Positions 1 to 64,000 of a DNA stretch of 64,000 nucleotides are shown here, piece after piece; the first letter of the stretch is position 1, and every line of letters starts with the position of its first letter. The notes under the pieces were generated by a model that saw only the letters and a list, made by a program, of their open reading frames with translations, searched no databases and was not told where the DNA came from. Source of the stretch: Candidatus Undivivens industriae. Lineage in GTDB: Bacteria; Omnitrophota; Gorgyraeia; Gygaellales; Profunditerraquicolaceae. The stretch lies in the NCBI GenBank assembly GCA_012514745.1, contig JAAYZR010000009.1, forward strand, positions 10,045-74,044. The letters are read 5' to 3'. The translations under genes and the position numbers were made by a program.

Positions 1-935
1 GCTCCACATCCTGTCCACACGTCATTTTGAGAAAGAAGATGATGGAAGAAGTCCTGAAGGACAGGCGTGTCCCGTTGCTGCTACTGGACCTGGCGGTGCC
101 CAGGGATATCGACCCGCAAGTCAAGGGGATACCCGGGGCGCTGCTTTACGATCTGGACGATCTGAAGCCGTTGGTTGAGGAGAGCTATAGGAATAGGATT
201 AAAGAAGCGGAGAGAGCGGAGGATGTTATCGAAGAAGCGATGGGAACGTTATATAAATGCGGAGCGTTGTTGAGGATAGGTACCAGGAACAGTCCGCTTG
301 CCTTGAAACAGGTGCAGGAGATTATCGGTTACCTGCGTGATCGCGGGGTAACGGTTAACGCGGAGATCGTGGGCATAGATACGGCCGGAGACAGGAACAA
401 GAATGTGCCGATATCGGAAATAGAGGGGACTGATTTCTTTACCCGGGAAATAGAAGAAGCGCTTTTGGACAGGACCGTGGATATAGCGGTGCACAGCGCC
501 AAGGATCTCGCCGATTCTCTTCCCGCAGGCCTGCGCGTGGCGGCGGTGACACGCTGTATTGATATTTACGATGCTCTGGTATCAAAGAACAATTTGCCCC
601 TGGAAAAGCTGCCGTGCGGGGCAAAGGTCGCGGCGAGCAGTTCCCGAAGGAAAGAGCAGTTAAAATCCTATAGGGATGATCTCGATATCGTGGATATAAG
701 AGGCAATGTGGAGGAACGTCTGAAGAAATTCGACGAATCCGGTCTTGACGCGATGGTGCTCGCCGCTTGTGGATTAAAACGCCTCGGACTGGAACACCGG
801 ATCGCCCAGCGTATACCGCTGGAAATTTTGAGGCCACATCCTTTGCAGGGCCGTCTCGCGGTTCAGACGCGTAATGACGACATTGAATTGGCCGGAATGC
901 TCTCTGGAATAGATACGCGGAAGGCGGTGTCGTGA
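1..935 (+). CDS. hemC: Hydroxymethylbilane synthase (porphobilinogen deaminase). The first ~80 codons are the C-terminal part of glutamyl-tRNA reductase (HemA) read through in the same frame; the frame is open from the window edge.
   Basis: HemA-like motifs LLLDLAVPRDIDP and LYDLDDL, then the HemC signature ALLRIGTRNSPLALKQ ... DIAVHSAKDL. No stop codon between the two parts. Confidence 0.8.
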   Translation, partial: STSCPHVILRKKMMEEVLKDRRVPLLLLDLAVPRDIDPQVKGIPGALLYDLDDLKPLVEESYRNRIKEAERAEDVIEEAMGTLYKCGALLRIGTRNSPLALKQVQEIIGYLRDRGVTVNAEIVGIDTAGDRNKNVPISEIEGTDFFTREIEEALLDRTVDIAVHSAKDLADSLPAGLRVAAVTRCIDIYDALVSKNNLPLEKLPCGAKVAASSSRRKEQLKSYRDDLDIVDIRGNVEERLKKFDESGLDAMVLAACGLKRLGLEHRIAQRIPLEILRPHPLQGRLAVQTRNDDIELAGMLSGIDTRKAVS

Positions 936-2338
936 GCGCGCAAAAGGTTTATCTTGTGGGAGCGGGTCCGGAGGCCTCACTGATCACGGTGCGGGGGCTT
1001 GAGGTGCTGCGACAGGCGGACGTGGTGATCTACGATTATCTGGTTGATGAAAGGCTTATAGAGAATGTTAAGGAAGGCGCCGAACTCATTGCCTGCGGTG
1101 GATTGGGTAAAAGTAAGTGTTTGGGCGCTGCCCCTGATCCGCAAAAGAAGATTAACGCCCTGATGGTCAAGAAGGCCGGGGAAGGCAGGCGGGTCGTCAG
1201 GCTGAAAAGCGGGGACCCGGCCATTTTTAGCAGGCTTTCCGAGGAGCTGGATGTTTTATCGGAGCTCGGGATAGAGTTCGAAGTGATCCCTGGAGTGAGT
1301 GCGGCGAGTGCCGCCGCCTGTCTGTCCGGGATATCCCTGACCGGGAGGAAAACGGCTTCGAGCCTGGTTTTCGTAACTGGTCATGAAGACGATAAAAAAG
1401 GGGCCGAGGCCGTGGACTGGGGACAGGTTTCACGATGCGGGACTATCGTTTTGTATATGTCAGCGGGGAATATCGGGGAAATCGCCGGTAAATTGATGAA
1501 AACCGGTAAACCCGGGAATACCCCGGTTGTCGCTGTCGAGCGGATCGGAAGCGCTGATGGTAGAATGGTTCGTTCAACTCTGGAAAACATTGCCTCCGCT
1601 TCCTCAGAAGGGGGAATAGGGTCTCCAGCGGTATTCATCATGGGAAGGAGCGCCGCTACCGGAAAAAGCTCGGCTGCCACCGTGGGCAGGGCTTTGTTTA
1701 CCGGATTGTCGGAGGAAAGATTTTTCGCTGGCAGACGGTGTTTCCATCTGCCTATGATAAGGATCGCCCCTTTAACGGACTATGGGGAATTGGACGCGCA
1801 TTTGAAAAATATAGGGAATTTTGACCGGATAATATTTACCAGCCGCTACGGCGCCCGCTATTTTTTCATGCGGCTGAATGCCTTGGGTTTAGATTCACGG
1901 GCGCTTCGGGGGATCGGTATAACGGCAATAGGAAGTTCCACCCGGAAATGCCTGCAAGGTTTCGGCATCCTCGCCGATATGGTGCCGGAGAGGGAATCCT
2001 CCGAGGGGCTGCTTGATGAATTCGCGAAGATGAACATGCGCGGGGAGAAAATATTCCTGCCGCGTTCCGACCTTTCCGACAAAGGTATGACCGAAAGGCT
2101 CGAGAGGATGGGCGCTGAAGTCACCGCCTGCGTAGCCTACAGGAACATGGCGCCTTCCTTTCTGCCCGATATCGATTTCAGCGTTTTTGACGAGATAATA
2201 TTCACTAGTCCTTCGGGCGTGCGCAACTTCGTGAAGAGGTACGGTAATGAACTGCCGGTGAGGGTCAGAATAACCTGTATCGGCGGGGTGACTTTAAGAG
2301 AGGCGGGAAAATGCGGTTTAGCAGAACTCGAAGATTGA
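932..2338 (+). CDS. cobA-hemD: Bifunctional uroporphyrinogen-III C-methyltransferase (SUMT) / uroporphyrinogen-III synthase (CobA-HemD fusion).
   Basis: N-terminal VYLVGAGPE...VVIYD...GDP tetrapyrrole methylase motifs. The C-terminal ~230 aa resemble HemD (IIFTS...GVRNF). Start overlaps the hemC stop by 4 nt. Confidence 0.8.
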   Translation: MSAQKVYLVGAGPEASLITVRGLEVLRQADVVIYDYLVDERLIENVKEGAELIACGGLGKSKCLGAAPDPQKKINALMVKKAGEGRRVVRLKSGDPAIFSRLSEELDVLSELGIEFEVIPGVSAASAAACLSGISLTGRKTASSLVFVTGHEDDKKGAEAVDWGQVSRCGTIVLYMSAGNIGEIAGKLMKTGKPGNTPVVAVERIGSADGRMVRSTLENIASASSEGGIGSPAVFIMGRSAATGKSSAATVGRALFTGLSEERFFAGRRCFHLPMIRIAPLTDYGELDAHLKNIGNFDRIIFTSRYGARYFFMRLNALGLDSRALRGIGITAIGSSTRKCLQGFGILADMVPERESSEGLLDEFAKMNMRGEKIFLPRSDLSDKGMTERLERMGAEVTACVAYRNMAPSFLPDIDFSVFDEIIFTSPSGVRNFVKRYGNELPVRVRITCIGGVTLREAGKCGLAELED

Positions 2339-3297
2339 GGGGAAGCGGTTCTCTCAGGGACCTTGTCGGCCAGACCTGTCTTCTCCCCGGAGAATTGATA
2401 ATGCCCTGTTTCGTCCTGGAGGGTGCCGGCAGGAAAGAACGGATCGAGCGTATGTCGGGGGTTTTCCGTTTATCGGTGGACAATCTGCTGGGAGAATTGG
2501 ATGAAGCACTGGCCGCGGGGATAAAGACCGTGCTTCTTTTCGGTGTTCCCGGCCGCAAGGACGCGAAAGCCTCGGTGGCTTATTCGGAAAGCGGGATCGT
2601 CCAGAAAACCGTGCGCGCGATCAAAAAGCGCATCAGCGGCATGACGGTGATCACCGACGTCTGTCTCTGCGCCTATACCGCGCACGGGCATTGCGGTATC
2701 GTCAGGAAACGCAGCGGCGGATTCACCATAGACAATGATGAGAGTATAGCGGTTTTGTCCAGGATCGCCTTGTCCCATGCCGCCGCGGGGGCGGATTTCG
2801 TGGCACCGTCGGCGATGATGGACGGGCAGGTGGGGGCGATAAGGGAAGGATTGGACGCGAACGGTTTCAAGGAGGCGGGGATACTGGCTTATTCTGCGAA
2901 ATACTGCTCGAATTTCTACGGTCCCTTCCGGGAAGCGCTTGATTCCGCTCCGGAATTCGGGGACAGGAAGACCTACCAGATGGACTTTCGTAATTCCGAC
3001 GAGGCGCTCAGAGAGATAAAGAACGATATAGATGAGGGGGCGGATATAGTGATGGTGAAGCCGGCCTTGGCTTACCTGGACATTATAAGCCGGGCAAAAC
3101 GTTCGTTCAATGTCCCTCTCGCCGCTTACAGCGTCAGCGGAGAATATGCGATGCTAAAGGAATACGCGCGGGACAAAGAGGAGGAAAAACGCCTGTTTTT
3201 CGAGACCCTGACCGGGATAAAAAGGGCGGGGGCGGATATGATTATTACCTATTACGCCAAAGAGGCGGCAAAATTGCTTAAGGAAAGAAAGTTTTGA
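2311..3297 (+). CDS. hemB: Porphobilinogen synthase (delta-aminolevulinate dehydratase).
   Basis: RTRRLRGS N-terminus, DVCLCAYTAHGHCG metal site, and the active-site lysine region MVKPALAYLDII. Confidence 0.85.
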   Translation: MRFSRTRRLRGSGSLRDLVGQTCLLPGELIMPCFVLEGAGRKERIERMSGVFRLSVDNLLGELDEALAAGIKTVLLFGVPGRKDAKASVAYSESGIVQKTVRAIKKRISGMTVITDVCLCAYTAHGHCGIVRKRSGGFTIDNDESIAVLSRIALSHAAAGADFVAPSAMMDGQVGAIREGLDANGFKEAGILAYSAKYCSNFYGPFREALDSAPEFGDRKTYQMDFRNSDEALREIKNDIDEGADIVMVKPALAYLDIISRAKRSFNVPLAAYSVSGEYAMLKEYARDKEEEKRLFFETLTGIKRAGADMIITYYAKEAAKLLKERKF

Positions 3298-4589
3298 AGA
3301 TAGAGAATTCAAGACGTCTGTTCGAGGAAGCGCGAAAATACATCCCCGGCGGCGTGGACAGCCCGGTGCGGTCTTATAAAGCCGTGGGCGGCACCCCGCT
3401 GTTCATCGACAGCGCCCGGGGAGCGTTGATCCGCGACGCCGACGGCAACGAATATCTGGATTACGTGATGTCCTGGGGGGCGCTGATTCTTGGGCACGCC
3501 CATCCGCTGGTGGTGGAAGCGGTATGTAAGGCGGCCGGAAAGGGGACGAGTTTCGGCGCGCCGACGTATAAGGAAACGGAACTGGCCCGGATGATCTGCG
3601 GGGCTTTCCCTTCGATCGGCATGGTGAGGTTCGTCAGTTCCGGGACAGAGGCGGCAATGAGCGCGCTAAGGCTGGCGCGGGCTTATACCGGACGTGATAA
3701 AATCATAAAATTTGCCGGCTGTTACCACGGCCACGCCGACAGCCTGTTGGCGGAAGCCGGTTCAGGCGCAGCCGCGCTGGGGATCCCTGGCAGTGCGGGA
3801 GTGACGAAAGGCGCTGCGGCGGATACGCTCGTTCTGCCGTATAACGACATTGGAGTTTTCCGCAAGACTATGGAGCAATACGGAGAGCGGATTGCCTGCG
3901 TTATCGTAGAGCCGGCGGCAGGCAATATGGGGACCGTTCCAGGGGACCCGGCATTTCTTGTTTCTCTGCGTTCTCTCACGCGGGAGTTCGGGGCGCTTCT
4001 TATCTTCGACGAGGTGATCTCCGGATTCCGTCTGGCCTATGGGGGCGCGCAAACAATATATAACATAACGCCAGATTTGACATGCCTCGGCAAGATAATC
4101 GGGGGGGGATTGCCGGCCGGGGCTTTCGGCGGGAGAAAAGAGATAATGGAATACCTTGCTCCGCTCGGCCCGGTGTATCAGGCCGGGACCTTGTCCGGCA
4201 ACCCTGTCGCCATGTCGGCTGGCGTCGAAACCCTCAAGCTTCTCCTGAACGGAAAAGTATACGGACAGCTTGAAGCGAAAGCGCGGGCTTTACAAACGGG
4301 ATTCGAAGAAAATGCAGGGAAGTCTGGCCTCGTCGTATCCTGTGTCCGGTCGGCTTCCATGCTTACGTTGTTTTTTACCGGCAGGAAGGTTGTCAATTAT
4401 GATACGGCGCAGAGTTCTGACCAGGTGGCTTACACCGATTATTTCCGGGCTATGCTTGAGAGCGGCGTCTATCTGCCTCCGGCGCAGTTCGAGGCGTTGT
4501 TCGTTTCAGCAAGCCATACGGACGATGACATTGAACGGACGATCACGGTTTTTAAGAAATATTGCGCGTCATTGAAGCCTCTCCTTTGA
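3294..4589 (+). CDS. hemL: Glutamate-1-semialdehyde 2,1-aminomutase.
   Basis: SPVRSYKAVGG...YLDYVMSWGALILGHAHP class-III aminotransferase pattern typical of HemL; overlaps the hemB stop by 4 nt. Confidence 0.9.
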   Translation: MKIENSRRLFEEARKYIPGGVDSPVRSYKAVGGTPLFIDSARGALIRDADGNEYLDYVMSWGALILGHAHPLVVEAVCKAAGKGTSFGAPTYKETELARMICGAFPSIGMVRFVSSGTEAAMSALRLARAYTGRDKIIKFAGCYHGHADSLLAEAGSGAAALGIPGSAGVTKGAAADTLVLPYNDIGVFRKTMEQYGERIACVIVEPAAGNMGTVPGDPAFLVSLRSLTREFGALLIFDEVISGFRLAYGGAQTIYNITPDLTCLGKIIGGGLPAGAFGGRKEIMEYLAPLGPVYQAGTLSGNPVAMSAGVETLKLLLNGKVYGQLEAKARALQTGFEENAGKSGLVVSCVRSASMLTLFFTGRKVVNYDTAQSSDQVAYTDYFRAMLESGVYLPPAQFEALFVSASHTDDDIERTITVFKKYCASLKPLL

Positions 4590-4783
4590 GATGAGGCGGA
4601 ATATTCTTTCTGCCGGTCGCAGCGCGGCGCCCGGGTTTGACGTCAACGATATACTATCAGTACATTAAATGGCATATATAGGTTTTACCCTGTCTTTCCG
4701 GGAAAAACTCAGGCGGTGCGGGAGTTCATCCCCTCTCCGGATAAAACGGGCAGGAGACATTTCTACCGGAAGGATAACCGGAA

Positions 4784-6097
4784 ATGAACGTCAAGGAACA
4801 GGCCGTGCCGGGTAACGACGATATTCCTTCCTGCGTCCTTGCGCAGGGGCTTGGCCGCTGCATTGACTGCGGGAAATACGTCCCGGCGCGCTTGGTCTTT
4901 GAGGACGGGTTCACCTATATTCTCAAGGAGTGCCCTTTCGACAAGACGAAATCGAAAGAGCTCTGGTTCAAGGGCAAATGGAAAGGCAATCCCTGGAAAA
5001 GGATTCCCGCTTACTGGCCTCATAAAGAGGCGCACAGTGATCGGAGTCTGCATTGGGAACAGTCCGACCACAAACTCCTTATACTTTCCATAAAACTCGG
5101 CACTGAATGCTCCGCCCGCTGCCGCATCTGCACGCTTGCCTCCCGGAGGATCAACAAAGGGCAGTCCGTCCGGTTCGACCCGGCCACGGCCGAGAAGATG
5201 ATCGCCTCCCATAAAGGGAAGATTATTTCGTTCTGCATGGTGGAACCCACGGAAAGCGAATATTTACCCGGCCTTATCAGGTTCGCTTCACGGAGGAAAT
5301 TCGTGACCGTCATCTCCAGCAACGGCCTGAAACTCGCCGACTGTGCTTATCTGAAAATCCTGAAAGACGCCGGGTTGAATTATCTTTTTCTTTCTTTCGA
5401 TGGCTTCGACGAAGAGCTCTGCGAGGTCCTGAGGGGAGGAAGGCACCAGTATCACCTGAAACTCAAGGCGCTTGAGAATCTTAAGGCGGAAAAGATGAAA
5501 GTTGGCATCAAAGCGGTTATGGTCAAGGGGCTGAACGAGAAGCAGGTCGGGCCGCTGCTGGATTACGCGCTAAAGAACAATTTTATCAGCGAGATGTCCT
5601 TCCAGTCCTTGAGCCTCGGCGGAGCGGAAGAGGGCGGCGGTTTCGACAAGAACAGCCTGATGTCCGTGGACGAAATGAAGGAACTTGTAAACGGGGCGCT
5701 CGGCATATCCGGAGAATATTTTGAATACTGGGACGAGTTGAAGATCAACCTCGCGGCGATCCTGGCAAGATTCCCTTTTATCAGGGTTCCCCCGTTCGAG
5801 CTAGATACCATTTATTTCCTGAGAAAAAAAGGGGGGGCGTTTCCATTGCTCGATATAGCACTCCTGAAACGGATAGTCGCGTTGCTGCGCGACGGCAGGG
5901 CGGTTGGGCTGACTGCGGCCTGTTTTCATTTTCTCAACTCGCTGTCCGGTTTTATCCTGAAAGAGATGATCATCGGAAGGCGCTCCCTGGAGACCAACGA
6001 CAGCGTCTTGCGCGTCAAAATAAGGTCTTTCGCCGGGACCCGTTTCTTCAGCTATCCCGGGATGACGGTGCGCAGGAAAGCGATGTTCAGGCCATGA
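4784..6097 (+). CDS. Radical SAM protein with an N-terminal Cys4 (zinc-ribbon-like) domain; specific function unknown.
   Basis: CxxxCxxC motif CSARCRIC about 110 aa from the N-terminus. N-terminal C-x9-C-x2-C-x19-C. No C-terminal Cys cluster (no SPASM). Lies directly after the heme precursor operon behind a ~190-nt leader. Confidence 0.6.
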   Translation: MNVKEQAVPGNDDIPSCVLAQGLGRCIDCGKYVPARLVFEDGFTYILKECPFDKTKSKELWFKGKWKGNPWKRIPAYWPHKEAHSDRSLHWEQSDHKLLILSIKLGTECSARCRICTLASRRINKGQSVRFDPATAEKMIASHKGKIISFCMVEPTESEYLPGLIRFASRRKFVTVISSNGLKLADCAYLKILKDAGLNYLFLSFDGFDEELCEVLRGGRHQYHLKLKALENLKAEKMKVGIKAVMVKGLNEKQVGPLLDYALKNNFISEMSFQSLSLGGAEEGGGFDKNSLMSVDEMKELVNGALGISGEYFEYWDELKINLAAILARFPFIRVPPFELDTIYFLRKKGGAFPLLDIALLKRIVALLRDGRAVGLTAACFHFLNSLSGFILKEMIIGRRSLETNDSVLRVKIRSFAGTRFFSYPGMTVRRKAMFRP

Positions 6098-6116
6098 TGA
6101 TGAGGGATGGGACGGC

Positions 6117-7484
6117 ATGATAAAGATCAGAGGGCTTACTTATACCTATCCGGCAGCGGAGGCTCCGTCTTTACGGGGGATAGACCTGGATATAGGCGGC
6201 GGAGAGGTTGTTTTGCTGGAAGGTGATTCCGGATCTGGCAAATCCACGCTCTTGTATTGTTTGAACGGTATTATCCCCCGGTTTTACGGCGGGCGTTTTG
6301 AAGGGGAAGTGGTCGTGAACGGTTTTGATCCTTCAGCTCTTCCCGTGCCGCGGATGGCGCGGGAAGCCGGGATGGTCTTTCAGAATCCCGAATCGCAGAT
6401 ATTCATGCCCACTGTCCTGGAGGACGTGGCCTTCGGCTGCAGAAACTTCGGGATGCCGGAACCGGAAGCGCGGATTCGTTCGCTCGCCGCGCTCGAATAC
6501 ATCAGCCTTGCGCGGCTGACCGGAGCTGCCGTTGATGAATTATCAGGCGGACAGAAACAGCGCCTGGCCATAGCCGGCGTATACGCCCCCGGGCCGAAGG
6601 TTTTTCTTTTCGATGAAGCCGCAGGCGACCTCGACGGGAAAGGGAAGGCCGGGTTCGCCGGGATAATAGGAAAATTGAAGTCGCAGGGAGCAGCGATAAT
6701 CATTGCCGAGCATGAGCCGGAATATCTCGGGGAAGTTATTGACCGGAAAATATATCTTGAAGACGGGCGCATCCTGCCGGGGAAACCCGCGGAAGCGCCT
6801 TTCACTTCCCGGAAAAAGTCTCTTCATGTTTGCGGAGGGCCGCTTCTGGAGATAAAAAGAATGGGTTTTCGTTATAACCGCGGCGGGCAAGTCTTGCGGG
6901 AGATTGGTTTGGAATTCCGGACAGGGGAATTCACGGCTGTCACCGGCGATAACGGCAGTGGCAAGACCACGCTTTTCAAGTTGATCTCCGGGGTACTCAA
7001 ACCTTCAGAAGGCCGGGTCGCATTCGACGGCCTGCCACGCTACGGGCTGGATGATGTTTGCGGCAGAATAGGGCTCCTTTTTCAGAATCCGGACGAACAA
7101 CTGTTCGCGGCCACGGTGGAGGACGAAATAGCTTTCGGCCCGCGCCGTCTCGGCAGGGAATTCGACGCCGGCGAATACCTTAAGAAATCCGGGATGGTAA
7201 AATACGCCAAGTCATCCCCCTTTCATCTTTCCAGGGGAAAACGGCAGATGGTTGCTTTTCATTCCATATTATCCATGCGTCCCGATCTTCTTATCCTGGA
7301 TGAGCCGACCACCGGTCTCGACCGGTCCGGCTGGTTCGGGCTTATGGAGCTGGCGGCGCGCTTGAACGAGGAAGGCATGACGGTAATCTTTTCGTCTCAT
7401 AATAAGCATGTTGTCGAAATGTACGCCCGCAGGGTGATACGTCTTGAGGAGGGGGAGGTTTCAGAGGATGAGATACGAGTATAA
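6117..7484 (+). CDS. ECF/CbiO-type ABC transporter ATPase with two fused nucleotide-binding domains.
   Basis: Two Walker A sites (GDSGSGKST, GDNGSGKTT), the ABC signature LSGGQKQR, and a degenerate second signature LSRGKRQM. Confidence 0.8.
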   Translation: MIKIRGLTYTYPAAEAPSLRGIDLDIGGGEVVLLEGDSGSGKSTLLYCLNGIIPRFYGGRFEGEVVVNGFDPSALPVPRMAREAGMVFQNPESQIFMPTVLEDVAFGCRNFGMPEPEARIRSLAALEYISLARLTGAAVDELSGGQKQRLAIAGVYAPGPKVFLFDEAAGDLDGKGKAGFAGIIGKLKSQGAAIIIAEHEPEYLGEVIDRKIYLEDGRILPGKPAEAPFTSRKKSLHVCGGPLLEIKRMGFRYNRGGQVLREIGLEFRTGEFTAVTGDNGSGKTTLFKLISGVLKPSEGRVAFDGLPRYGLDDVCGRIGLLFQNPDEQLFAATVEDEIAFGPRRLGREFDAGEYLKKSGMVKYAKSSPFHLSRGKRQMVAFHSILSMRPDLLILDEPTTGLDRSGWFGLMELAARLNEEGMTVIFSSHNKHVVEMYARRVIRLEEGEVSEDEIRV

Positions 7485-8721
7485 CGATACGCTGATACAC
7501 CGCCTGTCTCCGTCGGTGAAGATGATCTACAGCGTGTTGGTTTCATTATCCGCCGCCGTTTCGAATTCCCCCCGCGGGCTGTTGTTTCTGACGGCGGCAG
7601 CGCTGTTCGTGCTTGCGCTTGCCCGCCCCGGTCCGCGCAGGATACGTTTCCTGTTTTTTGCCGCCACAGCCGGAACGGCGGCGACCGTCGCCACCCAGGC
7701 GCTGTTTTATTCTCTTGAGCCGAGGACAGCCGTTTTCACGATCATACCAGCGGGGGATAGCCTGCTTGCACGTTTGACCGGAGGGATTAGCGTTTATAAA
7801 GAAGGGGCGTTCTACGGACTAGTGCAGTCTTTGCGTTTTATCGCGGTCATGCTTATGGCCTCTACGCTGGTGATAAGCACACACCCTGCGCACATACTCA
7901 GGGAATTCAACCGTATGAGGCTGCCGCGTGCCTTTGGTTTCGTCATAGCCATGAGCGTGAAGTTCCTTCCATATTCTCTGGAACGGGCGCACAGGATCAT
8001 CCTGGCTTTGCGGATGCGCGGTATAAAACTGAAGGCCCCGGGAGGGGTGTTTAAGATAGCGAGGTTCGTTCTTACGCCGCTGGTTATGAGTTCCCTGCAG
8101 CAGGCCAGGATCACGGCATTGGCGGTCGAGGTTAGAGGGGGTTCGTTTACGGTTCCGGAGCAGGGGGAGAAGCTGCCGCGGCGGTTTTTCAACTTCAGCA
8201 CCCTGGAACTCGTCACAATGGCCTTTTTCATCGTCCTTATGTACGCAGCGTCGCTGCCTTTCAAAATGGGCCTAAACAGGGCGCCGTTTATGCATAACCT
8301 CTTTTTCTCCTTGCCGTTTTCCTGTATGCTCTTCGCGTGTATACGGCTTATCCCAAAGCGCGGGACGGCCATGTTCCTGATCTGCGGGTACAGCCTGCTC
8401 GTGCAAACCTTGTTCACCGGTATAAATCCTATAAGGTTCATATCGCCGCTGGCGGAGGCGGTAAGTCTGGAATTGTTCTTTCTCTTCAGCCGTAGATACG
8501 CCGACTCATACACTTCGGTTGTCATTGCCGGTATCCTGCGCGGCTTCGTGGTTTGCTTGTTTTTCTATCTGGTAGCCGCGCCTTATATATGGCATAGATT
8601 TTACGCGCCCTGGTACGTCTGGTTCCACATCATCCAGAACGTTGCGGGATCGGTCGCCGGCGGTATCCTTGGGTTCCGGCTCGGTTCTTTAATCAAGACT
8701 GCGGATAACCGGGCTGATTGA
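7444..8721 (+). CDS. ECF transporter transmembrane (EcfT/CbiQ-like) protein with an extra ~180-aa polytopic C-terminal domain, possibly a fused S component. The true start may be the second ATG at 7468.
   Basis: CbiQ-like N-terminal half ([11 protein letters not shown]...ALRMRGI). Hydrophobic multi-helix C-terminal half. Overlaps the ATPase gene. Confidence 0.6.
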
Positions 8722-8725
8722 TCGT

Positions 8726-9154
8726 ATGGATAAAAAGAGGGTTTTGTTCATTTGCGCGCATAATTCAGCCAGGTCTCAGATGGCCGAGGCTTTCCTGAAG
8801 AAATACGCGGGAGACCGTTTTGAAGTGGAAAGCGCGGGGCTTCAGCCAGGGGTGTTGAATCCGGCGGCGGTGGAGGTGATGAGAGAAGCAGGGATCGATA
8901 TCTCGCGGAACAAGACCAAAAGCGTTCTGGATCTGCATAAACAAGGCAGGCAGTACGATTATGTCATCACCGTCTGCGATGAATCGCAATCCGGGACATG
9001 CCCGGTTTTCCCCGGCGCGGGGGAGCGTCTTCATTGGGATTTTCCGGATCCCGCGCGCTTCGAGGGAACTTTCGAGGATAGGCTCGGGCAGACAAGGAAG
9101 GTTAGAGATGCAATCGAGTCCGGAATAAAGCAATGGCTGTTGGAACATCCTTGA
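8726..9154 (+). CDS. arsC: Arsenate reductase, low-molecular-weight phosphotyrosine phosphatase type (thioredoxin-coupled).
   Basis: CAHNSARS P-loop (CX5R) at the N-terminus plus the downstream Cys pair (CDESQSGTC). Confidence 0.7.
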
Positions 9155-9182
9155 TCCCATAGATACAGATAAGGAGCGGAGA

Positions 9183-9896
9183 ATGCGCGTGAAAGTGCTT
9201 TTTGACAAGACCGCGAGTAACAAAAAACTCCATACAGGCTGGGGAATTTCTTTCCTGGTGAGCGGCAGGATCATTTTCGACACCGGAGAGAAGGGCTCCT
9301 GGCTGGCGGAGAATATGAGAATGTTGAAGGTGGACCCGGGCAAGATCGAAGCGGCGGTGATCTCGCACGACCATTGGGACCATCAGGGAGGTTTGTGGGA
9401 ATTGCTTAGGCGCAGGAAAGGGCTGCCGGTTTACGCCTGCCCGAATTTCAGCCGGGAATTCAAAGAAAAGGTAAAAAAGCTGAGAGGGCATCTCATAGAG
9501 GCGAAAAAGAAGATGATGGTCGCGGAAGATATTTTCGTCACGGGAGAGGTTGCCGGAGAATACGACGGAAAATATATGCCGGAGCAGGCCATGGTCGTGC
9601 GGACGAAGAAGGGAATATCTGTTTTGACCGGCTGCGCGCATCCCGGCATAATCAGGATACTGCGCAGGGCAAAGAAGATTCTTCCGAAAGAAAAGATACA
9701 CGCCGTCCTGGGAGGTTTTCACCTTGTGAACCGGGATAAAGAAGATATAGAGAAAATAGCCGGTCAATTCAGAAAGTTGGGCGTCCAGAAAGCCGGGGCC
9801 GCGCATTGTTCCGGAGCCGCCGCGGAAATGATATTTAAAGCGTTTTTCAAGAATGACTTTATACGGGTCCAGGCCGGCACGGGAATAGAGGTTTAG
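9183..9896 (+). CDS. MBL-fold metallo-hydrolase.
   Basis: HDHWDH (HxHxDH) metal-binding motif and downstream His/Asp ligands. The overlapping 308-aa minus-strand ORF is treated as a shadow. Confidence 0.6.
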   Translation: MRVKVLFDKTASNKKLHTGWGISFLVSGRIIFDTGEKGSWLAENMRMLKVDPGKIEAAVISHDHWDHQGGLWELLRRRKGLPVYACPNFSREFKEKVKKLRGHLIEAKKKMMVAEDIFVTGEVAGEYDGKYMPEQAMVVRTKKGISVLTGCAHPGIIRILRRAKKILPKEKIHAVLGGFHLVNRDKEDIEKIAGQFRKLGVQKAGAAHCSGAAAEMIFKAFFKNDFIRVQAGTGIEV

Positions 9897-9990
9897 CGGC
9901 GTTACCGTGAAATCCCGGCGTTTACCTCGGCTTCCAGGGCGCCGGCCCCTGATGCCGACATGCGAGCCGGTCGCCGGCCGGAATATTTTC

Positions 9991-10019
9991 TTGAGATAGA
10001 ATATTCGCGGGTTTATAAT
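9991..10019 (+). promoter_or_regulatory. Sigma70-like promoter TTGAGA-17-TATAAT upstream of the sulfotransferase cassette.
   Basis: -35 TTGAGA at 9991-9996, 17-nt spacer, -10 TATAAT at 10014-10019; strong RBS GGGGGAG before the ATG at 10090. Confidence 0.5.
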
Positions 10020-10089
10020 AAATCTCATTATAAGGCATATACGCGGCTAAGGACAAAAGCGCAATTACTTTCGGGGGAGAAGTGATCGT

Positions 10090-10857
10090 ATGAACAAAGA
10101 TGAGATTCCCATTTTATTCATCGGCCAGTGCAAGAGCGGAAGCAACACGCTTTTCGAAAAGATCGCCGCCGTGGAGGGATTTGTTGGCGGGCAAGTGCGC
10201 AGGGCTTCTTACCGGGCAAGGCGGGAATTGGGAGATTATTATTCCAACTGGCCGGATGAGAAGATAAACGAAAAGACCAGATTTCTGCTCGATAAGACCA
10301 TGATCGCCCCGAGTATCTTCGATTACCGCATCGGCCGTTTCCCCGAGAAAAACAAGATGATATACCAGATCAGAGACCCCTACAAAACGCTCAAATCGCA
10401 GTTCCTTTTCGCCATCGCAGGGGAGACCTGCTGGCGGGTCGGCCGTGAAGTAAGGCCCATCAAGAAAGACCGCGAAAATTATTCTTTTGATGACGTCTGC
10501 GCTGTGATCGAATGGAACCTTGAAAAGGTCACGCATTACCAGAACATCAACTATATTTTGGAGAATCATATCTTCAAGAGAGAGAATATTCTGTTTACTA
10601 CTCTGGAAAATATGAGGACAGGGGAAGATTTGAAACGCGTCGAGAAGTTCCTGGAGATCAAATTCGCCGATTACGATTATCCGTTGACCCAGGAAGGTAT
10701 CGCGCGCTATGAAAAGCTTCAGGAATACGCGGACTGGGAGGGGGTTTTCGATTCCTTTTCAGAAAAAGTCAACTCCAGGTACGTGGTCAGGGAGGATTAC
10801 GAGAAATTATCTAAGATCGTGGGATTCGATCTTGTAAAGATGTACAACATAACTTGA
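10090..10857 (+). CDS. Sulfotransferase-family protein (PAPS-dependent).
   Basis: N-terminal PSB-like loop IGQCKSGSNTL (compare PKSGTTW) and a 3'-phosphate-binding-like RDPYKTLKS (compare RDPRD). Confidence 0.5.
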   Translation: MNKDEIPILFIGQCKSGSNTLFEKIAAVEGFVGGQVRRASYRARRELGDYYSNWPDEKINEKTRFLLDKTMIAPSIFDYRIGRFPEKNKMIYQIRDPYKTLKSQFLFAIAGETCWRVGREVRPIKKDRENYSFDDVCAVIEWNLEKVTHYQNINYILENHIFKRENILFTTLENMRTGEDLKRVEKFLEIKFADYDYPLTQEGIARYEKLQEYADWEGVFDSFSEKVNSRYVVREDYEKLSKIVGFDLVKMYNIT

Positions 10858-12035
10858 GAATGATCTATTTCGACCATAATTCAACGACCCCCGTTCATCC
10901 GAAAGCCCTGGAAGAGATGCTGCCGTTCTTGAAGGAAGAATGGGGAAATCCCTCCAGCCGGCATGAAATGGGATACCGCGCCAGGGACGCGGTTGAGACC
11001 GCGCGGGAAAGGGCCGCCCGCCTTATCAATGCCGATAAAAAACAGATTATATTCACCGGCAGCGGCACTGAAGCGAATAATCTTATCTTCAACAGCATTG
11101 TCCGGCAAAACCGGCCGGAAGAAGGGCAGATCATCATTTCGGCAGTGGAACATCCTTCGGTATTGGAAACCGCAGTCTATTTCGAGTCTCAAGGATATAA
11201 AATAACCAAAGTCGGGGTTGATAGGTCAGGAGTTATCCTGCTGGATGACCTGCGGCAGGCGCTGGAAGAGAAGACCGTTTTTATTTCGATTATGCACGCC
11301 AATAACGAAACCGGCAGCATTCAGCCGATCGCAGAAATCGCGCGCCTGGCGGAAAAACGCAATGTTTTCCTTCATACCGACGCCGTTCAGTCGGCCGGCA
11401 AGATTCCGCTGGACGTCTCAAGAATCAGGATCGGCGCACTGACCTTTTCCGCACATAAGATAAACGGTCCGAAAGGTGCGGGGGCGTTGTTTATCAGTGA
11501 CCCGTTGAAACTCACTCCGCAGATTTTCGGGGGAGGCCAGGAAAACGGCAAACGTTCCGGGACCGAAAACGTTGCCGGGATTGCCGGGTTCGGTAAAGCC
11601 GCGGAACTCGCGCGGGGGAATTTGGAAAAGTTCAAGCGGATAGAACGTTTGAGGGATCTGCTCGAAGACGGCATTGTTCGGCAGGTTGAGAATTGCCGGG
11701 TTAATGCGGCGGGCGCGGCGCGTATCCAGAATACCTCCAGCATTTCATTCTATTTTACGGAAGGTGACGCGCTTGCCGCCGCCTTGAACGAAGCCGGGCT
11801 GGCGGTTTCTACCGGCTCGGCGTGCTCCTCGAGAGAATTCAAGTATTCCCATGTTTTACCGGCAATGGGCCAGCCGGCTGAATATTACCAGGGCGCGATC
11901 AGGTTCTCGCTCGGATTGGAGAATACCGGGGAAGAGGTTGAGAGGGCGGTCGAGATAGTCAAGAAAACTGTCGGGCAGGTGAGGGCGGTATCGGCGTTAT
12001 ACTGGGATCTGGCTAACAAGCGGGAGAAAGGTTGA
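10854..12035 (+). CDS. Cysteine desulfurase (class V aminotransferase, NifS/IscS family).
   Basis: SAHKINGPKGAGALFI PLP-lysine region, and SGTENV / SSREFKYSHV characteristic segments. Confidence 0.85.
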   Translation: MRMIYFDHNSTTPVHPKALEEMLPFLKEEWGNPSSRHEMGYRARDAVETARERAARLINADKKQIIFTGSGTEANNLIFNSIVRQNRPEEGQIIISAVEHPSVLETAVYFESQGYKITKVGVDRSGVILLDDLRQALEEKTVFISIMHANNETGSIQPIAEIARLAEKRNVFLHTDAVQSAGKIPLDVSRIRIGALTFSAHKINGPKGAGALFISDPLKLTPQIFGGGQENGKRSGTENVAGIAGFGKAAELARGNLEKFKRIERLRDLLEDGIVRQVENCRVNAAGAARIQNTSSISFYFTEGDALAAALNEAGLAVSTGSACSSREFKYSHVLPAMGQPAEYYQGAIRFSLGLENTGEEVERAVEIVKKTVGQVRAVSALYWDLANKREKG

Positions 12036-12592
12036 AGATGTCCGATAGAAACGGGCTTGTCATTGTCTTTACCGGATTGTCGGGTTCCGGAAAAACCACC
12101 GTGGCGCAGGCTTTGAAAAAGGAGTTTGACCGGCTGGGCCGGTTATCGTTCGTTTTGGACGGAGATGAACTAAGGTGCTTTGCTCCCGAGATAGGATATT
12201 CGCGGGACGACCGGATAAAGAGCGCTAGGTTAAAGATGAGCTACGCCAAAATCCTTTATGAGGCGGGGGTTATCCCTATCTGCGCCTTTATCCTTGGTTT
12301 CCGGGAGCAACGGGAATACGCGCGTTCTCTTTTTGATGAAGCCCATTATCTTGAATGTTATTTAAGGTGCCCGGCGGAGGTCTGCGCGCGCAGGGACCCC
12401 AAGGGCATCTACCGGAAAGCCGCTTCCAAAGAAATAAATAACGTGGTGGGAATAGATCTGGAATATGAGGAGCCTGTCGATTCTTCGCTGGTGATTGATA
12501 CGGATAAAGTGTCCGCCGGGGAAGCGGCGGCAGTCATTATAAAGCATATCGAAGAGAAAAGGATGTTGGATCGCGGTCAAGGGAAGTTGTGA
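12032..12592 (+). CDS. cysC: Adenylylsulfate (APS) kinase.
   Basis: GLSGSGKTT P-loop and full APS-kinase architecture (~186 aa); start overlaps the upstream stop. Confidence 0.85.
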   Translation: MKMSDRNGLVIVFTGLSGSGKTTVAQALKKEFDRLGRLSFVLDGDELRCFAPEIGYSRDDRIKSARLKMSYAKILYEAGVIPICAFILGFREQREYARSLFDEAHYLECYLRCPAEVCARRDPKGIYRKAASKEINNVVGIDLEYEEPVDSSLVIDTDKVSAGEAAAVIIKHIEEKRMLDRGQGKL

Positions 12593-13146
12593 AGAAATAT
12601 AACAACGGGTTGATAGTCGGCAGGTTTCAGCCGTTTCATCTGGAGCATCTGCGTCTGGCGGTTGCTGCCGCCGGCAGGGTAAAGCATCTTTGGGTCGGCA
12701 TCACCCGTCCTTTCGGGAAATGTATCCCGGAGATCGGCGGAGCACGGGCCGTCGATGGCGCCAATCCGTTGCCTTACTGGCTGCGCTATCAATGCGTCGA
12801 GTGCGCGTTAATAAACGACGCCGGTTTTTCGCCAACTTCATTTTCCATCCTCCCGGTCCCTTTGGTAAAGGAGATCATCAAGCAGATCGTTCCCCGCGGC
12901 ACCGTTTTCCTGACCACCATAATGGAACAATGGGGGGTGGAGAAGGAGGAACTCTTCCGTAAATCCGGGTTAGAAACCATCAGAATGGATCTCGGCGCTA
13001 AAACCATCTCCGGAACCATGATCCGGGACAAGATCGCCGGCAGAGACCAGTCCTGGAAAGATTTCGTCCCAAAGCATATGCGCGAACGATACGCCTCCGT
13101 GATCGAAACCTACGTCCTTAATTCCGGGGACATAATACTTAATTAA
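12589..13146 (+). CDS. NadM-like (archaeal-type NMN adenylyltransferase family) HIGH-motif nucleotidyltransferase.
   Basis: GRFQPFHLEHL (compare NadM GRFQPFHKGHL). C-terminal ISGTMIRDKIAGRDQSWKDFVP resembles NadM YSGTEIRRRM...WEHLVP. Confidence 0.6.
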   Translation: MKKYNNGLIVGRFQPFHLEHLRLAVAAAGRVKHLWVGITRPFGKCIPEIGGARAVDGANPLPYWLRYQCVECALINDAGFSPTSFSILPVPLVKEIIKQIVPRGTVFLTTIMEQWGVEKEELFRKSGLETIRMDLGAKTISGTMIRDKIAGRDQSWKDFVPKHMRERYASVIETYVLNSGDIILN

Positions 13147-13166
13147 CGGGCAAAGCGCTCCAGCGC

Positions 13167-13856
13167 ATGATAAAAATAGCTTATAAAGATATCCTTTTAT
13201 TGATAAACGGGCTTTCTTCCGTGCAAGCGGGGGCGGCGTTGCGCACAAGAGACGTTTTGACCTTCAATTCTATCGCGGTTGTCGGCTCAAGCTGCGCCGG
13301 CAAGACGACCATGCTTCGTAGAATCAAAGGTTCTCCGCTCTCCCAAAGAGCCCAAATATCCATTCCTGTCAGATACACCACCAGGCCGGGAAGAATGAAC
13401 GACGCTTCCGGAGAGAATTTCCATCTTTCGCGGACCGCTTTTGCAAAAAAAATCAGGCGGGGGGAGATCGTTTTTTACTGGAGAAAACGGATGGACGCGC
13501 GTTCCGAGGAACTGTTCGGTTTCGGGCCGCCAGTTCCCGGCGTTATCCCGATATATTCAGGCAACAACGGCCTGCTTTTTAACCGCAAGACCGTCCATCC
13601 TAAAAGCGCCTTGAACACGACTTTATTTATCGGAATCTATGCCCCGGACGAGATAAGACGGAAACGTTTGCTTCGGCGGAGCCCGGATTTAGCCAGCAAT
13701 AAACCGGCTGAATTGAAATACCGCCTGGAAGACGGCGCGGAAAAGGTGTTGAGCCGGGTTCCTATAGTTATCAATAACCACGGCCCCTTTATGCGGCGCT
13801 CGGGGCAGGATGTGGTGAAATTGTTGACGAGGATTATCCGGGGACACAATACTTAA
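13167..13856 (+). CDS. P-loop kinase of the guanylate-kinase-like fold, PhnN-like (ribose 1,5-bisphosphate phosphokinase family).
   Basis: GSSCAGKTT P-loop. RYTTRPGRMNDASGENFHLS resembles PhnN RYITRDASAGSENHIALS. Confidence 0.5.
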   Translation: MIKIAYKDILLLINGLSSVQAGAALRTRDVLTFNSIAVVGSSCAGKTTMLRRIKGSPLSQRAQISIPVRYTTRPGRMNDASGENFHLSRTAFAKKIRRGEIVFYWRKRMDARSEELFGFGPPVPGVIPIYSGNNGLLFNRKTVHPKSALNTTLFIGIYAPDEIRRKRLLRRSPDLASNKPAELKYRLEDGAEKVLSRVPIVINNHGPFMRRSGQDVVKLLTRIIRGHNT

Positions 13857-13935
13857 TTATTGGCAGCCGGCCTCCGGTTGTCGGCAGAAGGCTTGTGGTG
13901 ATTGATACGGCCGTACTTTTCCATTCATAAATACA

Positions 13936-14259
13936 ATGCCGCGAAAATTTAAGCGCAAAGGCAGGTTCTGGGTTTATATTGTGCGGTGTAAGGACGGAAC
14001 GTATTACACCGGAAGCACGAGTAATTTAAAGCGCAGGATAGGCGAGCATAATGAAAGCAAGAAGGGAGCGAGGTATACCAGATATAAAAGGCCGGTAAAG
14101 TTGGTATGGCGGCTGGAGTACCGGCAGTTCAAATCTGCTTTTAAGCTCGAGATGAGAATCAAGAAATTAACGCGTTTGAAAAAAGAGATGCTGATCCGGG
14201 GGAGACGTCTGGACAGGGTATTGGCGGGGAAAAGAAGATGCGCAAAGAAGAGATGCTAA
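13936..14259 (+). CDS. GIY-YIG nuclease-domain protein (UPF0213-like).
   Basis: FWVYIVRCKDGTYYTGSTSNLKRRIGEHN is the GIY-YIG core. Confidence 0.7.
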   Translation: MPRKFKRKGRFWVYIVRCKDGTYYTGSTSNLKRRIGEHNESKKGARYTRYKRPVKLVWRLEYRQFKSAFKLEMRIKKLTRLKKEMLIRGRRLDRVLAGKRRCAKKRC

Positions 14260-14500
14260 GGGAAGTATTGAGGATATTATGACAGAACGCGAAAAAATGG
14301 CAGCCGGCGAGCCTTATAATGCCGGCGATCCAGAACTGGTTAGCTTGATTAAACCGCTCCTGTCCGGGATTACCCGGCCAGTTTTACATTCATCCTGGAA
14401 TACATTCAGCCAAGGCGGCCGGCGGCCAGAGGCGCGCTCAATAAGTATTGGGCGTTCGGGCCTCTTGTGGTAAAATAAAATAACTTACTTCAAAGAGCTT

Positions 14501-15313
14501 ATGATACGATCGATTCAGTGTTTACATCCTCTTTTTCAGGCGTTGATCGCGGGTATCTTCACGTGGGCTTTGACCGCGGTCGGCGCGTCGCTTGTTTTCG
14601 CGGCGAAGGAATTCAGCCAAAAGATATTCGATGCCATGCTGGGTTTTGCCGCCGGAATGATGCTCGCCGCAAGTTTCTGGTCGCTTTTAGCTCCCGCCAT
14701 CGAGATGTCGGCAAGCTGCGGAATGATCCCGTGGGTTCCCGCCGCCTTCGGCTTTCTGCTCGGGACAATTTTTCTGCGTCTAATCGATAAATCCTTACCG
14801 CATTTGCACCTTGGTTTTCCGAATAATGAGGCCGAAGGCGTGAAAACATCATGGCATCGCAGTGTTTTGCTTGTTCTGGCGATAACCCTTCACAATATTC
14901 CGGAAGGGCTCGCGGTGGGTGTTGCGATAGGAGCTGCCGCTTCTGGTCTGCCTGGCGCCTCCGGTACCGCCGCTATGGCTCTGGCGTTGGGGATCGGAAT
15001 CCAGAATATTCCCGAGGGTTTTGCCGTGTCGGTTTCTTTGCGCCGGGAGAGGATGTCAAGACTAAAGAGTTTTTGGTATGGCCAACTTTCAGCGATAGTC
15101 GAACCGGTTGCGGCTGTCCTGGGAGCGGCAGCTGTAATATGGGCTAAACCCTTATTGCCATATGCGCTGGGGTTCGCGGCAGGGGCGATGATCTTTGTCG
15201 TTGTCGAAGAGGTAATTCCGGAATCGCAGCGCAATGGCCATACGGATTTAGCTACGGCAGGAACTATCATCGGTTTCTTGGCTATGATGATACTGGATGT
15301 GGCTTTTAGCTGA
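14501..15313 (+). CDS. zupT: ZIP-family metal (zinc) transporter.
   Basis: HNIPEGLAVGVAIG and IQNIPEGFAVS ZIP signature helices; multiple TM segments. Confidence 0.85.
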   Translation: MIRSIQCLHPLFQALIAGIFTWALTAVGASLVFAAKEFSQKIFDAMLGFAAGMMLAASFWSLLAPAIEMSASCGMIPWVPAAFGFLLGTIFLRLIDKSLPHLHLGFPNNEAEGVKTSWHRSVLLVLAITLHNIPEGLAVGVAIGAAASGLPGASGTAAMALALGIGIQNIPEGFAVSVSLRRERMSRLKSFWYGQLSAIVEPVAAVLGAAAVIWAKPLLPYALGFAAGAMIFVVVEEVIPESQRNGHTDLATAGTIIGFLAMMILDVAFS

Positions 15314-15369
15314 TCAAGAAGCTGAAATAACCTGTTCGAGTGGAGCCCCGCGGGCTTAACAGCGGTGAG

Positions 15370-15402
15370 TACTTTCCCACAAGGGAACACTTGCCCAATT
15401 CC
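15370..15402. repeat. Left copy of a perfect 33-bp inverted repeat (partner at 22564-22596); imperfect similarity extends ~18 bp further right.
   Basis: TACTTTCCCACAAGGGAACACTTGCCCAATTCC is the exact reverse complement of 22564-22596. Confidence 0.9.
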
Positions 15403-15479
15403 GCTAAGGGCAATGTGCTATCCCGACCGGGTTAAAATCCGGGATTTCTGGGAGAGGGAATTAAAAAGGAGGAGATAAA

Positions 15480-15959
15480 ATGGGAACAAAAGGAAAAGCT
15501 ATTGTAGAAGTGGATGTTAAAAAACTGCTGGAGATGTTGAATAAGGCATACGCGGACGAATGGCTGGCCTATTATCAATACTGGGTAGGCTCCAAAGTCG
15601 CCTGCGGCAGGATGAGGGGGATCATTGCCGGTGAATTAGCCGAACACGCGGCGGAAGAATTAAAGCACGCCGAGATGCTGACGAAAAGGATCATCACCCT
15701 GGGAGGTACTCCTCTATTAACACCTGAAGATCTGCTGAAAGAGACCAATTGCGGTTACGACGCGCCAAGCGATCCCGATACCATAAAACTCCTGAAACAA
15801 AACATCAAGGGCGAGCAGTGTGCGATTGAGACCTATAAGAAGCTCTTGGATTTTGTGAAAGACAATGACCCGATAACTTATCGCATCATTCTTGAAATTC
15901 TTGAGGATGAGGTTGAACATGAAGAGGATCTGGAGTCTCTTCTTTCAGACATGAAATAA
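15480..15959 (+). CDS. Ferritin-like diiron domain protein (bacterioferritin/Dps-like superfamily).
   Basis: E...EExxH...E...EH pattern (ELAEHAAEELKHAE ... EDEVEHEED) typical of ferritin-like four-helix bundles. Confidence 0.65.
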   Translation: MGTKGKAIVEVDVKKLLEMLNKAYADEWLAYYQYWVGSKVACGRMRGIIAGELAEHAAEELKHAEMLTKRIITLGGTPLLTPEDLLKETNCGYDAPSDPDTIKLLKQNIKGEQCAIETYKKLLDFVKDNDPITYRIILEILEDEVEHEEDLESLLSDMK

Positions 15960-15983
15960 TAGTTAACGGTGAATTGCCTGGAA

Positions 15984-16015
15984 GGACCGTTTATCTATTC
16001 AAACGGCCTTTTTTG
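15984..16015 (+). terminator. Rho-independent terminator-like hairpin after the ferritin-like gene.
   Basis: GGACCGTTT-atctattc-AAACGGCCT followed by TTTTTT. Confidence 0.5.
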
Positions 16016-16136
16016 ATTGTTACAAAAGTTTCTGATAGTCGAGAGTCTAAGAGAAAAAATAAAGAGGTTCTCCTATGGATATAGCGAGAGATAATGTCCG
16101 GAGGACGGATGGGCAGGTTATTTAATCAAGATGCAA

Positions 16137-16300
16137 GAAACCCCGGCTTGGAAGTCGGGGTTTCTTGCGCCCATAGGATAGCTAAGTATTCGCTTGTGCG
16201 ATATACCTTAGCCAATTGGAAGGCCAAGTATTCGCTTGTGCGATATACCTTGGCCAATTGGAAGGCCAAGTATTCGCTTGTGCGATACCTTCATGGAAAG
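16137..16300. repeat. Perfect 9-bp-stem hairpin (16137-16164) followed by a 42-bp tandem direct repeat, ~2.7 copies (16185-16300).
   Basis: GAAACCCCG-loop-CGGGGTTTC. Unit AAGTATTCGCTTGTGCGATATACCTT(A/G)GCCAATTGGAAGGCC repeated at 16185, 16227 and 16269 (third copy partial). Shares the core ATACCTTAGCCAA with 22494 and 22597. Confidence 0.85.
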
Positions 16301-17212
16301 CAGAAAATCGGCATACTATATGTCGCCATAGGCGCGTTCATGATAAGTTTCTCGTCGGTATTCGTGAAACTTGCCCATGTCCAGCCGACGGTTATAGGTT
16401 TTTACAGAATGCTTTTCGGAGGTATCGTTCTTTTCGCCATAACAAAGTCAATGAGAGGCCGATTGTGGCAAGGCCGGCGGCATTTCGTTTTAGCGCTTTC
16501 CTGCGGGCTCATTTTTAGTCTGGACCTTATTTTATGGCACAGGAGTATTTTGTATATCGGCCCCGGGCTGGCCACACTTTTATCCAGCTTGCAGGTTTTT
16601 TTCCTCGCGGGCTTCAGTATCCTGATCTTGAAGGAAAAAATTACATTAAAGTCGGTATTTTCCGTTCTACTGGCCGTAGCAGGATTATTCATGATCTTCG
16701 GCATAGATTGGCACGTTTTGGATTCTCTGCATAAGCTCGGCATTTTCTTTGGATTGGTCACGGCCGCGTGTTATGCCGCTTATTTGCTTTTATTGCGCAG
16801 GATTGTTTCTAAAAAAGGGACGTTTTTAGTCAATAACCTGGCGACGCTTACTTTGATCACGATCACAAATATGTTCATAATGGGGATCGCGTCGGTTTTA
16901 TTCAAAGAAAGTTTTAGTATTCCCGATACTCAAAGCTGGTTGGCATTGCTAGGGTACGGTATTTTCCCGCAGGTTTTAGCCTGGATATTTATTTCAGCGG
17001 GACTTTCCCGGATATCTCCGCTGCACGCGGGTTTGATATTGATTTTACAACCGGTTCTGGCTTTTGTCTGGGACATCATATTTTTTGCCCGTTACACGCC
17101 GTTTCTGGAAATTCTCGGGGTTGTCGTATCGCTATCCGGGATATATGCCGGCACCGTCCAAAGCGGCGCGTATCATAAGAAAAATAGCGACGAAATGAGG
17201 GCGCAGATATGA
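16280..17212 (+). CDS. EamA/DMT-family transporter. The ATG at 16094 given in the ORF track just translates the tandem repeats; the real start is probably GTG 16280 or ATG 16340.
   Basis: Ten predicted TM helices in a two-EamA-domain arrangement. N-terminal KYSLVRYTLANW repeats are an artefact of the DNA tandem repeat. Confidence 0.7.
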   Translation: MRYLHGKQKIGILYVAIGAFMISFSSVFVKLAHVQPTVIGFYRMLFGGIVLFAITKSMRGRLWQGRRHFVLALSCGLIFSLDLILWHRSILYIGPGLATLLSSLQVFFLAGFSILILKEKITLKSVFSVLLAVAGLFMIFGIDWHVLDSLHKLGIFFGLVTAACYAAYLLLLRRIVSKKGTFLVNNLATLTLITITNMFIMGIASVLFKESFSIPDTQSWLALLGYGIFPQVLAWIFISAGLSRISPLHAGLILILQPVLAFVWDIIFFARYTPFLEILGVVVSLSGIYAGTVQSGAYHKKNSDEMRAQI

Positions 17213-17541
17213 GAAAGTCCAGTTTAGATAAAATGATACGGGGTTGGTTCATAGGTAATTTCCCCAGAGCGGTTTATAGGACTACGGAATTCGAGGTCGC
17301 CGTAAAAAGTGAAAAAGCGGGCGCCCGCGTAAATAAACACTTTCATAAAGTCGCCAGCGAGATAACCCTGGTGGTCAAAGGTATTATACTTTTTAATAAC
17401 AAAAGATTCGCTGAAGGAGATATAATCGTGATCGCTCCCGGCGAGGCGGTTGATTACAGAGTTGTCAAAGACGCGGTCACGGTTATTGTCAAGGTGCCTT
17501 CGGTACAAAAAGATAAATACTATACGGAGCGGGGAAAGTGA
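17209..17541 (+). CDS. Cupin-domain protein (possible sugar ketoisomerase-type cupin).
   Basis: Small beta-barrel pattern with the HFH motif ([17 protein letters not shown]...[11 protein letters not shown]); translationally coupled to flanking genes. Confidence 0.5.
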
Positions 17542-18584
17542 AAAAAAGAAAGAAGATATTTATTTTAGGGATAAACGGTTTTATAGGGAATATGATCGCT
17601 GAAAGACTTCTTAAGAAAGGGGATTATGAAGTTTCCGGGGTCGATTTACGTTCTTTCAATATCGGCCGCCTTCTTCCGTATAAAAACTTTCATTTTAAGC
17701 AGGGGGATATACGGACCCATCGACGCTGGGTCGAAAAAGAGATTGCGGCCAGCGATCAGATATTACCTCTTGCGGCGCTGGTTACGCCGATAGATTATGT
17801 GCGCAGGCCGCTTTCGGTCTTCGAGGTGGATTTTGAGGAGAATGTAAAGATAGTGCGATATTGTGCCAAGTATGGGAAACGGCTTATTTTTCCTTCAACG
17901 TCGGAAGTTTACGGGATGTGCTGGGATGAAGAATTTGACGAGAATAACTCTTCATTTGTGCTTGGCCCGACCAGGATGCAGCGTTGGATTTACTCATGCT
18001 GCAAACAGTTATTGGAAAGGGTCATTTGGGCTTATGGAAAACAAGAGAATTTGCAATTTACGCTTTTTCGGCCGTTCAATTGGATAGGCCCTCGTTTGGA
18101 CAGCCTGGAGTCCGCCAGAAAGAGAAGCTCGCGCGTAGTGACTCAACTTATTTTGAGCCTGGTGCAGGGAAGGCCCATTTTGCTGGTTGACGGCGGCAAA
18201 CAAAAGCGGTGTTTTACCGATGTATCTGACGGTATAGATTGTTTGTTCAGGATCATAGAGAATAAAAATAATGTCTGCGACGGCAAGATATTCAATATCG
18301 GCAATCCCGATAACGAATTTACCGTCAAGGAATTGGCGCGAATGCTTATGGAAAAATTCAAACGCCATCCTTTATACGGCAAATTCCCTAAAATCGCCGG
18401 TGTGAAAGATATTAAAGGCAGTTCTTTTTATGGGGAAGGTTATCAGGACGTTCTCCATCGAAAACCCCGCATTCATAACGCTCGAAAGCTTCTGGGATGG
18501 AGGCCTTCCGTGAAGCTGTCGGATTCTTTAAGCCGAACATTGGACTATTTTTTACGGCAGGCGGCCGAAAAAGGGCAAGGGTAA
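17538..18584 (+). CDS. NAD-dependent epimerase/dehydratase resembling the ArnA C-terminal UDP-glucuronate decarboxylase domain.
   Basis: [15 protein letters not shown] Rossmann motif, STSEVYG, and the YSCCK catalytic YxxxK. Confidence 0.75.
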
Positions 18585-18585
18585 G

Positions 18586-19737
18586 ATGAAGATAGACTTT
18601 TTTAAGCATAATATCGGGACTAAAGAAAAAAGAGACCTCTGCAAAGTATTAGACTCGATTTTTCTTACCACCGGGGACGCTGTCAGGGAGTTCGAAAAAA
18701 GGTTCTCCAAATATATTGACTGTAAATACACAATCGGGTTAATGAGCTGCACCTCGGCGCTGCATTTATCCATGCTCGCTTACGGGATCGGACCGGGCGA
18801 TGAGGTTATTACAACTCCTATGACTTTTGTCGCGACCGCCGCTTCCATAATGCATGCCGGGGCTAAACCGGTTTTCGTCGATGTTGAGCCTGCGACGGGG
18901 AATTTAAACGCGGATTTGATTGAGGAGGCCGTTACAAACAGGACTAAAGCCATTTTACCGGTCCATCTTTACGGAAATATGTGCGATATGAGGGAAATAA
19001 GACGTATCGCCAAGAAATATGGTCTTATCGTCATAGAAGACGCGGCGCATGCCATCGAAGCTCAAAGAGACGGATATAAGGCGGGTGAATTGGCAGATGC
19101 GGTATGTTTCAGTTTTTACGCGACCAAAAGTATTACCTGCGGAGAAGGCGGAGCAGTCTCGTTGAATGACAAAGAAAAATCCGGTTTAATAAGAAAACTC
19201 AGTTTGCACGGTCTAACCAGAGGGGCCGCCGATAGATACGTAGGTAAATATAGACATTGGGAAATGAATATGTTGGGCTGGAAATGTAATATGTCGAATA
19301 TACAGGCCTCGTTGCTATTGAATCAGCTCGCGAATATAGAAAAATACAGGGCAAAGAGAGAAAAGATCGCAAGAAGGTATGAAGAGGCTTTCTCGGATGT
19401 AAAAGGGATGAACTTTCCCAAGGTGCCGAAAAACAGCAAGAGCGGCCGGCATTTATTCACGATATGGGTGGATCCCAGGGAACGAGACGAGGCCCTGCAT
19501 TATCTTCAGACAAAAGGGATCGGCGCCGCCGTGAATTATCGGGCTATTCATACGCTGGATTATTTTAAAAAGGTATTGGGTTATCATATCGGAGATTTTC
19601 CGGTTGCGGAAATGATAGGCGATTCCACAATATCCCTGCCTCTATACCCGAAGTTAAGTGTTAAGGAAACGGATTATATTATAAAATCAGTCAGGCAAAT
19701 GAAGTTAAGTCATACGCGCTTCGGAATAACACCTTAA
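18586..19737 (+). CDS. DegT/DnrJ/EryC1-family PLP aminotransferase (ArnB-like UDP-4-keto-sugar aminotransferase).
   Basis: Family-wide architecture with the lysine region FSFYATKSITCGEGGAV. Confidence 0.8.
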   Translation: MKIDFFKHNIGTKEKRDLCKVLDSIFLTTGDAVREFEKRFSKYIDCKYTIGLMSCTSALHLSMLAYGIGPGDEVITTPMTFVATAASIMHAGAKPVFVDVEPATGNLNADLIEEAVTNRTKAILPVHLYGNMCDMREIRRIAKKYGLIVIEDAAHAIEAQRDGYKAGELADAVCFSFYATKSITCGEGGAVSLNDKEKSGLIRKLSLHGLTRGAADRYVGKYRHWEMNMLGWKCNMSNIQASLLLNQLANIEKYRAKREKIARRYEEAFSDVKGMNFPKVPKNSKSGRHLFTIWVDPRERDEALHYLQTKGIGAAVNYRAIHTLDYFKKVLGYHIGDFPVAEMIGDSTISLPLYPKLSVKETDYIIKSVRQMKLSHTRFGITP

Positions 19738-19819
19738 ATGCGAAGAACAACAAAAACCAACGTAATTTCGCCATATATTGTGCCCGGCAAGATCGCCGAG
19801 AGAGAAATGAGGAAGAAAA

Positions 19820-20653
19820 ATGAGCGAGGCCGATAGCATCAAAAGAATGAAACTCTATCGTCATCCCGAAAGAATCTATAATGACCTTCGTTCCGCAGGG
19901 CTTAAAGAGAGCGGCCTGTTAAAGGAAAGGGATGTGTCATGTTTTGATCAGTACCATTATTTCGGGACAGATGCGCTTGATGAAGCCATAGATCTGCTTA
20001 AGATAGACTCTAAAAAAAGAATCATAGAGATCGGCTCCGGGATAGGAGGCTGCGCGCGATATCTGGCGGAGAAGACCGGTTGTCATCTAACGGCTGTCGA
20101 GATCCAGCCGGACCTGGACGCAATAGCGTCTTATTTGTCCTCGCGCTGTTCCCTCTCAGGGTTTATCCGCCACGTGTGCGCGGATATCCTGGATTTTCGA
20201 AAGGAAGGAGACGGTTATGATATAGCTGTAAGCTGGCTTTCTTTTTTGCATATCCCGGATCGTCAAGCTCTTCTTAAGAAATGTTATTCGCTCCTGAAAC
20301 CCGGAGGGCAGATCTTTATTGAGGATTATTACAAGCGTAATAAATTTACGAAAGAAGAGGCCGATGTACTGCGCGAAGACGTTTATTGCCCTTACCTGCC
20401 GGCATCCGAAGAATATAAAGAACAGCTTGCCGGGAACGGTTTTACGGATATCGAGATGTCCGATAAAACAGAATGCTGGAAGAATTTTGTGAAAGAGCGT
20501 ATGCGGCAATTCGGTGAGAGCCGTGACCGGCAGGTAAAGGTGCACGGTATCGACACAGTAAATGATCTGGAGGATTTCTATAAAAAAGTATCCCGGCTCT
20601 TCGAAGGTAATAACCTTGGCGGATTAAGAATCTCAGCTAAAAAACAGCCGTAA
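19820..20653 (+). CDS. Class I SAM-dependent methyltransferase.
   Basis: IIEIGSGIGGCARYLA (motif I) and LLKPGGQIFIED (post-I/II). Confidence 0.7.
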   Translation: MSEADSIKRMKLYRHPERIYNDLRSAGLKESGLLKERDVSCFDQYHYFGTDALDEAIDLLKIDSKKRIIEIGSGIGGCARYLAEKTGCHLTAVEIQPDLDAIASYLSSRCSLSGFIRHVCADILDFRKEGDGYDIAVSWLSFLHIPDRQALLKKCYSLLKPGGQIFIEDYYKRNKFTKEEADVLREDVYCPYLPASEEYKEQLAGNGFTDIEMSDKTECWKNFVKERMRQFGESRDRQVKVHGIDTVNDLEDFYKKVSRLFEGNNLGGLRISAKKQP

Positions 20654-20742
20654 TTCCGGGGACACGTACTTATTTCACCTGTAACCTGTTTGTTTATCGC
20701 CCGGAGCCGATCGTCTGTTATGTAAGAAAAGGAGATATACGA

Positions 20743-21588
20743 ATGTTCCTTAAACGCGGTTTTACTCTAGGTTCACTGATTCTCGTTGTTATTCCGTTCT
20801 TCGTTTTCTCTCGTGTGCATGCGGAGAATACGCAAGGCATTGCTCAATCCGCCCTGGGGATAAGAGAACAACCCGAGATGAAAACGATCGGAATGATCGC
20901 AGGAGTAAGCTGGGTGTCGTCTATCGAATACTACCGTTTGATGAACGAAATAGCCGGGGCCAAGCTCGGCGGGCTTCATTCCGCAAAGATACTGATGTAT
21001 TCCGTTGAATTCGGTGATTTCTCAAAGCAGGAAAGGCTTGCAAAAGACGGGGACTGGGTTCCTTTAAGAAAAACGATGATAGACGCCGCGCAAAGACTTG
21101 AACGCGGCGGCGCGGATTTTATCATAATATGCTCCAATACGATGAACTCTACGGCAGATATCATCGAGCAGAACGTCAAAATACCGGTACTTAGTATCGT
21201 AGATGCCACCGGAGAGAAAGTGAAGTCCGCGGGAATAAAGACCGTCGCATTATTGGGCACCAGATACACTATGGAAGAGGATTTCTACGGCGGCCGCCTG
21301 GAAAAGAAATACGGGCTAAAAGTGGTGATTCCCAATAAAAGCGAGAGGGAATATATCAATAACGTTATTTTCGATGAATTATGCGCCGGTAAATTCTATA
21401 GCGAGTCAAAAAAGAGATATCTCAAGATCATTAACCGGCTCATAAAAGAAGAGGGCGTAGAGGGTGTGATATTGGGCTGCACCGAGATACCGTTGCTGAT
21501 TGAGCAGAAAGATGTCCGCGTGCCTGTTTTTGATACTACAGCCATACACTCCGAAGCGGCGGTGAATTTGGCGATAGGGGATAGATAA
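20743..21588 (+). CDS. Aspartate/glutamate racemase family protein. The start may be at 20878 (MKTIGMIAG); the upstream ~45 aa look like a signal/TM segment.
   Basis: Two catalytic Cys regions, CSNTMNS and ILGCTEIPLL, as in Asp/Glu/hydantoin racemases. Confidence 0.7.
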   Translation: MFLKRGFTLGSLILVVIPFFVFSRVHAENTQGIAQSALGIREQPEMKTIGMIAGVSWVSSIEYYRLMNEIAGAKLGGLHSAKILMYSVEFGDFSKQERLAKDGDWVPLRKTMIDAAQRLERGGADFIIICSNTMNSTADIIEQNVKIPVLSIVDATGEKVKSAGIKTVALLGTRYTMEEDFYGGRLEKKYGLKVVIPNKSEREYINNVIFDELCAGKFYSESKKRYLKIINRLIKEEGVEGVILGCTEIPLLIEQKDVRVPVFDTTAIHSEAAVNLAIGDR

Positions 21589-21658
21589 CGAGTGATGGGC
21601 GAGGCGCAGGGAAATCAGCTAAAAGGGCATGGGTTGGAGGCGATAGGGAGAACAGCCC

Positions 21659-22447
21659 GTGTTTCTACTCGATAAGGGGTTTACTATGAAACAATGGTAT
21701 GAAGCATTATTCGAGAACTACGCGCGCAAATACGATAAAGAATGTTTTGTCCAGGGGACTGTGGGTGAGTGCGATTTTATCGAGGCTGAGGCCGGACAAG
21801 ATAAATCCATAAAGATCATTGATATCGGATGTGGTACCGGTCGCCACGCCATTGAGTTGGCGAAAAGAGGATATAAAGTGAGCGGCGTCGACCTTTCCGA
21901 GTCACAGCTTGCAAGGGCGCGGGAGAAAGCCAAAGAAGCAGGGGTGGCGATCGATTTTAAGAAGCATGATGCGCGGGCCCTTCCGTTTGAGGGCGAATTC
22001 GATCTGGCCATTATGCTATGCGAAGGCGGGTTTCCTCTTATGGAAACGGATGAAATGAATTTCGCGATCCTCAAGAGCGCGGCAAGAGCTTTAAACGTCC
22101 AGGGGAAGCTCATTTTTACCACATTGAACGGATTGTTCCCGTTGTTTCATTCGGTCAGTGAATTTTATAAGTCGGCGCAGAAAGAAGGCCAGTCACAGTG
22201 CAAAGAGTGCTCCTTTGACCTGATGACCTTCCGTGATCATAACACCGTTGTTTTTGAGGACGATTCCGGCAATAAAAGGGAGTTTAAGTGCAACGAGCGT
22301 TATTACATACCCAGTGAAATAACGGGGCTTTTAAAAACGCTCGGGTTTAAGAAAATAGACATTTTCGGCGCGAAGCTCGGGGCGTATTCAAGAAACGAAA
22401 AATTGACTACCGATGATTTCGAAATGCTTGTAGTCGCGGAGAAGTAA
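21659..22447 (+). CDS. Class I SAM-dependent methyltransferase.
   Basis: IIDIGCGTGRHAIELAKRGYKVSGVDLS motif I/II. Confidence 0.7.
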   Translation: MFLLDKGFTMKQWYEALFENYARKYDKECFVQGTVGECDFIEAEAGQDKSIKIIDIGCGTGRHAIELAKRGYKVSGVDLSESQLARAREKAKEAGVAIDFKKHDARALPFEGEFDLAIMLCEGGFPLMETDEMNFAILKSAARALNVQGKLIFTTLNGLFPLFHSVSEFYKSAQKEGQSQCKECSFDLMTFRDHNTVVFEDDSGNKREFKCNERYYIPSEITGLLKTLGFKKIDIFGAKLGAYSRNEKLTTDDFEMLVVAEK

Positions 22448-22464
22448 GAATTTGATCTCTTCCC

Positions 22465-22483
22465 CCGGAAATCCCCGGGTTTT
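22465..22483 (+). terminator. Short GC hairpin plus T-run after the methyltransferase gene (weak terminator).
   Basis: CCCGG-aatcc-CCGGG followed by TTTT. Confidence 0.35.
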
Positions 22484-22493
22484 AGGCCGGGTG

Positions 22494-22609
22494 TACCTTA
22501 GCCAATCGGAGTAACACCCTGCCTTTGTGGGATAACACCTTGCCCTTATGGGGAATTGGGCAAGTGTTCCCTTGTGGGAAAGTATACATCGCTGTGTTAT
22601 ACCTTAGCC
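22494..22609. repeat. Cluster of short related repeats, including the right copy of the 33-bp inverted repeat (22564-22596).
   Basis: Three ~20-bp units (AACACCCTGCCTTTGTGGGA, AACACCTTGCCCTTATGGGG, CAAGTGTTCCCTTGTGGGAA) plus two copies of TACCTTAGCCAA at 22494-22507 and 22597-22609. Confidence 0.85.
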
Positions 22610-22627
22610 AAGTTGAATACTCATCAA

Positions 22628-22727
22628 GTTACCATACAATACTTGAAATTCTATCAATCGTATGGTAACTTTTTATTTGACATCAGTTACCATACAAGAT
22701 ATGCTATTTAGTAGTTTGTATGGTAAC
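22628..22727 (+). promoter_or_regulatory. Two palindromic operators (12-bp arms GTTACCATACAA / TTGTATGGTAAC, 18-bp spacers) with a sigma70-like promoter TTGACA-17-TATGCT embedded in the second.
   Basis: Arms at 22628-22639, 22658-22669 (one mismatch), 22686-22697 and 22716-22727. -35 at 22677-22682, -10 at 22700-22705. Confidence 0.6.
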
Positions 22728-22752
22728 TATTTAACCTTACGGAGAGTTTGAC

Positions 22753-23070
22753 ATGGGAGTGATAAAGGGAGTGCTTAAAGAAGAATTCGAGAATTCTCTG
22801 CGCATGAAGGGTGGATACGAGCGCGAATTGGCAAAATTGCCCAAAGGTAGCCTCATTAAAAAAAAGGTTAAAGGCCATGAGTATTATTATCTTCTATTGC
22901 GGCAGAAGGGAAAGGTAAAATTTATCTATAAGGGCAAGGTTTCCGAAGAAGAGATAAAGAAATATCAAGAAGCGAAAGAATACAGGGCTAAGTATCGAAA
23001 GCTATTATCTCAAGTGAAAAAACAAATCAGGTTTTTACGGAGCGCTCTTCGTGGAAAAGAATCAGTATAA
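22753..23070 (+). CDS. Small lysine-rich protein of unknown function; candidate regulator/antitoxin partner of the downstream nucleotidyltransferase.
   Basis: 105 aa, 25% K/R. AT-rich codon usage typical of the island. Its stop overlaps the next start by 20 nt. Confidence 0.5.
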   Translation: MGVIKGVLKEEFENSLRMKGGYERELAKLPKGSLIKKKVKGHEYYYLLLRQKGKVKFIYKGKVSEEEIKKYQEAKEYRAKYRKLLSQVKKQIRFLRSALRGKESV

Positions 23071-23737
23071 ATTGTGTCTTGAAGTATTGAAGAGATTAGA
23101 AGAATCCGGCATTCTCAGGGATGTCGTTCTTATAGGCAGTTGGTGTATTTCTTTTTACAAAGATTATTTTGGAAGCGTGCAGTATCCCACTGCAATCAAG
23201 ACCCGAGACGTCGACTTTTTAGTTCCGATACCATCGAAAGCGAAGAAAAAGGTAGATATTCCTAACCTGTTAAAAGATTTAGGATTTATTGTTAATTTTA
23301 AGGGATCAGAAGGATATATCCAGTTAGAACACTCAGATCTTATTATCGAGTTTTTGGTTCCTGAAAAGGGCCGCAGTTCAGATAAACCATACCAATTGCC
23401 ACAATTCGGCCTTAATGCCCAACCTCTGCGGTTTCTGGATTTGTTAATACTGGATATAATAAAGGTAAAGATAGAGGGTATTGAAATTAATCTTCCTCAT
23501 CCCGCTAATTTCGCCTTACATAAATTAATCATCTTTCAAAGGCGCACTAAAGAGGAGAAAGTAAGCAAGGACAGAAATGCTGCCGTAGAAATTCTTATGG
23601 CTTTGATAGCGAAGGGTGAGGCGGCGACCATCAAGCGTGTTTATAATACTATGATTCCGAGATGGCAGAAGAAAGTTATCAAAGGATTAGAAGAGGTAAA
23701 AGAAAAGGAGATTTTAAAAATTTTCATGGGAATATGA
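23051..23737 (+). CDS. Nucleotidyltransferase-fold protein (AbiEii/GSU2403-like minimal NTase).
   Basis: VLIGSWCISFY ... TRDVDFLV matches the hG[GS]...h[DE]hDh pattern of pol-beta-type NTases and AbiEii toxins. Confidence 0.5.
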   Translation: MEKNQYKLCLEVLKRLEESGILRDVVLIGSWCISFYKDYFGSVQYPTAIKTRDVDFLVPIPSKAKKKVDIPNLLKDLGFIVNFKGSEGYIQLEHSDLIIEFLVPEKGRSSDKPYQLPQFGLNAQPLRFLDLLILDIIKVKIEGIEINLPHPANFALHKLIIFQRRTKEEKVSKDRNAAVEILMALIAKGEAATIKRVYNTMIPRWQKKVIKGLEEVKEKEILKIFMGI

Positions 23738-23904
23738 TATATGTGAGCGGGCCGGAAGATAACGACGCGAATTAATTTTAAAGTAAGGCTGTTCAATACC
23801 GATGACAAATAAGAGCGATACACAAAAAAGAGTATTTTCACGACCTACGGCTGGCCGGTGGCAGAGTTATAGTAATGCCATGAGGAGCTTGGCTGAAGCG
23901 GTGG

Positions 23905-24711
23905 TTGGGGAATAAAAACATGATTATGAAAAGATTCATTCTGATTATTGGGTTTTTGCTTATAAGCGCAGTTTCGTTTGCTCAAGAGATCGACAAGTCT
24001 CTTTTGCAAGGGTATGACGCGGCTCTGGTGATCTATAACCGGGCTAACGGAGAGACAGTCAACATCGATTCCGCGCGTAGTGGCCAGCGCCTTGCGCCAT
24101 GCTCGACATTCAAGATTTACAATACCCTAATCGGGCTTGAGCTGGGGCTCATCAAGGAGGCTGGCGAGCCGTGGTATAAATGGGATGGGGTGAAGCGTGA
24201 TATAGAAGGGTGGAATCAGGATCTAACACTGCGTGAGGCGTTTAAAGTGTCGGCCGTGCCAGCATATCAGATCTTGGCGCGGGAAATTGGCGAAGCCCGG
24301 ATGAAGGAGTATATTGAAAAAATCGCGTATGGTTCACAGGATATCTCGGCCGGGATTGATATCTTCTGGCTTCCGCGTCCGGATACTACATCCATCAAGA
24401 TCAGCGCGTATGAGCAAGTTGTTCTTTTAAACAAGCTTTTGGACGGCCAACTTCCGTTTGCTGAAAAGAATATCGCGATCTTGCGCGATATCATGCAGGC
24501 AGAGAAGACCGACAAAGGCACGCTTTACGGCAAGACCGGCTCCGGAACAGAGCCGGATGGTAAATGGAACTTGGGCTGGTTTGTGGGTTTCTTGGAGCAT
24601 GACGGCATGACCTACGTATTTGCCTGCAATATTACCGGAGGCGAGAATCCATCGGGCAAGACTGCCAGGACGATCATAGAGAACATCTTTAAGTCGCAGA
24701 ACCTGTTGTAA
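23905..24711 (+). CDS. Class D (OXA-type) beta-lactamase with signal peptide.
   Basis: STFK active-site tetrad, SAV, YGS(Q), KTG(SG) and WFVGFLE motifs in canonical order; N-terminal hydrophobic signal sequence. Confidence 0.8.
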   Translation: MGNKNMIMKRFILIIGFLLISAVSFAQEIDKSLLQGYDAALVIYNRANGETVNIDSARSGQRLAPCSTFKIYNTLIGLELGLIKEAGEPWYKWDGVKRDIEGWNQDLTLREAFKVSAVPAYQILAREIGEARMKEYIEKIAYGSQDISAGIDIFWLPRPDTTSIKISAYEQVVLLNKLLDGQLPFAEKNIAILRDIMQAEKTDKGTLYGKTGSGTEPDGKWNLGWFVGFLEHDGMTYVFACNITGGENPSGKTARTIIENIFKSQNLL

Positions 24712-24862
24712 TAATCCGCCATCCCTATGATCGTATTGAGAAGCTCGGTCAGAGGGATTTTTTATGCGGCGATTTTTAGTATTCTGCGGGCACCCGGGAG
24801 GGTCAGAAAAAGGCTGGCCGGAAAGTCCGTGGTTTGGATTCCTTTAGCCAAAGCCACATTTT

Positions 24863-24926
24863 GATGGACATGGATGGACACGTAAATGTCCACTAAATCG
24901 AAATGTCTCATAAATAGTGGACATTT
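24863..24926 (+). promoter_or_regulatory. Operator-like region upstream of DUF6088-fic.
   Basis: Inverted repeat AAATGTCCACTA-N19-TAGTGGACATTT, plus tandem GATGGACA copies. A second inverted repeat TGTCAGAA-N14-TTCTGACA overlaps a TATATTAT -10-like element at 24990-25017. Confidence 0.45.
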
Positions 24927-25034
24927 CCGACCAGTGAACATTTTGGGGGCGAATTATGACACTGGAACTTAGAAATAGCTTTACTTTGTGTCAGAAGTGC
25001 GATATATTATTTCTGACATTAAAAAGAGATATAT

Positions 25035-25634
25035 ATGACTGAATCTATTGAGAGCAAGATTTTTCGTCGGATTATCGGCAAGAAAAAGGGATGGGTGTTT
25101 GCCCCAAGTCATTTTCTTGATCTTGGCAATCGTGCGGCTATTGATCAGGCGTTGAGCCGGTTAGTTCGATCTGGTGACATTCGCCGGTTAGCGCGTGGGC
25201 TTTATGATTATCCACGGAAGCATCCGGATTTTGGAGAAATGCCGCCAAACGTTAATCGTATAACTGCTGCGCTTGCCGAAAAAGATAATCTTAAGATTCA
25301 ACCGTCTGGAGCATATGCGGCTAACTTACTGGGGTTGTCGGATCAAGTCCCGGCAAAGATTGTTTTATTAACAGACGGCTCTACCCGGGTGGTTCAGGTT
25401 GGTAACTGGCACATTATGTTTAGGAAGACATCGCCAAAAAATATGGCGACTGCCGGGCGCGTGAGCGGCTTGGTTATTCAGGCTCTACGGTACATGAAAC
25501 AAAGAAATATCGACGATAAAGTAATTAATTCGCTTAAAAGAAGATTATCGGCCGAAGATAAAAAACAGCTTATCAACGATATCCGTTATGCCCCGGCTTG
25601 GATAGGTGAAATATTTAAACAGATCAATTCGTAG
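25035..25634 (+). CDS. DUF6088 / AbiEi-antitoxin-like N-terminal domain protein, a typical partner of Fic proteins.
   Basis: ESIESKIFRRI...GWVFAPSHFLDLGNRAAIDQALSRLVRSGDIRRLARGLYDYP matches the conserved DUF6088 core. Confidence 0.6.
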   Translation: MTESIESKIFRRIIGKKKGWVFAPSHFLDLGNRAAIDQALSRLVRSGDIRRLARGLYDYPRKHPDFGEMPPNVNRITAALAEKDNLKIQPSGAYAANLLGLSDQVPAKIVLLTDGSTRVVQVGNWHIMFRKTSPKNMATAGRVSGLVIQALRYMKQRNIDDKVINSLKRRLSAEDKKQLINDIRYAPAWIGEIFKQINS

Positions 25635-25673
25635 CAGTTTCTTGGCTTTAAAGCCAGTAAGGATGGAGGCCAT

Positions 25674-26414
25674 ATGAAAGAGATTTCGAGTAAGGTTGAT
25701 GAGGCGCAGGCAAGAATAAACGCATTGCGCCCCTTTAGCAATGAAATGAATCACCAGATAAAGGAATATTTTCGTATTGGGCTTACCTATTCAAGCAACG
25801 CGCTTGAGGGGAACTCTCTGACTATATCGGAAACAAAAGTGGTCATCGAGGATGGGCTTACCATTGCCGGAAAGCCGCTTAGAGATCATTACGAGGCCAC
25901 CGGGCACAGTGACGCGTTCGATTACATGTATGCGCTTGCTACCGGGAAGACAATAACAGAAGAAGACATCAAGAAGTTGCACGCGCTCTTTTATCACCGC
26001 ATCAAGGAAGAAGATGCCGGTGTATATCGGAAGGTGCAGGCTATTATTACGGGTTCCCAATACCCTTTGCCAACACCAGACGCGCTTCCCGGGATGATGC
26101 AGAAACTTATTAAGGATTTGCCCCGTTTGAAGAAAGATACTCATCCTGTTGTCTATGCCGCCAAGCTTCATAAAGAGTTTGTGTTTATTCATCCGTTTGT
26201 TGACGGCAATGGACGAGTCGCCAGACTTTTAATGAACGTGGCTCTTATGCAGGCAGGATATATTATTGCGATCATTCCGCCGCTCAAGCGCTCTGAATAC
26301 ATCAGCGCTCTTGAAAAAGCGCATAAAAATGATACGGATTTTATTAAGCTGATCGCGTCATGCGTCTATGAGACACAGAATGATCTCCTGCGCATGGCTA
26401 ATGGAAAGAGCTAA
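25674..26414 (+). CDS. Fic/DOC-family protein (AMPylase-type).
   Basis: Canonical Fic motif HPFVDGNGRVARLLMN. Confidence 0.85.
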   Translation: MKEISSKVDEAQARINALRPFSNEMNHQIKEYFRIGLTYSSNALEGNSLTISETKVVIEDGLTIAGKPLRDHYEATGHSDAFDYMYALATGKTITEEDIKKLHALFYHRIKEEDAGVYRKVQAIITGSQYPLPTPDALPGMMQKLIKDLPRLKKDTHPVVYAAKLHKEFVFIHPFVDGNGRVARLLMNVALMQAGYIIAIIPPLKRSEYISALEKAHKNDTDFIKLIASCVYETQNDLLRMANGKS

Positions 26415-26416
26415 TA

Positions 26417-26655
26417 TGATTCTTGTTCTCGCAGGGAATAAAGGTGAATTCAACGAATTCTTAAAAAGGCATACGCCTAAAAGCATTTTTCGTTTTGTAA
26501 CCGGTGAGGACGATTATGAAGGACAGAAGAATTGCGATTTGGTTCTTGTTGGTTCCTACGAAGATAATCCCTTGTGGAGAAAAGTTGAACTGAGAGGCAA
26601 GATGCATGACTATTGTCGAGAGCACGCGATAGATATTATTGAGAGACGAAATTAG
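26417..26655 (+). CDS. Small hypothetical protein.
   Basis: ORF directly after the fic stop with upstream GGAAAG; no recognisable domain. Confidence 0.35.
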
Positions 26656-26658
26656 GCT

Positions 26659-26793
26659 ATGACCAAAAAATGCAAGAAATGCAAAGTGCCGCTGGAAGGA
26701 TTTTTGTACCGGCTGATCGCGAAAACGCTGTTCGGCGTGCGTCCGTCGGCCAAGGATCCAGAGCTGTGTAATAAGTGCGAAGACAAGAAATAA
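26659..26793 (+). CDS. Candidate 44-aa zinc-ribbon mini-protein (CxxC...CxxC).
   Basis: MTKKCKKCKVPLEGFLYRLIAKTLFGVRPSAKDPELCNKCEDKK. Not in the ORF track (below length cut-off); GC-rich unlike its surroundings. Confidence 0.3.
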   Translation: MTKKCKKCKVPLEGFLYRLIAKTLFGVRPSAKDPELCNKCEDKK

Positions 26794-27300
26794 AAGGTTT
26801 CAGGCGGTGCCGCCAGCAGGGCATTGTGACCACCAGGAATGACTATGCAATACTTGGAATGGAATGAGTTGATTTCTAAGCAATTATTTAATCAAACCGC
26901 AGAAATCCCCGGCTTTCAAGCCGGGATAAATGCGGAGTAGATTACCCCAGACTTCAAGCCCGGGGAGTTTCATTAACTGATAAGCTAATATGAAAGGGAG
27001 TGTCTATGGACGATTTTAAAAAGGCTTTGATTTATTATAAAATCCCGAGACGTTGAAATTTTTATAACACTATGATTAGTAAAGAGATATCAAAAAAGAA
27101 GATTTTTTTGCGCACCTACGGCTGCAAGATGGACAAGTTGTTACAAACCGATTTTACAATTCTTGGCAGCAGTGCATAATAAGAATTAATCCATTGATTT
27201 GTATAGAGTTACGGAAAGAGTCGTAAGAAAACCGAACGTAAGTGAAAAACGAGGTAGTGTGCAGAGACAGCGATTTGTACATAGTTAAGGAGGTTGAGGT

Positions 27301-29241
27301 ATGGATAATACAAGGGCATTGGTCAATTTCGCTATCTTAAATGCCAATAGAAGAATAGGGCAGAATTATTTAGATAGTTTAGCACCATTTGTTGAGGAGT
27401 TGTTTATAAGACGTGGTTATGAAGAAGTTAATATTGATCGTATTTGTCAGGATTTTTACAGCGAATTTCTGTTTAAAATTCCAATTTATCCAATGAAAGT
27501 AGTTTTGAAACGATTAGTTAGGGCAGGCAAAATAATTTATTGTCAGGGTGACGTCTGGAAGAAAAAAAATATTCTCGAAAAGCCGATACGCACTACCCGA
27601 AATGAATATGAAACCAAGTTTAAGAAAGTTCTGCAAGCATTTGTCGAATTCATGAAACACGATTGTAATGAGGATATTAAAGAGCAAGAGGCTAGTGATG
27701 CCCTCATAGCTTTCCTAGAGAAACAAGATGCAAATTTGCTTTTTTTCGCGAAGAAAGATCTGATATTATTCCCAGCGGTGAAATTTGAAAGAAAAAACAT
27801 CAAGTGTTTAGCTGCCTTTTTGCAGAAAGAATCTATCGCCAATACCGAAGTTTTTCAATACGTCGTTGAGATAGCCTCAGGTCATATTGTAGCTTCGACT
27901 ATCATTAATGAAGAAAAGCAATTGCACGAAGAGAAAGTACAGAAGGTTAAAATATATTGCGATACAGCACATATATTGAAAGTTCTAGGATTGTCTGGTG
28001 AAATTCCACAAAGAATGGTTGAGGATCTTTTTCGCGTGTTTATTGAATCTAGAAGTCAGTTAATATTATTTAAGCATACATATGACGAGATTCTGCATAA
28101 TATTAATAATGCAAAGAAATGGTTTAATAAGCCTGATTGCGATATGACAAAAGCTTCAAGAACAACCTTGTATTTTATTGAAAATAATTTTACCGAATTA
28201 GATGTTGATAGGGTTTTAAATAGCATCGATGCTCAGATAAGTAAGTTTGGCATTCAAATTGAAGATACTTCTTATGAGCGAGATGCAGATGAAGGGCAGG
28301 TTAATGAAAACGAGTTAAGAGATCGTATTATAAAAGAATATAGAGCAAGTAATATAGATTTTGACGAGACTATAAACAAATTTTTATTAGATAATGATAT
28401 CCGTTCTATTGTTATGGTATACAGAAAAGTGCGCCGAGCATTTCCCCAGCGGTTTAAAGATTTAAAAATTGTATTTATGTGCTCAAATAGTTCTCTTGCT
28501 AAAGCATGCAGGAAATATCATTTAGAAATCGAAGAGCCTGGGAGAGGGAATTTTATCCCAATCTGCGTTACTGACATTTTTCTAGGAACATATATGTGGC
28601 TTCAATCGCCGCAAGAAATTAATAAATTAGCCAAAAGTAAAATCATTGCTGAGGTTTACGCTGTACTACAACCTACGGATTCAATGATCAGAAAATATTT
28701 ATCCGAACTGCAGAAATATTATAAAAGTAAAGAAATAACTGAGGACGAATACCTGCTTTTGCGAGCATCTTCCGTTATATCCGAGTTATTACCAGAAACT
28801 GCTGATACGGTAGAACAGATCACAGATAAAACACCAATGGATGTTTTGGAAAAGATAAAAAGTCAATCGCGAGAAGAGGGATTAAGGAAATACTATGAAG
28901 AAAAAGAAGAGCATAGAAAAGCAAGGGAAGAACTTGAAAGAGAACGGGAAGACAGAATAAACCGTAAATTAACAAAGAAAAAGGGACTCGAAGATTTTAT
29001 TTCTCCCGTTTTTGATTTGATGATTTTACTGATCATTTTTCTCATTATATTCTCGGCAACGTTTCTTTTTAATTTCAATAATTTTGGTTTAAAAATTATC
29101 GCGGCAATGTTTTTAGGATTTATTGGTTCAGGAAGTTTTTGGGGACTAGCGAGAGGGCATATTTTTTATGAACAACGAAAGAAAAAACTTATTATTCCTT
29201 TCATTGACTGGCTATTTAATAAAATCTGGAACGATTTATAA
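27301..29241 (+). CDS. Large orphan protein (646 aa), cytoplasmic N-terminal region and two C-terminal TM helices; no recognisable catalytic motif.
   Basis: Good RBS AAGGAGG 8 nt upstream. Very AT-rich. C-terminal hydrophobic helices (ILLIIFLIIFSATFLF, IIAAMFLGFIGSGSFWGL). Coiled-coil/charged segment EEKEEHRKAREELEREREDR. Confidence 0.6.
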   Translation: MDNTRALVNFAILNANRRIGQNYLDSLAPFVEELFIRRGYEEVNIDRICQDFYSEFLFKIPIYPMKVVLKRLVRAGKIIYCQGDVWKKKNILEKPIRTTRNEYETKFKKVLQAFVEFMKHDCNEDIKEQEASDALIAFLEKQDANLLFFAKKDLILFPAVKFERKNIKCLAAFLQKESIANTEVFQYVVEIASGHIVASTIINEEKQLHEEKVQKVKIYCDTAHILKVLGLSGEIPQRMVEDLFRVFIESRSQLILFKHTYDEILHNINNAKKWFNKPDCDMTKASRTTLYFIENNFTELDVDRVLNSIDAQISKFGIQIEDTSYERDADEGQVNENELRDRIIKEYRASNIDFDETINKFLLDNDIRSIVMVYRKVRRAFPQRFKDLKIVFMCSNSSLAKACRKYHLEIEEPGRGNFIPICVTDIFLGTYMWLQSPQEINKLAKSKIIAEVYAVLQPTDSMIRKYLSELQKYYKSKEITEDEYLLLRASSVISELLPETADTVEQITDKTPMDVLEKIKSQSREEGLRKYYEEKEEHRKAREELEREREDRINRKLTKKKGLEDFISPVFDLMILLIIFLIIFSATFLFNFNNFGLKIIAAMFLGFIGSGSFWGLARGHIFYEQRKKKLIIPFIDWLFNKIWNDL

Positions 29242-29303
29242 TCAGTTATAAATAGATCCTTTCAAATTTACGAAGGCAATAAGGTTATACGAGAGAGTGC
29301 TAT

Positions 29304-29672
29304 ATGAATAACGATGAAGAGCAGTTACGGCTTCAGGAATTTGTTAACATATTACATCAGGCAGATAAAAGATACCTGGGAGAATTGTTGGGTAAGAAAG
29401 CTGACAGAAGCTCAGAATTAGATGATCAGATAGAAAAAACTGATAGGAAAATCATCCAGAGAAAAATTATCCGATCATCAAAGAATTATAACTTAACGCA
29501 AGTAGCGCATTTACTGAAAGTTCATAGGCAAACGTTATACTACTGGATTAAGAGAGGTTGGCTTAATCCGAAACGTGACAGTCGCAACTATCCCGTTTGT
29601 ACAGTTTTAGACATAGAGAACCTAATAAAATGGCGAAATTTGGTCAAAAAAGAGAGCCTTTCTACTCTATAA
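29304..29672 (+). CDS. Helix-turn-helix DNA-binding protein (excisionase/MerR-like HTH_17).
   Basis: LTQVAHLLKVHRQTLYYWIKRGWLNPKR HTH segment. Confidence 0.5.
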   Translation: MNNDEEQLRLQEFVNILHQADKRYLGELLGKKADRSSELDDQIEKTDRKIIQRKIIRSSKNYNLTQVAHLLKVHRQTLYYWIKRGWLNPKRDSRNYPVCTVLDIENLIKWRNLVKKESLSTL

Positions 29673-29724
29673 CGTTCGGTTATACACTTTTAGACACGAA
29701 AGTGCAAAGTCATAACTTATTGAT

Positions 29725-30987
29725 ATGAAAGAAGATAGAAACCGAGTGTACATACGCACGTTCGGATGCCAAATGAACGTCCGCGATTCTGAAGTGATCG
29801 CCGGTATTCTCATGCAGGTGGGGTTTGAGTTGGTTGGTTCGGAGGATGAAGCCGATGTGGTGGTCTTCAATACCTGCGCGGTGAGGGAGCACGCTGAGGA
29901 GAAGGTTTGGTCGGAGATCGGGAGAGTATGTAAAGCAAGAAGGAATAAAGAGAGAGCGGCGCGGGGACTGGCCGGAAACGCGCGAGAGTTAAGAAAAGGC
30001 GTCCCGGGCCCGATAGGCCGAAAACCTGTAATCGGGCTCGTGGGGTGCATGGGGAGGAATTACGGGGCGGGAGCGTTTGAGCGTTCACCGTTCGTGGATT
30101 TTGTGGCCGGGCCGCAGGATATCTCTAAGATCCCGGAGATACTGAAAAGGATATTTCACAGCCGGCCATCCGCGCTATATGGTAAAGGCGAAGACGAGGC
30201 CAACCTTTTCGAACGTAAGATCTGGGAAATCGACGGGGATGTCAGGCCGGAGCAGATATATCATAGCGGGTTCCGTTCGGGCAAGACGCAGGCTTATATC
30301 GTGATCTCTGAGGGATGTTCGAATCATTGTTCTTATTGTATCGTTCCTTACGTGCGGGGCCCGTTGCGGCACCGCAGGCGTGAGGATATATTGCGCGAGG
30401 TGCGGGACGCGGTTTCGCGGGGATTGAGCGAGATATTTCTGTTGGGGCAGAATGTGAATTCCTACCGTTCAGGTGATAAAGGGGACTTCGTGGATCTGCT
30501 GGAGGATGCGCACGCGATAGAAGGGGTCAAGGAGATAACTTTTACTTCTTCTCATCCCAGGGACAGCGGCATCCGACTTTTTAAGGCCGTCGGCGGCCTG
30601 GAGCGCGTGAAAAAATGGCTGCACCTGCCGTTCCAGTCCGGTTCGGACCGTGTGCTGAAGGCGATGAACCGCGGGTATAATAGCAAATATTATTTGGAAT
30701 TAGCGCGCGAATATCGTAGAATAGTGCCGGGCGGGGAATTGAGCACGGACGTGATCGTGGGGTTCCCCGGAGAAACGGAGGAGGACTTCCAGGCCACCTG
30801 CCGGATACTGGAAGAGGTGCGTTTCAATAAGGCGTATATCTTTAAATACTCGCCGAGGCCGCACAGCAGAGCCGCGGACATGGAAGACGATGTGCCGCGC
30901 CGGGAAAAGGAGCGGCGCCATAAACTGGCCCTCGACCTGCAGAAACGCATATCGCTGTCCGGCAAACAGTGGAGAAAGGCGAAATGA
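29725..30987 (+). CDS. miaB: tRNA-2-methylthio-N6-dimethylallyladenosine synthase (methylthiotransferase).
   Basis: MTTase N-domain YIRTFGCQMN, radical-SAM CSNHCSYC, C-terminal TRAM domain. Confidence 0.85.
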   Translation: MKEDRNRVYIRTFGCQMNVRDSEVIAGILMQVGFELVGSEDEADVVVFNTCAVREHAEEKVWSEIGRVCKARRNKERAARGLAGNARELRKGVPGPIGRKPVIGLVGCMGRNYGAGAFERSPFVDFVAGPQDISKIPEILKRIFHSRPSALYGKGEDEANLFERKIWEIDGDVRPEQIYHSGFRSGKTQAYIVISEGCSNHCSYCIVPYVRGPLRHRRREDILREVRDAVSRGLSEIFLLGQNVNSYRSGDKGDFVDLLEDAHAIEGVKEITFTSSHPRDSGIRLFKAVGGLERVKKWLHLPFQSGSDRVLKAMNRGYNSKYYLELAREYRRIVPGGELSTDVIVGFPGETEEDFQATCRILEEVRFNKAYIFKYSPRPHSRAADMEDDVPRREKERRHKLALDLQKRISLSGKQWRKAK

Positions 30988-31814
30988 ATGATCGATACCG
31001 CCTGAAACATACCGGTAAAATCTACGGCCGCGCGCCGTTCTTATTCGCGGCGGCCGCTCTTTCGGCTGTCGTTTTACTGTTTGCCATCCGGCTGATCCCG
31101 GCTGCCTGCGGAATGAACCTGGATAAGCCCAAGTTTTATTTTCTTAAAGGGGATTACAAGAAGGCGATAAAAGAAGGCGAGAGGATGCTGGCCCAGGCCG
31201 GCAAGGATTCCCGCGGCCTCAATGAATTATACTATATCCTGGGAGTCAGTTATATGAAGGACGGTAATCTTCTGCGGGCCTCGGATATCTTCGAGATCAT
31301 ACTGCGCGAGTCGCGAAGTTCGGAATTCAGGACTGAAGCGGAGATCGGCCTGGCGGACACATACTTTCTGCGCGGGGATTACGCTACGGCGGAGAAGCAT
31401 TATAAAGAGATGGAGGAGCGAAGGGCATACGCCCGTTTCGCGGACGGTATCTATTACCGTCTGAAGCGCTGCGCCGAGAAGAAAGGCGACAACGCGGCGG
31501 CCGCCGCTTACGCCGCGAAAATAAGCGGGAATTTTCCGCCTCCGGCTGAAGATAACGGACTGGATGTGCTGCGCAATCCCGGGTTTTTTTACACCGTGCA
31601 GGCCGGTTCTTTTTCCCGTCAGGCCAACGCAAACGGCTTGAAAGAGGAACTTTTCAGGAAGGGTTACGACGCTTATGTGGAGAAATACCAGAAACCGGGC
31701 GGCGGAAACATCCTTTTCAGGGTAAAGGTCGGTAGGTTCAACGACCGCGGCCAAGCCGAGGAATCCGCGAAGAAGCTCTCCAAAGAAGGTTATCCCATCC
31801 GCATCTGTCCTTGA
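30969..31814 (+). CDS. TPR-repeat protein with C-terminal SPOR (peptidoglycan-binding) domain.
   Basis: N-terminal TM helix, TPR-like helices. C-terminal FYTVQAGSFSRQANANGLKEEL...FRVKVGRFNDRGQAEESAKKL is SPOR-like. Confidence 0.65.
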   Translation: MEKGEMNDRYRLKHTGKIYGRAPFLFAAAALSAVVLLFAIRLIPAACGMNLDKPKFYFLKGDYKKAIKEGERMLAQAGKDSRGLNELYYILGVSYMKDGNLLRASDIFEIILRESRSSEFRTEAEIGLADTYFLRGDYATAEKHYKEMEERRAYARFADGIYYRLKRCAEKKGDNAAAAAYAAKISGNFPPPAEDNGLDVLRNPGFFYTVQAGSFSRQANANGLKEELFRKGYDAYVEKYQKPGGGNILFRVKVGRFNDRGQAEESAKKLSKEGYPIRICP

Positions 31815-31821
31815 AGCCATA

Positions 31822-32742
31822 ATGAATAAAAAGATAATTTTTATCACCGGTCCCACAGCCTCCGGTAAATCTTCAACCGCCATGATCCTGGCCGAGCGCA
31901 TCGGAGCGGAGATAATTTCCTGCGACTCCATGCAGGTTTACAAAGGGATGGACATCATTACCTCCAAGCCTTCGGCTTCCGACAGGGCGCGGGTGCCGCA
32001 TCATTTGCTGGATATCGTGCCGCCCACTGAAGAATACAACGCTTTCCGTTATTATGAGGAAGCGGCCGGGAAGGTCGAAGATATCTTTATAAGGGGCAAG
32101 GTTCCGCTTTTCGTGGGAGGGACCGGGTTATACGTTTCCGCGGTCCTGAACGGGCTCTTTGCCTGCGCGCCTGAACGGAGCTTATTGCGGGAGGAGTTTT
32201 ACCGGCAGGCAGCTTCACCGGAAGGAGCGGCGGCGCTGCACGCGAGGCTGAGTGAACACGACCCGGCGGCCGGCAAGCGTATCCATCCTAACGACGTCAG
32301 GAGAATTGTCCGCGCGCTGGAGGTTTGGGATTCTACCGGGAAATCGATTTCAGACAAACAGAAAGAGCGCAAAGGGCTTTCGGAACTTTACGCGACGGAG
32401 ATATTCTGTTTGAATCCGGAGCGGGAGCAGTTGTACCGAAGGATAGAGGAGAGGGTGGACGAGATGTTCGCCTCCGGGCTGGAAAAGGAGGCGCGCGGTC
32501 TGCTGGAGATGCCGCTTTCGCGCACCGCGGCCTTTGCCATCGGTTTGAATGAATTGAAGGAATATTTCGAAGGTAGATGCGCGCTGGATGAGGCGCGGCG
32601 GCTGATGAAGTTGAATACCAGGCATTACGCCAAACGGCAGATGACCTGGTTCAGGAAGGATAAACGCGTGCGCTGGATCAACCGGCCGGCGGCGCGCCCG
32701 GAGGAGGCGGCGGAGATCATATGGAAAGAGTTATCACGGTAA
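31822..32742 (+). CDS. miaA: tRNA dimethylallyltransferase.
   Basis: GPTASGKSS P-loop and the ISCDSMQVYKGMDIITSKP signature. Confidence 0.85.
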   Translation: MNKKIIFITGPTASGKSSTAMILAERIGAEIISCDSMQVYKGMDIITSKPSASDRARVPHHLLDIVPPTEEYNAFRYYEEAAGKVEDIFIRGKVPLFVGGTGLYVSAVLNGLFACAPERSLLREEFYRQAASPEGAAALHARLSEHDPAAGKRIHPNDVRRIVRALEVWDSTGKSISDKQKERKGLSELYATEIFCLNPEREQLYRRIEERVDEMFASGLEKEARGLLEMPLSRTAAFAIGLNELKEYFEGRCALDEARRLMKLNTRHYAKRQMTWFRKDKRVRWINRPAARPEEAAEIIWKELSR

Positions 32743-33980
32743 CGGTCAGGTTCAGCCATGGAGCGGACGACGGTTGGACGGTGGAAGACAACGCCGGGGA
32801 AATGGCGGAACTTACCGCCAACACCGGCGTTGAACTGGTGGATAATATCATTTGTCTGCGTGACAAACCCACCGCGAGCCTGCTTATCGGCAGCGGCAAG
32901 GCCGAAGAGCTCGCGTTGATCTGCGCGGCGGAGAACGTGGACACGGTTATTTTCAATAAGGACTTGACCGGCACGCAGCAGCGCAATCTTGAGGATATAA
33001 TCGGTAAGCGCGTAATAGACCGCACACAGCTGATTTTGGATATTTTCGCCAGGCACGCGGCCAGCGGCGAGGGAAAAGCGCAGGTGGAATTGGCCCAGTT
33101 GGAATATATGCTGCCTCGGCTTGCCGGCAGGGGAAAACTGCTTTCCCGTCCGGGCGGCGGCATCGGCACCAGCGGCCCCGGAGAGACCAAACTGGAGACG
33201 GACCGCCGGCGCATACGCAAGCGCATAGACAGCTTGAAACGGGACCTCCGGGACCTGAACAGTCATCGTCAGCTGCTGCGCAAGAAGAGAAAAGAGAAGG
33301 AACTCCCGCTGGTGGCGCTGGTAGGCTATACCAATGCCGGAAAATCCACGCTTTTGAACGCCCTCTGCAACGCCGGGCAAAAGGTACAGAACGCGCTTTT
33401 TACCACGCTGGACCCGCTGTCGAAGTCTTTACAACTGCCGCGCGGAGAAAACGTGGTGCTCACCGATACCGTCGGGTTCCTGCACGACCTGCCGCACAAT
33501 CTTATCGAGGCATTCAAGGCCACCCTTGAGGAAACGGCGCATGCCGACCTCCTGGTGCACGTGATAGATTGCAGCCATCATTTGGCTTATGAGCACGCCC
33601 GTTCCGCGCGGCAGGTGTTGGAGCAGATCGGCGCCCGGGATATCCCGGTGGTCACGGCTTTGAATAAACTCGACCTTGTGGAGGACAAAAGCTGGTTGGC
33701 GGCGTTACAGGCGGATATGCCTAGGCCGGTCGCCATCTCCGCCAAGCTGGGGACTAACCTGGACAAGCTGCTGGCAGAGATTGAGAAGGAATTCAAGGGA
33801 AGGATGACTTGGGTGGAATTGCTGATTCCGCACAGCCTTATGCATATGCTGGACCAATTCTACCGGCACGGCAAGGTCGAGTCAGTGGAATATCTTGCGG
33901 AAGGGGTGAAGGTCAAGGGAAATCTCCCGGTAGTGGAGGCTAAGCGCATGCAGGATGCCTGTGCCGGACGGGAAAAATAA
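32721..33980 (+). CDS. hflX: GTPase HflX.
   Basis: HflX N-domain, G1 GYTNAGKST, G3 DTVGF, G4 NKLD. Confidence 0.85.
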   Translation: MERVITVTVRFSHGADDGWTVEDNAGEMAELTANTGVELVDNIICLRDKPTASLLIGSGKAEELALICAAENVDTVIFNKDLTGTQQRNLEDIIGKRVIDRTQLILDIFARHAASGEGKAQVELAQLEYMLPRLAGRGKLLSRPGGGIGTSGPGETKLETDRRRIRKRIDSLKRDLRDLNSHRQLLRKKRKEKELPLVALVGYTNAGKSTLLNALCNAGQKVQNALFTTLDPLSKSLQLPRGENVVLTDTVGFLHDLPHNLIEAFKATLEETAHADLLVHVIDCSHHLAYEHARSARQVLEQIGARDIPVVTALNKLDLVEDKSWLAALQADMPRPVAISAKLGTNLDKLLAEIEKEFKGRMTWVELLIPHSLMHMLDQFYRHGKVESVEYLAEGVKVKGNLPVVEAKRMQDACAGREK

Positions 33981-33993
33981 GGGCGGGTTTACC

Positions 33994-34056
33994 TGTTAGA
34001 TATTCTAACAAAATTTGTTAATTTATCTTGACAAGATTGTTAGAATGTGTTACTAT
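33994..34056 (+). promoter_or_regulatory. Promoter TTGACA-17-TACTAT with five TGTTA/TAACA repeats, including the perfect palindrome TGTTAGA-tat-TCTAACA. Putative operator of the MerR/HspR-like regulator.
   Basis: Palindrome at 33994-34010; -35 at 34028-34033; -10 at 34051-34056. Does not match the actinobacterial HAIR consensus. Confidence 0.45.
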
Positions 34057-34092
34057 TTTTCTAAATCCGGGTAACAGCAGGGAGGGAGCATC

Positions 34093-34368
34093 ATGCCGGT
34101 GTTTAAGGTGCGTATACGGCCGGAAGAACCAGTATATATCATCAGCGTGGTCAGCAGGCTGGTCGGTATCCCTGTCTGGACATTACGCCAGCTCGATAAA
34201 GCGGGTATTGTTTCTCCAAAACGCCAGGGAAAGAAATCCAGGTTATACTGTCAAAAGGATATAGAGCGGTTGGAATACATTCATTTTTTGATGGAAGAAA
34301 AGCGCGTTAATATCAGCGGGATCCGCATCATACTGCAGATGAATAATAAGGAAAGCAGAGCAAAATAA
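34093..34368 (+). CDS. MerR-family heat-shock regulator (HspR-like).
   Basis: MerR HTH IISVVSRLVGIPVWTLRQLDKAGIVSP; located immediately upstream of clpB as hspR typically is. Confidence 0.6.
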   Translation: MPVFKVRIRPEEPVYIISVVSRLVGIPVWTLRQLDKAGIVSPKRQGKKSRLYCQKDIERLEYIHFLMEEKRVNISGIRIILQMNNKESRAK

Positions 34369-34401
34369 GCCGAGAGAAGGGGAAAAATTTTTGTTTCTAT
34401 T

Positions 34402-34428
34402 TTAGCACTCCTATGCTATGATTGCTAA
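34402..34428 (+). promoter_or_regulatory. CIRCE-like HrcA operator upstream of clpB.
   Basis: TTAGCACTC-N9-GATTGCTAA versus consensus TTAGCACTC-N9-GAGTGCTAA (one mismatch). Confidence 0.55.
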
Positions 34429-34450
34429 AGCGCGATAAGGAGGAATAAAA

Positions 34451-37024
34451 ATGGATATAAACAAATTCACGGTTAAGTTCCAGGAGGCTTTACAATCTGC
34501 CGCCGCTTTCGCCCAGGAGCATTCGCATCAGCAGGTAGAACCTGAACATCTGCTGCTGGCCGTATTACGCCAGGATGACAGTCTGCTTTTGGAGATACTG
34601 GATAAGGCCGGGGTTCCGAGTTTTGAGGTCATCAAATCCCTGGAGAAACATTTGAAGGAACAGCCGCGCGTGAGCGGAGTTTCCAAAGATGTTTATTTTT
34701 CCCAGCGCGCGGCTGCTGCTCTCAAGGCCGCGGTAAAAGAGGCCGGGGCGTTGAAAGATGAGTTTGTCTCCGGGGAGCATTTTCTTCTGGCTTTACTGGA
34801 GCACGGAGGCTCGCAGCTTACACGTGAATTCCATTCTCTCGGTTTGACCCGGGATAAGGTATTGCAGGCGATGCGGGAGGTGCGCGGCAGCCGGCGCATC
34901 ACCGACCAGGATCCCGAGGCTTCTTTCGGGGCTTTGGAAAAATACGGGCAGGACCTTACTGCATTGGCCTCCAAGATGAAACTCGATCCGGTGATCGGCA
35001 GGGACGGCGAGATACGCAGGTTGATGCAGGTGCTTTCCCGCCGCACCAAGAACAATCCGGTGCTGATCGGGGAAGCAGGCGTGGGCAAGACCGCCATTGT
35101 GGAGGGTCTGGCCCTGCGCGTGGTCTCCGGTGACGTCCCCGAGGGGCTGAAAGACAAGCGCATCATCTCCCTGGATATGGGAAGCCTGGTAGCGGGCGCC
35201 AAGTTCAGGGGCGATTTCGAGAACAGGCTCAAGGCCTTGCTGAAAGAAGTGCGCGACAGCGACGGCCGTATCATACTTTTCATAGACGAATTACACACCA
35301 TCGTGGGCGCCGGAGCCGCCGAGGGCTCGATAGACGCCTCCAATATGCTCAAGCCGCTGCTTGCCAGGGGCCAGCTTCGTTGTATCGGGGCCACTACCCT
35401 CGAGGAATACCGCAAGTATATAGAGAAGGACAGCGCTTTGGAACGCAGGTTTCAGCCGGTTTTCGTGGGAGAGCCGACCGTAGAAGACACGATTTCCATC
35501 CTGCGCGGGCTGAAGGAAAAATACGAGATACACCACGGGGTGCGCATCAAGGATTCCGCTTTGATCGCCGCAGCTTCGCTTTCTGCGCGCTACATAACCG
35601 ACCGTCGTCTGCCCGACAAGGCCATCGATCTGGTGGATGAGGCGGCGTCGCGCCTGCGCATAGAGATAGACAGTATGCCGCAGGAGGTGGATTCGGTTCA
35701 GCGTCGCATTATGCAGATGGAGATAGAGAAACAGGCTTTGAAGAAGGAGAAAGACGCCTCCTCCACTGAACGCCTGGGAAAGCTCGAGGCGCAGCTGGAG
35801 GGATTGAAACGCGACCTCGGCGAAAAGAAGAAACAATGGGAGGAAGAGAAGCGGGTTATCCAGAGCATCCAGCAGATAAAAGAGAAGATACAGGATGCCA
35901 AGAACGAGGCTTCGGCGGCCGAGAAGGTCGGGAACCTGGACAAGGTGGCGGAGATACGCTACGGCGTGCTGATAGAGCTTGATAAAGAGATGAAAAAACG
36001 CAACCAGGAACTGGCTGCCTTGCAAAAACACAGCCTGATGCTCAAAGAAGAGGTTGGCGACGAAGATATCGCGCGGGTGGTCGGAGAATGGACCGGCATT
36101 CCAGTCTCCAACCTTATGGAGGGTGACACCGAGAAACTGTTGAAGATGGAAGAGCGCCTGAAGAGCAGGGTCATCGGCCAGGACCAGGCGATAGAGGAGA
36201 TATCGGCTTGCGTGCGCCGCGCCCGTTCCGGACTGGGCGACGAAAAGCGTCCGCTGGGGTCGTTCATCTTTCTGGGGCCGACCGGAGTGGGAAAGACCAA
36301 GCTGGCCAAGACGCTGGCCTGGTTTCTTTTCGACGACGAGGACGCGCTGGTGCGCATAGATATGTCCGAATATATGGAGAAGTTCAGCGTCTCGAGGCTG
36401 ATCGGCGCGCCGCCGGGATACGTGGGCTATGAGGAAGGCGGACAGTTGAGCGAAAAGGTGCGGCGCAGACCGTATTCGGTCATACTGCTGGATGAGATAG
36501 AGAAGGCGCATCCCGACGTCTTTAACGTGCTGCTGCAGATACTGGACGACGGCCGCCTTACCGACGGCCAGGGGCGCACCGTGAATTTTAAGAACACGGT
36601 GATCATAATGACCTCCAATATCGGGCAGGATATACTGCAGAGCGGGGCTCCGAAGGAGCGCCTGATGGCGGAAGTGAAGAAGATATTCAAACCGGAGTTC
36701 ATCAACCGTCTGGATGACATAATCATCTTTAACCCGCTGGACAAGGCGGAGATCGCGCGCATCCTGGATCTGGAGACGGCTCCGCTGAAAGAAAAGCTGG
36801 AGGCCAGAAAAGTTACATTGGAGCTGACGCAAAAGGCCCGCGATTTTCTGCTGGAAAAAGGCTTCGATTCCCAGTACGGGGCGCGCCCGTTGAAACGCAC
36901 CGTCCAGCATTATCTGCAGGACCCGCTGGCGATAATGCTTTTGCAAGGAAAGCTCGCGCAGGGCGATAAGGTCAAAGCTGATCATCCCGCTAATAGCGAC
37001 GGCATTTCGTTGACAAAGCGGTAA
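34451..37024 (+). CDS. clpB: ATP-dependent chaperone ClpB.
   Basis: Two AAA+ modules ([17 protein letters not shown]), long middle coiled-coil, Clp N-domain. Confidence 0.95.
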
Positions 37025-37083
37025 GCTGTGTTAAAATTAAAGTTCCCGCGAAAGAGTTTCCTGCGAAAAAGGGAGAGAATATC

Positions 37084-37818
37084 GTGAAGACGGTTGATCA
37101 TGACGCAAGGCGTAAAGCGGTATTGAGTTCCGCCATCAATTTTTATATCAGGGAGGCGGAACCGGTGGCTTCGGGCGACCTTTCAGCCGAATTCGATCTT
37201 AGCCCGGCCACCATCCGGAATATCTTCGCCGAGCTGGAAGAAGCGGGATACCTCACGCATCCGCATACCTCTGCCGGCCGTATGCCGACCGACAAGGGCT
37301 ATCGTTACTACGTGGATTTCCTGCTTTCTCAGCTGGAACTGATAGAGGAAGAAAAGGCGCGCATATTCGGCGCCTACGAACGCGGTTCCGAGACGCTGGA
37401 CGCCGTACTGGAGAAGACTTCCGACTTGCTGTCCGAGGTCACCCACTGCGCAGGTATCGCCGCCCTGCCGGACATGGACGAAAGATTCGTTTACCGCGGA
37501 GTGCGTTACATAATCGAACAGCCGGAGTTCCGGGATGCCTCAAGTATCCGTTTTCTGATCCGGCTGATCGAGGAGAAGCGGTTGCTGCTGGAGATCATCC
37601 GCAAACACAACAGCCGCAAAGTGGCGGTTTATATAGGAGAGGAACTCGGCTGCGAAGGCACCGAGAACTGCGCTATCCTGATATCTTCCTATAACGTTAA
37701 GGAGCAGCCGGTCGGCAGGCTGGCGGTGCTGGGACCGCGGAGAATGGAATATAGTCATGTTATCCCGGCGCTGGAGTATGTTTCCGAGGTGCTTTCGGAA
37801 GTGCTGAGTGACATATAA
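37084..37818 (+). CDS. hrcA: Heat-inducible transcription repressor HrcA (short form, GTG start).
   Basis: N-terminal winged helix AVLSSAINFYIREAEPVASGDLS... typical of HrcA. Confidence 0.8.
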   Translation: MKTVDHDARRKAVLSSAINFYIREAEPVASGDLSAEFDLSPATIRNIFAELEEAGYLTHPHTSAGRMPTDKGYRYYVDFLLSQLELIEEEKARIFGAYERGSETLDAVLEKTSDLLSEVTHCAGIAALPDMDERFVYRGVRYIIEQPEFRDASSIRFLIRLIEEKRLLLEIIRKHNSRKVAVYIGEELGCEGTENCAILISSYNVKEQPVGRLAVLGPRRMEYSHVIPALEYVSEVLSEVLSDI

Positions 37819-37878
37819 AAACAAAAGAAGTCTTGTAATTCCTTGATACTCGAAGAGAAGAAAGCGATTTAACCATCC

Positions 37879-38502
37879 ATGAACAATAAAGAGAATCACA
37901 ATAAGAAGAGCGGTGCTAAGGAATCAGAGATAAAAGAAGAAAAGCCGCAAGCCGGGGTTTCTCCAGACGGAGTATGTTCGACGGATAAAGAAGTCAGCGT
38001 TAAGGAATCGGAACTACGGAAGCTGAAAGAGGATGCCGCCAAGGCCGCCGAATACTGGGAGAGGCTGCTGCGCCAGCAGGCGGAATTCGAGAATATCCGC
38101 AAGCGTATGGAACGCGAAAGACAGGATTTTCTGAAATTCGCGAATGAGGGCTTGATCGACGAACTGCTGGACGTGCTCGACGATCTCGAGCGCACGGTGG
38201 GCCTGGCGGAAAATAATTGCCGGGACGTGTCTGTTTTTCTGAAAGGTGTTGAAATGATACTGGCGCATCTTTACGAACTGCTGAAGCGCCACGGTGTCAA
38301 GCCGCTGGAAGCGTCCGGCAAGCAGTTTGATCCTCATTACCATGAGGCATTGATGCAGTGTGATGATGCGTCAGTGCCAGAGCACACGGTGCTGGAGGAA
38401 ATGCAAAAAGGGTATCTTTTGCACGACCGGGTCTTACGCACGGCGAAGGTGAAAGTATCGAAAAAGCCTTGCGAGCCGCCGCAGACCGAAAAGCAATCTT
38501 AA
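37879..38502 (+). CDS. grpE: Nucleotide exchange factor GrpE.
   Basis: Coiled-coil N-terminus and the conserved C-terminal segment HEALMQ...VLEEMQKGYLLHDRVLRTAKV. Confidence 0.85.
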   Translation: MNNKENHNKKSGAKESEIKEEKPQAGVSPDGVCSTDKEVSVKESELRKLKEDAAKAAEYWERLLRQQAEFENIRKRMERERQDFLKFANEGLIDELLDVLDDLERTVGLAENNCRDVSVFLKGVEMILAHLYELLKRHGVKPLEASGKQFDPHYHEALMQCDDASVPEHTVLEEMQKGYLLHDRVLRTAKVKVSKKPCEPPQTEKQS

Positions 38503-38505
38503 GCC

Positions 38506-38765
38506 GGGTAAATTTAACTTCGTGAATGTTTTAAGTATTGCCCTGATCCTGCGAAACAGGATCAGGGTAACCCGACAAGCGCTCGAAAATCTCCCCTGGG
38601 GGAGAGATTTTTTCGGTCGGCCCTGCGGGTAAATTTAACTTCGTGAATGTTTTAAGTATTGCCCTGATCCTACGAAACAGGATCAGGGTAACCCGACAAG
38701 CGCTCGAAAATCTCCCCTGGGGGAGAGATTTTCTCGGTCGGCCCTGCGGGTAAATTTAACTTCGT
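38506..38765 (+). repeat. Tandem direct duplication of a 121-bp unit (2 copies plus an 18-bp third start) filling the grpE-dnaK spacer; each unit carries two hairpins, the second terminator-like.
   Basis: Units at 38506-38626 and 38627-38747, near identical. Hairpins CCCTGATCCTG-cgaaa-CAGGATCAGGG and TCTCCCC-tg-GGGGAGAG followed by a T-run. The dnaK RBS lies in the partial third copy. Confidence 0.9.
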
Positions 38766-38788
38766 TAAATTTAGTTAGGAGGTGCGAT

Positions 38789-40678
38789 ATGGCTAAAGTT
38801 ATAGGGATCGATTTAGGAACATCTAATTCTGCCGCCGCCGTTATGGAGAACGGCAGGCCGGTGATTGTCCCCTCGGCGGAAGGCGCGGGAGTCGCTTCCG
38901 GCAAGGCCTTTCCTTCCTGGGTGGCTTTTACCAAAGACGGTCAGAAGCTGGTAGGCGAGCCTGCCAGGCGCCAGGCGTCGATAAACCCGGAGGGGACGAT
39001 TTTCGCTGCCAAGCGTAAAATGGGGACCGATTTCAAATTCAAGGTAATGGATAAGGAATTCACCCCTCAGCAGGTTTCCGCTTTTATCCTGCAGAAGATA
39101 AAGCAGGACGCGGAGGCTTACCTGGGAGATAAAGTGGAGGAGGTGGTGATCACCTGCCCCGCGTATTTCAACGATAATCAGCGCACGGCTACCAAGGACG
39201 CCGGGGAGATCGCCGGCTTGAATGTGCTGCGCATTATCAATGAGCCTACCGCCGCTTGCTTGGCTTACGGCTTGGACAAGGTAGGGAAGGAATTGAAGAT
39301 CATGGTCTTCGATTTCGGCGGAGGGACGCTGGACGTTACCATTATGGAGATGTGGGCGGAAGGCGGATTCAAGGTCATGTCCACGAACGGCGACACCCAG
39401 TTGGGCGGCACGGATATGGATAACGTGTTGATAGAATACATAGCCGATCAATTCAAGAGAGAGACCGGTATAGACCTGCGCGGCGACAAGATGGCGATGC
39501 AAAGACTGCGCGAGGCGGCGGAAAAGGCCAAGGTGGAGCTTTCTTCCACCGTGCAGACGGACATCAATCTGCCGTTCATCACGGCCGACGCCTCAGGCCC
39601 CAAGCATCTGACGATGACGGTCACCCGGGCCAAGCTCGAGGACCTGATAGCGCCGATCATCGAGCGCTGCCGTAAGCCGATAGAGGAGGCTCTGAAGGAC
39701 GCGAAGCTGTCGGCCAATAATGTCGACCGCATCATCATGGTCGGCGGGCCCACCCGCATCCCGGCGGTCCAGAAATTCGTCGAGGATTTTGTGGGCAAGA
39801 AGATCGAACGCGGGGTGGACCCGATGGAATGCGTCGCGCTGGGCGCGGCCATTCAGGCCTCTATCATCAAGGGAGAGACCAAGGACGTGCTTCTTCTGGA
39901 TGTCACTCCGCTTTCTCTTGGTATCGAGACGCTGGGAGGCGTGAACACCAAGTTAATCGAGCGCAACACCACCATACCCTCTCGCAAGAGCCAGGTATTC
40001 TCTACCGCGGCGGATAACCAGACCGCGGTTACGGTGCGCGTCATACAGGGTGAGCGTCAGATAGCGGACGCCGAGGGTAACGTCGAGCTCGGCAGATTCG
40101 ACCTGATAGGGATACCTGCGGCTCCCAGAGGAGTTCCTCAGATAGAGGTCTCTTTCGACATAGACGCAAACGGTATCGTGCACGTCTCCGCCAAGGACCT
40201 CGGGACCGGGAAGGAACAGTCCATACGCATCACCGCTCCCAAGAAGCTCTCCAAGGAAGAGATAGAAAAAATGGTCAAGGAGGCGGAGAAATACGCTTCC
40301 GAGGACAGCAAGAAGAAGGAAGAGGTAGAGCTGATAAACCAGGCCGATGCCCTGGTTTATTCCACCGAGAAATCCCTTAAGGACTACGGCGACAAGATAA
40401 ACCAGCAGGAGCGGGCCGGTATAGAGACCGACCTGACCGACCTGAAACAGTCCATAAAGGACAAGAACGTCGATAAGATAAAGAAAGGGATGGAGGCGTT
40501 GACCAAGTCGGCGCATAAGCTCGCCGAGGAAGTCTATAAACAGGCGGCGGCCAAATCCCAGCAGTCCGCGGGAGAACAGGCGTCCGGCGGTGCCGGAACC
40601 GAGGGGCCCCGGGAGGAGCCGGATAAAGGTAAAGAGGAGGTCATCGACGCCGAGTATAAGGACGAGGACAAGAAATAA
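38789..40678 (+). CDS. dnaK: Molecular chaperone DnaK (Hsp70).
   Basis: [19 protein letters not shown], and the substrate-binding and lid domains. Confidence 0.95.
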
Positions 40679-40831
40679 CAGCGATATTCCTTAGTGGTTT
40701 GATCAAAGGCAGCGGCTACGATGTCCGTTCCGTCGAGCGGCAAGGGTGGCGGTCTTAAAGTTACCTTAACCGCATTCGACACGGGCTTCGTAGCCTTAGC
40801 CGTTATAAACGCTATGGCGGAAGGCGGATAG

Positions 40832-41998
40832 ATGAGCAGTAAGAAGGATTACTACGAGATACTCGGGCTTAAAAAAGGCGCAGGGGTGGATGAGATCAGG
40901 AAGTCCTACCGGGAAGCGGCCATGCGCTGTCACCCGGACCGGGTCCCCGCCGACAAGAAGAAAGAGGCGGAGGAGAATTTCAAAGAGATATCCGAGGCCT
41001 ACGCGGTGCTTTCCGACCCGCAGAAGAAACAGCTTTACGACCAGTACGGACATTCGGGTATAGACCAGAATTACGCCTACGAAGATATCTTTAAGGGCGC
41101 TGATTTCAGCAGTATCTTCCGTGATATGGGCGGCGGCGACGCAGCCTACGGGGGGAACATTTTCGACAGCATCTTCAGCGACCTCGGTTTCGATATCTTC
41201 GGCGCCGGCGAAAGCCGCAGAGGCCGCAGCCGGCGGGGCCGCGACCTGGAGATAGCCGTGGCGGTTACCCTGGAAGAGGCGTATCACGGCGTCGAGAAAC
41301 GTATAAACGTGCCGCGTTATGAATCCTGCAGGACGTGTTCCGGCAGCGGAGCCAAGCCCGGCACCAAAAAAACGGCCTGCCCGCAGTGCAAGGGCAGCGG
41401 CAGGGTAGTGACCTCCAACGGATTCTTTCAGATGGCGCAGACCTGCCATAAATGCGGAGGGCAGGGCCAGATCATTCAGACCCCTTGCCCGGATTGCGGA
41501 GGCGAGGGCAGGGTAAAGATCACCAGGCATATAACGGTCAAGATCCCGCCCGGGGTGGACAACGGTTCCACCCTGCGCATAAAAGGGGAAGGAGAGGCCG
41601 GGCAGTCCGGCAGCGGAGACCTTTATGTGGTGACAGAGATGCTTCCGCATTCTCTGTTCAGCCGTAGAGGCGCGGACATACTCAGCGAAATCGGCATCAG
41701 CCTTCCCAAAGCGGTTCTCGGAGGGGAGGCGGAGATAGATACCTTGAGCGGCAAGGTAAAGATGAAGATACCCGCCGGCACGCAGAGCGGCAGGATATTC
41801 CGTCTTAAAGGCAAGGGTATGCCCGACGTGCACGGCCGCGGGATTACCGGCGATCACCTGGTAAAGGTGGACGTTGAGATACCGCGCAGCCTGAATTCCG
41901 AACAGCGCAGAGCGATGGAAGAGTTCGCCCGCGCCTCCGGTGAATCCGGAGATTCACGGGAAAGCTTTGTGGACAAGTTCAAAAAAAGTTTCAAATAA
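40832..41998 (+). CDS. dnaJ: Chaperone DnaJ.
   Basis: J domain with HPD, G/F-rich linker, four CxxCxGxG zinc-finger repeats. Confidence 0.95.
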   Translation: MSSKKDYYEILGLKKGAGVDEIRKSYREAAMRCHPDRVPADKKKEAEENFKEISEAYAVLSDPQKKQLYDQYGHSGIDQNYAYEDIFKGADFSSIFRDMGGGDAAYGGNIFDSIFSDLGFDIFGAGESRRGRSRRGRDLEIAVAVTLEEAYHGVEKRINVPRYESCRTCSGSGAKPGTKKTACPQCKGSGRVVTSNGFFQMAQTCHKCGGQGQIIQTPCPDCGGEGRVKITRHITVKIPPGVDNGSTLRIKGEGEAGQSGSGDLYVVTEMLPHSLFSRRGADILSEIGISLPKAVLGGEAEIDTLSGKVKMKIPAGTQSGRIFRLKGKGMPDVHGRGITGDHLVKVDVEIPRSLNSEQRRAMEEFARASGESGDSRESFVDKFKKSFK

Positions 41999-42040
41999 CG
42001 GGTCCGCGGTGAAAAACCGCGGTTACCCGAGTAACGGAGG

Positions 42041-42337
42041 TTGAAAATGCCTACATACGATTATGAGTGTTCGGCCTGCGGCGCGGTCTTCGAGGCCTTC
42101 CAGAGCATGACCGCCGAACCGCTGCAGAAATGCGAAAAGTGCGGCGAGACCGGCAAGCTGCGCAGATTGATCGGGACCGGCGCCGGGATAATCTTCAAAG
42201 GGAGCGGTTTTTACGTCACCGATTACTGCCGCAAGCCCGCTGCGTGTTGTGAACAGTCCAAACCGGCAGACACCAAGGCAGGAAGCGCGTGTCCTTCCGC
42301 GGGCGATTGTTCCGGATGCAAGAAGGCCGATGAGTAA
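42041..42337 (+). CDS. FmdB-family zinc-ribbon regulatory protein.
   Basis: MPTYDYECSACG ... CEKCG N-terminal double CxxC ribbon typical of the FmdB family. Confidence 0.65.
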   Translation: MKMPTYDYECSACGAVFEAFQSMTAEPLQKCEKCGETGKLRRLIGTGAGIIFKGSGFYVTDYCRKPAACCEQSKPADTKAGSACPSAGDCSGCKKADE

Positions 42338-42683
42338 GCTCTTGCCATGGATCCCGGCGGCAGGGGTGATGGCCGTTGCTTTTATCCTCTCGAGCATTCC
42401 CGGCAGCGGCATACCTTATTTATTTTCCTTCCAAGATACGGCGGTTCATGTTATTATATATGCCGCACTCGGGTTCTTCGTTTACCCGGCGCTGCGCTCA
42501 AGCCTGCCTATGCTCACCGGCAGACAGGCGTTATTCTCGACGCTGGGATTTTGTGTATTGTACGGAATAAGCGACGAATTCCACCAGTCTTTTGTCCCCG
42601 GCCGCACCGCGTCCCTTTTTGACGTTATGATAAATTCAGCCGGAGGCTTCATAGGAGTTTTATTCCGGGGACACAATACTTAA
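42330..42683 (+). CDS. VanZ-family membrane protein (start chosen at the internal ATG; the track ORF begins at 42249).
   Basis: DEFHQSFVPGR(T) VanZ signature and 3-4 TM helices. Confidence 0.6.
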   Translation: MSKLLPWIPAAGVMAVAFILSSIPGSGIPYLFSFQDTAVHVIIYAALGFFVYPALRSSLPMLTGRQALFSTLGFCVLYGISDEFHQSFVPGRTASLFDVMINSAGGFIGVLFRGHNT

Positions 42684-42762
42684 TTCGGTCACGGCTACAG
42701 TAATCAACAAAGCTCAACCTACAGTAGAATTGCCCGGTTTAAAAGCCGGCTTTACCTTTAAT

Positions 42763-44040
42763 AAAATGACGAAAATAAGGCCTTTTCGCGCCGTGGTATA
42801 TAACCAGGAGAGAATAGCGGGTATCGACAGGGTCGTCTGTCCGCCTTACGACGTCATTTCCCCGGCGCAGCAGGAGAATTACCTGCGCCGCGATCCGTTC
42901 AATTTCATCCATATAATACTGGGTAAGGACGTTGGAGGAGAGAACAAATACCGCCGCGCGGCCGCTTATTTTAACGGATGGATTGACCAGGGGATATTGC
43001 GCCGGGACGATGAACCGGCTTTTTATTTCTACAGCCAGAAATACGAGGTGGACGGCAGTGTGATGCTGCGCACCGGTTTTATGGGGCTGCTGAAGCTTGA
43101 AGACAGGAATTGTTCCGTTTACGGACACGAACACACGCGTCTGGAGGCAAAAGAAGACAGGCTGAGGCTTATCAAAGAGGTAAAAGCGAACCTTAGCCCG
43201 ATCTTTGCGGTTTTCCCCGATAAAAAGAAGTTCATGCCGGCATTCGTGCGCAAATACGTTATTCCCCGCGATCCGGATGTCTTTTTCACGGACGACGCGG
43301 GTGTCGAACACAAGATGTGGCGGATCACCGACCCCGCGTTAGTGAAGATGGTGCAGGAGGCCTTAAGCGGAGAATGTATCTTTATTGCCGACGGACACCA
43401 CCGTTACGAAGTCTCCTGCGTTTACCGCAGGCAGATGAAGGAGAAGGCCGGCGGAAAAAAAGGTGAACAGAGCCGAGACTACACTCTGGCCTATTTTACC
43501 GGCGCCGATCCCCGCGGGTTGAGCATTCTTCCGATACACCGCCTGGTGAAAACATCCCTGCCGCAAGGCGAGAAGAAATTCCTGGAACAGCTTAAAGAAC
43601 ATTTCGAGGTCTCCGCTCCCATGGGCAAGGCCGGACTTTTCGCGGCCCTGCGTTCGGCGCCGTCTTGCACGCATGTTATAGGTATGTATATATCAGGCAA
43701 ATACCGTCTGCTGCGCCTGAAAGACAAGAAGGCGCTCGATAAACTCATGCCGGATAAACCCCGGGAGTACCGCCTGCTGGACGTTTCGATATTGAACCAG
43801 CTCGTTTTCCTCGGTATTCTCGGCCTGCGCCCGGAGTCGAAGGACGCGTTGAAATACTCCGAAGACCGCGAGGAGACGGTCAAGGCCGTGGACGCCGGAG
43901 AGGGGCGCATGGCGTTTTTCCTGCGTCCGGTAACAATGGAGCAGATAATCTCCGTGGCGTTGAAGGGAGAAAAGATGCCCGCGAAATCGACTTTTTTCTA
44001 CCCTAAACTGATCTCCGGCCTGGTCGTGCACAAACATTAA
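42763..44040 (+). CDS. DUF1015-family protein (start at MTKIRPF; the track ORF begins at 42730).
   Basis: N-terminal I(R)PFRA(V)RY and the DGHHRY segment characteristic of DUF1015. Confidence 0.6.
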   Translation, partial: KMTKIRPFRAVVYNQERIAGIDRVVCPPYDVISPAQQENYLRRDPFNFIHIILGKDVGGENKYRRAAAYFNGWIDQGILRRDDEPAFYFYSQKYEVDGSVMLRTGFMGLLKLEDRNCSVYGHEHTRLEAKEDRLRLIKEVKANLSPIFAVFPDKKKFMPAFVRKYVIPRDPDVFFTDDAGVEHKMWRITDPALVKMVQEALSGECIFIADGHHRYEVSCVYRRQMKEKAGGKKGEQSRDYTLAYFTGADPRGLSILPIHRLVKTSLPQGEKKFLEQLKEHFEVSAPMGKAGLFAALRSAPSCTHVIGMYISGKYRLLRLKDKKALDKLMPDKPREYRLLDVSILNQLVFLGILGLRPESKDALKYSEDREETVKAVDAGEGRMAFFLRPVTMEQIISVALKGEKMPAKSTFFYPKLISGLVVHKH

Positions 44041-44049
44041 GGAAGATAT

Positions 44050-44901
44050 ATGTCTCTTTTCGGCAAGCCCAAATACACGGTAGTAAAGATAAAGAAAAAG
44101 GAGATACCGGACGGTCTCTGGACCAAGTGCGAGGAGTGCTTCGAGACCCTTTACAATAAGACCCTGGAGGAGAACCTGCGGGTCTGCCCGAAATGCAATT
44201 ACCATTTCACCCTGGACGCCGTCTCCAGGGTGAATCTGTTAATTGATAAGGATACCTTTAAGGAGTTCGACGCGGATATGCTCGCCGCGGACCCGCTGGA
44301 GTTTAAAGGCCCCAAGACTTACATTGAGAAGCTCGATCAGGACAGAAAAGCCACCAATCTAAAAGACGCGGTCGTCACCGGCGAGGGGCTGATTAACGGG
44401 CACAGGGCGGTGCTGGCGGTTACGGATTCTCGTTTCATAATGGGTTCGATGGGGTCTGTGGTGGGAGAGAAGATAACCCGCGCCGTGGAGTTCGCCACGG
44501 CCGGCCGGCTTCCGGTAATCATAGTCTCGGGTTCCGGCGGCGGGGCGAGGATGTATGAGGGGGTTTTGAGCCTTATGCAGATGGCCAAGACCTCGGCGGC
44601 CCTGGCGTATCATCACCGCGGCGGCCTGCCGTATCTTTCGGTGCTGACCAATCCGACCATGGCCGGTATAATGGCTTCTTTCGCCGCTCTGGGGGACATA
44701 ACCCTTGCCGAACCGAAAGCGCTGATCGGTTTCACCGGCCCGAGAGTCATCGAGCAGACCATAAGACAGAAGCTCCCCCCGGGATTCCAGCGCTCGGAAT
44801 TCCTCCAGGAACACGGGATGATAGACATCATCGTCAACCGCAAGAACATGAAGAACACCATAAGCTTGCTGCTTGACTATCTTGCGAACAAGGGTGTATA
44901 A
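44050..44901 (+). CDS. accD: Acetyl-CoA carboxylase carboxyltransferase subunit beta.
   Basis: N-terminal C4 zinc finger CEECFETLY...CPKCNYHF and the carboxyltransferase domain. Confidence 0.85.
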   Translation: MSLFGKPKYTVVKIKKKEIPDGLWTKCEECFETLYNKTLEENLRVCPKCNYHFTLDAVSRVNLLIDKDTFKEFDADMLAADPLEFKGPKTYIEKLDQDRKATNLKDAVVTGEGLINGHRAVLAVTDSRFIMGSMGSVVGEKITRAVEFATAGRLPVIIVSGSGGGARMYEGVLSLMQMAKTSAALAYHHRGGLPYLSVLTNPTMAGIMASFAALGDITLAEPKALIGFTGPRVIEQTIRQKLPPGFQRSEFLQEHGMIDIIVNRKNMKNTISLLLDYLANKGV

Positions 44902-44963
44902 TACACAATTTAAGGCTGTTTTCGGCATAAAAAATCCATTCAGATAATGCGGGAGAGACAGAC

Positions 44964-46067
44964 ATGGCACAGGTAAGCCTGAAGAATGTATCGAAGATAT
45001 ACAGTACCGGCGCGAAAGTGGTCAATAACGTAAACCTGGGAGTGGAAAACAAGGAATTTATGGTCTTGGTCGGGCCTTCCGGCTGCGGGAAATCCACCAC
45101 CCTAAGGATGATCGCGGGGCTCGAAGAGATAAGCGACGGCGACATCTATATAGGCAATAAACGCGTCAACGATGTTCCGGCCAAGGACCGCGACATAGCT
45201 ATGGTCTTTCAGAACTACGCACTTTATCCTCATATGACGGTTTTCGAGAATATGTCGTTCGGGCTGCGCCTGCGCCATTATCCTAAAACCGAGATCGCCC
45301 AGCGGGTTAACGAAGCGGCCGACATATTAGGCATAAAGCATCTTCTGGAGCGCAGGCCGAGGGAGCTTTCCGGCGGGGAGCGCCAGCGGGTGGCGCTGGG
45401 CAGGGCGATCGTGCGCAAGCCGATGGTCTTTCTTTTTGACGAGCCCTTAAGCAATCTCGACGCCAAACTGCGCGTGCAGATGCGCACCGAGATTCACAAA
45501 CTGTATATCCGTATCCAGACCACCATTATTTATGTCACGCACGACCAGACCGAGGCCATGACTATGGGCGACCGCATTGCCGTTATGAAAGGCGGGGTGA
45601 TCCAGCAGGTGGCCGATCCGATGACCATCTACGACAAGCCCAAGAACAAGTTCGTCGCCGGGTTTATCGGGATGCCCCCGATGAATTTCATGAACGGAAA
45701 AATAGTAAAAAAGGACGGCCGTCTTTATTTCGAGGAAGGGCGGGTCAAGGTCAAGATAGTGGATGAGATGACGGCCAAGCTGGCGCCTTACGCCGGCAAA
45801 GAGATCATTTTCGGCATCAGGTCCGAGGATATCTACGACAAGCTCTTCGCTTCCGACGCAGCCCCGGAGAACATCGTCAGGGTCAACTGCGAGGTGGTCG
45901 AGCCCATGGGTTCGGAGGTCTATCTTTATCTTAATACCGGAAAGCACACTTTCATCGCCCGGGTAGGGGCGCATGACCGTCCCAAGGTCAACCAGGACAT
46001 CGAGGTCGTCTTCGATATGAGCAAGGTGCATTTCTTCGATAAAGCGAGCGAAGAGACCATCGTTTAG
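44964..46067 (+). CDS. Sugar-type ABC transporter ATP-binding protein (MalK/UgpC-like) with C-terminal TOBE-like domain; no permease gene adjacent.
   Basis: GPSGCGKST, LSGGERQRVALGRA, and the MalK-like C-terminal regulatory domain. Confidence 0.8.
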   Translation: MAQVSLKNVSKIYSTGAKVVNNVNLGVENKEFMVLVGPSGCGKSTTLRMIAGLEEISDGDIYIGNKRVNDVPAKDRDIAMVFQNYALYPHMTVFENMSFGLRLRHYPKTEIAQRVNEAADILGIKHLLERRPRELSGGERQRVALGRAIVRKPMVFLFDEPLSNLDAKLRVQMRTEIHKLYIRIQTTIIYVTHDQTEAMTMGDRIAVMKGGVIQQVADPMTIYDKPKNKFVAGFIGMPPMNFMNGKIVKKDGRLYFEEGRVKVKIVDEMTAKLAPYAGKEIIFGIRSEDIYDKLFASDAAPENIVRVNCEVVEPMGSEVYLYLNTGKHTFIARVGAHDRPKVNQDIEVVFDMSKVHFFDKASEETIV

Positions 46068-46095
46068 AAGCAAAACAGGCTGTTTTTTTCGCCTG

Positions 46096-46125
46096 TTGAC
46101 TCCCGGCGCCGCTTTGCGCTATAAT
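46096..46125 (+). promoter_or_regulatory. Near-consensus sigma70 promoter TTGACT-18-TATAAT placing the transcription start on or next to the GGDEF-gene ATG (leaderless).
   Basis: -35 at 46096-46101, -10 at 46120-46125, ATG at 46135. Confidence 0.5.
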
Positions 46126-46134
46126 ATAGGCACG

Positions 46135-47436
46135 ATGAGACCCGATAAAGTTTCCCGGGCAAAACCGCGCGGCGTTCCGCAGAGGCTGTTCCTTGCGGCC
46201 TCGGCAGGAGCCGTATTTCTTCTCCCCGCTTTTTTTCTCAAAGCGGTCCCGCCGTTCAGCCTCTTTTTATTCTATCTCGGATTCATTTCTTTTACCGTAT
46301 GGATTTTCGCGCGCTACAGTTCCGGGCTCAGAAAGATATCTTTCGACGCGGAGTGCCTGCAGGAGCGCATTAATCTCGCCGGAGATTCGGTCCGCAAGCA
46401 GAAGAGGGAAATAGAATCCGCGCGCGCCAGGTCTGTGCTCTACGGCGAGCTGAAAGAGATCGTCGAGAAGGTCAATAACGACCTCAGCCTGGATTCGGTG
46501 GCGCATAATCTTACCGGAGTGGTCTTCGACCTGATCGGCGGGAAGGCGGGCACCTGTTCCTTATATTTAGCCGATCCCTACAGCCGCAGGCTCACCCTTT
46601 TTAAAACCCGCAAAGAGGACAAAAAAAGCGTGGTCAAGGACAAGGAGGGCGACATATTCGATCTCTGGGTGATGCGGCATTCCGGCAACCTGCTGGTCGA
46701 AGACACGCGCAGCGATTTCCGTTTCGACCTGGAAAAGGCCGCGGATGCCGGCTCCAGGCCGGTGCGTTCCCTGATAAGCGCTCCTCTGGCAAGCGCTGAT
46801 TCTTTTCTGGGGTTACTGCGGCTGGACAACCAGCGTCCGGGCGCTTATACCCAGGAGGACCTGCGTTTCCTTTCCGTTATCTGCGGCATAGGCGCGGTCG
46901 CCCTGGAGAACAGCATGCTTTTCCAACGTACCAAGGAATTCGCCATACACGACGGGCTTACCGGGCTTTATACCAAAGGTTACCTGATCGAGCGTCTGCG
47001 GGAGGAGATCCGCAGGAGCGTGCGCCGCAAGAACAGTTATTTCTCCCTGTTGATGGTGGATATCGACCATTTCAAGCAGTATAACGATAATTTCGGTCAC
47101 ATCGCCGGCGACATAGTGCTCAAGAACTTGAGCCGGCTGCTGACCGATTCGCTGGGGGAGTTCAGCCCGGTGATAAGCAGGTTCGGCGGAGAAGAATTCT
47201 GCGTGATACTTCCGGACACGGACAAGAAGAAAGGGGCGCGTCTTGCCGAAGAACTGCGTTCCGTGGTCGCGGCTTCCAGGATAAGCCTGCGTCAGCAGCA
47301 GGAAAAGATGACGGTATCGATAGGAGTTTCGGCTTTTCCTACCGACGCCGGTTACGAGGATGAGCTGATCATAAAGGCTGATAAGGCGATGTATGCGGCC
47401 AAGAACGGCGGCAGGAACAGGGTGGTGATTGCGTGA
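46135..47436 (+). CDS. Membrane-anchored GAF-GGDEF diguanylate cyclase (start moved to 46135 because 46096 lies inside the promoter).
   Basis: N-terminal TM helices, GAF domain, and a GGDEF domain with RFGGEEF active site and RxxD I-site region. Confidence 0.8.
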   Translation: MRPDKVSRAKPRGVPQRLFLAASAGAVFLLPAFFLKAVPPFSLFLFYLGFISFTVWIFARYSSGLRKISFDAECLQERINLAGDSVRKQKREIESARARSVLYGELKEIVEKVNNDLSLDSVAHNLTGVVFDLIGGKAGTCSLYLADPYSRRLTLFKTRKEDKKSVVKDKEGDIFDLWVMRHSGNLLVEDTRSDFRFDLEKAADAGSRPVRSLISAPLASADSFLGLLRLDNQRPGAYTQEDLRFLSVICGIGAVALENSMLFQRTKEFAIHDGLTGLYTKGYLIERLREEIRRSVRRKNSYFSLLMVDIDHFKQYNDNFGHIAGDIVLKNLSRLLTDSLGEFSPVISRFGGEEFCVILPDTDKKKGARLAEELRSVVAASRISLRQQQEKMTVSIGVSAFPTDAGYEDELIIKADKAMYAAKNGGRNRVVIA

Positions 47437-48440
47437 AAGGCGGCGCTATGATCTGGTTTGTGCTTCTTTTGTCCCTGACGGTCTATGCAGAGGTCCTGCG
47501 CAGATTGCTGGGTTTACTGTTGAAACGCCGGCAAGATGAAGTGCCGCTTTTGCGCCGCGAGCTGGAGAAACTTAACGAGGAGGATGCCGCGCTGCGTTCA
47601 GTCCTTGAGGAAGAGAAGGGAAAACTCTCCAGGACCGCGGCCATTTACGAACTGACCGGAGAGGTTTGCAAGTCTCTTGAAGAAGATAAACTGGCGGCGG
47701 TCTTCCGGGAGCAAGCGGTTAAATACTTCGGCGGTGAAGTGCATTGCGGTTTTTTCCGGCAGGAGCAGATACCCGAAAAGCGCCGGGAAGGGGAGTATTT
47801 CTTTCCGCTTTCCATCGACGAGAAGATGTTCGGGTACCTCGGAGTATATGGCTTGAGGATGGAGGATAAAGAACAATTCCAGATATTCGGCCAGCAGTTC
47901 ATCCTTGGACTGAAACGCGCGGAATTGTTCAAACGGGTGCAGACCCTGGCGGTCACCGATTCACTGACCAGCGCCTTCAGCCGCCGCTATTGGGCGGAAC
48001 GCTTCCGCGAGGAGATACTCCGTTCGAAGCGTTTCAACTACCGGTTCTCTTTCCTGATGATAGATATCGACCATTTTAAGTTCTACAACGACCATTACGG
48101 GCATCTGGTGGGGGATGTCATCCTGAAAGAAACCGCGGCCATTATCAGGGAGAATATCCGCCAGATAGATCTGCTCGGCAGATACGGCGGGGAGGAGTTT
48201 TCCCTTATTCTTACCGAGACAGACAAGGCGGGAGCGCTTTTCGCCGCCGAACGTATCAGGCACGCGGTCGAATCCAGGCAGATCAAGGCTTACGACGAAG
48301 ATCTGCGCATAACCATCAGCATCGGCGTGGCGACCTTCCCGCAGGACGCCTGCGAGATGGAGAGCCTGGTGGACAGCGCCGACAAATTCCTTTATATGGC
48401 GAAGCACGGCGGACGTAACCGCGTCTGCTCCGCCTCCTGA
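47433..48440 (+). CDS. Diguanylate cyclase (GGDEF) with N-terminal TM helix and coiled-coil/GAF-like sensor.
   Basis: RYGGEEF active site; overlaps the upstream stop by 4 nt. Confidence 0.8.
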   Translation: MKGGAMIWFVLLLSLTVYAEVLRRLLGLLLKRRQDEVPLLRRELEKLNEEDAALRSVLEEEKGKLSRTAAIYELTGEVCKSLEEDKLAAVFREQAVKYFGGEVHCGFFRQEQIPEKRREGEYFFPLSIDEKMFGYLGVYGLRMEDKEQFQIFGQQFILGLKRAELFKRVQTLAVTDSLTSAFSRRYWAERFREEILRSKRFNYRFSFLMIDIDHFKFYNDHYGHLVGDVILKETAAIIRENIRQIDLLGRYGGEEFSLILTETDKAGALFAAERIRHAVESRQIKAYDEDLRITISIGVATFPQDACEMESLVDSADKFLYMAKHGGRNRVCSAS

Positions 48441-48677
48441 CGCCCCGTTTTTCGGCCCTCTTTTAGGAACTTTCCCGCGAATACGATTGTTCATCATCCG
48501 GCGGCATCAAAGAGGCCGCGCTCGGTGCTTATCGCGGGGCCCTCGACGGTCTTGCCGAAGGAAGCATTTTTTTATCAAGGATAAAAGCCGGGGCCCGGGA
48601 AAATAAAAGCGGCGGGCTCATCCTTGAAAGAACTGTGGGCATTTCTTCAAATCCGGCTTTCTAAATCCCGTCTCAGA

Positions 48678-48686
48678 TGCTATAAT
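48678..48686 (+). promoter_or_regulatory. Extended -10 element TGcTATAAT about 200-260 nt upstream of the first B12-radical-SAM gene.
   Basis: TG at 48678-48679, TATAAT at 48681-48686; weak -35. Confidence 0.3.
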
Positions 48687-48946
48687 CATAAAATCGCCGG
48701 AGGACATACTGCGGTAAGTCCCCGCACCGGTGTTGTCCTGGACCGATCCCTCGATACGGCAAAAAAAAGTCTCAGCTTGCCCGGAAGGCACACCTGGGAA
48801 GATATTTATTCCCGCTTAAAAGCGCGAATAAACAGGCTTACTGCCAGGTATTATCAAAGGATCAGCTCGCGAAGCTTCATTTGCGAATCCCCGGTTTTTA
48901 CGAATTCAAACGAATGCGGGTAGAAAGGGGGCTTGTTCACTCGTTT

Positions 48947-50524
48947 ATGTCTCATTACGCGGATATCAGGAAAATCCTGCTGGTGCGGCCTCCCCGTTAT
49001 TTATGGCCGTTTATAAACGAATCGGATAATTTTCTTCTGCCGCTCGGGCTCCCCTGTATAGCCGCTTCCGTGCGCAGGGCCTTTCCGGAGATAACGGTCA
49101 AGATAATCGACTGTCCTCCCTTAAAAATGGGCTGGAAGAGCTTGCGTGATATAATCGAGCTCGAAAGGCCGGATATGATAGGGGCCGGGGAGGAGGCTCT
49201 TTATCATCATGAGGCGGCCCGTCTTTTTTCTCTCGCCAAGGATATAGATCCGCGCATAGTTACCGTGGCAGGCGGGCATTTCTTCTCCTGGATGTATGAA
49301 CACAGCCTTAAGTCATTCCCTCTGGATTTTATCGTGCGTTTCGAAGGTGAAGAGACGATCGTGGAGCTTATCGCCGCCCTGCGCAGAGGGACGGATCTTT
49401 CCGGGGTTAAAGGGATCGCCTATCTCAAGAACGGCAGGGCTGTGCGCACGGCCCTGCGCGAAATGGTTTCCGACCTGGACAGCCTGCCGTTGCCGGCTTA
49501 TGACCTTATGCCGATGGGCAGATATTCCCGTTTCGGCTACATCTGGCCGCAGAGCGCCACACTGGAGCATTCCCGTGGCTGCGTGGACCGCTGCAATTTT
49601 TGTTCCTTATGGACGTTCTGGGGTACGCAAAAACGCAATGATATCGAGAAAGGCGAGCTTGAAGTTTCTCCGCGCTACCGGACCAAGAGCGTTCAGCGAA
49701 CGCTGGAAGAAGTCGATATCGTCTATAAAAAATACGGCCGGCGTTATATTCTTTGGGCTGATCCTACCTTCAATGTTCAGCCCGAGTGGACAAACGAGTT
49801 TTGCGAAGGCCTTCTGAAAAGGAATTACAAAGACCTTTACTGGTGGGCTTTTATCCGGGCCGATTTCACTTTGCGAGACGAGAAACTCGGCATACTCGCG
49901 AAGATGGTCCGGGCCGGGATGGTGCATCCGCTGATCGGGGTGGAGCGGTGCTGTTCTGAAGATCTGCGGCTCCTCAAAAAAACCGCCTATACTCGTGATA
50001 TGATCAAGGAGGTTTTTGCGATATTCAAGAATAAATACCCGCACGTTTTCCGACAGGGGACGTTTGTTACCTGCCTGCCGTTCGACACCAAGGAGTCCAT
50101 GCTTGATCTCGTTAAATACGCGGTTGAGATCGATATAGATTATCCCGCTTTTCATCCGGTCGCTCCGGTGCCCGGGACGTTCCTGTACCAGGAGGTCAAA
50201 GCGCAGGGCCGTCTCCTGGAACCCGATTTCAGCAAATACGATTGGGCAACTCCATTGATGCCTTCCGAGACCGGATTGTCCAGGGCGGAGCTTTCAGATC
50301 TGAATATGGAATTGAACAAGCGTTATGTGCTTTACAGGCCGCACTGGTTAATACGCGGGCTTTTTTCACGGCATAAACATAAGAGGGGTCTTTACCGCTG
50401 GTTTCTCAAGAATACCTTGAAGATGTTTTTTTTGTCTCTTTGGGATGCCCTGCGCGGCAAAAGAAGCGTTGAAGGGTTCACCGGTTTTATGCGCTTGAAG
50501 CGCCCCGGATGGTACGAAAGCTGA
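48947..50524 (+). CDS. B12-binding domain-containing radical SAM protein, paralog 1 (the track ORF starts at 48881).
   Basis: N-terminal ILLVRPP Rossmann-like cobalamin-binding domain; radical-SAM CVDRCNFC. Confidence 0.8.
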   Translation: MSHYADIRKILLVRPPRYLWPFINESDNFLLPLGLPCIAASVRRAFPEITVKIIDCPPLKMGWKSLRDIIELERPDMIGAGEEALYHHEAARLFSLAKDIDPRIVTVAGGHFFSWMYEHSLKSFPLDFIVRFEGEETIVELIAALRRGTDLSGVKGIAYLKNGRAVRTALREMVSDLDSLPLPAYDLMPMGRYSRFGYIWPQSATLEHSRGCVDRCNFCSLWTFWGTQKRNDIEKGELEVSPRYRTKSVQRTLEEVDIVYKKYGRRYILWADPTFNVQPEWTNEFCEGLLKRNYKDLYWWAFIRADFTLRDEKLGILAKMVRAGMVHPLIGVERCCSEDLRLLKKTAYTRDMIKEVFAIFKNKYPHVFRQGTFVTCLPFDTKESMLDLVKYAVEIDIDYPAFHPVAPVPGTFLYQEVKAQGRLLEPDFSKYDWATPLMPSETGLSRAELSDLNMELNKRYVLYRPHWLIRGLFSRHKHKRGLYRWFLKNTLKMFFLSLWDALRGKRSVEGFTGFMRLKRPGWYES

Positions 50525-50569
50525 GTTTTTTTATCCTTTCGAACGGCTGCGGTCCGGGCAGGATATTGC

Positions 50570-52222
50570 ATGAAAGATAGACAATGTTCCACTCGGGGGC
50601 TTATGAATAAACGTGTCGCGATATCATTTCTGGTTTTCGCACTGTTGACAGGAGCCGCTGTCCGTCTTAACGGATTGGCGGAGAGAGCGTTGTGGTTTGA
50701 TGAAGCTCTTGTGGTCCTGGAGGCCGGCAAACCGCTGTCCAGGGTGCTTGGTCAGCGCGCGGAAGGTATCCATCCGCCACTTTTTCGCTTTATGGCACAC
50801 TGGTTGATGAAAAGCGCCTCCGGGGAGCTGGTGGAAGATCACACATCTTGCCTTCCCGAAGGGAAAAGCGCCCCTGCGTTAATGGCGACCGACCTGCGGG
50901 AAAGTCCGCGTGAGATCGTTCTGCGCCTGCTTTCGGTGTTTTTCAGTCTCATTTCCATTCTTTTGTTTTTTTTGCTCGGCAAGGCGCTTTTTGGCGCCGG
51001 CACGGCCGCGCTGGCGGCGGGAATAATGAGCATTTCCGCTTTCCAGGTTTATTACGCGCAGGAAATAAAGATGTATGCCTTGCTGCAATTCTTAAGTTTG
51101 TTGTCCTGTTTATTTTTCATAAAAGCTCTGAAGAGCGATAAAAGATTATACTGGGGAGTATACGCGGTCACCAGCGCTCTGGCGCTTTACACCCACTATT
51201 TCGCCTCGATGTTGCTGGCCGCGCAGGCGGTTTTTGTCCTGCTCTATTTATTGCGCCGCGGCGCCCTACGGAAGTTGAAATACTGGGCCGGTTCTTTATT
51301 CCTGGTGCTCTTATTGTTTTTACCGTGGAGCATTAACGCCCTGAAACACATCCGCCGGGTGAGCGACAATTTTTGGTTGCCGTCTTTGACCATCGCGGAT
51401 TTTATCGGGGTTTTCAGGAATTTCTTTTTCGGTTATCACACGGGTTTTTCGTGGTTTTTCTCCGGATGGATAGTTGTCCCGGCTGTTTCACTGTTTGGAG
51501 CTGTGTCTATATTCAGGGAGGCTCGCGAGAGTGGGAAGGAGAGTCTCTGGGAACCCAGGGATTCTGCCGTTTTCATATTTTCTCTTCTGCTGGTCCCGAT
51601 AGCGGCAGCGGTGCTTCTTTCCTTTGTGTTCCGCCCTGTATTCTTCGACCGGCCGTTCATTTTTCTCTCCGGCCTATGTTATCTGCTTTTTGCCGCCGGG
51701 ATACATGTGATCTGGCGCAGGCGGAGGGCCGCGGCAGTATGCCTGGCGGCTCTATTCCTGCTGGTCTCTCTGTTTTCTCTGCGCGCCTATTACCGTAATG
51801 AATATTTCAAGCCTTCTCCCGGCGTGGTGATGCAGAAGCCGATGAGGGAGCTCGGCGGATACATAACGCGCAATTACCATGCCGGGGACATCGTGCTATT
51901 GTTTCATCATAGCATCGTATATCCGCTCGCCTGTTATTTGCCGCAGGGGGTTCGCTCCAGGATGTTCTTGCTGGATTTACCTATAGAAAGCAAATATGAC
52001 CGGAGTACCCTTTTCGGTATGCAGAGAACCTTCAGAGTAAGAACGTTGCATTGGCGCGACCTGCCGTCCGAAGGCGGGTTGTGGCTCGTTTGCGGCGGCT
52101 GGAACAGGGAGATAATCCGGCCTCCGGCCGGGATGGCGGAATTTCTTTCCCGGCAGAGGCTCGTAAAGGAAAACCGCGCGTTCGAAGGAGTAGAGATCTA
52201 TTATTACGAACTGCGGAGATGA
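50570..52222 (+). CDS. GT-C fold membrane glycosyltransferase (family 39 / ArnT-PMT-like).
   Basis: About 12 TM helices and the first-loop LWFDEALVV (DE motif) typical of GT39/GT83. Confidence 0.6.
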   Translation: MKDRQCSTRGLMNKRVAISFLVFALLTGAAVRLNGLAERALWFDEALVVLEAGKPLSRVLGQRAEGIHPPLFRFMAHWLMKSASGELVEDHTSCLPEGKSAPALMATDLRESPREIVLRLLSVFFSLISILLFFLLGKALFGAGTAALAAGIMSISAFQVYYAQEIKMYALLQFLSLLSCLFFIKALKSDKRLYWGVYAVTSALALYTHYFASMLLAAQAVFVLLYLLRRGALRKLKYWAGSLFLVLLLFLPWSINALKHIRRVSDNFWLPSLTIADFIGVFRNFFFGYHTGFSWFFSGWIVVPAVSLFGAVSIFREARESGKESLWEPRDSAVFIFSLLLVPIAAAVLLSFVFRPVFFDRPFIFLSGLCYLLFAAGIHVIWRRRRAAAVCLAALFLLVSLFSLRAYYRNEYFKPSPGVVMQKPMRELGGYITRNYHAGDIVLLFHHSIVYPLACYLPQGVRSRMFLLDLPIESKYDRSTLFGMQRTFRVRTLHWRDLPSEGGLWLVCGGWNREIIRPPAGMAEFLSRQRLVKENRAFEGVEIYYYELRR

Positions 52223-52241
52223 TACTATACGCGGGGAAAAT

Positions 52242-53708
52242 ATGAGAGTATTGTTGATCAATCCTGATTCCAGCGTGGTATCTAAAAGCTGGGCTTATCG
52301 CAAGTTTTGCGCGCCGATAGCCCCTTTGGGGCTGGCCTATCTCTCGGCCGTGCTGGAAAAAGACGGTTTTGAGGTCGCCGTGTATGACCAGTTCGCGCTG
52401 AAAACCGGGGATGACGCCCTTTTGCGGAAGATAGCTTCATTTAAGCCCGAGGTGATAGGCGCCGCGGCTTTAACTACAGTTGTCCCCGACATTAAGAGGA
52501 TGATATCCCGTATCCGCGCAGAAAATGCGGACGTTACGATAATTCTGGGCCATATTCACGCCACGTGTTTTCCTTCGGACATGCTGGGAGACGGTATGGC
52601 GGATATCGTAGTGAGGGGAGAAGGGGAGGATACCCTGCTGGAGGTCTGCCGTAACATCCGTTGCGGCAAATCCTGGAGAGAAACGCCCGGCATAAGCTAC
52701 AATGACGACGGCGCGGTTGTCGACAACCCGGACAGGCCTCTGCGCGGCGACCTCGATTCTCTGCCGCTGCCGGCCTGGCATTTGTTCGACGCCGACCTTT
52801 ATAAGGAGGCGCCTCTGGTAGCGATTAACAGGTCCCGCGCGTTCCCGATTATCGCTTCCCGGGGATGCAAATATCGCTGTTATTATTGTTCCCAGGATAA
52901 GGTATATCCGCGCATGCGTTTCCGTGACCTTGAAAAAGTGGCCGACGAAATGGAGTATTTTGCCGATACCTTGCGGGTCGGATATTTCGGTTTCAGCGAC
53001 GCTTATTTCCCCTGGAACGAAGATAGCGGCCTGCGTTTCTGCCGGATAATCACCCGGCGCGGTCTGCATAAAAAGGTCCGTTGGTGCACGGAGACCAGAG
53101 TGGATAAAGTGACTCCGCGCCTGCTGCGCGCGATGAAGGAAGCCGGGGCGCACCTTATCATGTACGGGATAGAGGTGGGAAGCCGGGAGGTGCTCGAGCG
53201 GTTGAATAAGCACACCACCCTTGAACAGGCCCGGTTCGCGGTGAGGGAGACCGCGAAAGCGGGTATCTTTTCGCAGGGGTTATTTATCCTCGGCCTGCCA
53301 GGGGAAACGCCGGCTACATGCAGGCAGACGATAGATTTCGCCAAAGAGTTGAATTGCGACATAGTAAAGTTCAATCTTGCGGTGCCTTATCCGGGGTCCC
53401 GTTTCTTCGAGGAACACGGAAAAAACCTGATAAGAGAATCCCCGGAGAAGTTTACCAGCTGGGCTGATTGGACGCATCTGGGCGGAGGACTGGTTTATGC
53501 CCCGCAAGGTATGAGCGGCGACACCTTGCGCCATTTCCAGCGCAAGGGTATGATGGAATACTACGCCCGTCCGGGAGTCATAATAAAAAACCTCGCCCGC
53601 GGGACAATAACCCTGCGCAATCTTATTCTCGGCGGGGCCTGGCTGTTGTTCATTTTTCTCTTCGGCAGTTTGAAAAAAACAAAAAGAATATTTCTAAAAC
53701 GATCATGA
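52242..53708 (+). CDS. B12-binding domain-containing radical SAM protein, paralog 2.
   Basis: MRVLLINPD B12-binding domain start; CKYRCYYC. Confidence 0.8.
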   Translation: MRVLLINPDSSVVSKSWAYRKFCAPIAPLGLAYLSAVLEKDGFEVAVYDQFALKTGDDALLRKIASFKPEVIGAAALTTVVPDIKRMISRIRAENADVTIILGHIHATCFPSDMLGDGMADIVVRGEGEDTLLEVCRNIRCGKSWRETPGISYNDDGAVVDNPDRPLRGDLDSLPLPAWHLFDADLYKEAPLVAINRSRAFPIIASRGCKYRCYYCSQDKVYPRMRFRDLEKVADEMEYFADTLRVGYFGFSDAYFPWNEDSGLRFCRIITRRGLHKKVRWCTETRVDKVTPRLLRAMKEAGAHLIMYGIEVGSREVLERLNKHTTLEQARFAVRETAKAGIFSQGLFILGLPGETPATCRQTIDFAKELNCDIVKFNLAVPYPGSRFFEEHGKNLIRESPEKFTSWADWTHLGGGLVYAPQGMSGDTLRHFQRKGMMEYYARPGVIIKNLARGTITLRNLILGGAWLLFIFLFGSLKKTKRIFLKRS

Positions 53709-54228
53709 AATTGATAGTCCCGACGAACTGGCAGGACGATATTCTGCGAGAGCTCCCCTTACAGGAGATAAGCGGGTTTTACGGACAGCTTGACCGGGAT
53801 TTTACCGGGGGCGGCAGGCCTTCCTGCATTTTACCCGTTGTCGGTCGCGCGAAAGCCGCCGCGCATATCGCTTCGATCCGCGCCAAAGGGCTGTCTTTCA
53901 ACTATCTGTTGAATTCGGCTTGTATGGGCAACACCGAATCGACCACACCGTCGGCAACGGACGTCAACCGCGATTTCGGCCTGATAAAATCCATACGCGC
54001 CGCCGTGTCTTGCGAACTGAGGCTGTCCGCGCAAAGCCTGACGGCTTCATTGAAAGGCTTCACGAAGGCGGTTGCAACGGCGAGTCCTGCGGTGAATGCC
54101 GGTTCTGCGCCGAAAAAGCGCGCGAGGCGGTAAAATACGAAGATAATGAGCGACTGCGCGTGTTAAGGAGCCTTGAGATGGTTTTGAAGAACATAACCGG
54201 AGAGGGAGCCAAAAGGAGAGCGCATTGA
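53705..54228 (+). pseudogene. Truncated, frameshifted paralog of the U32-family gene at 62870. The N-terminal ~115 aa and the last ~35 aa are conserved; the middle is deleted and the reading frame shifts.
   Basis: Frame 1 (53705-54133): MKLIVPTNWQDD...GGGRPSCILP...FNYLLNSAC...VSCELRLSAQS aligns to the N-terminus of the 62870 protein. Frame 2 (to 54228): GFIERLHEGGCNGESCGECRFCAEKAREA aligns to the 62870 protein's FIGKFVTAGCPPEGCSDCGYCARVAGEA. Confidence 0.55.
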
Positions 54229-55670
54229 GGATAGCGCTTATTTATCCGAGGATCAGGGGATACGATCGGGAATCCTTCGGCACGAACGGTTACATCGCCA
54301 ATATGAGCGGTTATCCTCCTTTGAGCCTGGCCTATGCGGCTTCGATTATACGCCGGGCCGGGCACGACGTTTTGATCATAGACGCCAACATAATGTCTCT
54401 TTCTGGGAAAGAGATAGTTTCGCGCTTAAAGAAGTTTTCTCCCGATTTGCTGGGTTTCACCCTCACGACCCCAACTTTTCATGGGGTGCGTGCGTGGATC
54501 AGGCGTATACGCGTGGAGGTGAATGTCCCTGTGCTGGCAGGAGGCGCCCTTCTTGGCCTTTTTCCGCGCGAGGTGATGGGGTATCAGGAATTCGATTATG
54601 GTATCGTTGGCACGGCGCGTGATTCCTTACCGGCGCTGCTGGGGGCGCTGAAAAAAGGGCGCGCTCCGAAGATGATCCCCGGAGTCTGCTTGCGCGATGG
54701 AGGTAAGGTGCTGGTGAATTTTCCCGTCTCAGGGGAAGAAGGGGTGGAAGATCTTTTATTTCCGGCGCGCGATCTGCTGCCGTATGAACGTTATTTCTCT
54801 CCTTTTAGCGGTGGCGGCGGCTTTACCGCGATGCTGGCTTCCTGCGGATGTCCCTTTTCCTGTTCTTACTGCTGTCTCGCGGGGAATTTGCGTTTCCGCA
54901 AATTGGACGGCGTCACCGCGGAAATGGAAGAATGTTTCAAGCGATACGATATCAGGAACATCGATTTTTATGACTCGGTTTTTACTTGCGACAGAGAACG
55001 GGTGTTGCGTTTGTGCGGCGCGATACGCAGGCTGAATCTGCCTTTTTCCTGGACCGCGAGGACGCGTCTTGATCTGGTGGACGAAGAGATACTCGGCGCG
55101 ATGTCCGCGTCCGGATGCAGGATGCTGATGTATGGCATCGAGACTTTTCACGCGAGTTCCTTGCGTCGGGTGAACCGCCCTGTTTTGTCCGTCGCGCAGA
55201 TCCGGGAGAGTATCCGCCTCACGCGAAAGAAAGGTATCGCCGCTTTCGGATTTTTTATGCTGGGAATTCCGGGAGAGACAGAAGAAATTATGAAGCGCAC
55301 CATAAATTTATCGAAGTGCGTAGGGCTTGATTTCGCGCAATTCACGAAATTGACTCCCATTGGCGGGACCGCGCTCTACGATCTGCAGATAAAGGCTACC
55401 GGGGATGATTATTGGCGGGATTATATCGGCAGGGGAAATAGAGATGATGATATAGCATCCGTAGGCTGCACTATTCCTCAGGTTACCCTTTTGAAAGCAG
55501 TGCACCGGGCTAATATCGGTTTCTATTTTCGTCTGCCGCAGATCATGCGGATACTTTTCGAGGCGCGTTCCTTCCGCCGGCTGTTACGCTATGCGAGATC
55601 GGCCTTGAATATGGCGTTTTCCCGTTTGAAAGAGGGGAAAAAGGCTGGGGCTCCGGAGAATATGGTATAA
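54225..55670 (+). CDS. B12-binding domain-containing radical SAM protein, paralog 3.
   Basis: MRIALIYP B12-domain start; CPFSCSYC. Confidence 0.8.
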   Translation: MRIALIYPRIRGYDRESFGTNGYIANMSGYPPLSLAYAASIIRRAGHDVLIIDANIMSLSGKEIVSRLKKFSPDLLGFTLTTPTFHGVRAWIRRIRVEVNVPVLAGGALLGLFPREVMGYQEFDYGIVGTARDSLPALLGALKKGRAPKMIPGVCLRDGGKVLVNFPVSGEEGVEDLLFPARDLLPYERYFSPFSGGGGFTAMLASCGCPFSCSYCCLAGNLRFRKLDGVTAEMEECFKRYDIRNIDFYDSVFTCDRERVLRLCGAIRRLNLPFSWTARTRLDLVDEEILGAMSASGCRMLMYGIETFHASSLRRVNRPVLSVAQIRESIRLTRKKGIAAFGFFMLGIPGETEEIMKRTINLSKCVGLDFAQFTKLTPIGGTALYDLQIKATGDDYWRDYIGRGNRDDDIASVGCTIPQVTLLKAVHRANIGFYFRLPQIMRILFEARSFRRLLRYARSALNMAFSRLKEGKKAGAPENMV

Positions 55671-55697
55671 TATCGCGGTACAGGAGGTGCGGTTTAC

Positions 55698-57428
55698 ATG
55701 CGCGCAGAGAAACAAAAATCGTTTAAATACCTAAAACCTCATTTGCCTTTTATATTGTTGGCACTACTTTTTACGACCTTCAGGGTAGTTCAATTGTATT
55801 GTTGCAGACACGTCGCTCATCCCGAAGAAGCCGTACTGGGGTTGTTCATAAAACACGTTATCGAGGGCGATAGTCCGGTTACGCTTTCGAACTATTTCCT
55901 TTCGTATTCCGGGGGTTCTCTTATTTCCTGCCTGCTTTCGCTGCCGTTGTGCAAAATGTTCGGCGTTTCGATATTGTCGTTGCGCTGGTGTTCCTTTTTG
56001 CATAGCGCCGCCATTCTGCTATTGCTTTATTGCTTCGTTAGAAGGTTTTGGGGCGGGACCGCGGCCATTTTTGCCGCTCTTTTTTACGTCTTGTCACCGC
56101 CGTCTTATTCTCATTACACTTCGCTTTTTCTGAGCGGCGAATATCTGGTGATTTTTCTTGATATAGGGTTGATGTATATTCTTCTTGCCATGTTTGTTCC
56201 TCAGGGAGGATGCGGAGAAAGAAAAAGAATGTTTCTTACCGCGGCCCTGGGGTTCGGTTCCGGCCTGGCGGTATATTTTCTGTTTTCCTCCGTTTTGTTT
56301 GCGGTACTCGCTTTCGGCACCTGGCTTATGCTGCGCGGCAGATCTCTGCGCAGAGGAGAATTGCTGTTATACGGCACATTCCTGCTGCTTGGGCTGCTGC
56401 CGTATTTCTATTTTTCATTCCTGTATCCGGAGCAGAGCCGTCTATTCCTGGGTTCGCTCCTGGAGGCGCCCGCGGGGTTGGCGCAAAAAATAAGATGGTT
56501 TTTCCCTTTTCTTGTTTCCGAATTCACGCGCTCTTTCCATTTTGAATTCTTCGGCTATTACCCGGGACGGGCTTGCTGGAATTACATCTACGTTTTGATC
56601 TTCTGCGGCGCGTGGCTGCATTTGATATGGGTGAACCGTTCGTTTTTCCGGAGTATGACTACCGTCCTTTTTCTAAAAGGAAAGGAGAAGCTCGGCGCGC
56701 CTTCCGATGTCAGACCGGAGTCGCCTCTGTTGTTGCTGCCGGTATTATTCATTGTCGCTTGTTTTTTTAGCGCTTATTGCCGGCCGCCGTTCTTTCATTA
56801 CAGGTATTTCTTTCCTCTATACCCGATGTTCCAGATTTTTTGCGCGGTTTCGTTATCGTCGTTGTTTTCAGGAAAAGGCAGAGCGGTTAAGGCCTGCGCG
56901 CTGGCGGTAGTGTCGTTTATTGTCTTGATATCCTGGCGCGGGGTGACCGGTATAGCGGGTAAACAGGATTTCTGGGAGTCCTATCCATTGCCGGAGACGA
57001 TATCGCGCTTGAAGGAAAAGGGGATTGAATATGTTTACACGGAGTATTTTCTGAAATGGCAGATATTGTTTGAAAGTGGGGAAGAAATCATCGCTTCCTG
57101 TGAAGGGATGCCGTTCTTCTATTTTTCTGATTTTGAGGGTGTAAGCGACTCGCGTGTCTATGGTAGCCCGTACCGCTTAGGCGAGAAAGTTGTGGATAAT
57201 GCGGTGCGGCAGGGCGTTTCTTACGCCTATCTTTTTCGCCTGGATCCCCGCCTTCCGTATTACGGGATGCTGAGAAATTATTTGTCCGCTGCAGGAGTGG
57301 GATACCAGATGGAGACGTTTGGAAATGAACTGGTATTGTTTTACGGTTTCGGGCGTCCGGTTACGCCCGCGCAAGCCGGGCTTGAGTCCGGTATGAAGAA
57401 ATATCTGCGTACAAATGGCGAACGGTAA
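55698..57428 (+). CDS. Polytopic membrane protein, probable GT-C-type glycosyltransferase (second ArnT/PMT-like).
   Basis: More than ten hydrophobic helices, HPEEAVLGL first-loop acidic motif, large C-terminal soluble domain. Confidence 0.45.
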   Translation: MRAEKQKSFKYLKPHLPFILLALLFTTFRVVQLYCCRHVAHPEEAVLGLFIKHVIEGDSPVTLSNYFLSYSGGSLISCLLSLPLCKMFGVSILSLRWCSFLHSAAILLLLYCFVRRFWGGTAAIFAALFYVLSPPSYSHYTSLFLSGEYLVIFLDIGLMYILLAMFVPQGGCGERKRMFLTAALGFGSGLAVYFLFSSVLFAVLAFGTWLMLRGRSLRRGELLLYGTFLLLGLLPYFYFSFLYPEQSRLFLGSLLEAPAGLAQKIRWFFPFLVSEFTRSFHFEFFGYYPGRACWNYIYVLIFCGAWLHLIWVNRSFFRSMTTVLFLKGKEKLGAPSDVRPESPLLLLPVLFIVACFFSAYCRPPFFHYRYFFPLYPMFQIFCAVSLSSLFSGKGRAVKACALAVVSFIVLISWRGVTGIAGKQDFWESYPLPETISRLKEKGIEYVYTEYFLKWQILFESGEEIIASCEGMPFFYFSDFEGVSDSRVYGSPYRLGEKVVDNAVRQGVSYAYLFRLDPRLPYYGMLRNYLSAAGVGYQMETFGNELVLFYGFGRPVTPAQAGLESGMKKYLRTNGER

Positions 57429-58764
57429 AATGGTGCTGCTGCTAAACGCTCCGTGCGATAACCGTTTTTTTGTCTCCAGGCAGGCGCCCCTGGGGTTATT
57501 GTATATAGCTTCTTATCTTCGTAAGCACGGGGTGGCGGTATCTCTTTTAGACCTGAACGTTATGCCGTTTTGGCGCGGCAGGCTTAATTATCTGGTAAAG
57601 AGATTCAGACCAGCCATAATAGGCGTATCGGTCAACTATTCCAGCCGTAAGGAGGCCGTTGAGATTTGTGGGATTATCAAGGCCGCCGATCCGGGGATAA
57701 CGATAGTGCTGGGCGGCCCTCAGCCTACGATTTCTCCCGGAGAATTTTCCGCCAGCAGAGCGGATTATATAATACCTTACGAAGGGGAAAGAGCGATGCT
57801 GGAATTTGCGCGGGCGGGATCGGACAGGTCGGCGCTTAAGAATGTGTTTTCTTGCAGGGACGCCGGGCTGGCGGATTTAGTGCGGAAGTCTGACAGGTAT
57901 TCCGTCGAAGATCTAAATAACCTGCCTTTTCCGGCGTATGACCTTATCGACATCCGGCCTTATTACATAAACAGTTACAAGAGGAAGCCGATCGTTTCCG
58001 TGCTTACCTCTCGGGGATGCCCGAACAACTGTATTTTTTGCAGCCAGGCCGTTTCCGGGCGTTCCTGGAGGGCGCGTTCCGCCGGTAACGTAGCCGACGA
58101 GTTCGAATGGCTCACAGGGGAGATAGGCGCCGCTGAGATATCGATAGAGGATGACAACTTCACCGCCGATATCGGCAGGGTTTACGAGTTCTGCGGACTG
58201 TTGAGAAAACGGGGGATCAGCGTTCCCTGGCAGCTGGCCAACGGCGTGCGCGCCGACCGTTTAACCAGGGATCTCCTTTGCGAACTCAAGGGATCCGGCT
58301 GCTGGAAGATAGCCATCGCGCCCGAGGTCGGCGACGATGAGAGCATGAAAAGAATACGCAAGGGGATGAACATGGAGCATTTTCGGAAAGCAGCGAGATG
58401 GTGCCGGGAGACCGGCATGGTTTATTACGCTTATTTTCTGATGGGATTCCCTTTTCAGGGGGAAAAAGAACTGCGGGCGATAATAGACTTTGCCGAAGAG
58501 CTGGATCCCCTGCTGATGGATCTGTCCAAGATCGTCCCTTTTCCCGGTACGGAGATATATGATCCGCTTGCTTCAGGCGCCGGAACTGACATCTCCTATT
58601 ACTATAGAGGACGGGATCCGCTTGTAGAGCGTTATTACCGAAAAGCGTATCTTGATTTCTATCTGCGTCCGGGAAAACTGCGCAGGATAATCTCGGCCAT
58701 AGGGTTAAGACAGTTTTATTCGTTGTTACGTTACGCCTGCCGGGTGCTCCTGGCTGGACGTTGA
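57415..58764 (+). CDS. B12-binding domain-containing radical SAM protein, paralog 4.
   Basis: TSRGCPNNCIFCSQ; ~50% identical to paralog 5. Confidence 0.8.
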   Translation: MANGKMVLLLNAPCDNRFFVSRQAPLGLLYIASYLRKHGVAVSLLDLNVMPFWRGRLNYLVKRFRPAIIGVSVNYSSRKEAVEICGIIKAADPGITIVLGGPQPTISPGEFSASRADYIIPYEGERAMLEFARAGSDRSALKNVFSCRDAGLADLVRKSDRYSVEDLNNLPFPAYDLIDIRPYYINSYKRKPIVSVLTSRGCPNNCIFCSQAVSGRSWRARSAGNVADEFEWLTGEIGAAEISIEDDNFTADIGRVYEFCGLLRKRGISVPWQLANGVRADRLTRDLLCELKGSGCWKIAIAPEVGDDESMKRIRKGMNMEHFRKAARWCRETGMVYYAYFLMGFPFQGEKELRAIIDFAEELDPLLMDLSKIVPFPGTEIYDPLASGAGTDISYYYRGRDPLVERYYRKAYLDFYLRPGKLRRIISAIGLRQFYSLLRYACRVLLAGR

Positions 58765-58775
58765 CGGTACCGTAA

Positions 58776-60110
58776 ATGAGAGAAAAAATACTTCTTATAA
58801 ATCCTCCGTCCAGTCGAGAAGATTGCATCTGCGTGTTGCCTCCGTTAGGGGTGCTTTCCTTAGCGGCATTCATGAGGCGGGCCGGCTTTGGAGTCGCGGT
58901 AGCCGATTTCAACATCGATAGGCGTTGGCGCGAAAATCTGCATACTATTATGCGAAGGGAGAGGCCCGATGTCGTAGGGATCTCCAGCAACTTCTCCAAT
59001 AAGGCCCTGGCATTAGAGATCGCCTTGATGATCAAACGGTTCGCTGGGAACATAACCGTGGTGGTAGGTGGGCCGCACCCCACGATCGCTCCGGAGGAGT
59101 ACACAGGCGGTTCCATAGATTATGTTATTCCTTACGAGGCGGAGTTGCCGCTTCTGGATTTTCTTTCTTCCTCTGATAAAAGCTCCGTTCTCGGAGCCGT
59201 CTCTCTGAGGCGGAAGGACGTGAATAAAGCGGTAGCTGGTATCCAGCGCAACTGTGTGGAAGATATGGATAGTCTTCCCTTTCCGGCCTATGACATGGTG
59301 GACCTGCGCGGGTATATAGGGAGCATATACAGGAAAAGACCGTTAGCGTCCATAGTTACTTCCAGGGGGTGTCCGTATAGTTGTATATTCTGCAGTCAGG
59401 GGGTATTCGACCGCCGCTGGCGCGCTTTTTCCGCCGGTTATGTGGCGGAACAGATGCTCTGGATGACGGAATCTCTGGGGATAAGGGAACTCCTCATAGA
59501 GGACGATAATTTTACTTATGACACCGAGCGCGTCTTCAGGATATGCGAGCTTATTCTTTCCAGCGGAAAGAAAATCAATTGGCAGCTTTCAAACGGGGTA
59601 AGGGCCGATAAGCTGAGCAGGGAACTATTGACCCTTATGAAACAAGCCGGGTGCTGGAAGATATCCATTGCCCCGGAGGTCGGAGATGAGGAGAGTCTGA
59701 AGGTCCTGAGTAAAGGCATGACTATGGAGCATTTTATCCGCGCCGCGCAATGGTGCAAAGAGCTCAAGATTGAATTCTTCTGTTTCTTTCTGATGGGATT
59801 CCCTTTTCAGGACCGCGTTAACATGGAGAATACCGTGAATTTCGCCATGCGTCTGGATCCTTTAATGATGGATCTGAACAAGATAGTGCCTTTTCCGGAT
59901 ACTCCGTATTTTTCCAGGTTCCCGGATCGGAGCATATACAAAAAAGCGCACAGTTATCAATACAAAGGCAGTGACCGTGAAGTAGACCGGATGTGCACTA
60001 GGGCATACCTGCGCTTTTATGCTAGACCGGCGAAACTAATGCGTATCTTGCTGGCCATGGGGCCGCTCCAATTCCTGCGTTTCGTCAAATACGCAGGTAA
60101 TGTTCTATGA
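58776..60110 (+). CDS. B12-binding domain-containing radical SAM protein, paralog 5 (tandem duplicate of paralog 4).
   Basis: TSRGCPYSCIFCSQ; shares WQLSNGVRADKLSRELL and GCWKISIAPEVGDEES with paralog 4. Confidence 0.8.
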   Translation: MREKILLINPPSSREDCICVLPPLGVLSLAAFMRRAGFGVAVADFNIDRRWRENLHTIMRRERPDVVGISSNFSNKALALEIALMIKRFAGNITVVVGGPHPTIAPEEYTGGSIDYVIPYEAELPLLDFLSSSDKSSVLGAVSLRRKDVNKAVAGIQRNCVEDMDSLPFPAYDMVDLRGYIGSIYRKRPLASIVTSRGCPYSCIFCSQGVFDRRWRAFSAGYVAEQMLWMTESLGIRELLIEDDNFTYDTERVFRICELILSSGKKINWQLSNGVRADKLSRELLTLMKQAGCWKISIAPEVGDEESLKVLSKGMTMEHFIRAAQWCKELKIEFFCFFLMGFPFQDRVNMENTVNFAMRLDPLMMDLNKIVPFPDTPYFSRFPDRSIYKKAHSYQYKGSDREVDRMCTRAYLRFYARPAKLMRILLAMGPLQFLRFVKYAGNVL

Positions 60111-60141
60111 TTTTGCCTTATGGTGATATGTAGGTGAATAT

Positions 60142-61542
60142 ATGGAAAGGGAACCGATTAAAGAACGGGACCGGATAATGCTCGTACGTTTTTCCCCGCG
60201 GCAGGGAAGGAAACTGACGCATCCTTTGGGGGTGATGCCGCCGTTTACTCTTAAATACGTCCAGGCTATGCTGGAGAAAGAAGGTCCCTTCCGCGTTGAA
60301 TTGGCGGATTGTTCGCTTTATCCTCTTACGCCGGAGGGCCTGGCGTTAAAGGCAGCGTCTTTCGCTCCAGACTGTCTGGTGATACAGGCAGATGTGTTGA
60401 CGTATCGGCCGGCGCGGGAGTTTGCCGAACTGGCGCGCGCGCGGGGGATGGGATCGTTCATTTTGACAGGTCCCGGGATCGATCCTTCCGATGCCGCTGA
60501 GCTCTTTCCGTTATACATATGCGGAGAGGGAGAAGTAAAAATTGCGGAGATCATAAAAGAGTGCTCGCGCGCGCGCGATTTCTCTTCCAAACGTCTGCGT
60601 TCCCGGGCCCGGGAATGCGCGGGCAAGGAATTCCTCGTGGAGGATCCGGACAGCCTGCCGTTCCCGTCTTACAGCCGCCGTGAGATCGAAGGTTACTCGG
60701 GGATATTCCCGCTGCGTTTCAACGGCAGAGCCAGGTATGGTTTTGTGCTCTCCGGCAGGGGGTGTCCCCACGACTGCGGTTTTTGTTCCGGGGCGATCAG
60801 GGTAAGCTGCGGTTCCCGTGTGCGTTTTCGGAGTCCCGGGAACGTGGTGGACGAGATGGCGTCACTTACCGGAGCCGGAGTCAACGTCATTTCTTTCGCC
60901 GACGATGATTTTAGTTGTTCGGAGAGGCATGCGGCCGGGATATGCGAGGAGATACTGCGCAGAAAATTAAACGTGTATTGGACGGCGCAGGCGCGGCTGG
61001 ACGAACTCTCGCGGGAAACCTTGCGTTTGATGAAGCGTTCCGGTTGCATCCTTTTGCGACTGGGAGTGGAATCCGGCTGCGAACGGGTTCTGAAAGGGCT
61101 TAAAAAATGCGCGGATCCGGTTGAGTGGAAGCGGCTGGCCGGACAGGTTTCCGGTTGGCTGGCTCACGAAGGGATCGCCTGCGACGCAATGTTTATGATC
61201 GGCAGCCCGGGAGAGACGGGTGCGGAGATCGAAGAGACGATGAGGCTTTGTTCTTTCATGAAGCCTGATTTCATCCAGGTGCATTATTACGCTCCTTATG
61301 CGGATTCACGGATGTCTGCTGGAGCTGCTGCATCGTGCCGTCCGCCGCATCATTACGCGCTTCCGGAGCGCAGTTTGAGCGCGGTGGATATTCCCGCATT
61401 GAGAAGGCTGAGGGCTTTTTTCTATCTGCGGCTTTGCCTGGATCCTTTTTTCATATTGCGTCATTTGAGCAGGTATGGTTTTTTCTATTTGCGCAATCCC
61501 CGGGTGTTGCTGCGACTGTCAGGGATGCTGTTGAGTTTCTGA
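60142..61542 (+). CDS. B12-binding domain-containing radical SAM protein, paralog 6 (most divergent).
   Basis: SGRGCPHDCGFC. Confidence 0.75.
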   Translation: MEREPIKERDRIMLVRFSPRQGRKLTHPLGVMPPFTLKYVQAMLEKEGPFRVELADCSLYPLTPEGLALKAASFAPDCLVIQADVLTYRPAREFAELARARGMGSFILTGPGIDPSDAAELFPLYICGEGEVKIAEIIKECSRARDFSSKRLRSRARECAGKEFLVEDPDSLPFPSYSRREIEGYSGIFPLRFNGRARYGFVLSGRGCPHDCGFCSGAIRVSCGSRVRFRSPGNVVDEMASLTGAGVNVISFADDDFSCSERHAAGICEEILRRKLNVYWTAQARLDELSRETLRLMKRSGCILLRLGVESGCERVLKGLKKCADPVEWKRLAGQVSGWLAHEGIACDAMFMIGSPGETGAEIEETMRLCSFMKPDFIQVHYYAPYADSRMSAGAAASCRPPHHYALPERSLSAVDIPALRRLRAFFYLRLCLDPFFILRHLSRYGFFYLRNPRVLLRLSGMLLSF

Positions 61543-61563
61543 GAAGTTCTGTGAAGGAGGAAA

Positions 61564-62778
61564 ATGCGCAAGTTTCCCAAAAGAAGCATTTATATCAATG
61601 TTGGAGAACCGGCAAGAATTTTCAAGTTGGCGCTTTCGGGGGAATTGCTACGTGGAGGTGAAATAGAAAGGTTCGAGCGCGCCATAGCTGAATTCACCGG
61701 AGCCGGGTATGCGGCGGCGGCCGGGTCCGGGCGCTGCGCGCTTTCTTTGATCCTCAAGGCTGCGGGATTGCGCGCAGGGGATGAGATAATCGTTTGCGCT
61801 TATAACTATCCCGGTTTGGTGGCGGCACTTCTGAAAGAGAATTACCGGGTCGTCCCGGTGGACGCCGGGCCCGGAGGGTTCCAGATGGACGCGTCCGGGG
61901 TGGAGAGCAGCATAGGGTCTCGCACGCGCGCCGTAATCGCCACCCATTTGTACGGGCAACCCTGCGATATTCGGGGGATTTGCGCCGTCGCGCGCAGGCG
62001 CGGCCTGACGGTTATAGAGGATGCCGCGCATTCTCTGGGAACGATGATCGGTGGCAGGCATGCCGGCACTTTCGGGGATTTCGCTTTCTTGAGTTTCTCG
62101 GGTTCTAAACCGCTTAATACCTCTTGCGGCGGAATGGTCCTGACGAATAGCGAAGAATTATACCGGAAGATAGTTTCCGGGCTTGACGCCTGCGTTTATC
62201 CTGATCCCCTGGACTTGATCCGGATGCGCCTTTTTACTTACGCGTATTCTTTTATCACGGGGAGGGTCTTTTTCGACCTGGCCGGCTATCCGGCGGCCGT
62301 GCTGGCAGGATTGTCCGGTTGGGATCCCTGGGTGAAGTATAACAGTATGCCGCGCGGCGAATTTGCAGATCGGAGGTTAAGGTTCAGCAATATGCAGGCC
62401 TGCGTCGGTCTGGGGTATATGGATCGGCTCAGAGAGATATTGGCCGCGAGGTGCCGCTGCGGCGAGAGGCTGTACCGGCAATTAAGAGGGACGGGCGCGT
62501 CCCCGGACCCCGCGGAGGGATCGAATTATTTTATGATACCGCTGCTGGCAAAGGACAGGAGAAGGCTGTACCGGGGACTGCTGCTGCGGGGGATAGACGC
62601 TAATATCGGGTACGCCTATGACTGTTCGTTCCTGCTGGGCACGAAAAATCCCCGCGCCGCTTTGCTCGAACGAAGCACGCTTCTGCTTAATCTGCCGTTT
62701 GATACGAAGGATAATGAAGTGGATTATCTGGCGGAGCAGTTGAACGCGCTCTCCGGTGAAATGTTGAGGGCCGTGTAG
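61564..62778 (+). CDS. DegT/DnrJ/EryC1/StrS-family PLP-dependent aminotransferase/dehydratase-like protein.
   Basis: AAGSGRCALSL...DEIIVCAYN, DAAHSLG, and the lysine region FLSFSGSKPL. Confidence 0.7.
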   Translation: MRKFPKRSIYINVGEPARIFKLALSGELLRGGEIERFERAIAEFTGAGYAAAAGSGRCALSLILKAAGLRAGDEIIVCAYNYPGLVAALLKENYRVVPVDAGPGGFQMDASGVESSIGSRTRAVIATHLYGQPCDIRGICAVARRRGLTVIEDAAHSLGTMIGGRHAGTFGDFAFLSFSGSKPLNTSCGGMVLTNSEELYRKIVSGLDACVYPDPLDLIRMRLFTYAYSFITGRVFFDLAGYPAAVLAGLSGWDPWVKYNSMPRGEFADRRLRFSNMQACVGLGYMDRLREILAARCRCGERLYRQLRGTGASPDPAEGSNYFMIPLLAKDRRRLYRGLLLRGIDANIGYAYDCSFLLGTKNPRAALLERSTLLLNLPFDTKDNEVDYLAEQLNALSGEMLRAV

Positions 62779-62869
62779 GGCCGCGCGGCTTTTTAGCCTG
62801 AATTACCGCATAAGGCCGGTATTATATACTTCGAAGGCGCAGAAACCGCTGTTTATGGAGAGGTGGAAG

Positions 62870-64000
62870 ATGAAACTTGTGATGCCTACGAACTGGGACG
62901 ACGCGCTGGTCCCCGAATATAAGAAGCTGGGGATAGCCGAATGTTACGGTAAGCTTGCCGTGGACGTCGTGGGAGGCGGCCGGTCGGCGTTCATTCTTCC
63001 GAACGTTTCCCGTGCCCGGGTCGCCGGGCATATCCGCAAGCTGCACGGGGCGGGGATTAAATTTAATTATCTTTTGAACGCTGCCTGCGGTTCTTTCCGG
63101 GAGTTTAGCCGTTCCGGGGATAAGGAGGTGCGGAAACTGCTGGGTTGGCTGGCTGACGCCGGGGTGGATTCCGTTACCGTGACCTCGCCGTATTTTTTGC
63201 AGATGATAAAAAAGAAATACCCGGTTTTTAAAATCTGTGTTTCTACCAATGCCGAGGTCGCCTCCCTGCAAAAAGCGCTTTTCTGGCAGGATTTCGGGGC
63301 GGACCAGATCACGCTTTCGCATAACCTGGCGAATCGCGATTTCGCTCTGATAAGGCTGCTGAAGAAGAAAGTCTCCTGCGAATTGAGGCTGATCGCCAAC
63401 ACCAGCTGCCTGCTGGATTGTCCTCTCTCCAGGTATCATACCGCTTACGACGCCCACAGCTCGCAGGCGGATTCTGCGCGCAGGCCCGGGTTCGCCGTGG
63501 ATTATTGCAATCTTTTCTGCAAGTTTATCCGTCTGAGCGACCCGGTGAGGTTCATCTCTTCCCAGTGGATCAGGCCTGAAGATCTGGCCGTTTATGAATC
63601 CGCCGGTATCGGGACGTTCAAATTGATCGACAGGCGTTGCTCCACGGAGAAACTATTGCTCATCGCGCGGGCTTACGCCGGCCGTAGATACGACGGCAAC
63701 CTGGTGGATCTGCTGCCGATATTTCACGGCAAAACCGTGCTTGATTTCCGCACGCTGCCGTTGAAACTTAGGTATTTTTTTCATCCCCGCGAGCTTAACC
63801 TCTTTTCCCTGGTTGAACTTGGGAGCATACTGCAGGATTTTAGAATTCGCATAGACAACACCAAACTGAACGGCTTCATCGGGAAATTCGTCACTGCCGG
63901 CTGTCCGCCTGAAGGATGCTCCGATTGCGGTTATTGCGCGCGGGTTGCCGGAGAGGCGTTGAGCTACGATAAGGAATACCTGATTTCCCTGCGTGAAAGA
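62870..64000 (+). CDS. Peptidase U32-family protein (UbiU/UbiV/RlhA-type, probable Fe-S dependent O2-independent hydroxylase). Runs off the 3' window edge; not in the ORF track because it is open-ended.
   Basis: Manual translation MKLVMPTNWDD...GIKFNYLLNAAC...ICVSTNAEV...ELRLIANTSCLLDCP parallels U32 landmarks (ELLSPAG, FYVVVN, HLSVQANA, FVHGALCMAYSGRC). The 636-nt minus-strand ORF here is a shadow. Confidence 0.65.
   Translation, partial: MKLVMPTNWDDALVPEYKKLGIAECYGKLAVDVVGGGRSAFILPNVSRARVAGHIRKLHGAGIKFNYLLNAACGSFREFSRSGDKEVRKLLGWLADAGVDSVTVTSPYFLQMIKKKYPVFKICVSTNAEVASLQKALFWQDFGADQITLSHNLANRDFALIRLLKKKVSCELRLIANTSCLLDCPLSRYHTAYDAHSSQADSARRPGFAVDYCNLFCKFIRLSDPVRFISSQWIRPEDLAVYESAGIGTFKLIDRRCSTEKLLLIARAYAGRRYDGNLVDLLPIFHGKTVLDFRTLPLKLRYFFHPRELNLFSLVELGSILQDFRIRIDNTKLNGFIGKFVTAGCPPEGCSDCGYCARVAGEALSYDKEYLISLRER

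Follow-up and report, generated by a model that had tools for sequence, protein, structure and literature searches.

The operon studied here, carried by an uncultured anaerobe, combines two gene pairs, i.e., an APS kinase with a PAPS-type sulfotransferase and a NadM-fold nucleotidyltransferase with a PhnN-like kinase. It is tentatively proposed that this cassette is a cell-envelope decoration module in which the two pairs are functionally linked, sulfation on one side and a kinase/nucleotidyltransferase activity on the other serving the same glycoconjugate. This explanation is preferred here, though it is credited with somewhat less than an even chance. The gene families, folds, motifs, linkage and genomic contexts are described below.

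Organization of the operon

The window (i.e., the whole 64-kb stretch of DNA analysed) contains the following features, the five ORFs g1-g5 all lying on the + strand where the original prediction had placed them.

9967-9981, just 5' of the promoter: terminator-like GC hairpin and T-run of the upstream gene
9991-10019, + strand: sigma-70-like promoter TTGAGA-17-TATAAT, 11/12 positions matching the consensus
10090-10857, + strand: g1, 255 aa, divergent PAPS-type sulfotransferase-fold protein
10854-12035, + strand: g2, 393 aa, group-I (IscS/NifS/DndA-like) cysteine desulfurase
12032-12592, + strand: g3, 186 aa, adenylyl-sulfate (APS) kinase; alternative ATG at 12038
12589-13146, + strand: g4, 185 aa, GTG start, rare-family HxxH nucleotidyltransferase with the NadM fold
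13167-13856, + strand: g5, 229 aa, rare-family P-loop kinase with the PhnN/guanylate-kinase fold

For g2, an alternative ATG at 10860 gives the 391-aa form called by NCBI. The junctions are tight (4-bp overlaps or 2-5 nt gaps, and 20 nt ahead of g5) and, by all appearances, g1-g5 are co-transcribed. The cassette predicted behind TTGAGA-17-TATAAT is present in all its parts, i.e., ORFs, coordinates, junctions and promoter site. The promoter is the top-scoring site within 8.5-15 kb. Since the scan found 10 sites versus 5.6 +/- 2.1 expected, a consensus match alone is weak promoter evidence. The same promoter is found, letter for letter, in the L097 lineage (g5 91% identical) and is not conserved in the L116 relative (g5 71% identical). 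There is no Rfam element in 9000-16500.

The window itself also contains an EamA gene, an epimerase-family gene, a DegT aminotransferase gene and PMT_2 genes. In its lineage g1-g5 stand alone as an operon, which includes neither a glycosyltransferase nor anything else that would consume a nucleotide-activated unit.

Sulfotransferase and APS kinase

g3 is matched by Pfam APS_kinase (8e-41) and clears the cutoffs of TIGR00455 (159.8 bits, cutoff 138.7) and PRK05541 (142.5 bits, cutoff 127). Its top PDB match is the APS kinase 7yq0 (4e-34), followed by 8a8h. Two subtypes are present among the loci: the APS kinases of the window and L116 are of the PRK05541 type (139-142 bits, cutoff 127) and fail PRK03846; those of the type B and C loci are of the canonical CysC type (PRK03846, 218-223 bits, cutoff 163) and fail PRK05541. 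The recruitment of two subtypes into the module argues for genuine PAPS synthesis, and is expected if the activity needed is the generic APS-to-PAPS step.

The sole Pfam match of g1 is Sulfotransfer_1 (E=0.003), under the gathering score. Its family has two invariant motifs, FIGQCKxGxN, of the 5'-phosphosulfate-binding type, and R(D/N)xYxxxKS, of the 3'-phosphate-binding type. The family profile matches the sulfotransferase 5x2b at 1.3e-4, one member (P0102) clears the Pfam Sulfotransfer_1 threshold and the closest outside relatives are found at 52-55 bits. Motifs and transitive homology confirm g1 as a member of the sulfotransferase superfamily.

Nucleotidyltransferase and kinase

g4 had been described as clearly NadM-like. 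This holds for the fold and the ATP motifs: the AF2 model (pLDDT 92) has an archaeal NMNAT as Foldseek top match (TM 0.73-0.80), PPAT being second, the g4 profile matches 1f9a at 6e-16 in the PDB, and the ATP-binding motifs GRFQPFHxxH, ISGTxxR and NPxxxxxR are common to g4 and NadM. It does not hold for the nicotinamide-riboside pocket, whose NadM-invariant residues D80/N84/W87 (M. thermautotrophicum numbering) are deleted or replaced; judged by its pocket, g4 is therefore no NMN adenylyltransferase. Moreover, a 10-aa insert bears new invariant residues, including R53. The family models score low (Pfam CTP_transf_like, 1e-4; NadM family model, 31 bits, cutoff 181) and the NadM matches are weak. 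The pairing with a P-loop kinase recalls NadR (NMNAT + ribosylnicotinamide kinase), but g4 differs from both NadM and NadR in its pocket, its insert and the absence of an NAD-salvage context.

g5 aligns full-length to the PhnN model TIGR02322 (8e-10) and matches the guanylate kinase model at 2e-6; the former is matched by 17/17 family members and the latter by 15/17, while the window protein scores far under the cutoffs. The closed guanylate kinase 9lo3 is the Foldseek top match (1e-11) of its AF2 model (pLDDT 89). It resembles PhnN and guanylate kinase in its fold, P-loop, acceptor-phosphate motif RY(T/I)TRxxR and LID arginines, but it differs from PhnN (ribose-1,5-bisphosphate phosphokinase) in its score (38.6 bits, far under the cutoff of 156) and in having no phn operon nearby. 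It has an N-terminal extension of ~35 aa and, where guanylate kinase binds guanine, invariant YSGNNGLL and W-K motifs that are peculiar to it.

Since g4 keeps GRFQPFHxxH and ISGTxIR, and g5 its P-loop, RY(T/I)TRxxR and LID arginines, both look catalytically competent. The motifs quoted in the original prediction (GRFQPFHLEHL, ISGTMIRD..W.DFVP and RYTTRP..DASGENFHLS) are found in the sequence, and both the PAPS-type pair and the NadM-fold/PhnN-like pair are real.

Distribution and genomic contexts

The g4, g5 and g1 families are tiny (22, 17 and 12 matches, respectively, among 1.8-5.8 billion proteins), and their relatives come from metagenome genomes labelled Elusimicrobia and Omnitrophota. 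In every locus found g4 and g5 are adjacent, g5 lying immediately 3' of g4. g1 and g3 are located beside g4-g5 in three different gene orders; the recurrence of the four genes as a unit in these orders indicates that their coupling is not accidental. In four lineages, g4-g5 is fused to an EamA transporter without g1 or g3, no APS kinase or sulfotransferase is found within 10 kb, and the genes are always inside cell-envelope glycan gene clusters. The rarity of the three families, the constant g4-g5 adjacency, the three gene orders and the EamA-fused lineages are new here.

Type C loci (with g1+g3: L015, L118, L119) and type D loci (without g1+g3: L007, L010, L011, L117, L120) have homologous DUF6016/radical-SAM/methyltransferase/PMT_2/aminotransferase/beta-propeller/EamA clusters. 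The neighbours in type D include ArnT-like PMT_2 proteins and a periplasmic alkaline-phosphatase-superfamily lipoprotein, and methyltransferases are near the module in several loci. In L008 the four core genes have moved as a block, and the glycan cluster that now contains them is an unrelated one, with GT2, Wzy, GT4 and a WecA-like gene.

g2 is matched by Pfam Aminotran_5 (3e-76, NifS/IscS/DndA-like) and contains the SAHK and GSACSS motifs; its score with NifS TIGR03402 (448 bits) is under the cutoff of 530. Among module carriers it is confined to the window's lineage, where it is kept, translationally packed between g1 and g3, and it is absent from types B, C and D. The cysteine desulfurase of the predicted cassette is thus present in the window but outside the conserved core, as a lineage-specific addition.

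These contexts bear on another reading, i.e., adjacent unrelated housekeeping genes, with g4/g5 in NAD or nucleotide salvage (NMNAT plus an NMP or PRPP-forming kinase), g2 as a Fe-S desulfurase and g3 in sulfur assimilation. The source annotations («nicotinamide mononucleotide adenylyltransferase» for g4, «PhnN» for g5) and the fold matches to NMNAT and guanylate kinase agree with it. However, it is largely refuted and keeps a very small probability: (i) g4 lacks the NMN-pocket residues, and both proteins are far under the family cutoffs; (ii) the families are extremely rare; (iii) the linkage is kept across three gene orders, always in glycan clusters; (iv) distant NadM relatives, in 80 genomes, never neighbour g5, g3 or g1; (v) there are no phn or cys assimilation genes near the module loci. 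NAD-salvage genes, whose presence beside the NadM-like and PhnN-like genes of relatives had been named beforehand as part of the evidence that would count against the prediction, are near g4/g5 in no relative.

Search for a sulfate-activating enzyme

A Pfam scan was run on 47 window ORFs, the remainder being covered by precomputed Pfam hits for the identical contig. As predicted, the 64-kb window has no Sat/CysDN: ATP-sulfurylase, PAPS_reduct, CysN-type GTPase and sulfate permease are all absent by Pfam, and a six-frame scan for Sat/CysD motifs is negative. The same scan recovered a real Sat in the unrelated locus L044 (positive control). In every module locus, the sequence up to 10 kb from g4/g5 is likewise free of sulfate-activating enzymes. 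It must be noted that a module with its own APS kinase but no sulfurylase of its own makes sense only if the genome has Sat or CysDN.

The original prediction had also considered that g4 could be a minimal sulfate adenylyltransferase. In this case g4, perhaps with g5, would replace Sat/CysDN in a chain from sulfate to APS, PAPS and a sulfated product. Several observations are compatible with this proposal: the self-contained four-gene set moves together, in three gene orders; the Sat/CysD motif is found neither in the window nor in any module locus; two APS-kinase subtypes were independently placed beside g4/g5, implying needed co-expression; in g4 the region of the NadM acceptor pocket that binds the nucleoside is missing and a loop with an invariant Arg has been added, as may suit a small oxyanion acceptor. 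In addition, g4 shares with ATP sulfurylase the HxxH superfamily and an ISGTxxR-type motif, and PAPS synthases couple a sulfurylase physically to APS kinase as g3-g4 are coupled translationally here. However, the resemblance is at the superfamily level only. g4 is half the size of Sat, without its PUA-like domain or its motifs QxRNPxHxxH and GRDHAG; neither the PDB profile matches (E<=1) nor the Foldseek top 50 include a Sat, and the probability given by hhalign for a real Sat is 2.4%. The proposal thus receives no positive sequence or structure support and is considered unlikely. It is also awkward given the four g4-g5-EamA lineages without APS kinase or sulfotransferase nearby; the PhnN-like kinase would have no obvious role in adenylylating sulfate, a thermodynamically very unfavourable reaction for which no pyrophosphatase or GTPase partner is present; and Sat may sit elsewhere in the genome.

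Comparison with known systems

Rhizobial NodP/NodQ/NodH and the cysC plus sulfotransferase sets of polysaccharide loci are dedicated glycoconjugate sulfation cassettes. The present cassette is similar in that it encodes an APS kinase together with a PAPS-type sulfotransferase, in or near glycosyltransferase clusters and presumably for the sulfation of a surface glycoconjugate. It differs in three respects: (i) NodPQ-type cassettes include a CysD/CysN sulfurylase, and none is present here; (ii) an orphan pair, a NadM-fold nucleotidyltransferase with a PhnN-like kinase, is an invariable neighbour here; (iii) the sulfotransferase belongs to a tiny divergent family under the Pfam threshold.

The O-methyl phosphoramidate pathway of C. 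jejuni contains the CysC-like Cj1415. This pathway (Cj1415-Cj1418) also brings together a kinase, a nucleotidyltransferase and an APS-kinase-family enzyme in a surface-glycan context (PMC6429109, PMC12409886). There, an APS-kinase homologue is described as making 3'-phospho-cytidine-5'-diphosphoramidate (PMC6429109; Taylor & Raushel 2018 as cited there). The presence of a CysC homologue next to a nucleotidyltransferase thus does not necessarily point to sulfate. By the same logic, or that of coenzyme A synthesis, g5 and g4 could build an NDP-X, g3 phosphorylate its 3'-OH, and g1 transfer the terminal phospho-X onto a glycan, with release of the nucleotide as a 3',5'-bisphosphate. Besides this precedent for a 3'-phospho-nucleoside-diphospho-X donor (PMC6429109), PPAT ranks second among the structural matches of g4, the operon has the required kinase, nucleotidyltransferase, 3'-kinase-type enzyme and transferase, methyltransferases are close in several loci, and g2 could provide sulfur for X in the window lineage.

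Such a pathway is nevertheless improbable. A specialised 3'-kinase is expected to form one co-evolving lineage, while the CysC of types B and C is fully canonical, being well matched by the E. coli-type model, and the window lineage has another subtype; the top g3 matches are biochemically genuine APS kinases. These two ordinary subtypes argue for true APS kinase activity, unlike the C. jejuni pathway. The kinase and nucleotidyltransferase folds also differ, the present transferase has a sulfotransferase fold, there is no glutaminase-type hydrolase, and the Pfam families listed for the module loci suggest no glutamine-kinase, amidohydrolase or Cj1421/22-type transferase.

Proposed function

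The original interpretation is, overall, partly supported. The preferred explanation, with two linked pairs, is favoured by (i) g3, whose sequence clears curated APS-kinase cutoffs and is nearest to genuine solved APS kinases; (ii) g1, which keeps both PAPS-binding motifs and has a homology link to Pfam Sulfotransfer_1; (iii) the envelope glycan contexts of the loci. Against it, the self-contained set (stand-alone in the window, moved jointly in L008) better fits one four-enzyme chain, no sulfate-activating enzyme is encoded in the window or within 10 kb of g4/g5, and the scheme does not account for g2, which the window lineage keeps between g1 and g3.

In the two-pair scheme, whose order of steps we infer, APS would be supplied by a sulfate-activating enzyme whose gene lies elsewhere in the genome, g3 would convert it to PAPS and g1 would transfer sulfate from PAPS to an acceptor. 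g5 would phosphorylate a small, already anionic (phosphate-bearing) metabolite, and g4 would join AMP, or another NMP, from NTP to the phosphate of this metabolite. Their output, a unit activated with a nucleotide, would go into the same glycoconjugate of the envelope, and g1 may act either on this unit or on the glycan or lipid receiving it, which would explain why an optional sulfation pair is always beside g4-g5. Since g4-g5 occurs in homologous clusters with and without g1+g3, sulfation looks like an optional add-on to a g4-g5-dependent pathway.

Organization of the cassette

The five ORFs of the cassette lie exactly at the positions of the original prediction, all on the forward strand.

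Features of the cassette and its leader (window coordinates)
9991-10019: promoter-like site TTGAGA-17-TATAAT; 11/12 positions match, best of the region
10090-10857, + strand: g1, ORF, sulfotransferase fold
10854-12035, + strand: g2, ORF, cysteine desulfurase; alternative ATG start at 10860
12032-12592, + strand: g3, ORF, APS kinase; alternative ATG start at 12038
12589-13146, + strand: g4, ORF, NadM-fold nucleotidyltransferase, 185 aa
13167-13856, + strand: g5, ORF, PhnN/guanylate-kinase-fold kinase

The junction between g4 and g5 is a spacer of 20 nt; at the others the ORFs overlap by 4 bp, or are 2-5 nt apart if the ATGs at 10860 and 12038 are taken. A hairpin with a T-run, which ends the preceding gene (MBL fold), is localized upstream of the promoter-like site. 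The latter is identical in the lineage having a 91%-identical g5 and is not conserved in the relative having a 71%-identical g5, thus its status as a promoter is that of a consensus match only. No Rfam element, i.e., no riboswitch, was found in the cassette leader, and base composition is unremarkable.

A 23-nt motif, TCCGGGGACAYAATACTTAATTA, is found with 0-1 mismatch at window positions 13123-13145, 13837-13859 and 42664-42686, i.e., in each case at the 3' end of a gene (g4, g5 and a VanZ-like gene), and also in two of the fetched loci (L003 6118-6137 and L096 5548-5567). No copy is expected by chance. The two copies within the cassette extend over the stop codons of g4 and g5, where they are read in different frames, and they bracket g5 exactly, with a spacing of 714 nt. 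Recombination could have left the motif as a footprint, or it could be a short element dispersed at 3' ends. Directly 3' of the cassette are a 107-aa GIY-YIG protein, then a 64-aa ORF (window 13936-14473). The N-terminus of this ORF, MTEREKMAAGEPYNAGDPELV, resembles the start of a maltose/galactoside O-acetyltransferase, and the ORF is probably a gene remnant.

Distribution and architectures of the module

The proteins identical to those of the cassette are deposited as «MAG: Elusimicrobia bacterium» (NLE91435-NLE91439), and a divergent copy comes from a «Candidatus Omnitrophota» MAG. Bins carrying the module also include GCA_964488935.1 and an Omnitrophota MAG having MHB8155478.1. The g4 family gives 22 matches in 5.8 billion clustered proteins and the g5 family 17. 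For the g1 family, a word-index search gives 2 matches, and an exhaustive HMMER search of 1.84 billion representatives gives 12. In a protein collection clustered at 90% identity, g1 (255 aa) and g2 (393 aa) share a single cluster, presumably as a consequence of gene calls in which the overlapping ORFs are joined; this may hide g1 from word-index searches. The scan of metagenomes with the g5 profile returned only 7 close loci, several of them already known. Applied to species-representative genomes, the g4 profile returned ordinary NadM-type genes (up to 36% identity among the matches listed); none of the matches listed has g5, g3 or g1 beside it.

The main new result is the comparative anatomy of the loci containing the core module (g1, g3, g4 and g5) or its g4-g5 part, as obtained from local HMM searches of all fetched loci and from the tables of called genes. 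Four architectures are distinguished.

Architectures of the module loci (L-numbers designate the fetched loci)
Type A (window, L001-6, L096-99, and L116 with g5 71% identical): g1-g2-g3-g4-g5, stand-alone operon
Type B (L008/9/100): g1-g3-g4-g5, then GT2, Wzy, GT4 and a WecA-like transferase
Type C (L015, L101/118, L119): g4-g5-g1-g3 inside a large envelope cluster
Type D (L007/117, L010, L011/12/102, L120): type C-like cluster; g4-g5, then an overlapping EamA gene

In L116, g4 is intact but split by a scaffold gap. The type C cluster comprises DUF6016, radical-SAM enzymes, a methyltransferase, an ArnT-like PMT_2 protein, a class-III aminotransferase, a secreted beta-propeller and an EamA transporter. 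In type D, neither g1 nor g3 is found within 10 kb of g4-g5. The following rules emerge: (i) g4 and g5 are inseparable in all module loci; (ii) g1 and g3 form a second pair which, where present, always abuts g4-g5, in any order; (iii) the neighbourhood is always devoted to envelope-glycoconjugate biosynthesis and never to NAD salvage, phosphonate catabolism or sulfur assimilation. A coincidental assembly of housekeeping genes is essentially excluded.

Several neighbours deserve description. The type D clusters of L007 (14366-15781), L011, L012 and L117 contain a «sulfatase» gene encoding a lipoprotein. This gene and a TauE gene were considered as a link to sulfur. The former has TVPST at the place of the formylglycine motif CxPxR, and neither gene occurs in L120, thus they are not evidence for sulfate chemistry. 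From its motif, the «sulfatase» is probably a periplasmic phospho-transferase/hydrolase of the alkaline phosphatase superfamily, with a Thr nucleophile, and not a formylglycine sulfatase. In L008 (16289-17221), a Macro-NUDIX fusion, i.e., domains for ADP-ribose-type ligands, is encoded five genes after the type B module; it may have nothing to do with the module and would be of note if the product of g4/g5 were ADP-ribose-like.

Functions related to those of the module neighbourhoods are also encoded elsewhere in the window. The region 16094-22447 encodes, in this order, an EamA protein, a 110-aa protein, an epimerase-family protein, a DegT aminotransferase, a methyltransferase, an Asp/Glu racemase and a methyltransferase. 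We take the epimerase-family gene to resemble the C-terminal part of ArnA, and the DegT gene to resemble ArnB (both, like the EamA gene, within 16.1-19.7 kb); this resemblance would point to a pathway for an aminoarabinose-like sugar, located 2 kb downstream of the cassette. In the N-terminal region of the EamA ORF (16184-16287), there are 2.5 copies of a 42-nt unit (98% match), which encode AKYSLVRYTLANWK three times; the transporter may in fact begin downstream of this repeat. Further on (48881-62778), six B12-binding radical-SAM genes are interleaved with two ArnT-like PMT_2 membrane glycosyltransferases, with a DegT aminotransferase last. This array resembles parts of the Omnitrophota type C and D clusters hosting g4-g5. 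The region 22000-30000 is a low-GC island (36-47% vs. ~54%), probably acquired horizontally, encoding an NTP_transf_8/DUF6088 (AbiEii/AbiEi-like) toxin-antitoxin pair, a Fic protein, a short transpeptidase-domain protein and a 646-aa protein matching no family.

The probable sulfation pair and the cysteine desulfurase

The 5'-phosphosulfate-binding loop (pattern K-x-G-[ST]-x) of g1 is FIGQCKxGxN, with K15 and G17 invariant, and its 3'-phosphate-binding motif (pattern R-x-x-x(5)-S) is RDPYKTLKS, from R95 to S103, invariant in the 7 family members. Both align with those of the sulfotransferase 5x2b, matched by the g1 family profile at 1.3e-4, and of the proteins P0108 and P0109. The window g1 scores 17.4 bits with Pfam Sulfotransfer_1, i.e., under the gathering threshold of 22 bits, while other members of its family reach 31.6 bits (P0102) and 22.0 bits (P0098), and outside the family, the closest relatives are unambiguous members of Sulfotransfer_1 (52-55 bits). 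By both binding motifs, g1 is a predicted member of the PAPS-dependent sulfotransferase superfamily.

For g3, the score with TIGR00455 is 159.8 bits (cutoff 138.7), the motifs GLSGSGKTT (P-loop) and LDGDELR are present, and the best PDB relatives are genuine APS kinases (7yq0 at 4e-34, and 8a8h from Methanothermococcus). The type A copies are above the cutoff of PRK05541 and below that of the E. coli-type PRK03846; the reverse holds for types B and C, whose copies are canonical CysC (218-223 bits). Two ordinary APS-kinase lineages have thus been placed in the same module. This is what would be expected of a module requiring the generic conversion of APS to PAPS, the predicted substrate of g3 being APS. 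Judged from these sequences, g1 and g3 most likely form a genuine sulfation pair.

Another reading is a pathway to a PAPS analogue, in which g3 would be a specialised 3'-kinase acting on a new nucleotide. A precedent is the O-methyl-phosphoramidate (MeOPN) pathway of Campylobacter jejuni (Cj1415-Cj1418) where 3'-phospho-cytidine-diphosphoramidate is the product of a CysC homologue (review PMC6429109, which cites the primary papers, as does PMC12409886). However, the MeOPN set consists of a glutamine kinase, a cytidylyltransferase, an amidohydrolase and a specialised CysC-like 3'-kinase, and the CysC-like member alone is common to it and the cassette. No protein of the Cj1418, Cj1417 or Cj1421 type is suggested by the Pfam families of the neighbours, as read from domain lists without direct homology search. 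The two ordinary APS-kinase subtypes speak against a specialised enzyme, and this pathway appears quite improbable.

g2 is a group-I cysteine desulfurase, NifS/IscS/DndA-like (Aminotran_5 at 3e-76), having the PLP lysine motif SAHK and the catalytic cysteine loop GSACSS. It remains below all equivalog cutoffs (e.g., NifS: 448 bits vs. 530). It is restricted to type A, where it is conserved and tightly packed between g1 and g3. DNA phosphorothioation was rejected as its context: g2 matches the SspA and DndA models (~1e-133), but the other cassette proteins match no Dnd/Ssp model, and no DndC of the PAPS_reduct type is found within the window. These matches reflect general similarity to IscS. 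As for anti-phage defence or phage origin, g1, g4 and g5 have no meaningful PADLOC or PHROG match.

Search for a source of APS

No types of enzymes other than Sat and CysDN are known to activate sulfate. The absence of both from the window was confirmed: no ATP sulfurylase, CysD, CysN, PAPS reductase or sulfate permease is found by Pfam among the window ORFs, which were all covered, directly or via precomputed matches on the identical contig. Sat/CysD motifs were found in the six frames of neither the window nor any module locus, while the true Sat of L044, used as a control, was detected.

The original prediction had proposed, as one of two alternatives, g4 as a minimal sulfate adenylyltransferase. 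Nothing Sat-specific supports this: (i) the Sat motifs QxRNPxHxxH and GRDHAG are not found in g4, by a scan with a working positive control; (ii) no Sat appears among its PDB profile matches at E<=1 or in the Foldseek top 50; (iii) the hhalign probability against a real Sat (from an unrelated locus) is 2.4%, with only the common ISGTxxR motif aligned. A broader version is that g4, with or without g5, replaces ATP sulfurylase, as a third, previously unrecognised kind of sulfate-activating enzyme. It explains both the self-contained operon and the missing Sat, but no sequence evidence speaks for it and type D is difficult to reconcile with it; it is thus considered unlikely.

Properties of g4 and g5

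The predicted structure of g4 (pLDDT 92) is closest to archaeal NMN adenylyltransferases (TM 0.73-0.80; 4yp7), then to phosphopantetheine adenylyltransferases. The PDB profile search matches 1f9a over the full length (6e-16), and the ATP motifs GRFQPFHxxH and ISGTxxR are intact. The description of g4 as clearly NadM-like thus holds for fold and ATP motifs; it does not extend to the NMN pocket, nor to TIGR01527 (31 bits, cutoff 181). The pocket was compared in an alignment combining 64 NadM sequences, both crystallised enzymes among them, with 17 close relatives of g4. The columns D80, N84/H, W87 (M. thermautotrophicum numbering) and the Arg preceding the SGT motif are 86-100% conserved in NadM, and are a gap or another residue in 17/17 close g4 family members. 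From the M. thermautotrophicum structures, we take D80, N84 and W87 to form the NMN/nicotinamide pocket. The g4 family has invariants of its own: T39, P41, G43, E48, G50 and R53 in a 10-residue insert, and LPYWL61-65. On these residues, g4 is very likely not an NMNAT and its annotation as NMN adenylyltransferase wrong. The 230-aa g4 variant P0018, considered as a fusion, is instead a frameshifted or chimeric call.

The predicted structure of g5 (pLDDT 89) has a guanylate-kinase fold, with 9lo3 matched at 1e-11 (TM 0.6-0.7, Foldseek). All 17 g5 family members match the PhnN model over the full length. The window g5 is far below the cutoffs of this model (38.6 bits vs. 156) and of the curated guanylate-kinase model (27 bits vs. 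160). Its acceptor arginines are of the PhnN/GK type, while the guanine-binding region of guanylate kinase is occupied (mapping by eye) by the family-specific W-K and YSGNNGLL. The database name «PhnN» is very likely wrong for g5.

Two metabolic contexts were rejected. NAD salvage is contradicted by the missing pocket residues, the rarity of the families and the absence of salvage genes as neighbours; g4/g5 beside NAD-salvage genes, a scenario raised in advance, is never seen in the module loci. For phosphonate metabolism, the neighbour gene listings contain no phn gene in any module locus, nor any PepM gene. Weak family-level matches exist between the EamA protein and phn_DUF6, and between a B12 radical-SAM protein and P-methyltransferases.

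Proposed role and significance

The observation underlying the original prediction is confirmed and its interpretation is borne out in part only: the cassette is best described as sulfation genes combined with an uncharacterised kinase/nucleotidyltransferase pair that co-evolves with them. From the folds, g5 would phosphorylate a small phosphate-bearing metabolite and g4 would nucleotidylate it; sulfation by g1 and g3 would be an optional decoration of the resulting unit or of its carrier. Because g4-g5 are kept in the homologous type D clusters lacking g1 and g3, it is tentatively proposed that they feed something always needed by the glycoconjugate pathway, with sulfation as an optional add-on. 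The remaining probability falls to functions beyond those considered here.

For uncultured anaerobic phyla, little is known of glycoconjugates sulfated at the cell surface. Here an orphan pair of nucleotide-handling enzymes, g4-g5, co-evolves with an ordinary APS kinase/sulfotransferase pair and is otherwise confined to envelope-glycan clusters. The database names «NMN adenylyltransferase» for g4 and «PhnN» for g5 would be corrected. In one outcome, Elusimicrobia/Omnitrophota-type bacteria would possess a new building block, activated by a nucleotide, that is sulfated on their cell surface. In the other, APS would be made by a new route: if g4/g5 activate sulfate, the four-gene module would be a portable, self-sufficient sulfation unit for anaerobes having neither Sat nor CysDN.

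Follow-up and report, generated by a model that had tools for sequence, protein, structure and literature searches.

The closest described systems are the REP/BIME sequences of Enterobacteria and Pseudomonas, whose REPINs are mobilised by RAYT, an IS200/IS605-like Y1 transposase with a gene typically flanked by REPs, and the BOX elements of Streptococcus pneumoniae. REP sequences are imperfect, bulged palindromes of ~35 nt, present in tens to hundreds of copies per genome; compensatory change preserves their hairpins, and their stem-loops modulate mRNA stability. They are extragenic, lie at many unrelated loci, mostly inside transcription units amid co-directional genes, form mosaic arrays with linker modules, and have a lineage-conserved sequence. 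BOX elements (boxA-boxB(n)-boxC) are intergenic, with distinct end modules and an internal module of ~45 nt in variable tandem number; their predicted stem-loops are stable, and they encode no transposase themselves. Two other groups are relevant here, the Rickettsia palindromic elements (RPEs), which are 100-150 nt long, often intragenic and able to sit in frame in protein genes, and MITEs such as the Correia elements of Neisseria, which are small non-autonomous intergenic repeats able to bring regulatory signals to genes.

The window (the whole 64,000-nt stretch of DNA analysed here) contains a 7.2-kb segment that lies between inverted repeats. Most likely the two arms are oppositely oriented members of a family of modular extragenic hairpin repeats specific to one lineage, Candidatus Omnitrophota, and their inverted arrangement is incidental. 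The family is best read as REP/BIME- or BOX-like extragenic hairpin arrays that are hypervariable, biased in orientation with respect to transcription, and in many cases directly adjacent to a downstream gene's ribosome-binding site. All of the REP/BIME features of hairpin form, genomic setting, mosaic construction and conservation listed above recur here, but the arrays are direct tandem repeats of a two-hairpin unit rather than alternating inverted REP pairs, the 5′ GTAG tetranucleotide is missing from the unit consensus (TTTCnCACnAGCGAACACTTGGCC...GGCCAAGGTGT), few copies are seen, and one terminus carries a Shine-Dalgarno-like GGAG that abuts start codons. The likeness to BOX is one of design (distinct end modules around a tandem internal module that varies in number), of intergenic position, of stem-loop folding and of having no transposase within the element; the differences are the phylum, the presence of several alternative end modules (5′ A1 and A2; 3′ C1, C2 and C3), and the fact that units are also found alone.

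The inverted pair and the elements of the locus

The window has exactly two copies of the 33-mer TACTTTCCCACAAGGGAACACTTGCCCAATTCC, one at 15370-15402 (+) and the other at 22552-22584 (-), and 0 such pairs are expected from 100 shuffles. The preliminary description was right about the existence of perfect 33-bp inverted repeats and about the left coordinates, but its right arm (22564-22596) was set 12 nt too far to the right. It also put the total similarity at ~50 bp, which is an underestimate: without gaps the arms agree over 44 nt at 93% (15359-15402 vs. 22552-22595), and with gaps the similarity reaches ~100-140 nt (about 15359-15462 vs. 22456-22595), with a single indel in the form of an extra 36-nt sub-unit in the right arm. 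Nor does the right repeat mark the exact edge of the AT-rich island, as had been proposed, since sequence common to a close relative runs on to 23286.

Perfect identity of the arms could be an assembly artefact in which reads from several repeat copies collapsed to one consensus. ENA contig L001 is 99.99% identical to the window over 20 kb, and the only 2 differences both lie inside the right arm (22524 T/C, 22558 G/A). The inverted-repeat match is 26+6 nt in L001, and because that contig differs from the window within the right arm, a "perfect" match is assembly-dependent. JGI contig L069 has exactly these two variants, in two tandem 106-nt copies, so the single-copy versions of this 106-nt block may be collapsed assemblies. 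Against an artefact, the window variant with the perfect 33-mer is copy 1 of the independent contig L069, the left arm is identical across seven independent contigs, and the exact 33-mer is present in the genome of another species, the Candidatus Omnitrophota MAG WOFB22 (loci L016, L018 and L021). These three observations indicate that the repeat is real and limit the doubt to the number of 106-nt blocks in the window; we thus regard the artefact as improbable. A perfect 33-mer shared by two members of the family needs no recent duplication, since different genomes conserve the 28-33-nt core.

With filters off, the R1 covariance model finds three arrays only in the window, at 15373-15427 (+), 16194-16287 (-) and 22526-22581 (-). 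All three fall within 7.3 kb, in a lower-GC, strain-variable region (Table 1). The preliminary description overlooked the third array, 0.8 kb inward of the left arm.

Table 1. Parts of the three repeat elements in the window
Feature	Position	Strand	Basis or content
Left element, 5′ flank	15340-15372	+	GTGGAGCCCCGCGGGCTTAA: truncated A1 hairpin module, then degenerate small hairpin ACAGCGGTGAGTAC
Left element, one full unit	15373-15427	+	R1 covariance model, 55.9 bits, E = 3e-11; exact 33-mer
Left element, 3′ C1 end module (CCGGGTTAAAATCCGGGATTTCTGGGAGAGGGAATTAA)	15428-15465	+	Alignment to right arm; matching module elsewhere
C2 end module, hairpin GCAAGAAACCCCGGCTTGGAAGTCGGGGTTTCTTGC	16109-16168	-	Repeat D17, inverted repeat I7
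Internal array, three tandem 42-nt units, last truncated	16169-16305	-	Repeats D1/D2; R1, 67.7 + 31.7 bits
Right element, C1 end module, reverse complement	22456-22493	-	Alignments to left arm and L053
Right element, 106-nt block, about 2.5 units	22494-22599	-	R1 match 22526-22581, 63 bits
Residual half-unit TACCTTAGCCAAGTTGAATAC	22600-22620	-	Common to window and relative without the 106-nt block

The left arm falls in the full unit of the left element, which has TTCCC-ACAA-GGGAA as hairpin 1 and ACACTTGCCC...GGGCAATGTG as the bulged hairpin 2, and which is of the minority orientation, sense with the flanking genes. Its 5′ flank folds as a hairpin; the A1 module used as reference for this part, GTGGAGCCCCTCGGGCTAAAGCCCGCGGCTCC, stands before arrays in L024, L032, L039 and L047. 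The ferritin/Dps-like gene has its ATG at 15480, and the left C1 module is placed 15-20 nt upstream of this ATG and its ribosome-binding site. C1 also comes after arrays in L019, L020, L022, L028, L032 and L052, in L020 again ahead of a gene start. The C2 module has a second copy at 26884-26925 and adjoins arrays in L015, L017, L035, L042 and L048. The EamA gene probably starts with the GTG at 16280, and the internal array extends into this start. On the right, the second methyltransferase gene has its stop codon 9 nt ahead of the C1 module, and the 106-nt block that contains the right arm is bounded by a 12-nt direct repeat, TACCTTAGCCAA (22494-22505 and 22600-22611).

Unit structure, distribution and possible roles

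The basic unit of ~42-47 nt consists of a 5-bp tetraloop hairpin, TTCNC-ACRA-GNGAA, and then an 11-bp hairpin with one bulged G (consensus AAYAC-TTGSCC ... GGSCAA-G-GTRTT), giving a modular build of a 14-nt hairpin plus a bulged hairpin of roughly 35 nt. Units are single or in direct tandem, 1 to about 10 per array. Among 41 distinct units 95.1% of cells are paired, vs. 21-44% when the partners are slid; double-sided changes occur in 6 of 14 pairs (66 cells), and none of 500 shuffles matched the observed covariation score or paired-cell percentage. Compensatory substitutions maintain both stems, and in the relative L053 the units of the internal array show a concerted compensatory change with respect to the window (TTGGCC/GGCCAA to TTAGCC/GGCTAA). 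Loops and linkers are highly conserved in sequence across genomes. Rfam 15 gave nothing at the gathering threshold across the whole window and nothing at E ≤ 1 in 15000-23000, and the hairpin family is without a match in Rfam or the literature searched.

Two other kinds of repeat were considered and rejected. Each attC site is one hairpin of 57-141 nt with R″/L″-L′/R′ boxes (GTTRRRY) per cassette, accompanied by an integrase or a cassette array; an integron attC/CALIN identity was rejected because the units here are 42-47 nt, in tandem, without a GTTRRRY core (GTGTTAT...), and amid housekeeping genes, with no integrase found. A CRISPR array was rejected because the units are contiguous and there are no unique spacers.

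When 185,579 species genomes were searched with a degenerate 22-mer of the core, only two MAGs matched, both of them Omnitrophota: WOFB22 (10 matches, in 7 stretches on 6 contigs) and SO_2017_LW3_111 (2 matches). The same 22-mer was found in 29 metagenome stretches and matched no viral contig. Outside the locus of the window itself, a 28-mer core has 14 matches, spread over 10 loci of which two are duplicate records, and these come to 11 distinct sites; the R1 model has 75 matches in 38 loci, nearly all intergenic. At other sites the match to the window is confined to the repeats, and the flanking genes are unrelated. The copy numbers seen are 3 arrays per 64 kb in the window and at least 7 loci in WOFB22 by the strict 22-mer; no unit is present in about 115 kb from a relative of roughly 90% identity (six loci, all of the ZIP region). 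The copy number per genome thus looks low, whereas classical REP families reach hundreds. A generic REP-like element in hundreds of copies at unrelated intergenic sites had been raised earlier; unrelated intergenic sites there are, in other Omnitrophota MAGs and in metagenome contigs, but the number of copies seen is low.

By the orientation of the model, most arrays are antisense to their co-directional genes, 21 against 4 sense (binomial p about 0.001), a tally that rests on crude ORF calls and on sites that are partly phylogenetically dependent. Units adjoin a ribosome-binding site and ATG in L027, L030, L031, L035, L037, L044 and L053, and lone units often occupy the entire spacer between the stop and start of two co-directional genes, ending with GAAGGAG 5-9 nt before the start codon. 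Within 3.5 kb of arrays there are 137 ORFs; the recurrent Pfam families listed for them are housekeeping families, and no transposase or recombinase, RAYT included, is among these families. One unit lies in frame within the linker of a class II ribonucleotide reductase (L050), which recalls the RPEs; the likeness is limited by size and by the fact that this is the sole intragenic case among about 33 sites. The family resembles MITEs of the Correia kind as well, but its units have neither terminal inverted repeats nor a target-site duplication, and its size varies by the number of tandem units.

It is conceivable, though in our judgement rather unlikely, that the units serve mainly as dedicated cis-regulatory RNA elements of the host, intercistronic or in 5′-UTRs and bound or cut by a specific protein, rather than self-spreading repeat DNA, in which case the inverted left copy would be an exception or non-functional. 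The orientation bias, the exact filling of spacers, the strong structural covariation and the conserved loops and linkers all favor this explanation. It accords poorly with the lack of functional relation among downstream genes, with the free variation of unit number among near-identical strains, and with the opposite orientation of some copies, as well as with the translation of one unit in the ribonucleotide reductase gene. Wobble pairs (10 G-U vs. 5 A-C) show no strand preference, and no candidate binding protein was identified.

Under the preferred reading as REP/BIME- or BOX-like arrays, the transcripts may form stem-loops that act as intercistronic structures of that kind and affect mRNA stability or downstream translation initiation. 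Because the wobble pairs show no strand preference, such a putative function at the RNA level has orientation bias and position as its basis. Units would be gained and lost by slipped-strand or unequal recombination, with gene conversion among copies, and may reach new sites through a trans-acting function or recombination; no mobilising enzyme for the units was identified.

The 7.2-kb segment in related strains

Most of the gene content described earlier was borne out: ferritin/Dps-like, EamA, ArnA-C-terminal-like, ArnB/DegT-like, two methyltransferase and Asp/Glu racemase genes are all present. The proposed cupin gene does encode a 110-aa protein, but its cupin match is only sub-threshold. 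The segment interior is free of transposase and recombinase genes, as had been noted. When all 20 ORFs between 13.1 and 31 kb were compared with Pfam, none matched a recombinase of the serine or tyrosine type, an invertase or a transposase.

The segment shares with Hin/Gin/Fim-type invertible segments and shufflons the placement of DNA between inverted repeats, and a site-specific recombinase might flip or excise the 7.2-kb block as a switch. In addition to the repeats themselves (33 nt, or about 100 nt with gaps), the ends of short-read contigs at both arms would fit such a switch, as would L016 in another Omnitrophota MAG, a 5.8-kb contig ending in inverted composite repeats. However, contig breaks are also expected from k=31 assembly at repeated ≥31-mers and at a tandem 106-nt duplication with two SNPs. 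No recombinase was found in the region just given; every arm-spanning contig (L001, L002, L006-L009, L064, L065, L068 and L069) has the reference orientation, and the inverted junction of 15.4-22.6 kb that the preliminary description allowed for is absent from all contigs, the material in which it was sought. Genes inside and outside the segment are all co-directional, with no apparent promoter or coding switch. In further contrast to invertible segments, the repeats are also found alone and at many unrelated sites, a third array sits within the block, and the arms are independently absent in relatives. We therefore think a switch of this kind very improbable; the inverted pair would be at most a weak substrate for rare RecA-mediated inversion.

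Alternatively, a transposase might act in trans on the arms as terminal inverted repeats, making the block a composite or MITE-like cassette with the amino-sugar/iron genes as its cargo. The layout of the repeats, a GC content of 44-48% vs. 53-57% in the flanks, and differences in surrounding gene content among strains all fit such a cassette. However, its outer ends (...GGGCTTA/ACAGCGG on the left, CGCTGT/GTTATACC on the right) form no direct repeat and so give no target-site duplication. In relatives the block is never carried or missing as a whole, and their breakpoints are elsewhere (14343/16036, 15356/18520, 16014 and 22494/22599). A 97-98% identical relative (L053/L054) has the operon from EamA to methyltransferase at this locus, unchanged in orientation, and is without both window positions 14344-16035 (ZIP, left arm and ferritin) and the 106-nt block with the right-arm 33-mer; it retains the right C1 module. 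Its operon thus stands at an unchanged position with neither arm, which speaks against a cassette bracketed by the repeats. The cassette reading falls largely on a ground that the preliminary description had itself named, the presence of the genes in relatives without the repeats. In another group of relatives, L057-L063, ZIP leads to DegT, with remnants of the ferritin and epimerase genes in the spacer (seen in the L058 group). These pseudogene remnants imply vertical presence and then decay, and therefore piecemeal gene loss rather than movement as a unit. A mobilised cassette is accordingly a highly doubtful explanation.

Between near-identical strains the arrays vary in unit number. There are 0 copies of the 106-nt block in L053, 1 in the window and L001, and 2 in tandem in L069, and the 42-mer is present in 2 or 3 copies among assemblies, L003-L005 having one 42-nt unit fewer in the internal array than the three of the window. 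Positions 16109-16174 are missing from the 97%-identical L053 (an indel), and breakpoints lie at or near arrays at 15356 in L057 and at 16014-16108 in L006 and L053. Of the mobile-element and hot-spot readings first put forward, small repeats of the REP/MITE kind and local hot spots of rearrangement thus hold up and the cassette does not. The arrays possibly play a part in rearrangement, and their clustering in the lower-GC variable region makes a link with locally acquired DNA possible.

The inverted 33-mers and a dispersed family of hairpin repeats

The 33-mer occurs exactly twice in the window, where no copy is expected by chance, and its two copies form the left and right arms of a pair around a 7.2-kb block of amino-sugar and iron genes. 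The preliminary description was correct that these are perfect inverted repeats of 33 nt, but it placed the right arm at 22564-22596, which is 12 nt too high (see the table). An ungapped comparison of the arms gives 93% identity across 44 nt (15359-15402 vs 22552-22595). Once gaps are allowed, the similar region grows to about 15359-15462 on the left and 22456-22595 on the right, where the right arm has an additional sub-unit of 36 nt. The bracketed genes (ferritin-like, EamA, cupin, ArnA-C-like and ArnB-like genes, two methyltransferases and a racemase) are those first named, and they include no recombinase or transposase. All genes from 11 to 31 kb lie on the + strand. The GC content falls from 53-57% in the flanks to 44-48% between 16 and 22 kb, and near 27-30 kb it is 33-39%. 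In the database the window's proteins carry the label of an 'Elusimicrobia bacterium' MAG, and their close homologues are labelled Candidatus Omnitrophota.

The best interpretation is that the two arms are oppositely oriented members of one family of extragenic hairpin arrays, similar to REP/BIME or BOX elements and restricted to a group of Omnitrophota. An internal array, a 42-nt tandem repeat inside the 7.2-kb block, belongs to the same family and has the opposite orientation to the left arm (its reverse complement TATCGCACAAGCGAATACTTGGCCTTCCAATTGGCTAAGGTA can be aligned with left-arm TTTCCCACAAGGGAACACTTGCCCAATTCCGCTAAGGGCAATG); it lies directly upstream of the EamA gene and overlaps into it. 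The family is dispersed. When single genomes representing 185,579 species were searched with a degenerate 22-mer from the core, only two MAGs matched, both Candidatus Omnitrophota: WOFB22, whose 10 matches are spread over 7 stretches and 6 contigs, and SO_2017_LW3_111, which has 2. A slightly looser core pattern matched 29 metagenome stretches, and a scan of viral contigs with the core pattern gave no match. At the DNA level these loci have the repeats alone in common with the window and not the neighbouring genes, and protein comparison of the fetched pieces of WOFB22 with the window organism found no orthologous genes. The exact 33-mer is also present at three WOFB22 loci (L016, L018 and L021), and the 28-nt core at 11 distinct sites beyond the window's own locus. 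Thus, the perfect 33-nt match reflects family-wide conservation and does not require a recent duplication. No Rfam family was found in the whole window at the gathering threshold or in 15-23 kb at E <= 1, and a literature text search for Omnitrophota or Omnitrophica with intergenic, palindromic or repetitive repeats returned nothing relevant.

We also note that the WOFB22 contig WOZK01000032.1 (L016), 5.8 kb in all, has inverted composite repeats of ~450 nt at both ends, which include hairpin arrays. Its genes are housekeeping genes (MtnA-like, ThiL-like, TsaE, TsaB and alanine racemase-PilZ), so that it offers a second picture of a bracketed block, here around genes that are unlikely mobile cargo.

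Coordinates and composition of the repeats and other features (window positions unless a locus is named)
Feature	Position	Composition or content
Left-arm 33-mer	15370-15402 (+)	TACTTTCCCACAAGGGAACACTTGCCCAATTCC; arm: truncated A1 + one unit + C1
Right-arm 33-mer	22552-22584 (-)	Arm: C1 + about 2.5 units + residual half-unit
Internal array	16169-16305	C2 + three units
5' module A1		GTGGAGCCCCTCGGGCTAAAGCCCGCGGCTCC
5' module A2		AACCCCGTGTCGTAAGATACCGGAAAAATCCCTTCGGTATTT
3' module C1		CCCGGGTTAAAACCCGGGGATTTCTGGGCGAGGGGATT
3' module C2		AATCCGGCTTGAAAGCCGGGGATTTCTGCGGTTTGATTAAA
3' module C3		ATTAAGTATTGTGTCCCCGGAATT
106-nt block	22494-22599	Contains right-arm 33-mer; flanked by 12-nt direct repeat TACCTTAGCCAA
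Segment missing in L053/L054	14344-16035	ZIP, left arm, ferritin
C2 hairpin copies	16109-16168; 26884-26925	...AAATCCCCGGCTT..AAGCCGGG...
Stretch with C2, absent from L053	16109-16174	
C3-type motif (reverse complement)	13118-13144; 13832-13858; 42659-42685	24 nt, ATTCCGGGGACA(C/T)AATACTTAAT
GIY-YIG nuclease gene	13936-14259	Small, stand-alone
Nearest promoter call	22613-22640	Weak, 9-of-12 match
Palindrome, two copies	22627-22728	GTTACCATAC...GTATGGTAAC; promoter-like hexamers
Low-GC island	23287-29754	Toxin-antitoxin and defence-type genes
121-nt unit, about 2.2 tandem copies	38505-38768	98% identity; hairpins TTGCCCTGATCCTGCGAAACAGGATCAGGGTAA and GAAAATCTCCCCTGGGGGAGAGATTTT in each copy
Radical-SAM-type gene run	49400-61600	Repeated segments, e.g. 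58295-58459 vs 59647-59811, 70% identity
L006 (ERZ747220)	2236-3638	Junction to rpoA
L016	1-5835	Whole contig
L050, in-frame unit	8784-8835	Encodes QTKHLGLSEGQVFARAK
L058, ZIP-DegT spacer	10830-11020	Ferritin fragment fused to epimerase 3' end

Structure and genomic setting of the units

The units form conserved hairpins that covary. Each is 42-47 nt long and has two hairpins, the first TTCNC-ACRA-GNGAA and the second AAYAC-TTGSCC, a loop of 6-12 nt and GGSCAA-G-GTRTT, with one bulged G. Alignment of 41 distinct units with MAFFT puts standard pairs in 95.1% of the cells; sliding the 3' partners by 1-3 columns lowers this to 21-44%. Two-sided changes are found in 6 of the 14 pairs (66 cells); for example, one position of hairpin 1 exchanges CG, GC and AU, and hairpin 2 shows the exchanges GC/CG, CG/UA and UA/CG. 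None of 500 shuffles came up to the observed covariation score. The family is also modular, with units that stand singly or in direct tandem arrays and recurring end modules on either side (A1 and A2 at the 5' end, C1 to C3 at the 3' end). Covariance model R1, derived from the 41 units and applied to the entire window without filters, found the left arm, the internal array and the right arm only.

Two of the 3' modules have further copies in the window. Each of the three C3-type motifs closes an ORF at its extreme 3' end, providing the final codons and the TAA stop; the C3 module adjoins hairpin arrays in the Omnitrophota loci L018, L024, L028, L036 and L039. The C2 hairpin is present twice, and it also flanks arrays in L015, L017, L035, L042 and L048; the stretch that holds the first window copy is missing from L053, a relative at 97% identity.

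In other genomes R1 has 75 matches at 38 loci, intergenic almost without exception, beside unrelated housekeeping genes (among them Ddl, PGK, PdxJ, FtsH, alanine racemase, DisA and TsaE/TsaB). With respect to a recurrent mobility gene, no transposase or recombinase is among the Pfam families listed as recurrent in the 137 ORFs within 3.5 kb of the arrays. Orientation is biased: relative to co-directional neighbours, 21 sites are antisense and 4 sense to the model (the window left arm, L020, L032 and the right end of L016), with a binomial p of about 0.001 in a tally of de-duplicated sites that uses crude ORF calls and whose sites are not independent. In the majority orientation one unit often occupies the entire spacer between two genes, and juxtaposition to a ribosome-binding site is frequent; single units end ...GTGCGAAGGAG, 5-9 nt before the following ATG (L027, L030, L031, L035, L037, L044 and L053), and the internal array extends likewise into the probable GTG start of EamA. 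Wobble pairs (10 G-U vs 5 A-C) show no strand preference, so the structure may be important on either strand alike, or in the DNA itself. At L050, one unit lies in frame within a class II ribonucleotide reductase gene, in the linker from the catalytic core to the TSCPD domain, which recalls the Rickettsia palindromic elements.

Other identities for the repeat were considered and rejected. Its repeated ACAAGGGA motifs might indicate an sRNA that titrates CsrA/RsmA; GGG changes to GCG or GTG at a paired stem position, however, and because the varying GGG is a stem pair and there is no conserved GGA loop, this reading was dropped. Integron attC sites or a CALIN come to mind from the co-directional genes, the toxin-antitoxin genes and a nearby OXA-like gene, but the units are too short, tandem, without an R-box core and between housekeeping genes. 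The 42-nt period, in frame with the long EamA ORF, would suit a coding repeat, but other members have periods not divisible by 3, L053 does not keep the upstream frame, and the strain differences are stem-compensatory. Scans for sigma-70 promoters and intrinsic terminators gave counts not above shuffles and no call inside the arrays; the nearest promoter call only touches the residual half-unit.

Strain variation of the block and its arms

A relative with 97-98% nucleotide identity to the window (contigs L053/L054) has the operon in the same position and orientation, in the gene order GIY-YIG, Mac fragment, EamA, 110-aa gene, epimerase, DegT, methyltransferase, racemase, second methyltransferase and DUF6788. 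It lacks the segment from ZIP to ferritin, left arm included, and it lacks the 106-nt block. A C1 module and a half-unit are retained at the right-arm site, so the difference is a change of unit number within the array and not a de novo insertion. Such gain and loss of units is fast: the 106-nt block is present in 0, 1 or 2 copies across assemblies, and some assemblies have 2 and others 3 copies of the 42-mer. JGI contig L069 carries the block twice in tandem, copy 1 in the window version and copy 2 in that of ENA contig L001, and L001 differs from the window at two positions in 20 kb, both of them the positions that separate the L069 copies. The L053/L054 units also show a concerted stem-compensatory change from TTGGCC/GGCCAA to TTAGCC/GGCTAA.

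In a second group of relatives, at about 90% identity (L057-L063), ZIP adjoins DegT directly, and R1 has no match over about 115 kb. Ferritin, EamA, the 110-aa gene and the epimerase are missing from L058-L063; the ZIP-DegT spacer of L058 (and L059-L063) holds remnants of ferritin and epimerase fused to each other, and these are thus scars of the deletion of genes once present. The low-coverage contig L006 is identical to window 13780-16014 and then continues into rpoA on the opposite strand. It diverges directly past the ferritin terminator; the contig represents a genuine alternative arrangement or else a chimera of the assembly. The GIY-YIG nuclease gene varies among very close relatives: L053 and L058 have it, as the window does, L059 and L062 lack it, and in L057 it has been replaced.

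None of the observed breakpoints coincides with the pair of arm ends. The arms come and go independently of each other and the operon occurs without them; with no recombinase between 13 and 31 kb, no inverted junction in the contigs and no target-site duplication at the outer flanks of the arms, an invertible or mobile amino-sugar/iron cassette is very unlikely. Every contig reaching across an arm runs collinear with the window, and a tRNA/tmRNA scan for possible integration sites found none. Logan (k=31) contigs do terminate at the arms, but such breaks are expected at any repeated 31-mer or longer and at the tandem 106-nt duplication with its two SNPs, and are not evidence for flipping. RecA-dependent recombination requires roughly 25 nt or more of perfect identity, so the arms could support rare inversion; nothing suggests that the block inverts or that inversion is used. 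The 7.2-kb block should be read not as a unit but as an ordinary chromosomal operon in a strain-variable, decaying region.

Relation to known repeats, and other features of the window

In its behaviour the family is closest to REP/BIME and pneumococcal BOX elements. Of the REP features, it has no GTAG, no RAYT was seen in the sequence fetched, and against their high copy number it counts three arrays in the window and 10 22-mer matches in WOFB22. It differs from REP/BIME and BOX in the direct tandem arrays of a two-hairpin unit, in the several alternative end modules and in one terminus that is Shine-Dalgarno-like. Unit number probably varies by slippage, unequal recombination and gene conversion, and stem-loops in transcripts may, on the REP/BOX model, affect stability or translation. 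New sites might be seeded by a trans-acting function, as the in-frame copy in the reductase gene suggests. A bolder proposal, which we consider improbable, is that the units are undescribed Omnitrophota-specific intercistronic or 5'-UTR RNA elements with their own Shine-Dalgarno sequence, read by a dedicated RNA-binding protein or endonuclease and still multiplying and moving. If so, that protein would set the stability or translation of individual cistrons through units that spread even into coding linkers, and this poorly known phylum would have a mobile repeat family that doubles as an expression module across the genome.

Read as REP- or BOX-like extragenic hairpin arrays, the arms deflate the cassette idea, and the residual value lies in the repeat family itself, a structured and modular family for which we found no description in Candidatus Omnitrophota and which now has a usable covariance model and clear covariation. 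The hairpin repeats interrupt short-read assemblies of Omnitrophota MAGs, their arrays are hypervariable spots useful for strain typing, and the units may serve generally to control expression or mRNA stability in a phylum for which experimental genetics hardly exists.

The right repeat was also thought to sit exactly at the boundary of the AT-rich island, which in fact starts 0.7 kb farther right. This island is strain-variable; it contains part of an NTP_transf_8 gene, an OXA-like PF00905 protein, DUF6088/AbiEi, Fic, a 646-aa protein of no family and a MerR-like protein, and between flanks shared with the window (DUF6788 ... MiaB-like) L053 carries a completely different set of genes. Upstream of the DUF6788/NTP_transf_8 pair, the two palindromes with their promoter-like hexamers look like a candidate autoregulated toxin-antitoxin operator. 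Elsewhere in the window, the tandem 121-nt unit lies between a grpE-like ORF and dnaK (start 38789) and has two strong hairpins per copy; it does not look like a CIRCE element. Lastly, a run of paralogous radical-SAM-type genes contains repeated DNA segments.

Follow-up and report, generated by a model that had tools for sequence, protein, structure and literature searches.

Probable tandem site-specific accretion of cassettes at the 5′ end of miaB in an Omnitrophota genome

Described systems of accretion at conserved genes

SCC elements of staphylococci, including SCCmec, use the CcrAB or CcrC large serine recombinases and target rlmH/orfX, inserting site-specifically at one end of a conserved gene for RNA modification without destroying its function. 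Their tandem units are split by repeated att sequences, many lack a recombinase of their own and are moved in trans, and the cargo comprises beta-lactam resistance and anti-phage defence. In the CIME/ICE accretion at the fda locus of Streptococcus thermophilus, att-flanked elements without recombination modules gather beside autonomous elements. Tandem SCC-like defence cassettes mobilised by Ccr have been described (PMC11470126). In tycheposons, elements in the genomic islands of Prochlorococcus that carry tyrosine or large serine recombinases together with primase/helicase genes, successive integrations at the same site push older elements inward and scatter partial copies of the target (bioRxiv 10.1101/2020.12.28.424599). 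Other islands insert in the 5′ end of dusA, encoding tRNA-dihydrouridine synthase A, and supply a replacement 5′ end; the MiaB-like rimO figures among the targets listed there (PMC4482086).

The region upstream of miaB in the window, the whole 64-kb stretch of Candidatus Undivivens industriae DNA analysed here, may be read, with a probability of roughly 0.7, as an SCC- or tycheposon-like tandem accretion at an attB in the miaB 5′ end, with serine recombinases probably acting in trans. It resembles SCC in its RNA-modification gene target, tandem stacking, repeated att sequences, recombinase-less units and beta-lactam/defence cargo. Whereas SCC targets the 3′ end of rlmH, this array targets the 5′ end of miaB, within the codon of an Fe-S cluster cysteine, so that each of its cassettes has to bring its own promoter and start codon along with about 15-18 codons. 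At 0.9-4 kb the cassettes are far smaller than SCC, the host belongs to the Omnitrophota, the recombinases found in relatives are single large serine recombinases, and the mobility of the array is putative. Tycheposons differ in targeting tRNA genes rather than a protein-coding 5′ end, and most units of the array carry no recombinase and have a common conserved end of about 65 nt. The dusA islands rely on tyrosine integrases and are single large islands or prophages, with no cassette arrays described. Integrons are similar in their small cassettes mostly without mobility genes, in one orientation at a fixed promoter-bearing site, and in OXA-type beta-lactamases and toxin-antitoxin genes as cargo; the array, however, has neither an IntI tyrosine recombinase nor an attC hairpin, and its capture site lies inside a housekeeping gene that each cassette must repair. 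The CIME/ICE system differs in its tyrosine integrase, its gene 3′ end and its phylum.

Composition and gene content upstream of miaB

The low-GC region is genuine, yet it is non-uniform and is not a single 7-kb insertion. GC content at 22620-29700 is 39.9%, against 53.9% at 29767-64000 and 53.4% at 1-15313, and the background in 2.64-kb windows is 53.7 ± 1.8%, with a minimum of 49.3%. A previous sequence-only reading described an AT-rich island about 20 points lower in GC that began with an abrupt drop at 22620. The deficit is present, but its mean is about 14 points, and 20 points are reached only by 27126-29766. The region comprises three tiers, 38.8% at 22448-23853, 45.3% at 23854-27125 and 34.3% at 27126-29766 (backbone 53-54%), and GC does not fall in one abrupt step at 22620, because the left neighbouring DNA (15314-22447, about 7 kb) is already at 45.7%. 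AT-rich codon usage, attributed to all genes of the island, does not extend to the OXA gene (GC3 0.60) or a 44-aa ORF (0.64), compared with 0.65-0.71 in the backbone. The gene list of the same reading (NTase pair, OXA, DUF6088-Fic, 646-aa protein, HTH protein and miaB) proved essentially correct. The features, all on the + strand, are as follows.

22463..22617, +, 106-nt repeat unit preceded by a hairpin (CCCCGG..CCGGG); REP/MITE-like intergenic repeat
22627-22670 and 22685-22728, +, two 44-nt palindromic sites (AGTTACCATACAA...TTGTATGGTAACT); putative operators/promoter of the 105-aa/NTase operon
22753..23070, +, basic protein of 105 aa with a weak DUF6788 match; candidate antitoxin, or regulator, for the NTase encoded next
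23051..23737, +, NTP_transf_8 nucleotidyltransferase (NTase), 228 aa (E 1e-24); putative AbiEii/MNT-like toxin
23802..23853, +, fossil miaB 5′ end no. 1, ATG..KRVF(frameshift)TTYGW, ending in ACCTACGGCTG; attL-like joint of cassette B
23854..23918, +, conserved cassette left end, about 65 nt (P′ arm, type 1: GCCGGTGGCAGAGTTATAGTAATGCC...GGGGAATA)
23920..24711, +, class D (OXA-type) beta-lactamase-like protein, 263 aa; signal peptide, STFK, SAV and KTG motifs
25035..25634, +, DUF6088/AbiEi-like putative antitoxin, 199 aa (E 8e-46)
25674..26414, +, Fic-domain protein, 246 aa, motif HPFVDGNGRVAR (E 4e-23); putative toxin or defence effector
26416..26793, +, two small ORFs: a 79-95-aa ORF ending at 26655 and a 44-aa CxxC...CxxC ORF at 26659-26793
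27030..27125, +, fossil miaB 5′ end no. 2: 42 nt of upstream DNA, then ATG at 27072 ... MISKEISKKKIFLRTYGC; right end of cassette B and attL of cassette C
27125..29768, +, cassette C, 2.64 kb, 34% GC; absent from L028
27301..29241, +, 646-aa protein: N-terminal winged helix, central PIN-like fold, coiled coil, C-terminal hydrophobic helices
29304..29672, +, 122-aa MerR_1/HTH_17-like DNA-binding protein; putative regulator, possibly a recombination directionality factor
29725..30987, +, miaB (TIGR01574, 371 bits against a cut-off of 355)

The leftmost part, 22.6-23.85 kb, appears to be an older module common to the window and a sister strain (L028; L numbers denote related loci). The backbone of L028 is 98% identical to the window, the block 19564-23286 is common at 98%, and the two are collinear across 22600-23286; the 105-aa protein is 99% identical, and the NTase of L028 is truncated past nt 23286. 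The repeat at 22463..22617 is REP/MITE-like and no island end: it has an inverted copy at 15359-15450, and near-identical strains hold zero (L028), one (the window) and two (L023) copies of the 106-nt unit. The inverted repeat formerly taken for the left island boundary is really the pair of 44-nt palindromes preceding the 105-aa/NTase operon, and these are not a terminus because the sister strain is collinear across both. They overlap and bracket the top sigma-70-like match of the region (TTGACA-17-TATGCT, 22677-22705) and look like operators of a toxin-antitoxin-like operon. In L006, purL takes the place of the window's 45%-GC sugar-modification block.

The block common with L028 would agree with a low-GC region that is ancestral rather than acquired. 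This explanation is barely credible, as GC lies 8-20 points under the backbone, and L028, L029 (96-98% backbone identity) and L006 (95% in miaB), all 95-98% identical in miaB and downstream, hold different DNA upstream. For 23287-29768, an ancestral origin is contradicted by these differences between close strains, while the DNA at 15.3-22.4 kb may be ancestral; over 23287-29754, close relatives do not carry the same genes at the same place, and the proposed horizontal acquisition of accessory DNA stands.

Fossil miaB starts, shared joints and sister strains

The tier borders match the two fossil miaB 5′ ends, 23802-23853 and 27072-27125. Exactly two copies of the 11-mer ACCTACGGCTG occur in the window (23843 and 27114, + strand), each in an intergenic position on a GC-tier border; allowing one mismatch raises the number to three against 0.5 expected, a value reached in 0/100 shuffles. 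A six-frame scan of the 64 kb for the MiaB N-terminal motif returned only the real miaB and 27102, and a looser DNA motif scanned over 9-30 kb returned only 23844, 27115 and 29759. A search for direct repeats at 22.6 and 29.7 kb had been suggested; an imperfect repeat does occur at 29.76 kb, but its partners lie at 23.84 and 27.11 kb, the three being the live and fossil miaB 5′ ends. No fossil is recognisable to the left of 23802, although the array may extend beyond that point.

The right edge of the region, previously placed at the miaB start codon (29725), sits within miaB, where it coincides with TG in the fifteenth codon, Cys (29767-29768), and codons 1-15 (29725-29768, MKEDRNRVYIRTFGC) come from cassette C. 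Homology to the window ends at 29752-29767, inside miaB, in all ten relatives reaching this point (those named are L001, L002/L030, L006, L028, L029, L031, L035 and L043). Window 27030-27124 is 97.9% identical to L028 9902-9996, the functional miaB start of that strain; past ...GGCTGC the window continues into cassette C and L028 into miaB. Since fossil no. 2 is about 98% identical to a working miaB start, L028 represents an empty site for cassette C, which would be the latest insertion. The empty site that the earlier reading proposed to look for between the methyltransferase and miaB thus exists for the last 2.6 kb but not for the whole 7 kb. The arrangement was also assembled at 99.99% identity in two more data sets (L022 and L023) and is not an assembly artefact.

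These observations bear on the original proposal of one 7-kb island, which would have been acquired in a single event, with the inverted repeat at 22.6 kb as its left and the Xis-like gene at 29.7 kb as its right boundary, and would have lost its integrase later. Low overall GC and accessory cargo would agree with it, as would L024-L026, where a defence island ends in a 70%-identical homologue of the 646-aa protein followed immediately by an HTH_17 gene and a tyrosine integrase. It is nevertheless very improbable: the composition falls into three tiers whose borders coincide exactly with two internal miaB fossils, which delimit at least two cassettes (23854-27124 and 27125-29768), L028 is collinear over 22600-23286 and empty for the last 2.6 kb only, and the OXA part recurs with the same left joint and other neighbours.

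The conserved cassette left end of about 65 nt is found at nine sites in eight other loci, joined at each to a different miaB-like start, and the junction always lies directly after TG in the Cys codon of T[FY]GCQMN. In seven loci, which come from independent JGI/ENA/NCBI/Logan assemblies, this end lies ahead of the OXA gene (homologues with 86-87% nt identity), and the miaB-like start at each joint there has an ATG of its own. One of the seven, L052, has the end at a second site too, ahead of a methyltransferase/ATPase cassette; in L028 it introduces an AbiEi_2/NTase cassette. Several loci hold more than one cassette. With a threshold of 17 bits, a position-weight scan of 612 kb on both strands found about 20 co-oriented fossils, whereas shuffled sets gave about 0.8 each. 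Considered separately from its catalyst, tandem site-specific accretion at the miaB 5′ end is very likely.

Cassette B is a mosaic, with OXA-DUF6088 like L048-L054, Fic like L006 (88% aa identity) and a right end like L028, so homologous recombination has shaped it too. Could homologous recombination, for example after transformation, account for the whole region as a flexible island anchored in miaB and the left flank, its fragments being partial duplications? The mosaic, common stretches of 60-100 nt that could be anchors, and the decayed IS transposase adjoining miaB in L002 are compatible with such an origin. It is quite improbable, however, since about ten sites join different miaB-like starts to one cassette end at the same dinucleotide, every fossil retains its own ATG and frame up to the joint, and recombinase genes of relatives lie exactly at the site.

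Recombinases at the site and the proposed course of accretion

As the sequence-only reading had noted, the window carries no visible integrase: neither searching the major ORFs against Pfam nor running tblastn from two serine recombinases revealed an integrase, recombinase or transposase in the 64 kb, and action in trans is therefore assumed. Large serine recombinases (Resolvase + Recombinase + Zn_ribbon_recom) adjoin the miaB start in L029, L035, L005/L031 and L007. The recombinase-plus-primase element has 92% nt identity between L029 and L035, whose backbones have diverged far more, being about 96% and 76-79% identical to the window. Neither element has a recognisable miaB fossil at its left edge, so that only position points to their integration at miaB.

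Alternatively, a tyrosine recombinase, integron-like or a dusA-type integrase, might build the array, the serine recombinases of relatives being cargo at the same hotspot. Islands at the dusA 5′ end restore a tRNA-modification gene by means of tyrosine integrases (PMC4482086), the 646-aa homologue in L024 travels with such an integrase, and the single cassette orientation behind a promoter-bearing site is integron-like. This alternative is unlikely, given that no tyrosine recombinase adjoins miaB in the loci examined, whereas serine recombinases adjoin the site in five, and that the conserved cassette end shows neither an attC-like hairpin nor covariation. At the joint the partners agree only in TG(C), and the adjoining 8 nt on the left, in which the overlap of a tyrosine recombinase would fall, differ among joints; so narrow a joint is easier to reconcile with the 2-bp crossover of serine recombinases than with the 6-8-bp overlap of tyrosine recombinases. 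Action in trans by a serine recombinase is somewhat favoured.

Under tandem accretion, the DNA upstream of miaB would be a site-specific insertion hotspot whose attachment site lies within the coding sequence, the crossover falling on TG in the Cys codon of the motif T-[F/Y]-G-C-Q-M-N. The right end of each incoming element (2-4 kb) would consist of a promoter-proximal stretch and a start codon, continued by about 15-18 miaB-like codons; as this end mimics the miaB start, miaB would remain intact after insertion. The old start would be displaced upstream as a short dead ORF, its Cys TGC often becoming Trp TGG or another codon, and fossil miaB promoters may drive cassette expression. Repeated insertion would shift older cassettes to the left, giving the order seen in the window: 105-aa/NTase module (38% GC), fossil 1, cassette B (45%), fossil 2, cassette C (34%) and live miaB. 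As catalyst, the most likely candidate would be a trans-acting large serine recombinase like those encoded directly against the miaB site in related genomes. The attL and attR sites of serine recombinases are normally not substrates for further integration; stacking would need relaxed specificity, as in the SCC recombinase CcrAB, or cassette right ends that faithfully mimic attB. No circular or excised cassette form and no attP were observed. The attP as reconstructed is predicted to read ...CGCACGTTCGGATG joined to CAAGATGGAC...

Homologues in other places of the 122-aa HTH protein of cassette C adjoin neither integrases nor miaB. The 646-aa protein, a wHTH-PIN-like membrane protein, gave no match in a family search and belongs to a rare family (18 proteins found, in varied contexts); its PIN-like fold has invariant D221/E263/D366/D425. 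In miaB itself, a start called at Met 29773, as in public gene calls, would lose the first cluster cysteine.

Composition of the low-GC region and fossil miaB starts

The backbone of the window has a GC content of 53.4% (1-15313) and 53.9% (29767-64000), and 2.64-kb windows outside the low-GC region have 53.7 ± 1.8% with a minimum of 49.3%. The sequence-only reading had described 22620-29700 (39.9% GC) as one AT-rich island; the region is real and ends sharply at miaB, but it is not uniform and comprises three tiers of 38.8, 45.3 and 34.3% GC. GC3 within the region ranges from 0.30 (646-aa gene) to 0.60 (OXA gene), versus 0.65-0.71 in the right flank. Fossils are dead miaB-like 5′ ends, probably left upstream by insertion at the TG of a cysteine codon, and the positions of the fossil and miaB motifs are the borders of the GC tiers.

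Features of the low-GC region and of miaB, in window coordinates
15314-22447: block left of the tiers, GC 45.7%
22448-23853: GC tier, 38.8% (contains module A, 22.6-23.85 kb)
23802-23853: fossil miaB start
23854-27125: GC tier, 45.3% (cassette B, 23854-27124)
27030-27125: fossil miaB start
27126-29766: GC tier, 34.3% (cassette C, 27125-29768)
29725-30987: live miaB

The proposed left border at 22620 is not a variable junction, as the sister strain L028 is collinear across it; variable instead is 23286, inside the NTase gene. The suggested search for direct repeats at 22.6 and 29.7 kb found none, and the only long pair at 22.55 kb is an inverted REP-like repeat shared with 15.36 kb. That no integrase is visible was upheld: Pfam searches of the major ORFs and tblastn with two serine recombinases as queries detected no recombinase, integrase or transposase within the 64-kb window. 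A tRNA scan likewise found no tRNA gene in the window, and therefore no tRNA target, and an Rfam search of 22.3-29.9 kb returned zero matches. Intergenic repeats of a REP/MITE-like family, built from a hairpin and TACCTTAGCCAAT.GGA units, are located at 15359-15450, 16118-16305, 22463-22617 and 26884-26960; one inverted 44-nt pair (93% complementary) flanks the 7.1-kb 45%-GC block, a 42-nt tandem array of 2.5 copies lies at 16184-16287, and a 106-nt unit at 22.5 kb has a copy number of 0, 1 or 2 among near-identical strains.

Imperfect direct repeats of the miaB start occur at 23843, 27114 and 29759. A small ORF at 27072-27179 starts with MISKEISKKKIFLRTYGC, the MiaB N-terminal cluster motif, which a six-frame scan of the whole window detects only in this ORF and in the real miaB. 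The 11-mer ACCTACGGCTG matches exactly only at 23843 and 27114; with one mismatch it has 3 matches against 0.5 expected, a number reached in 0 of 100 shuffles, while a looser DNA motif is found within 9-30 kb only at 23844, 27115 and 29759. Positions 27030-27124 are 97.9% identical to L028 9902-9996, where the stretch is a functional miaB start (MISKEISKKKIFLRTFGCQMN...). Past GGCTGC, the window continues into cassette C (AAGATGGAC...) and L028 into miaB (CAAATGAACGTCC...).

Joints of cassette C (a slash marks the point of exchange)
L028 empty site: ...GCGCACCTTCGGCTGC/CAAATGAAC
Window 27125, left: ...GCGCACCTACGGCTGC/AAGATGGAC
Window 29769, right: ...ACGCACGTTCGGATGC/CAAATGAAC
Proposed miaB attB: ...GCGCACCTTCGGCTGCCAAATGAACGTCC...

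Comparison of the L028 empty site with the window joints delimits cassette C to 27125-29768 (2.64 kb). The exchange at the joints is limited to the TG(C) of the cysteine codon, and the joints form a 24-nt imperfect direct repeat (17/24 identical). Codons 1-15 of the present miaB (MKEDRNRVYIRTFGC) come from cassette C.

The miaB site in related genomes

The related loci and contigs compared with the window carry the handles L001-L055. Seven OXA loci (L048-L055, less L049/L050 as duplicates of context; 86-87% nucleotide identity) have homology to the window that begins at 23802-23849, and they share one ~65-nt sequence directly after the TG. In each of them a different miaB-like start, complete with an ATG, stands ahead of this end, and the window fossil at 23802-23853 is the L054 variant minus 1 nt, a deletion.

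miaB-like starts preceding the ~65-nt end
L054: MTNKSDTQKKVFLATYGW
L051: MKVLLKTFGW
L052/L053: MENKELEKKVYVRTFGW
L048-50: MKYQEVVAKKVLIRTFGW
L055: MNKEITRKKIFLRTFGW

In L052 (3691 onwards) the same left end stands before a methyltransferase-DUF1805-cation ATPase unit, and in L028 (6846 onwards) before an AbiEi_2/NTase unit, which makes the ~65-nt end a feature of a cassette family rather than of the OXA gene. When both strands of 612 kb were scanned with a position-weight matrix, about 20 fossils of at least 17 bits were recovered, all co-oriented with the cassette genes, against about 0.8 in each shuffled set. Two occur in L043, two in L052 and three in L049, one of the latter weak at 17 bits. 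The units between fossils measure 0.9-4.2 kb, and none contains a recombinase. The P′ ends, which start right after the TG, are of the types GCCGGTGGCAG; ACCGYTGGT / AACGCTGGTG; and CAAGATGGAC, the last being that of cassette C in the window. RNA folding of the conserved cassette end, as a check for an attC-like hairpin, yielded no supported structure: the consensus fold had -10 kcal/mol and almost no covariation.

Accessory DNA may also make up the 45.7%-GC block at 15314-22447, whose genes encode ferritin, EamA, an epimerase, a DegT aminotransferase, two methyltransferases and a racemase. The SAM methyltransferase gene at the end of this block (21659-22447) has 80-81% nucleotide identity to genes of the much more distant genomes L009, L052 and L054; the MiaB of L009 is only 46% identical. 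Since the homologues in L052 and L054 adjoin miaB fossils, this methyltransferase is probably a circulating cassette gene too. No P′ arm is present 5′ of it at 21659, and no fossil was recognized in the window left of 23802, including the 45.7%-GC block.

All relatives whose sequence reaches the miaB start, namely L001 (97%), L002/L030 (90%), L006 (95%), L028 (98%), L029 (96%), L031, L035 and L043, are collinear downstream and lose homology to the window at 29752-29767. The proposed horizontal acquisition is borne out by L028 (98%), L029 (96%) and L006 (95% in miaB), which differ from the window in the DNA preceding miaB. Collinearity between L028 and the window extends over 19564-22505 and 22600-23286, interrupted by one 94-nt repeat unit that L028 lacks; from there to 29755 the two differ. 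The L006 island adjoins purL, a gene absent from the window.

Content upstream of miaB in relatives
L006: purL, two Fic genes, DUF6088 remnant, phosphoesterase, MNT/HEPN-like pair
L028: hydrolase, CAAX protease, 508-aa ORF, then AbiEi_2, NTP_transf_8, phosphoesterase
L029 and L035: primase-helicase and large serine recombinase
L043: UDG, RhuM-Fic, TIR
L002: decayed IS transposase

The MNT/HEPN-like pair (192 + 131 aa) of L006 (8735-9746) is 87% identical at the nucleotide level to that of L043 (5926-6937); it occupies different array positions in the two, whose backbones are only about 77-80% identical.

Two other assemblies, the ENA contig L022 and the JGI contig L023, contain the DNA of the window at 99.99% identity; the arrangement is therefore no isolated assembly error. 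Contigs end within 450 nt of the miaB site in 8 of the ~16 close relatives found, as expected for a strain-variable site, and the miaB array explains the assembly breaks at miaB in these genomes. By its MiaB relatives the window belongs with Candidatus Omnitrophota MAGs, and NCBI names the identical 646-aa and OXA proteins "Elusimicrobia bacterium".

Public miaB calls in L022 and L023 (404 aa) take Met 29773, within GCQMN, as the first residue, which would delete the first cluster cysteine, whereas a start at 29725 (420 aa) retains it; the public calls are thus probably wrong. Because they begin 16 codons later, an exact-protein look-up of the 420-aa form gave zero matches. MiaB (29725-30987) and its close relatives appear to lack the C-terminal TRAM domain: Pfam reports only UPF0004 and Radical_SAM, the TIGR01574 match stops at profile position 371/437, and the UPF0004 match is ~25 residues longer than the profile. 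Downstream, GC falls briefly to 40% between hflX and clpB (34000-34450). A 91-aa MerR_1 gene is annotated there in the identical L022 record; its product could be an HspR-type regulator of the clpB-hrcA-grpE-dnaK-dnaJ cluster. Between grpE and dnaK (38505-38765) there is a 121-nt tandem repeat of 2.2 copies, 98% identical, with more copies in L028. At 48881-61542, two PMT_2-type glycosyltransferase genes are interspersed in a series of six paralogous radical SAM genes, of which five include a B12-binding domain; a DegT aminotransferase gene comes next.

Cassette cargo

Profile searches (Pfam, NCBIfam, PADLOC) confirmed the gene list of the sequence-only reading: a small-protein/nucleotidyltransferase pair, an OXA-type beta-lactamase, DUF6088-Fic, a 646-aa orphan and an HTH protein. 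Module A, which L028 shares, consists of the genes for a basic protein of 105 aa and for an NTP_transf_8 nucleotidyltransferase. Two 44-nt palindromes 5′ of these genes overlap the best promoter-like match of a scan that overall is not above chance (22 matches versus 17.2 ± 4.5). By analogy with AbiE and MNT systems, we infer that module A looks like an autoregulated toxin-antitoxin pair.

In cassette B, the OXA protein has STFK, SAV and KTG motifs and an N-terminal signal peptide (MKRFILIIGFLLISAVSFA). Its best solved relative is the class D beta-lactamase 4IED (E 1e-47), its score is below the NCBI class D cut-off (bla_class_D_main, 224 bits versus 250), and an identical protein is named class D beta-lactamase in NCBI. 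The product is described as class D beta-lactamase-like, a putative hydrolase of beta-lactams. Relatives of the gene number in the hundreds, and many come from Omnitrophota. DUF6088 matches the PADLOC AbiEi model PDLC02226 (E 1.7e-72); its partner in the window is Fic, not the AbiEii that an AbiE-type (type IV) system has downstream. The Fic protein contains the HxFx(D/E)GNGRxxR motif as HPFVDGNGRVAR (Pfam Fic, E 3.8e-23) and matches PDC-S04/SoFic in PADLOC. As homologous DUF6088 genes in L048-L054 are followed by AbiEii, not Fic, and the 3′ end of DUF6088 plus Fic is L006-like (84% identity), cassette B is a mosaic in which the toxin has been swapped. The linkage of OXA, DUF6088, AbiEii and a 174-178-aa protein recurs in L048 (about 8000-12000), L049 and L052-L054; RadC usually comes next and, on contigs of sufficient length, type I restriction-modification genes. 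What sets L049 apart from L048 is a large serine recombinase element, inserted behind the 170-aa gene.

In cassette C, the 646-aa protein has zero Pfam, NCBIfam or PADLOC matches and only 18 homologues in a set of 5.8 billion proteins. In its AlphaFold model (pLDDT 81), a winged helix at the N-terminus is followed by a central α/β domain, a long coiled coil and hydrophobic helices at the C-terminus. Foldseek relates the central domain to HARP, VapC and "PIN like domain" entries with probability 0.84-0.99 and weak E values of 0.02-0.9, and D221, E263, D366 and D425 are invariant among 16 homologues. A membrane-anchored PIN-like effector is our working guess. The homologues are found in unrelated contexts, one at the end of a tyrosine-integrase defense island, which speaks against membership of the gene in a conserved mobile module.

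The 122-aa HTH protein matches MerR_1 with 28.2 bits (cut-off 21.6) and falls just under the HTH_17 cut-off (26.0 versus 27). Homologues occur in varied contexts, at the borders of variable regions, with no adjoining integrase or miaB; these neighborhoods do not support a conserved partnership with miaB or an integrase. No recombinase is near the gene in the window, and the Xis role previously suggested for it is possible but unsupported.

Candidate recombinase and the proposed capture system

Large serine recombinases (Resolvase + Recombinase + Zn_ribbon_recom) abut the miaB start in L029, L035, L005/L031 and L007, and their 3′ ends run into the new miaB 5′ end.

Serine recombinases at miaB
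L029: 568 aa (8298-10004 of L029)
L035: 91.5% amino acid identity to the L029 protein
L005/L031: 65%
L007: inverted arrangement

Across 4.9 kb, L029 and L035 share 92% identity in their elements despite diverged backbones (identity to the window 96% for L029, only about 76-79% for L035), which points to a recent transfer of a recombinase element targeted to the miaB site. No miaB fossil is recognizable at the left edge of either element.

Serine recombinases act through a 2-bp crossover, whereas tyrosine recombinases use an identical overlap of 6-8 bp. Across the joints TG alone is constant, with variation in the 8 nt on its left, and this would fit a serine-type crossover better than a tyrosine-type overlap. 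Tyrosine recombinases are absent from the window and do not adjoin miaB in any locus examined. We infer that a serine recombinase would be the catalyst for the window cassettes.

These observations may reflect, with a probability that we place at roughly 40%, a previously undescribed gene-capture platform in Omnitrophota and neighboring uncultured lineages that would be integron-like and mechanistically distinct. Recombinase-less cassettes of ~1-4 kb, each with the conserved ~65-nt left end and a right end mimicking the miaB start, would enter the TG of the miaB cluster-cysteine codon through large serine recombinases that act in trans. They would pile into arrays, be expressed from successive fossil miaB promoters, and spread class D beta-lactamases, toxin-antitoxin modules and defense genes among environmental bacteria.

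That elements can accumulate site-specifically at one end of a housekeeping gene, including units that have no recombinase and are mobilized in trans, is already established. CIME accretion is a known example. Others are SCC/SCCmec with tandem SCC-like defense cassettes (PMC11470126), tycheposon arrays with partial tRNA fossils (bioRxiv 10.1101/2020.12.28.424599) and dusA 5′-end islands (PMC4482086). With SCC-like composite islands the window array shares a single conserved target and tandem units split by att copies, but it is missing the large serine recombinase in or next to the array, which is present in relatives; of integron features, it lacks an IntI tyrosine recombinase next to attI and an attC hairpin per cassette. 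It differs from the SCC, tycheposon, dusA and CIME systems in that the target is the cluster-cysteine codon at the miaB 5′ end, every cassette must rebuild the start of the target gene, the cassettes are small with a shared ~65-nt end, and the phylum is different. Full-text literature searches found no description of a miaB-targeted array.

A vague "AT-rich island without integrase" thus becomes a defined, testable recombination system, with an exact attachment site, an empty site, candidate recombinases and a set of cassettes whose ends are conserved. Should these cassettes prove mobile in trans, class D beta-lactamases and defense genes would have an SCC- or integron-like route of spread in a phylum known only from metagenomes, and the system would yield new serine recombinase/att pairs useful as genome-engineering tools.

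In L007 (1-5470), a 4.5-kb low-GC segment with genes for a large serine recombinase, a UvrD-like helicase and an HTH protein is bracketed by an inverted duplication of the miaB promoter/5′ region, which covers 299 nt at 85% complementarity and another 118 nt at 71%. A second copy of the last 54 recombinase codons stands before the real miaB, and the arrangement may represent an inversion or a second miaB copy.
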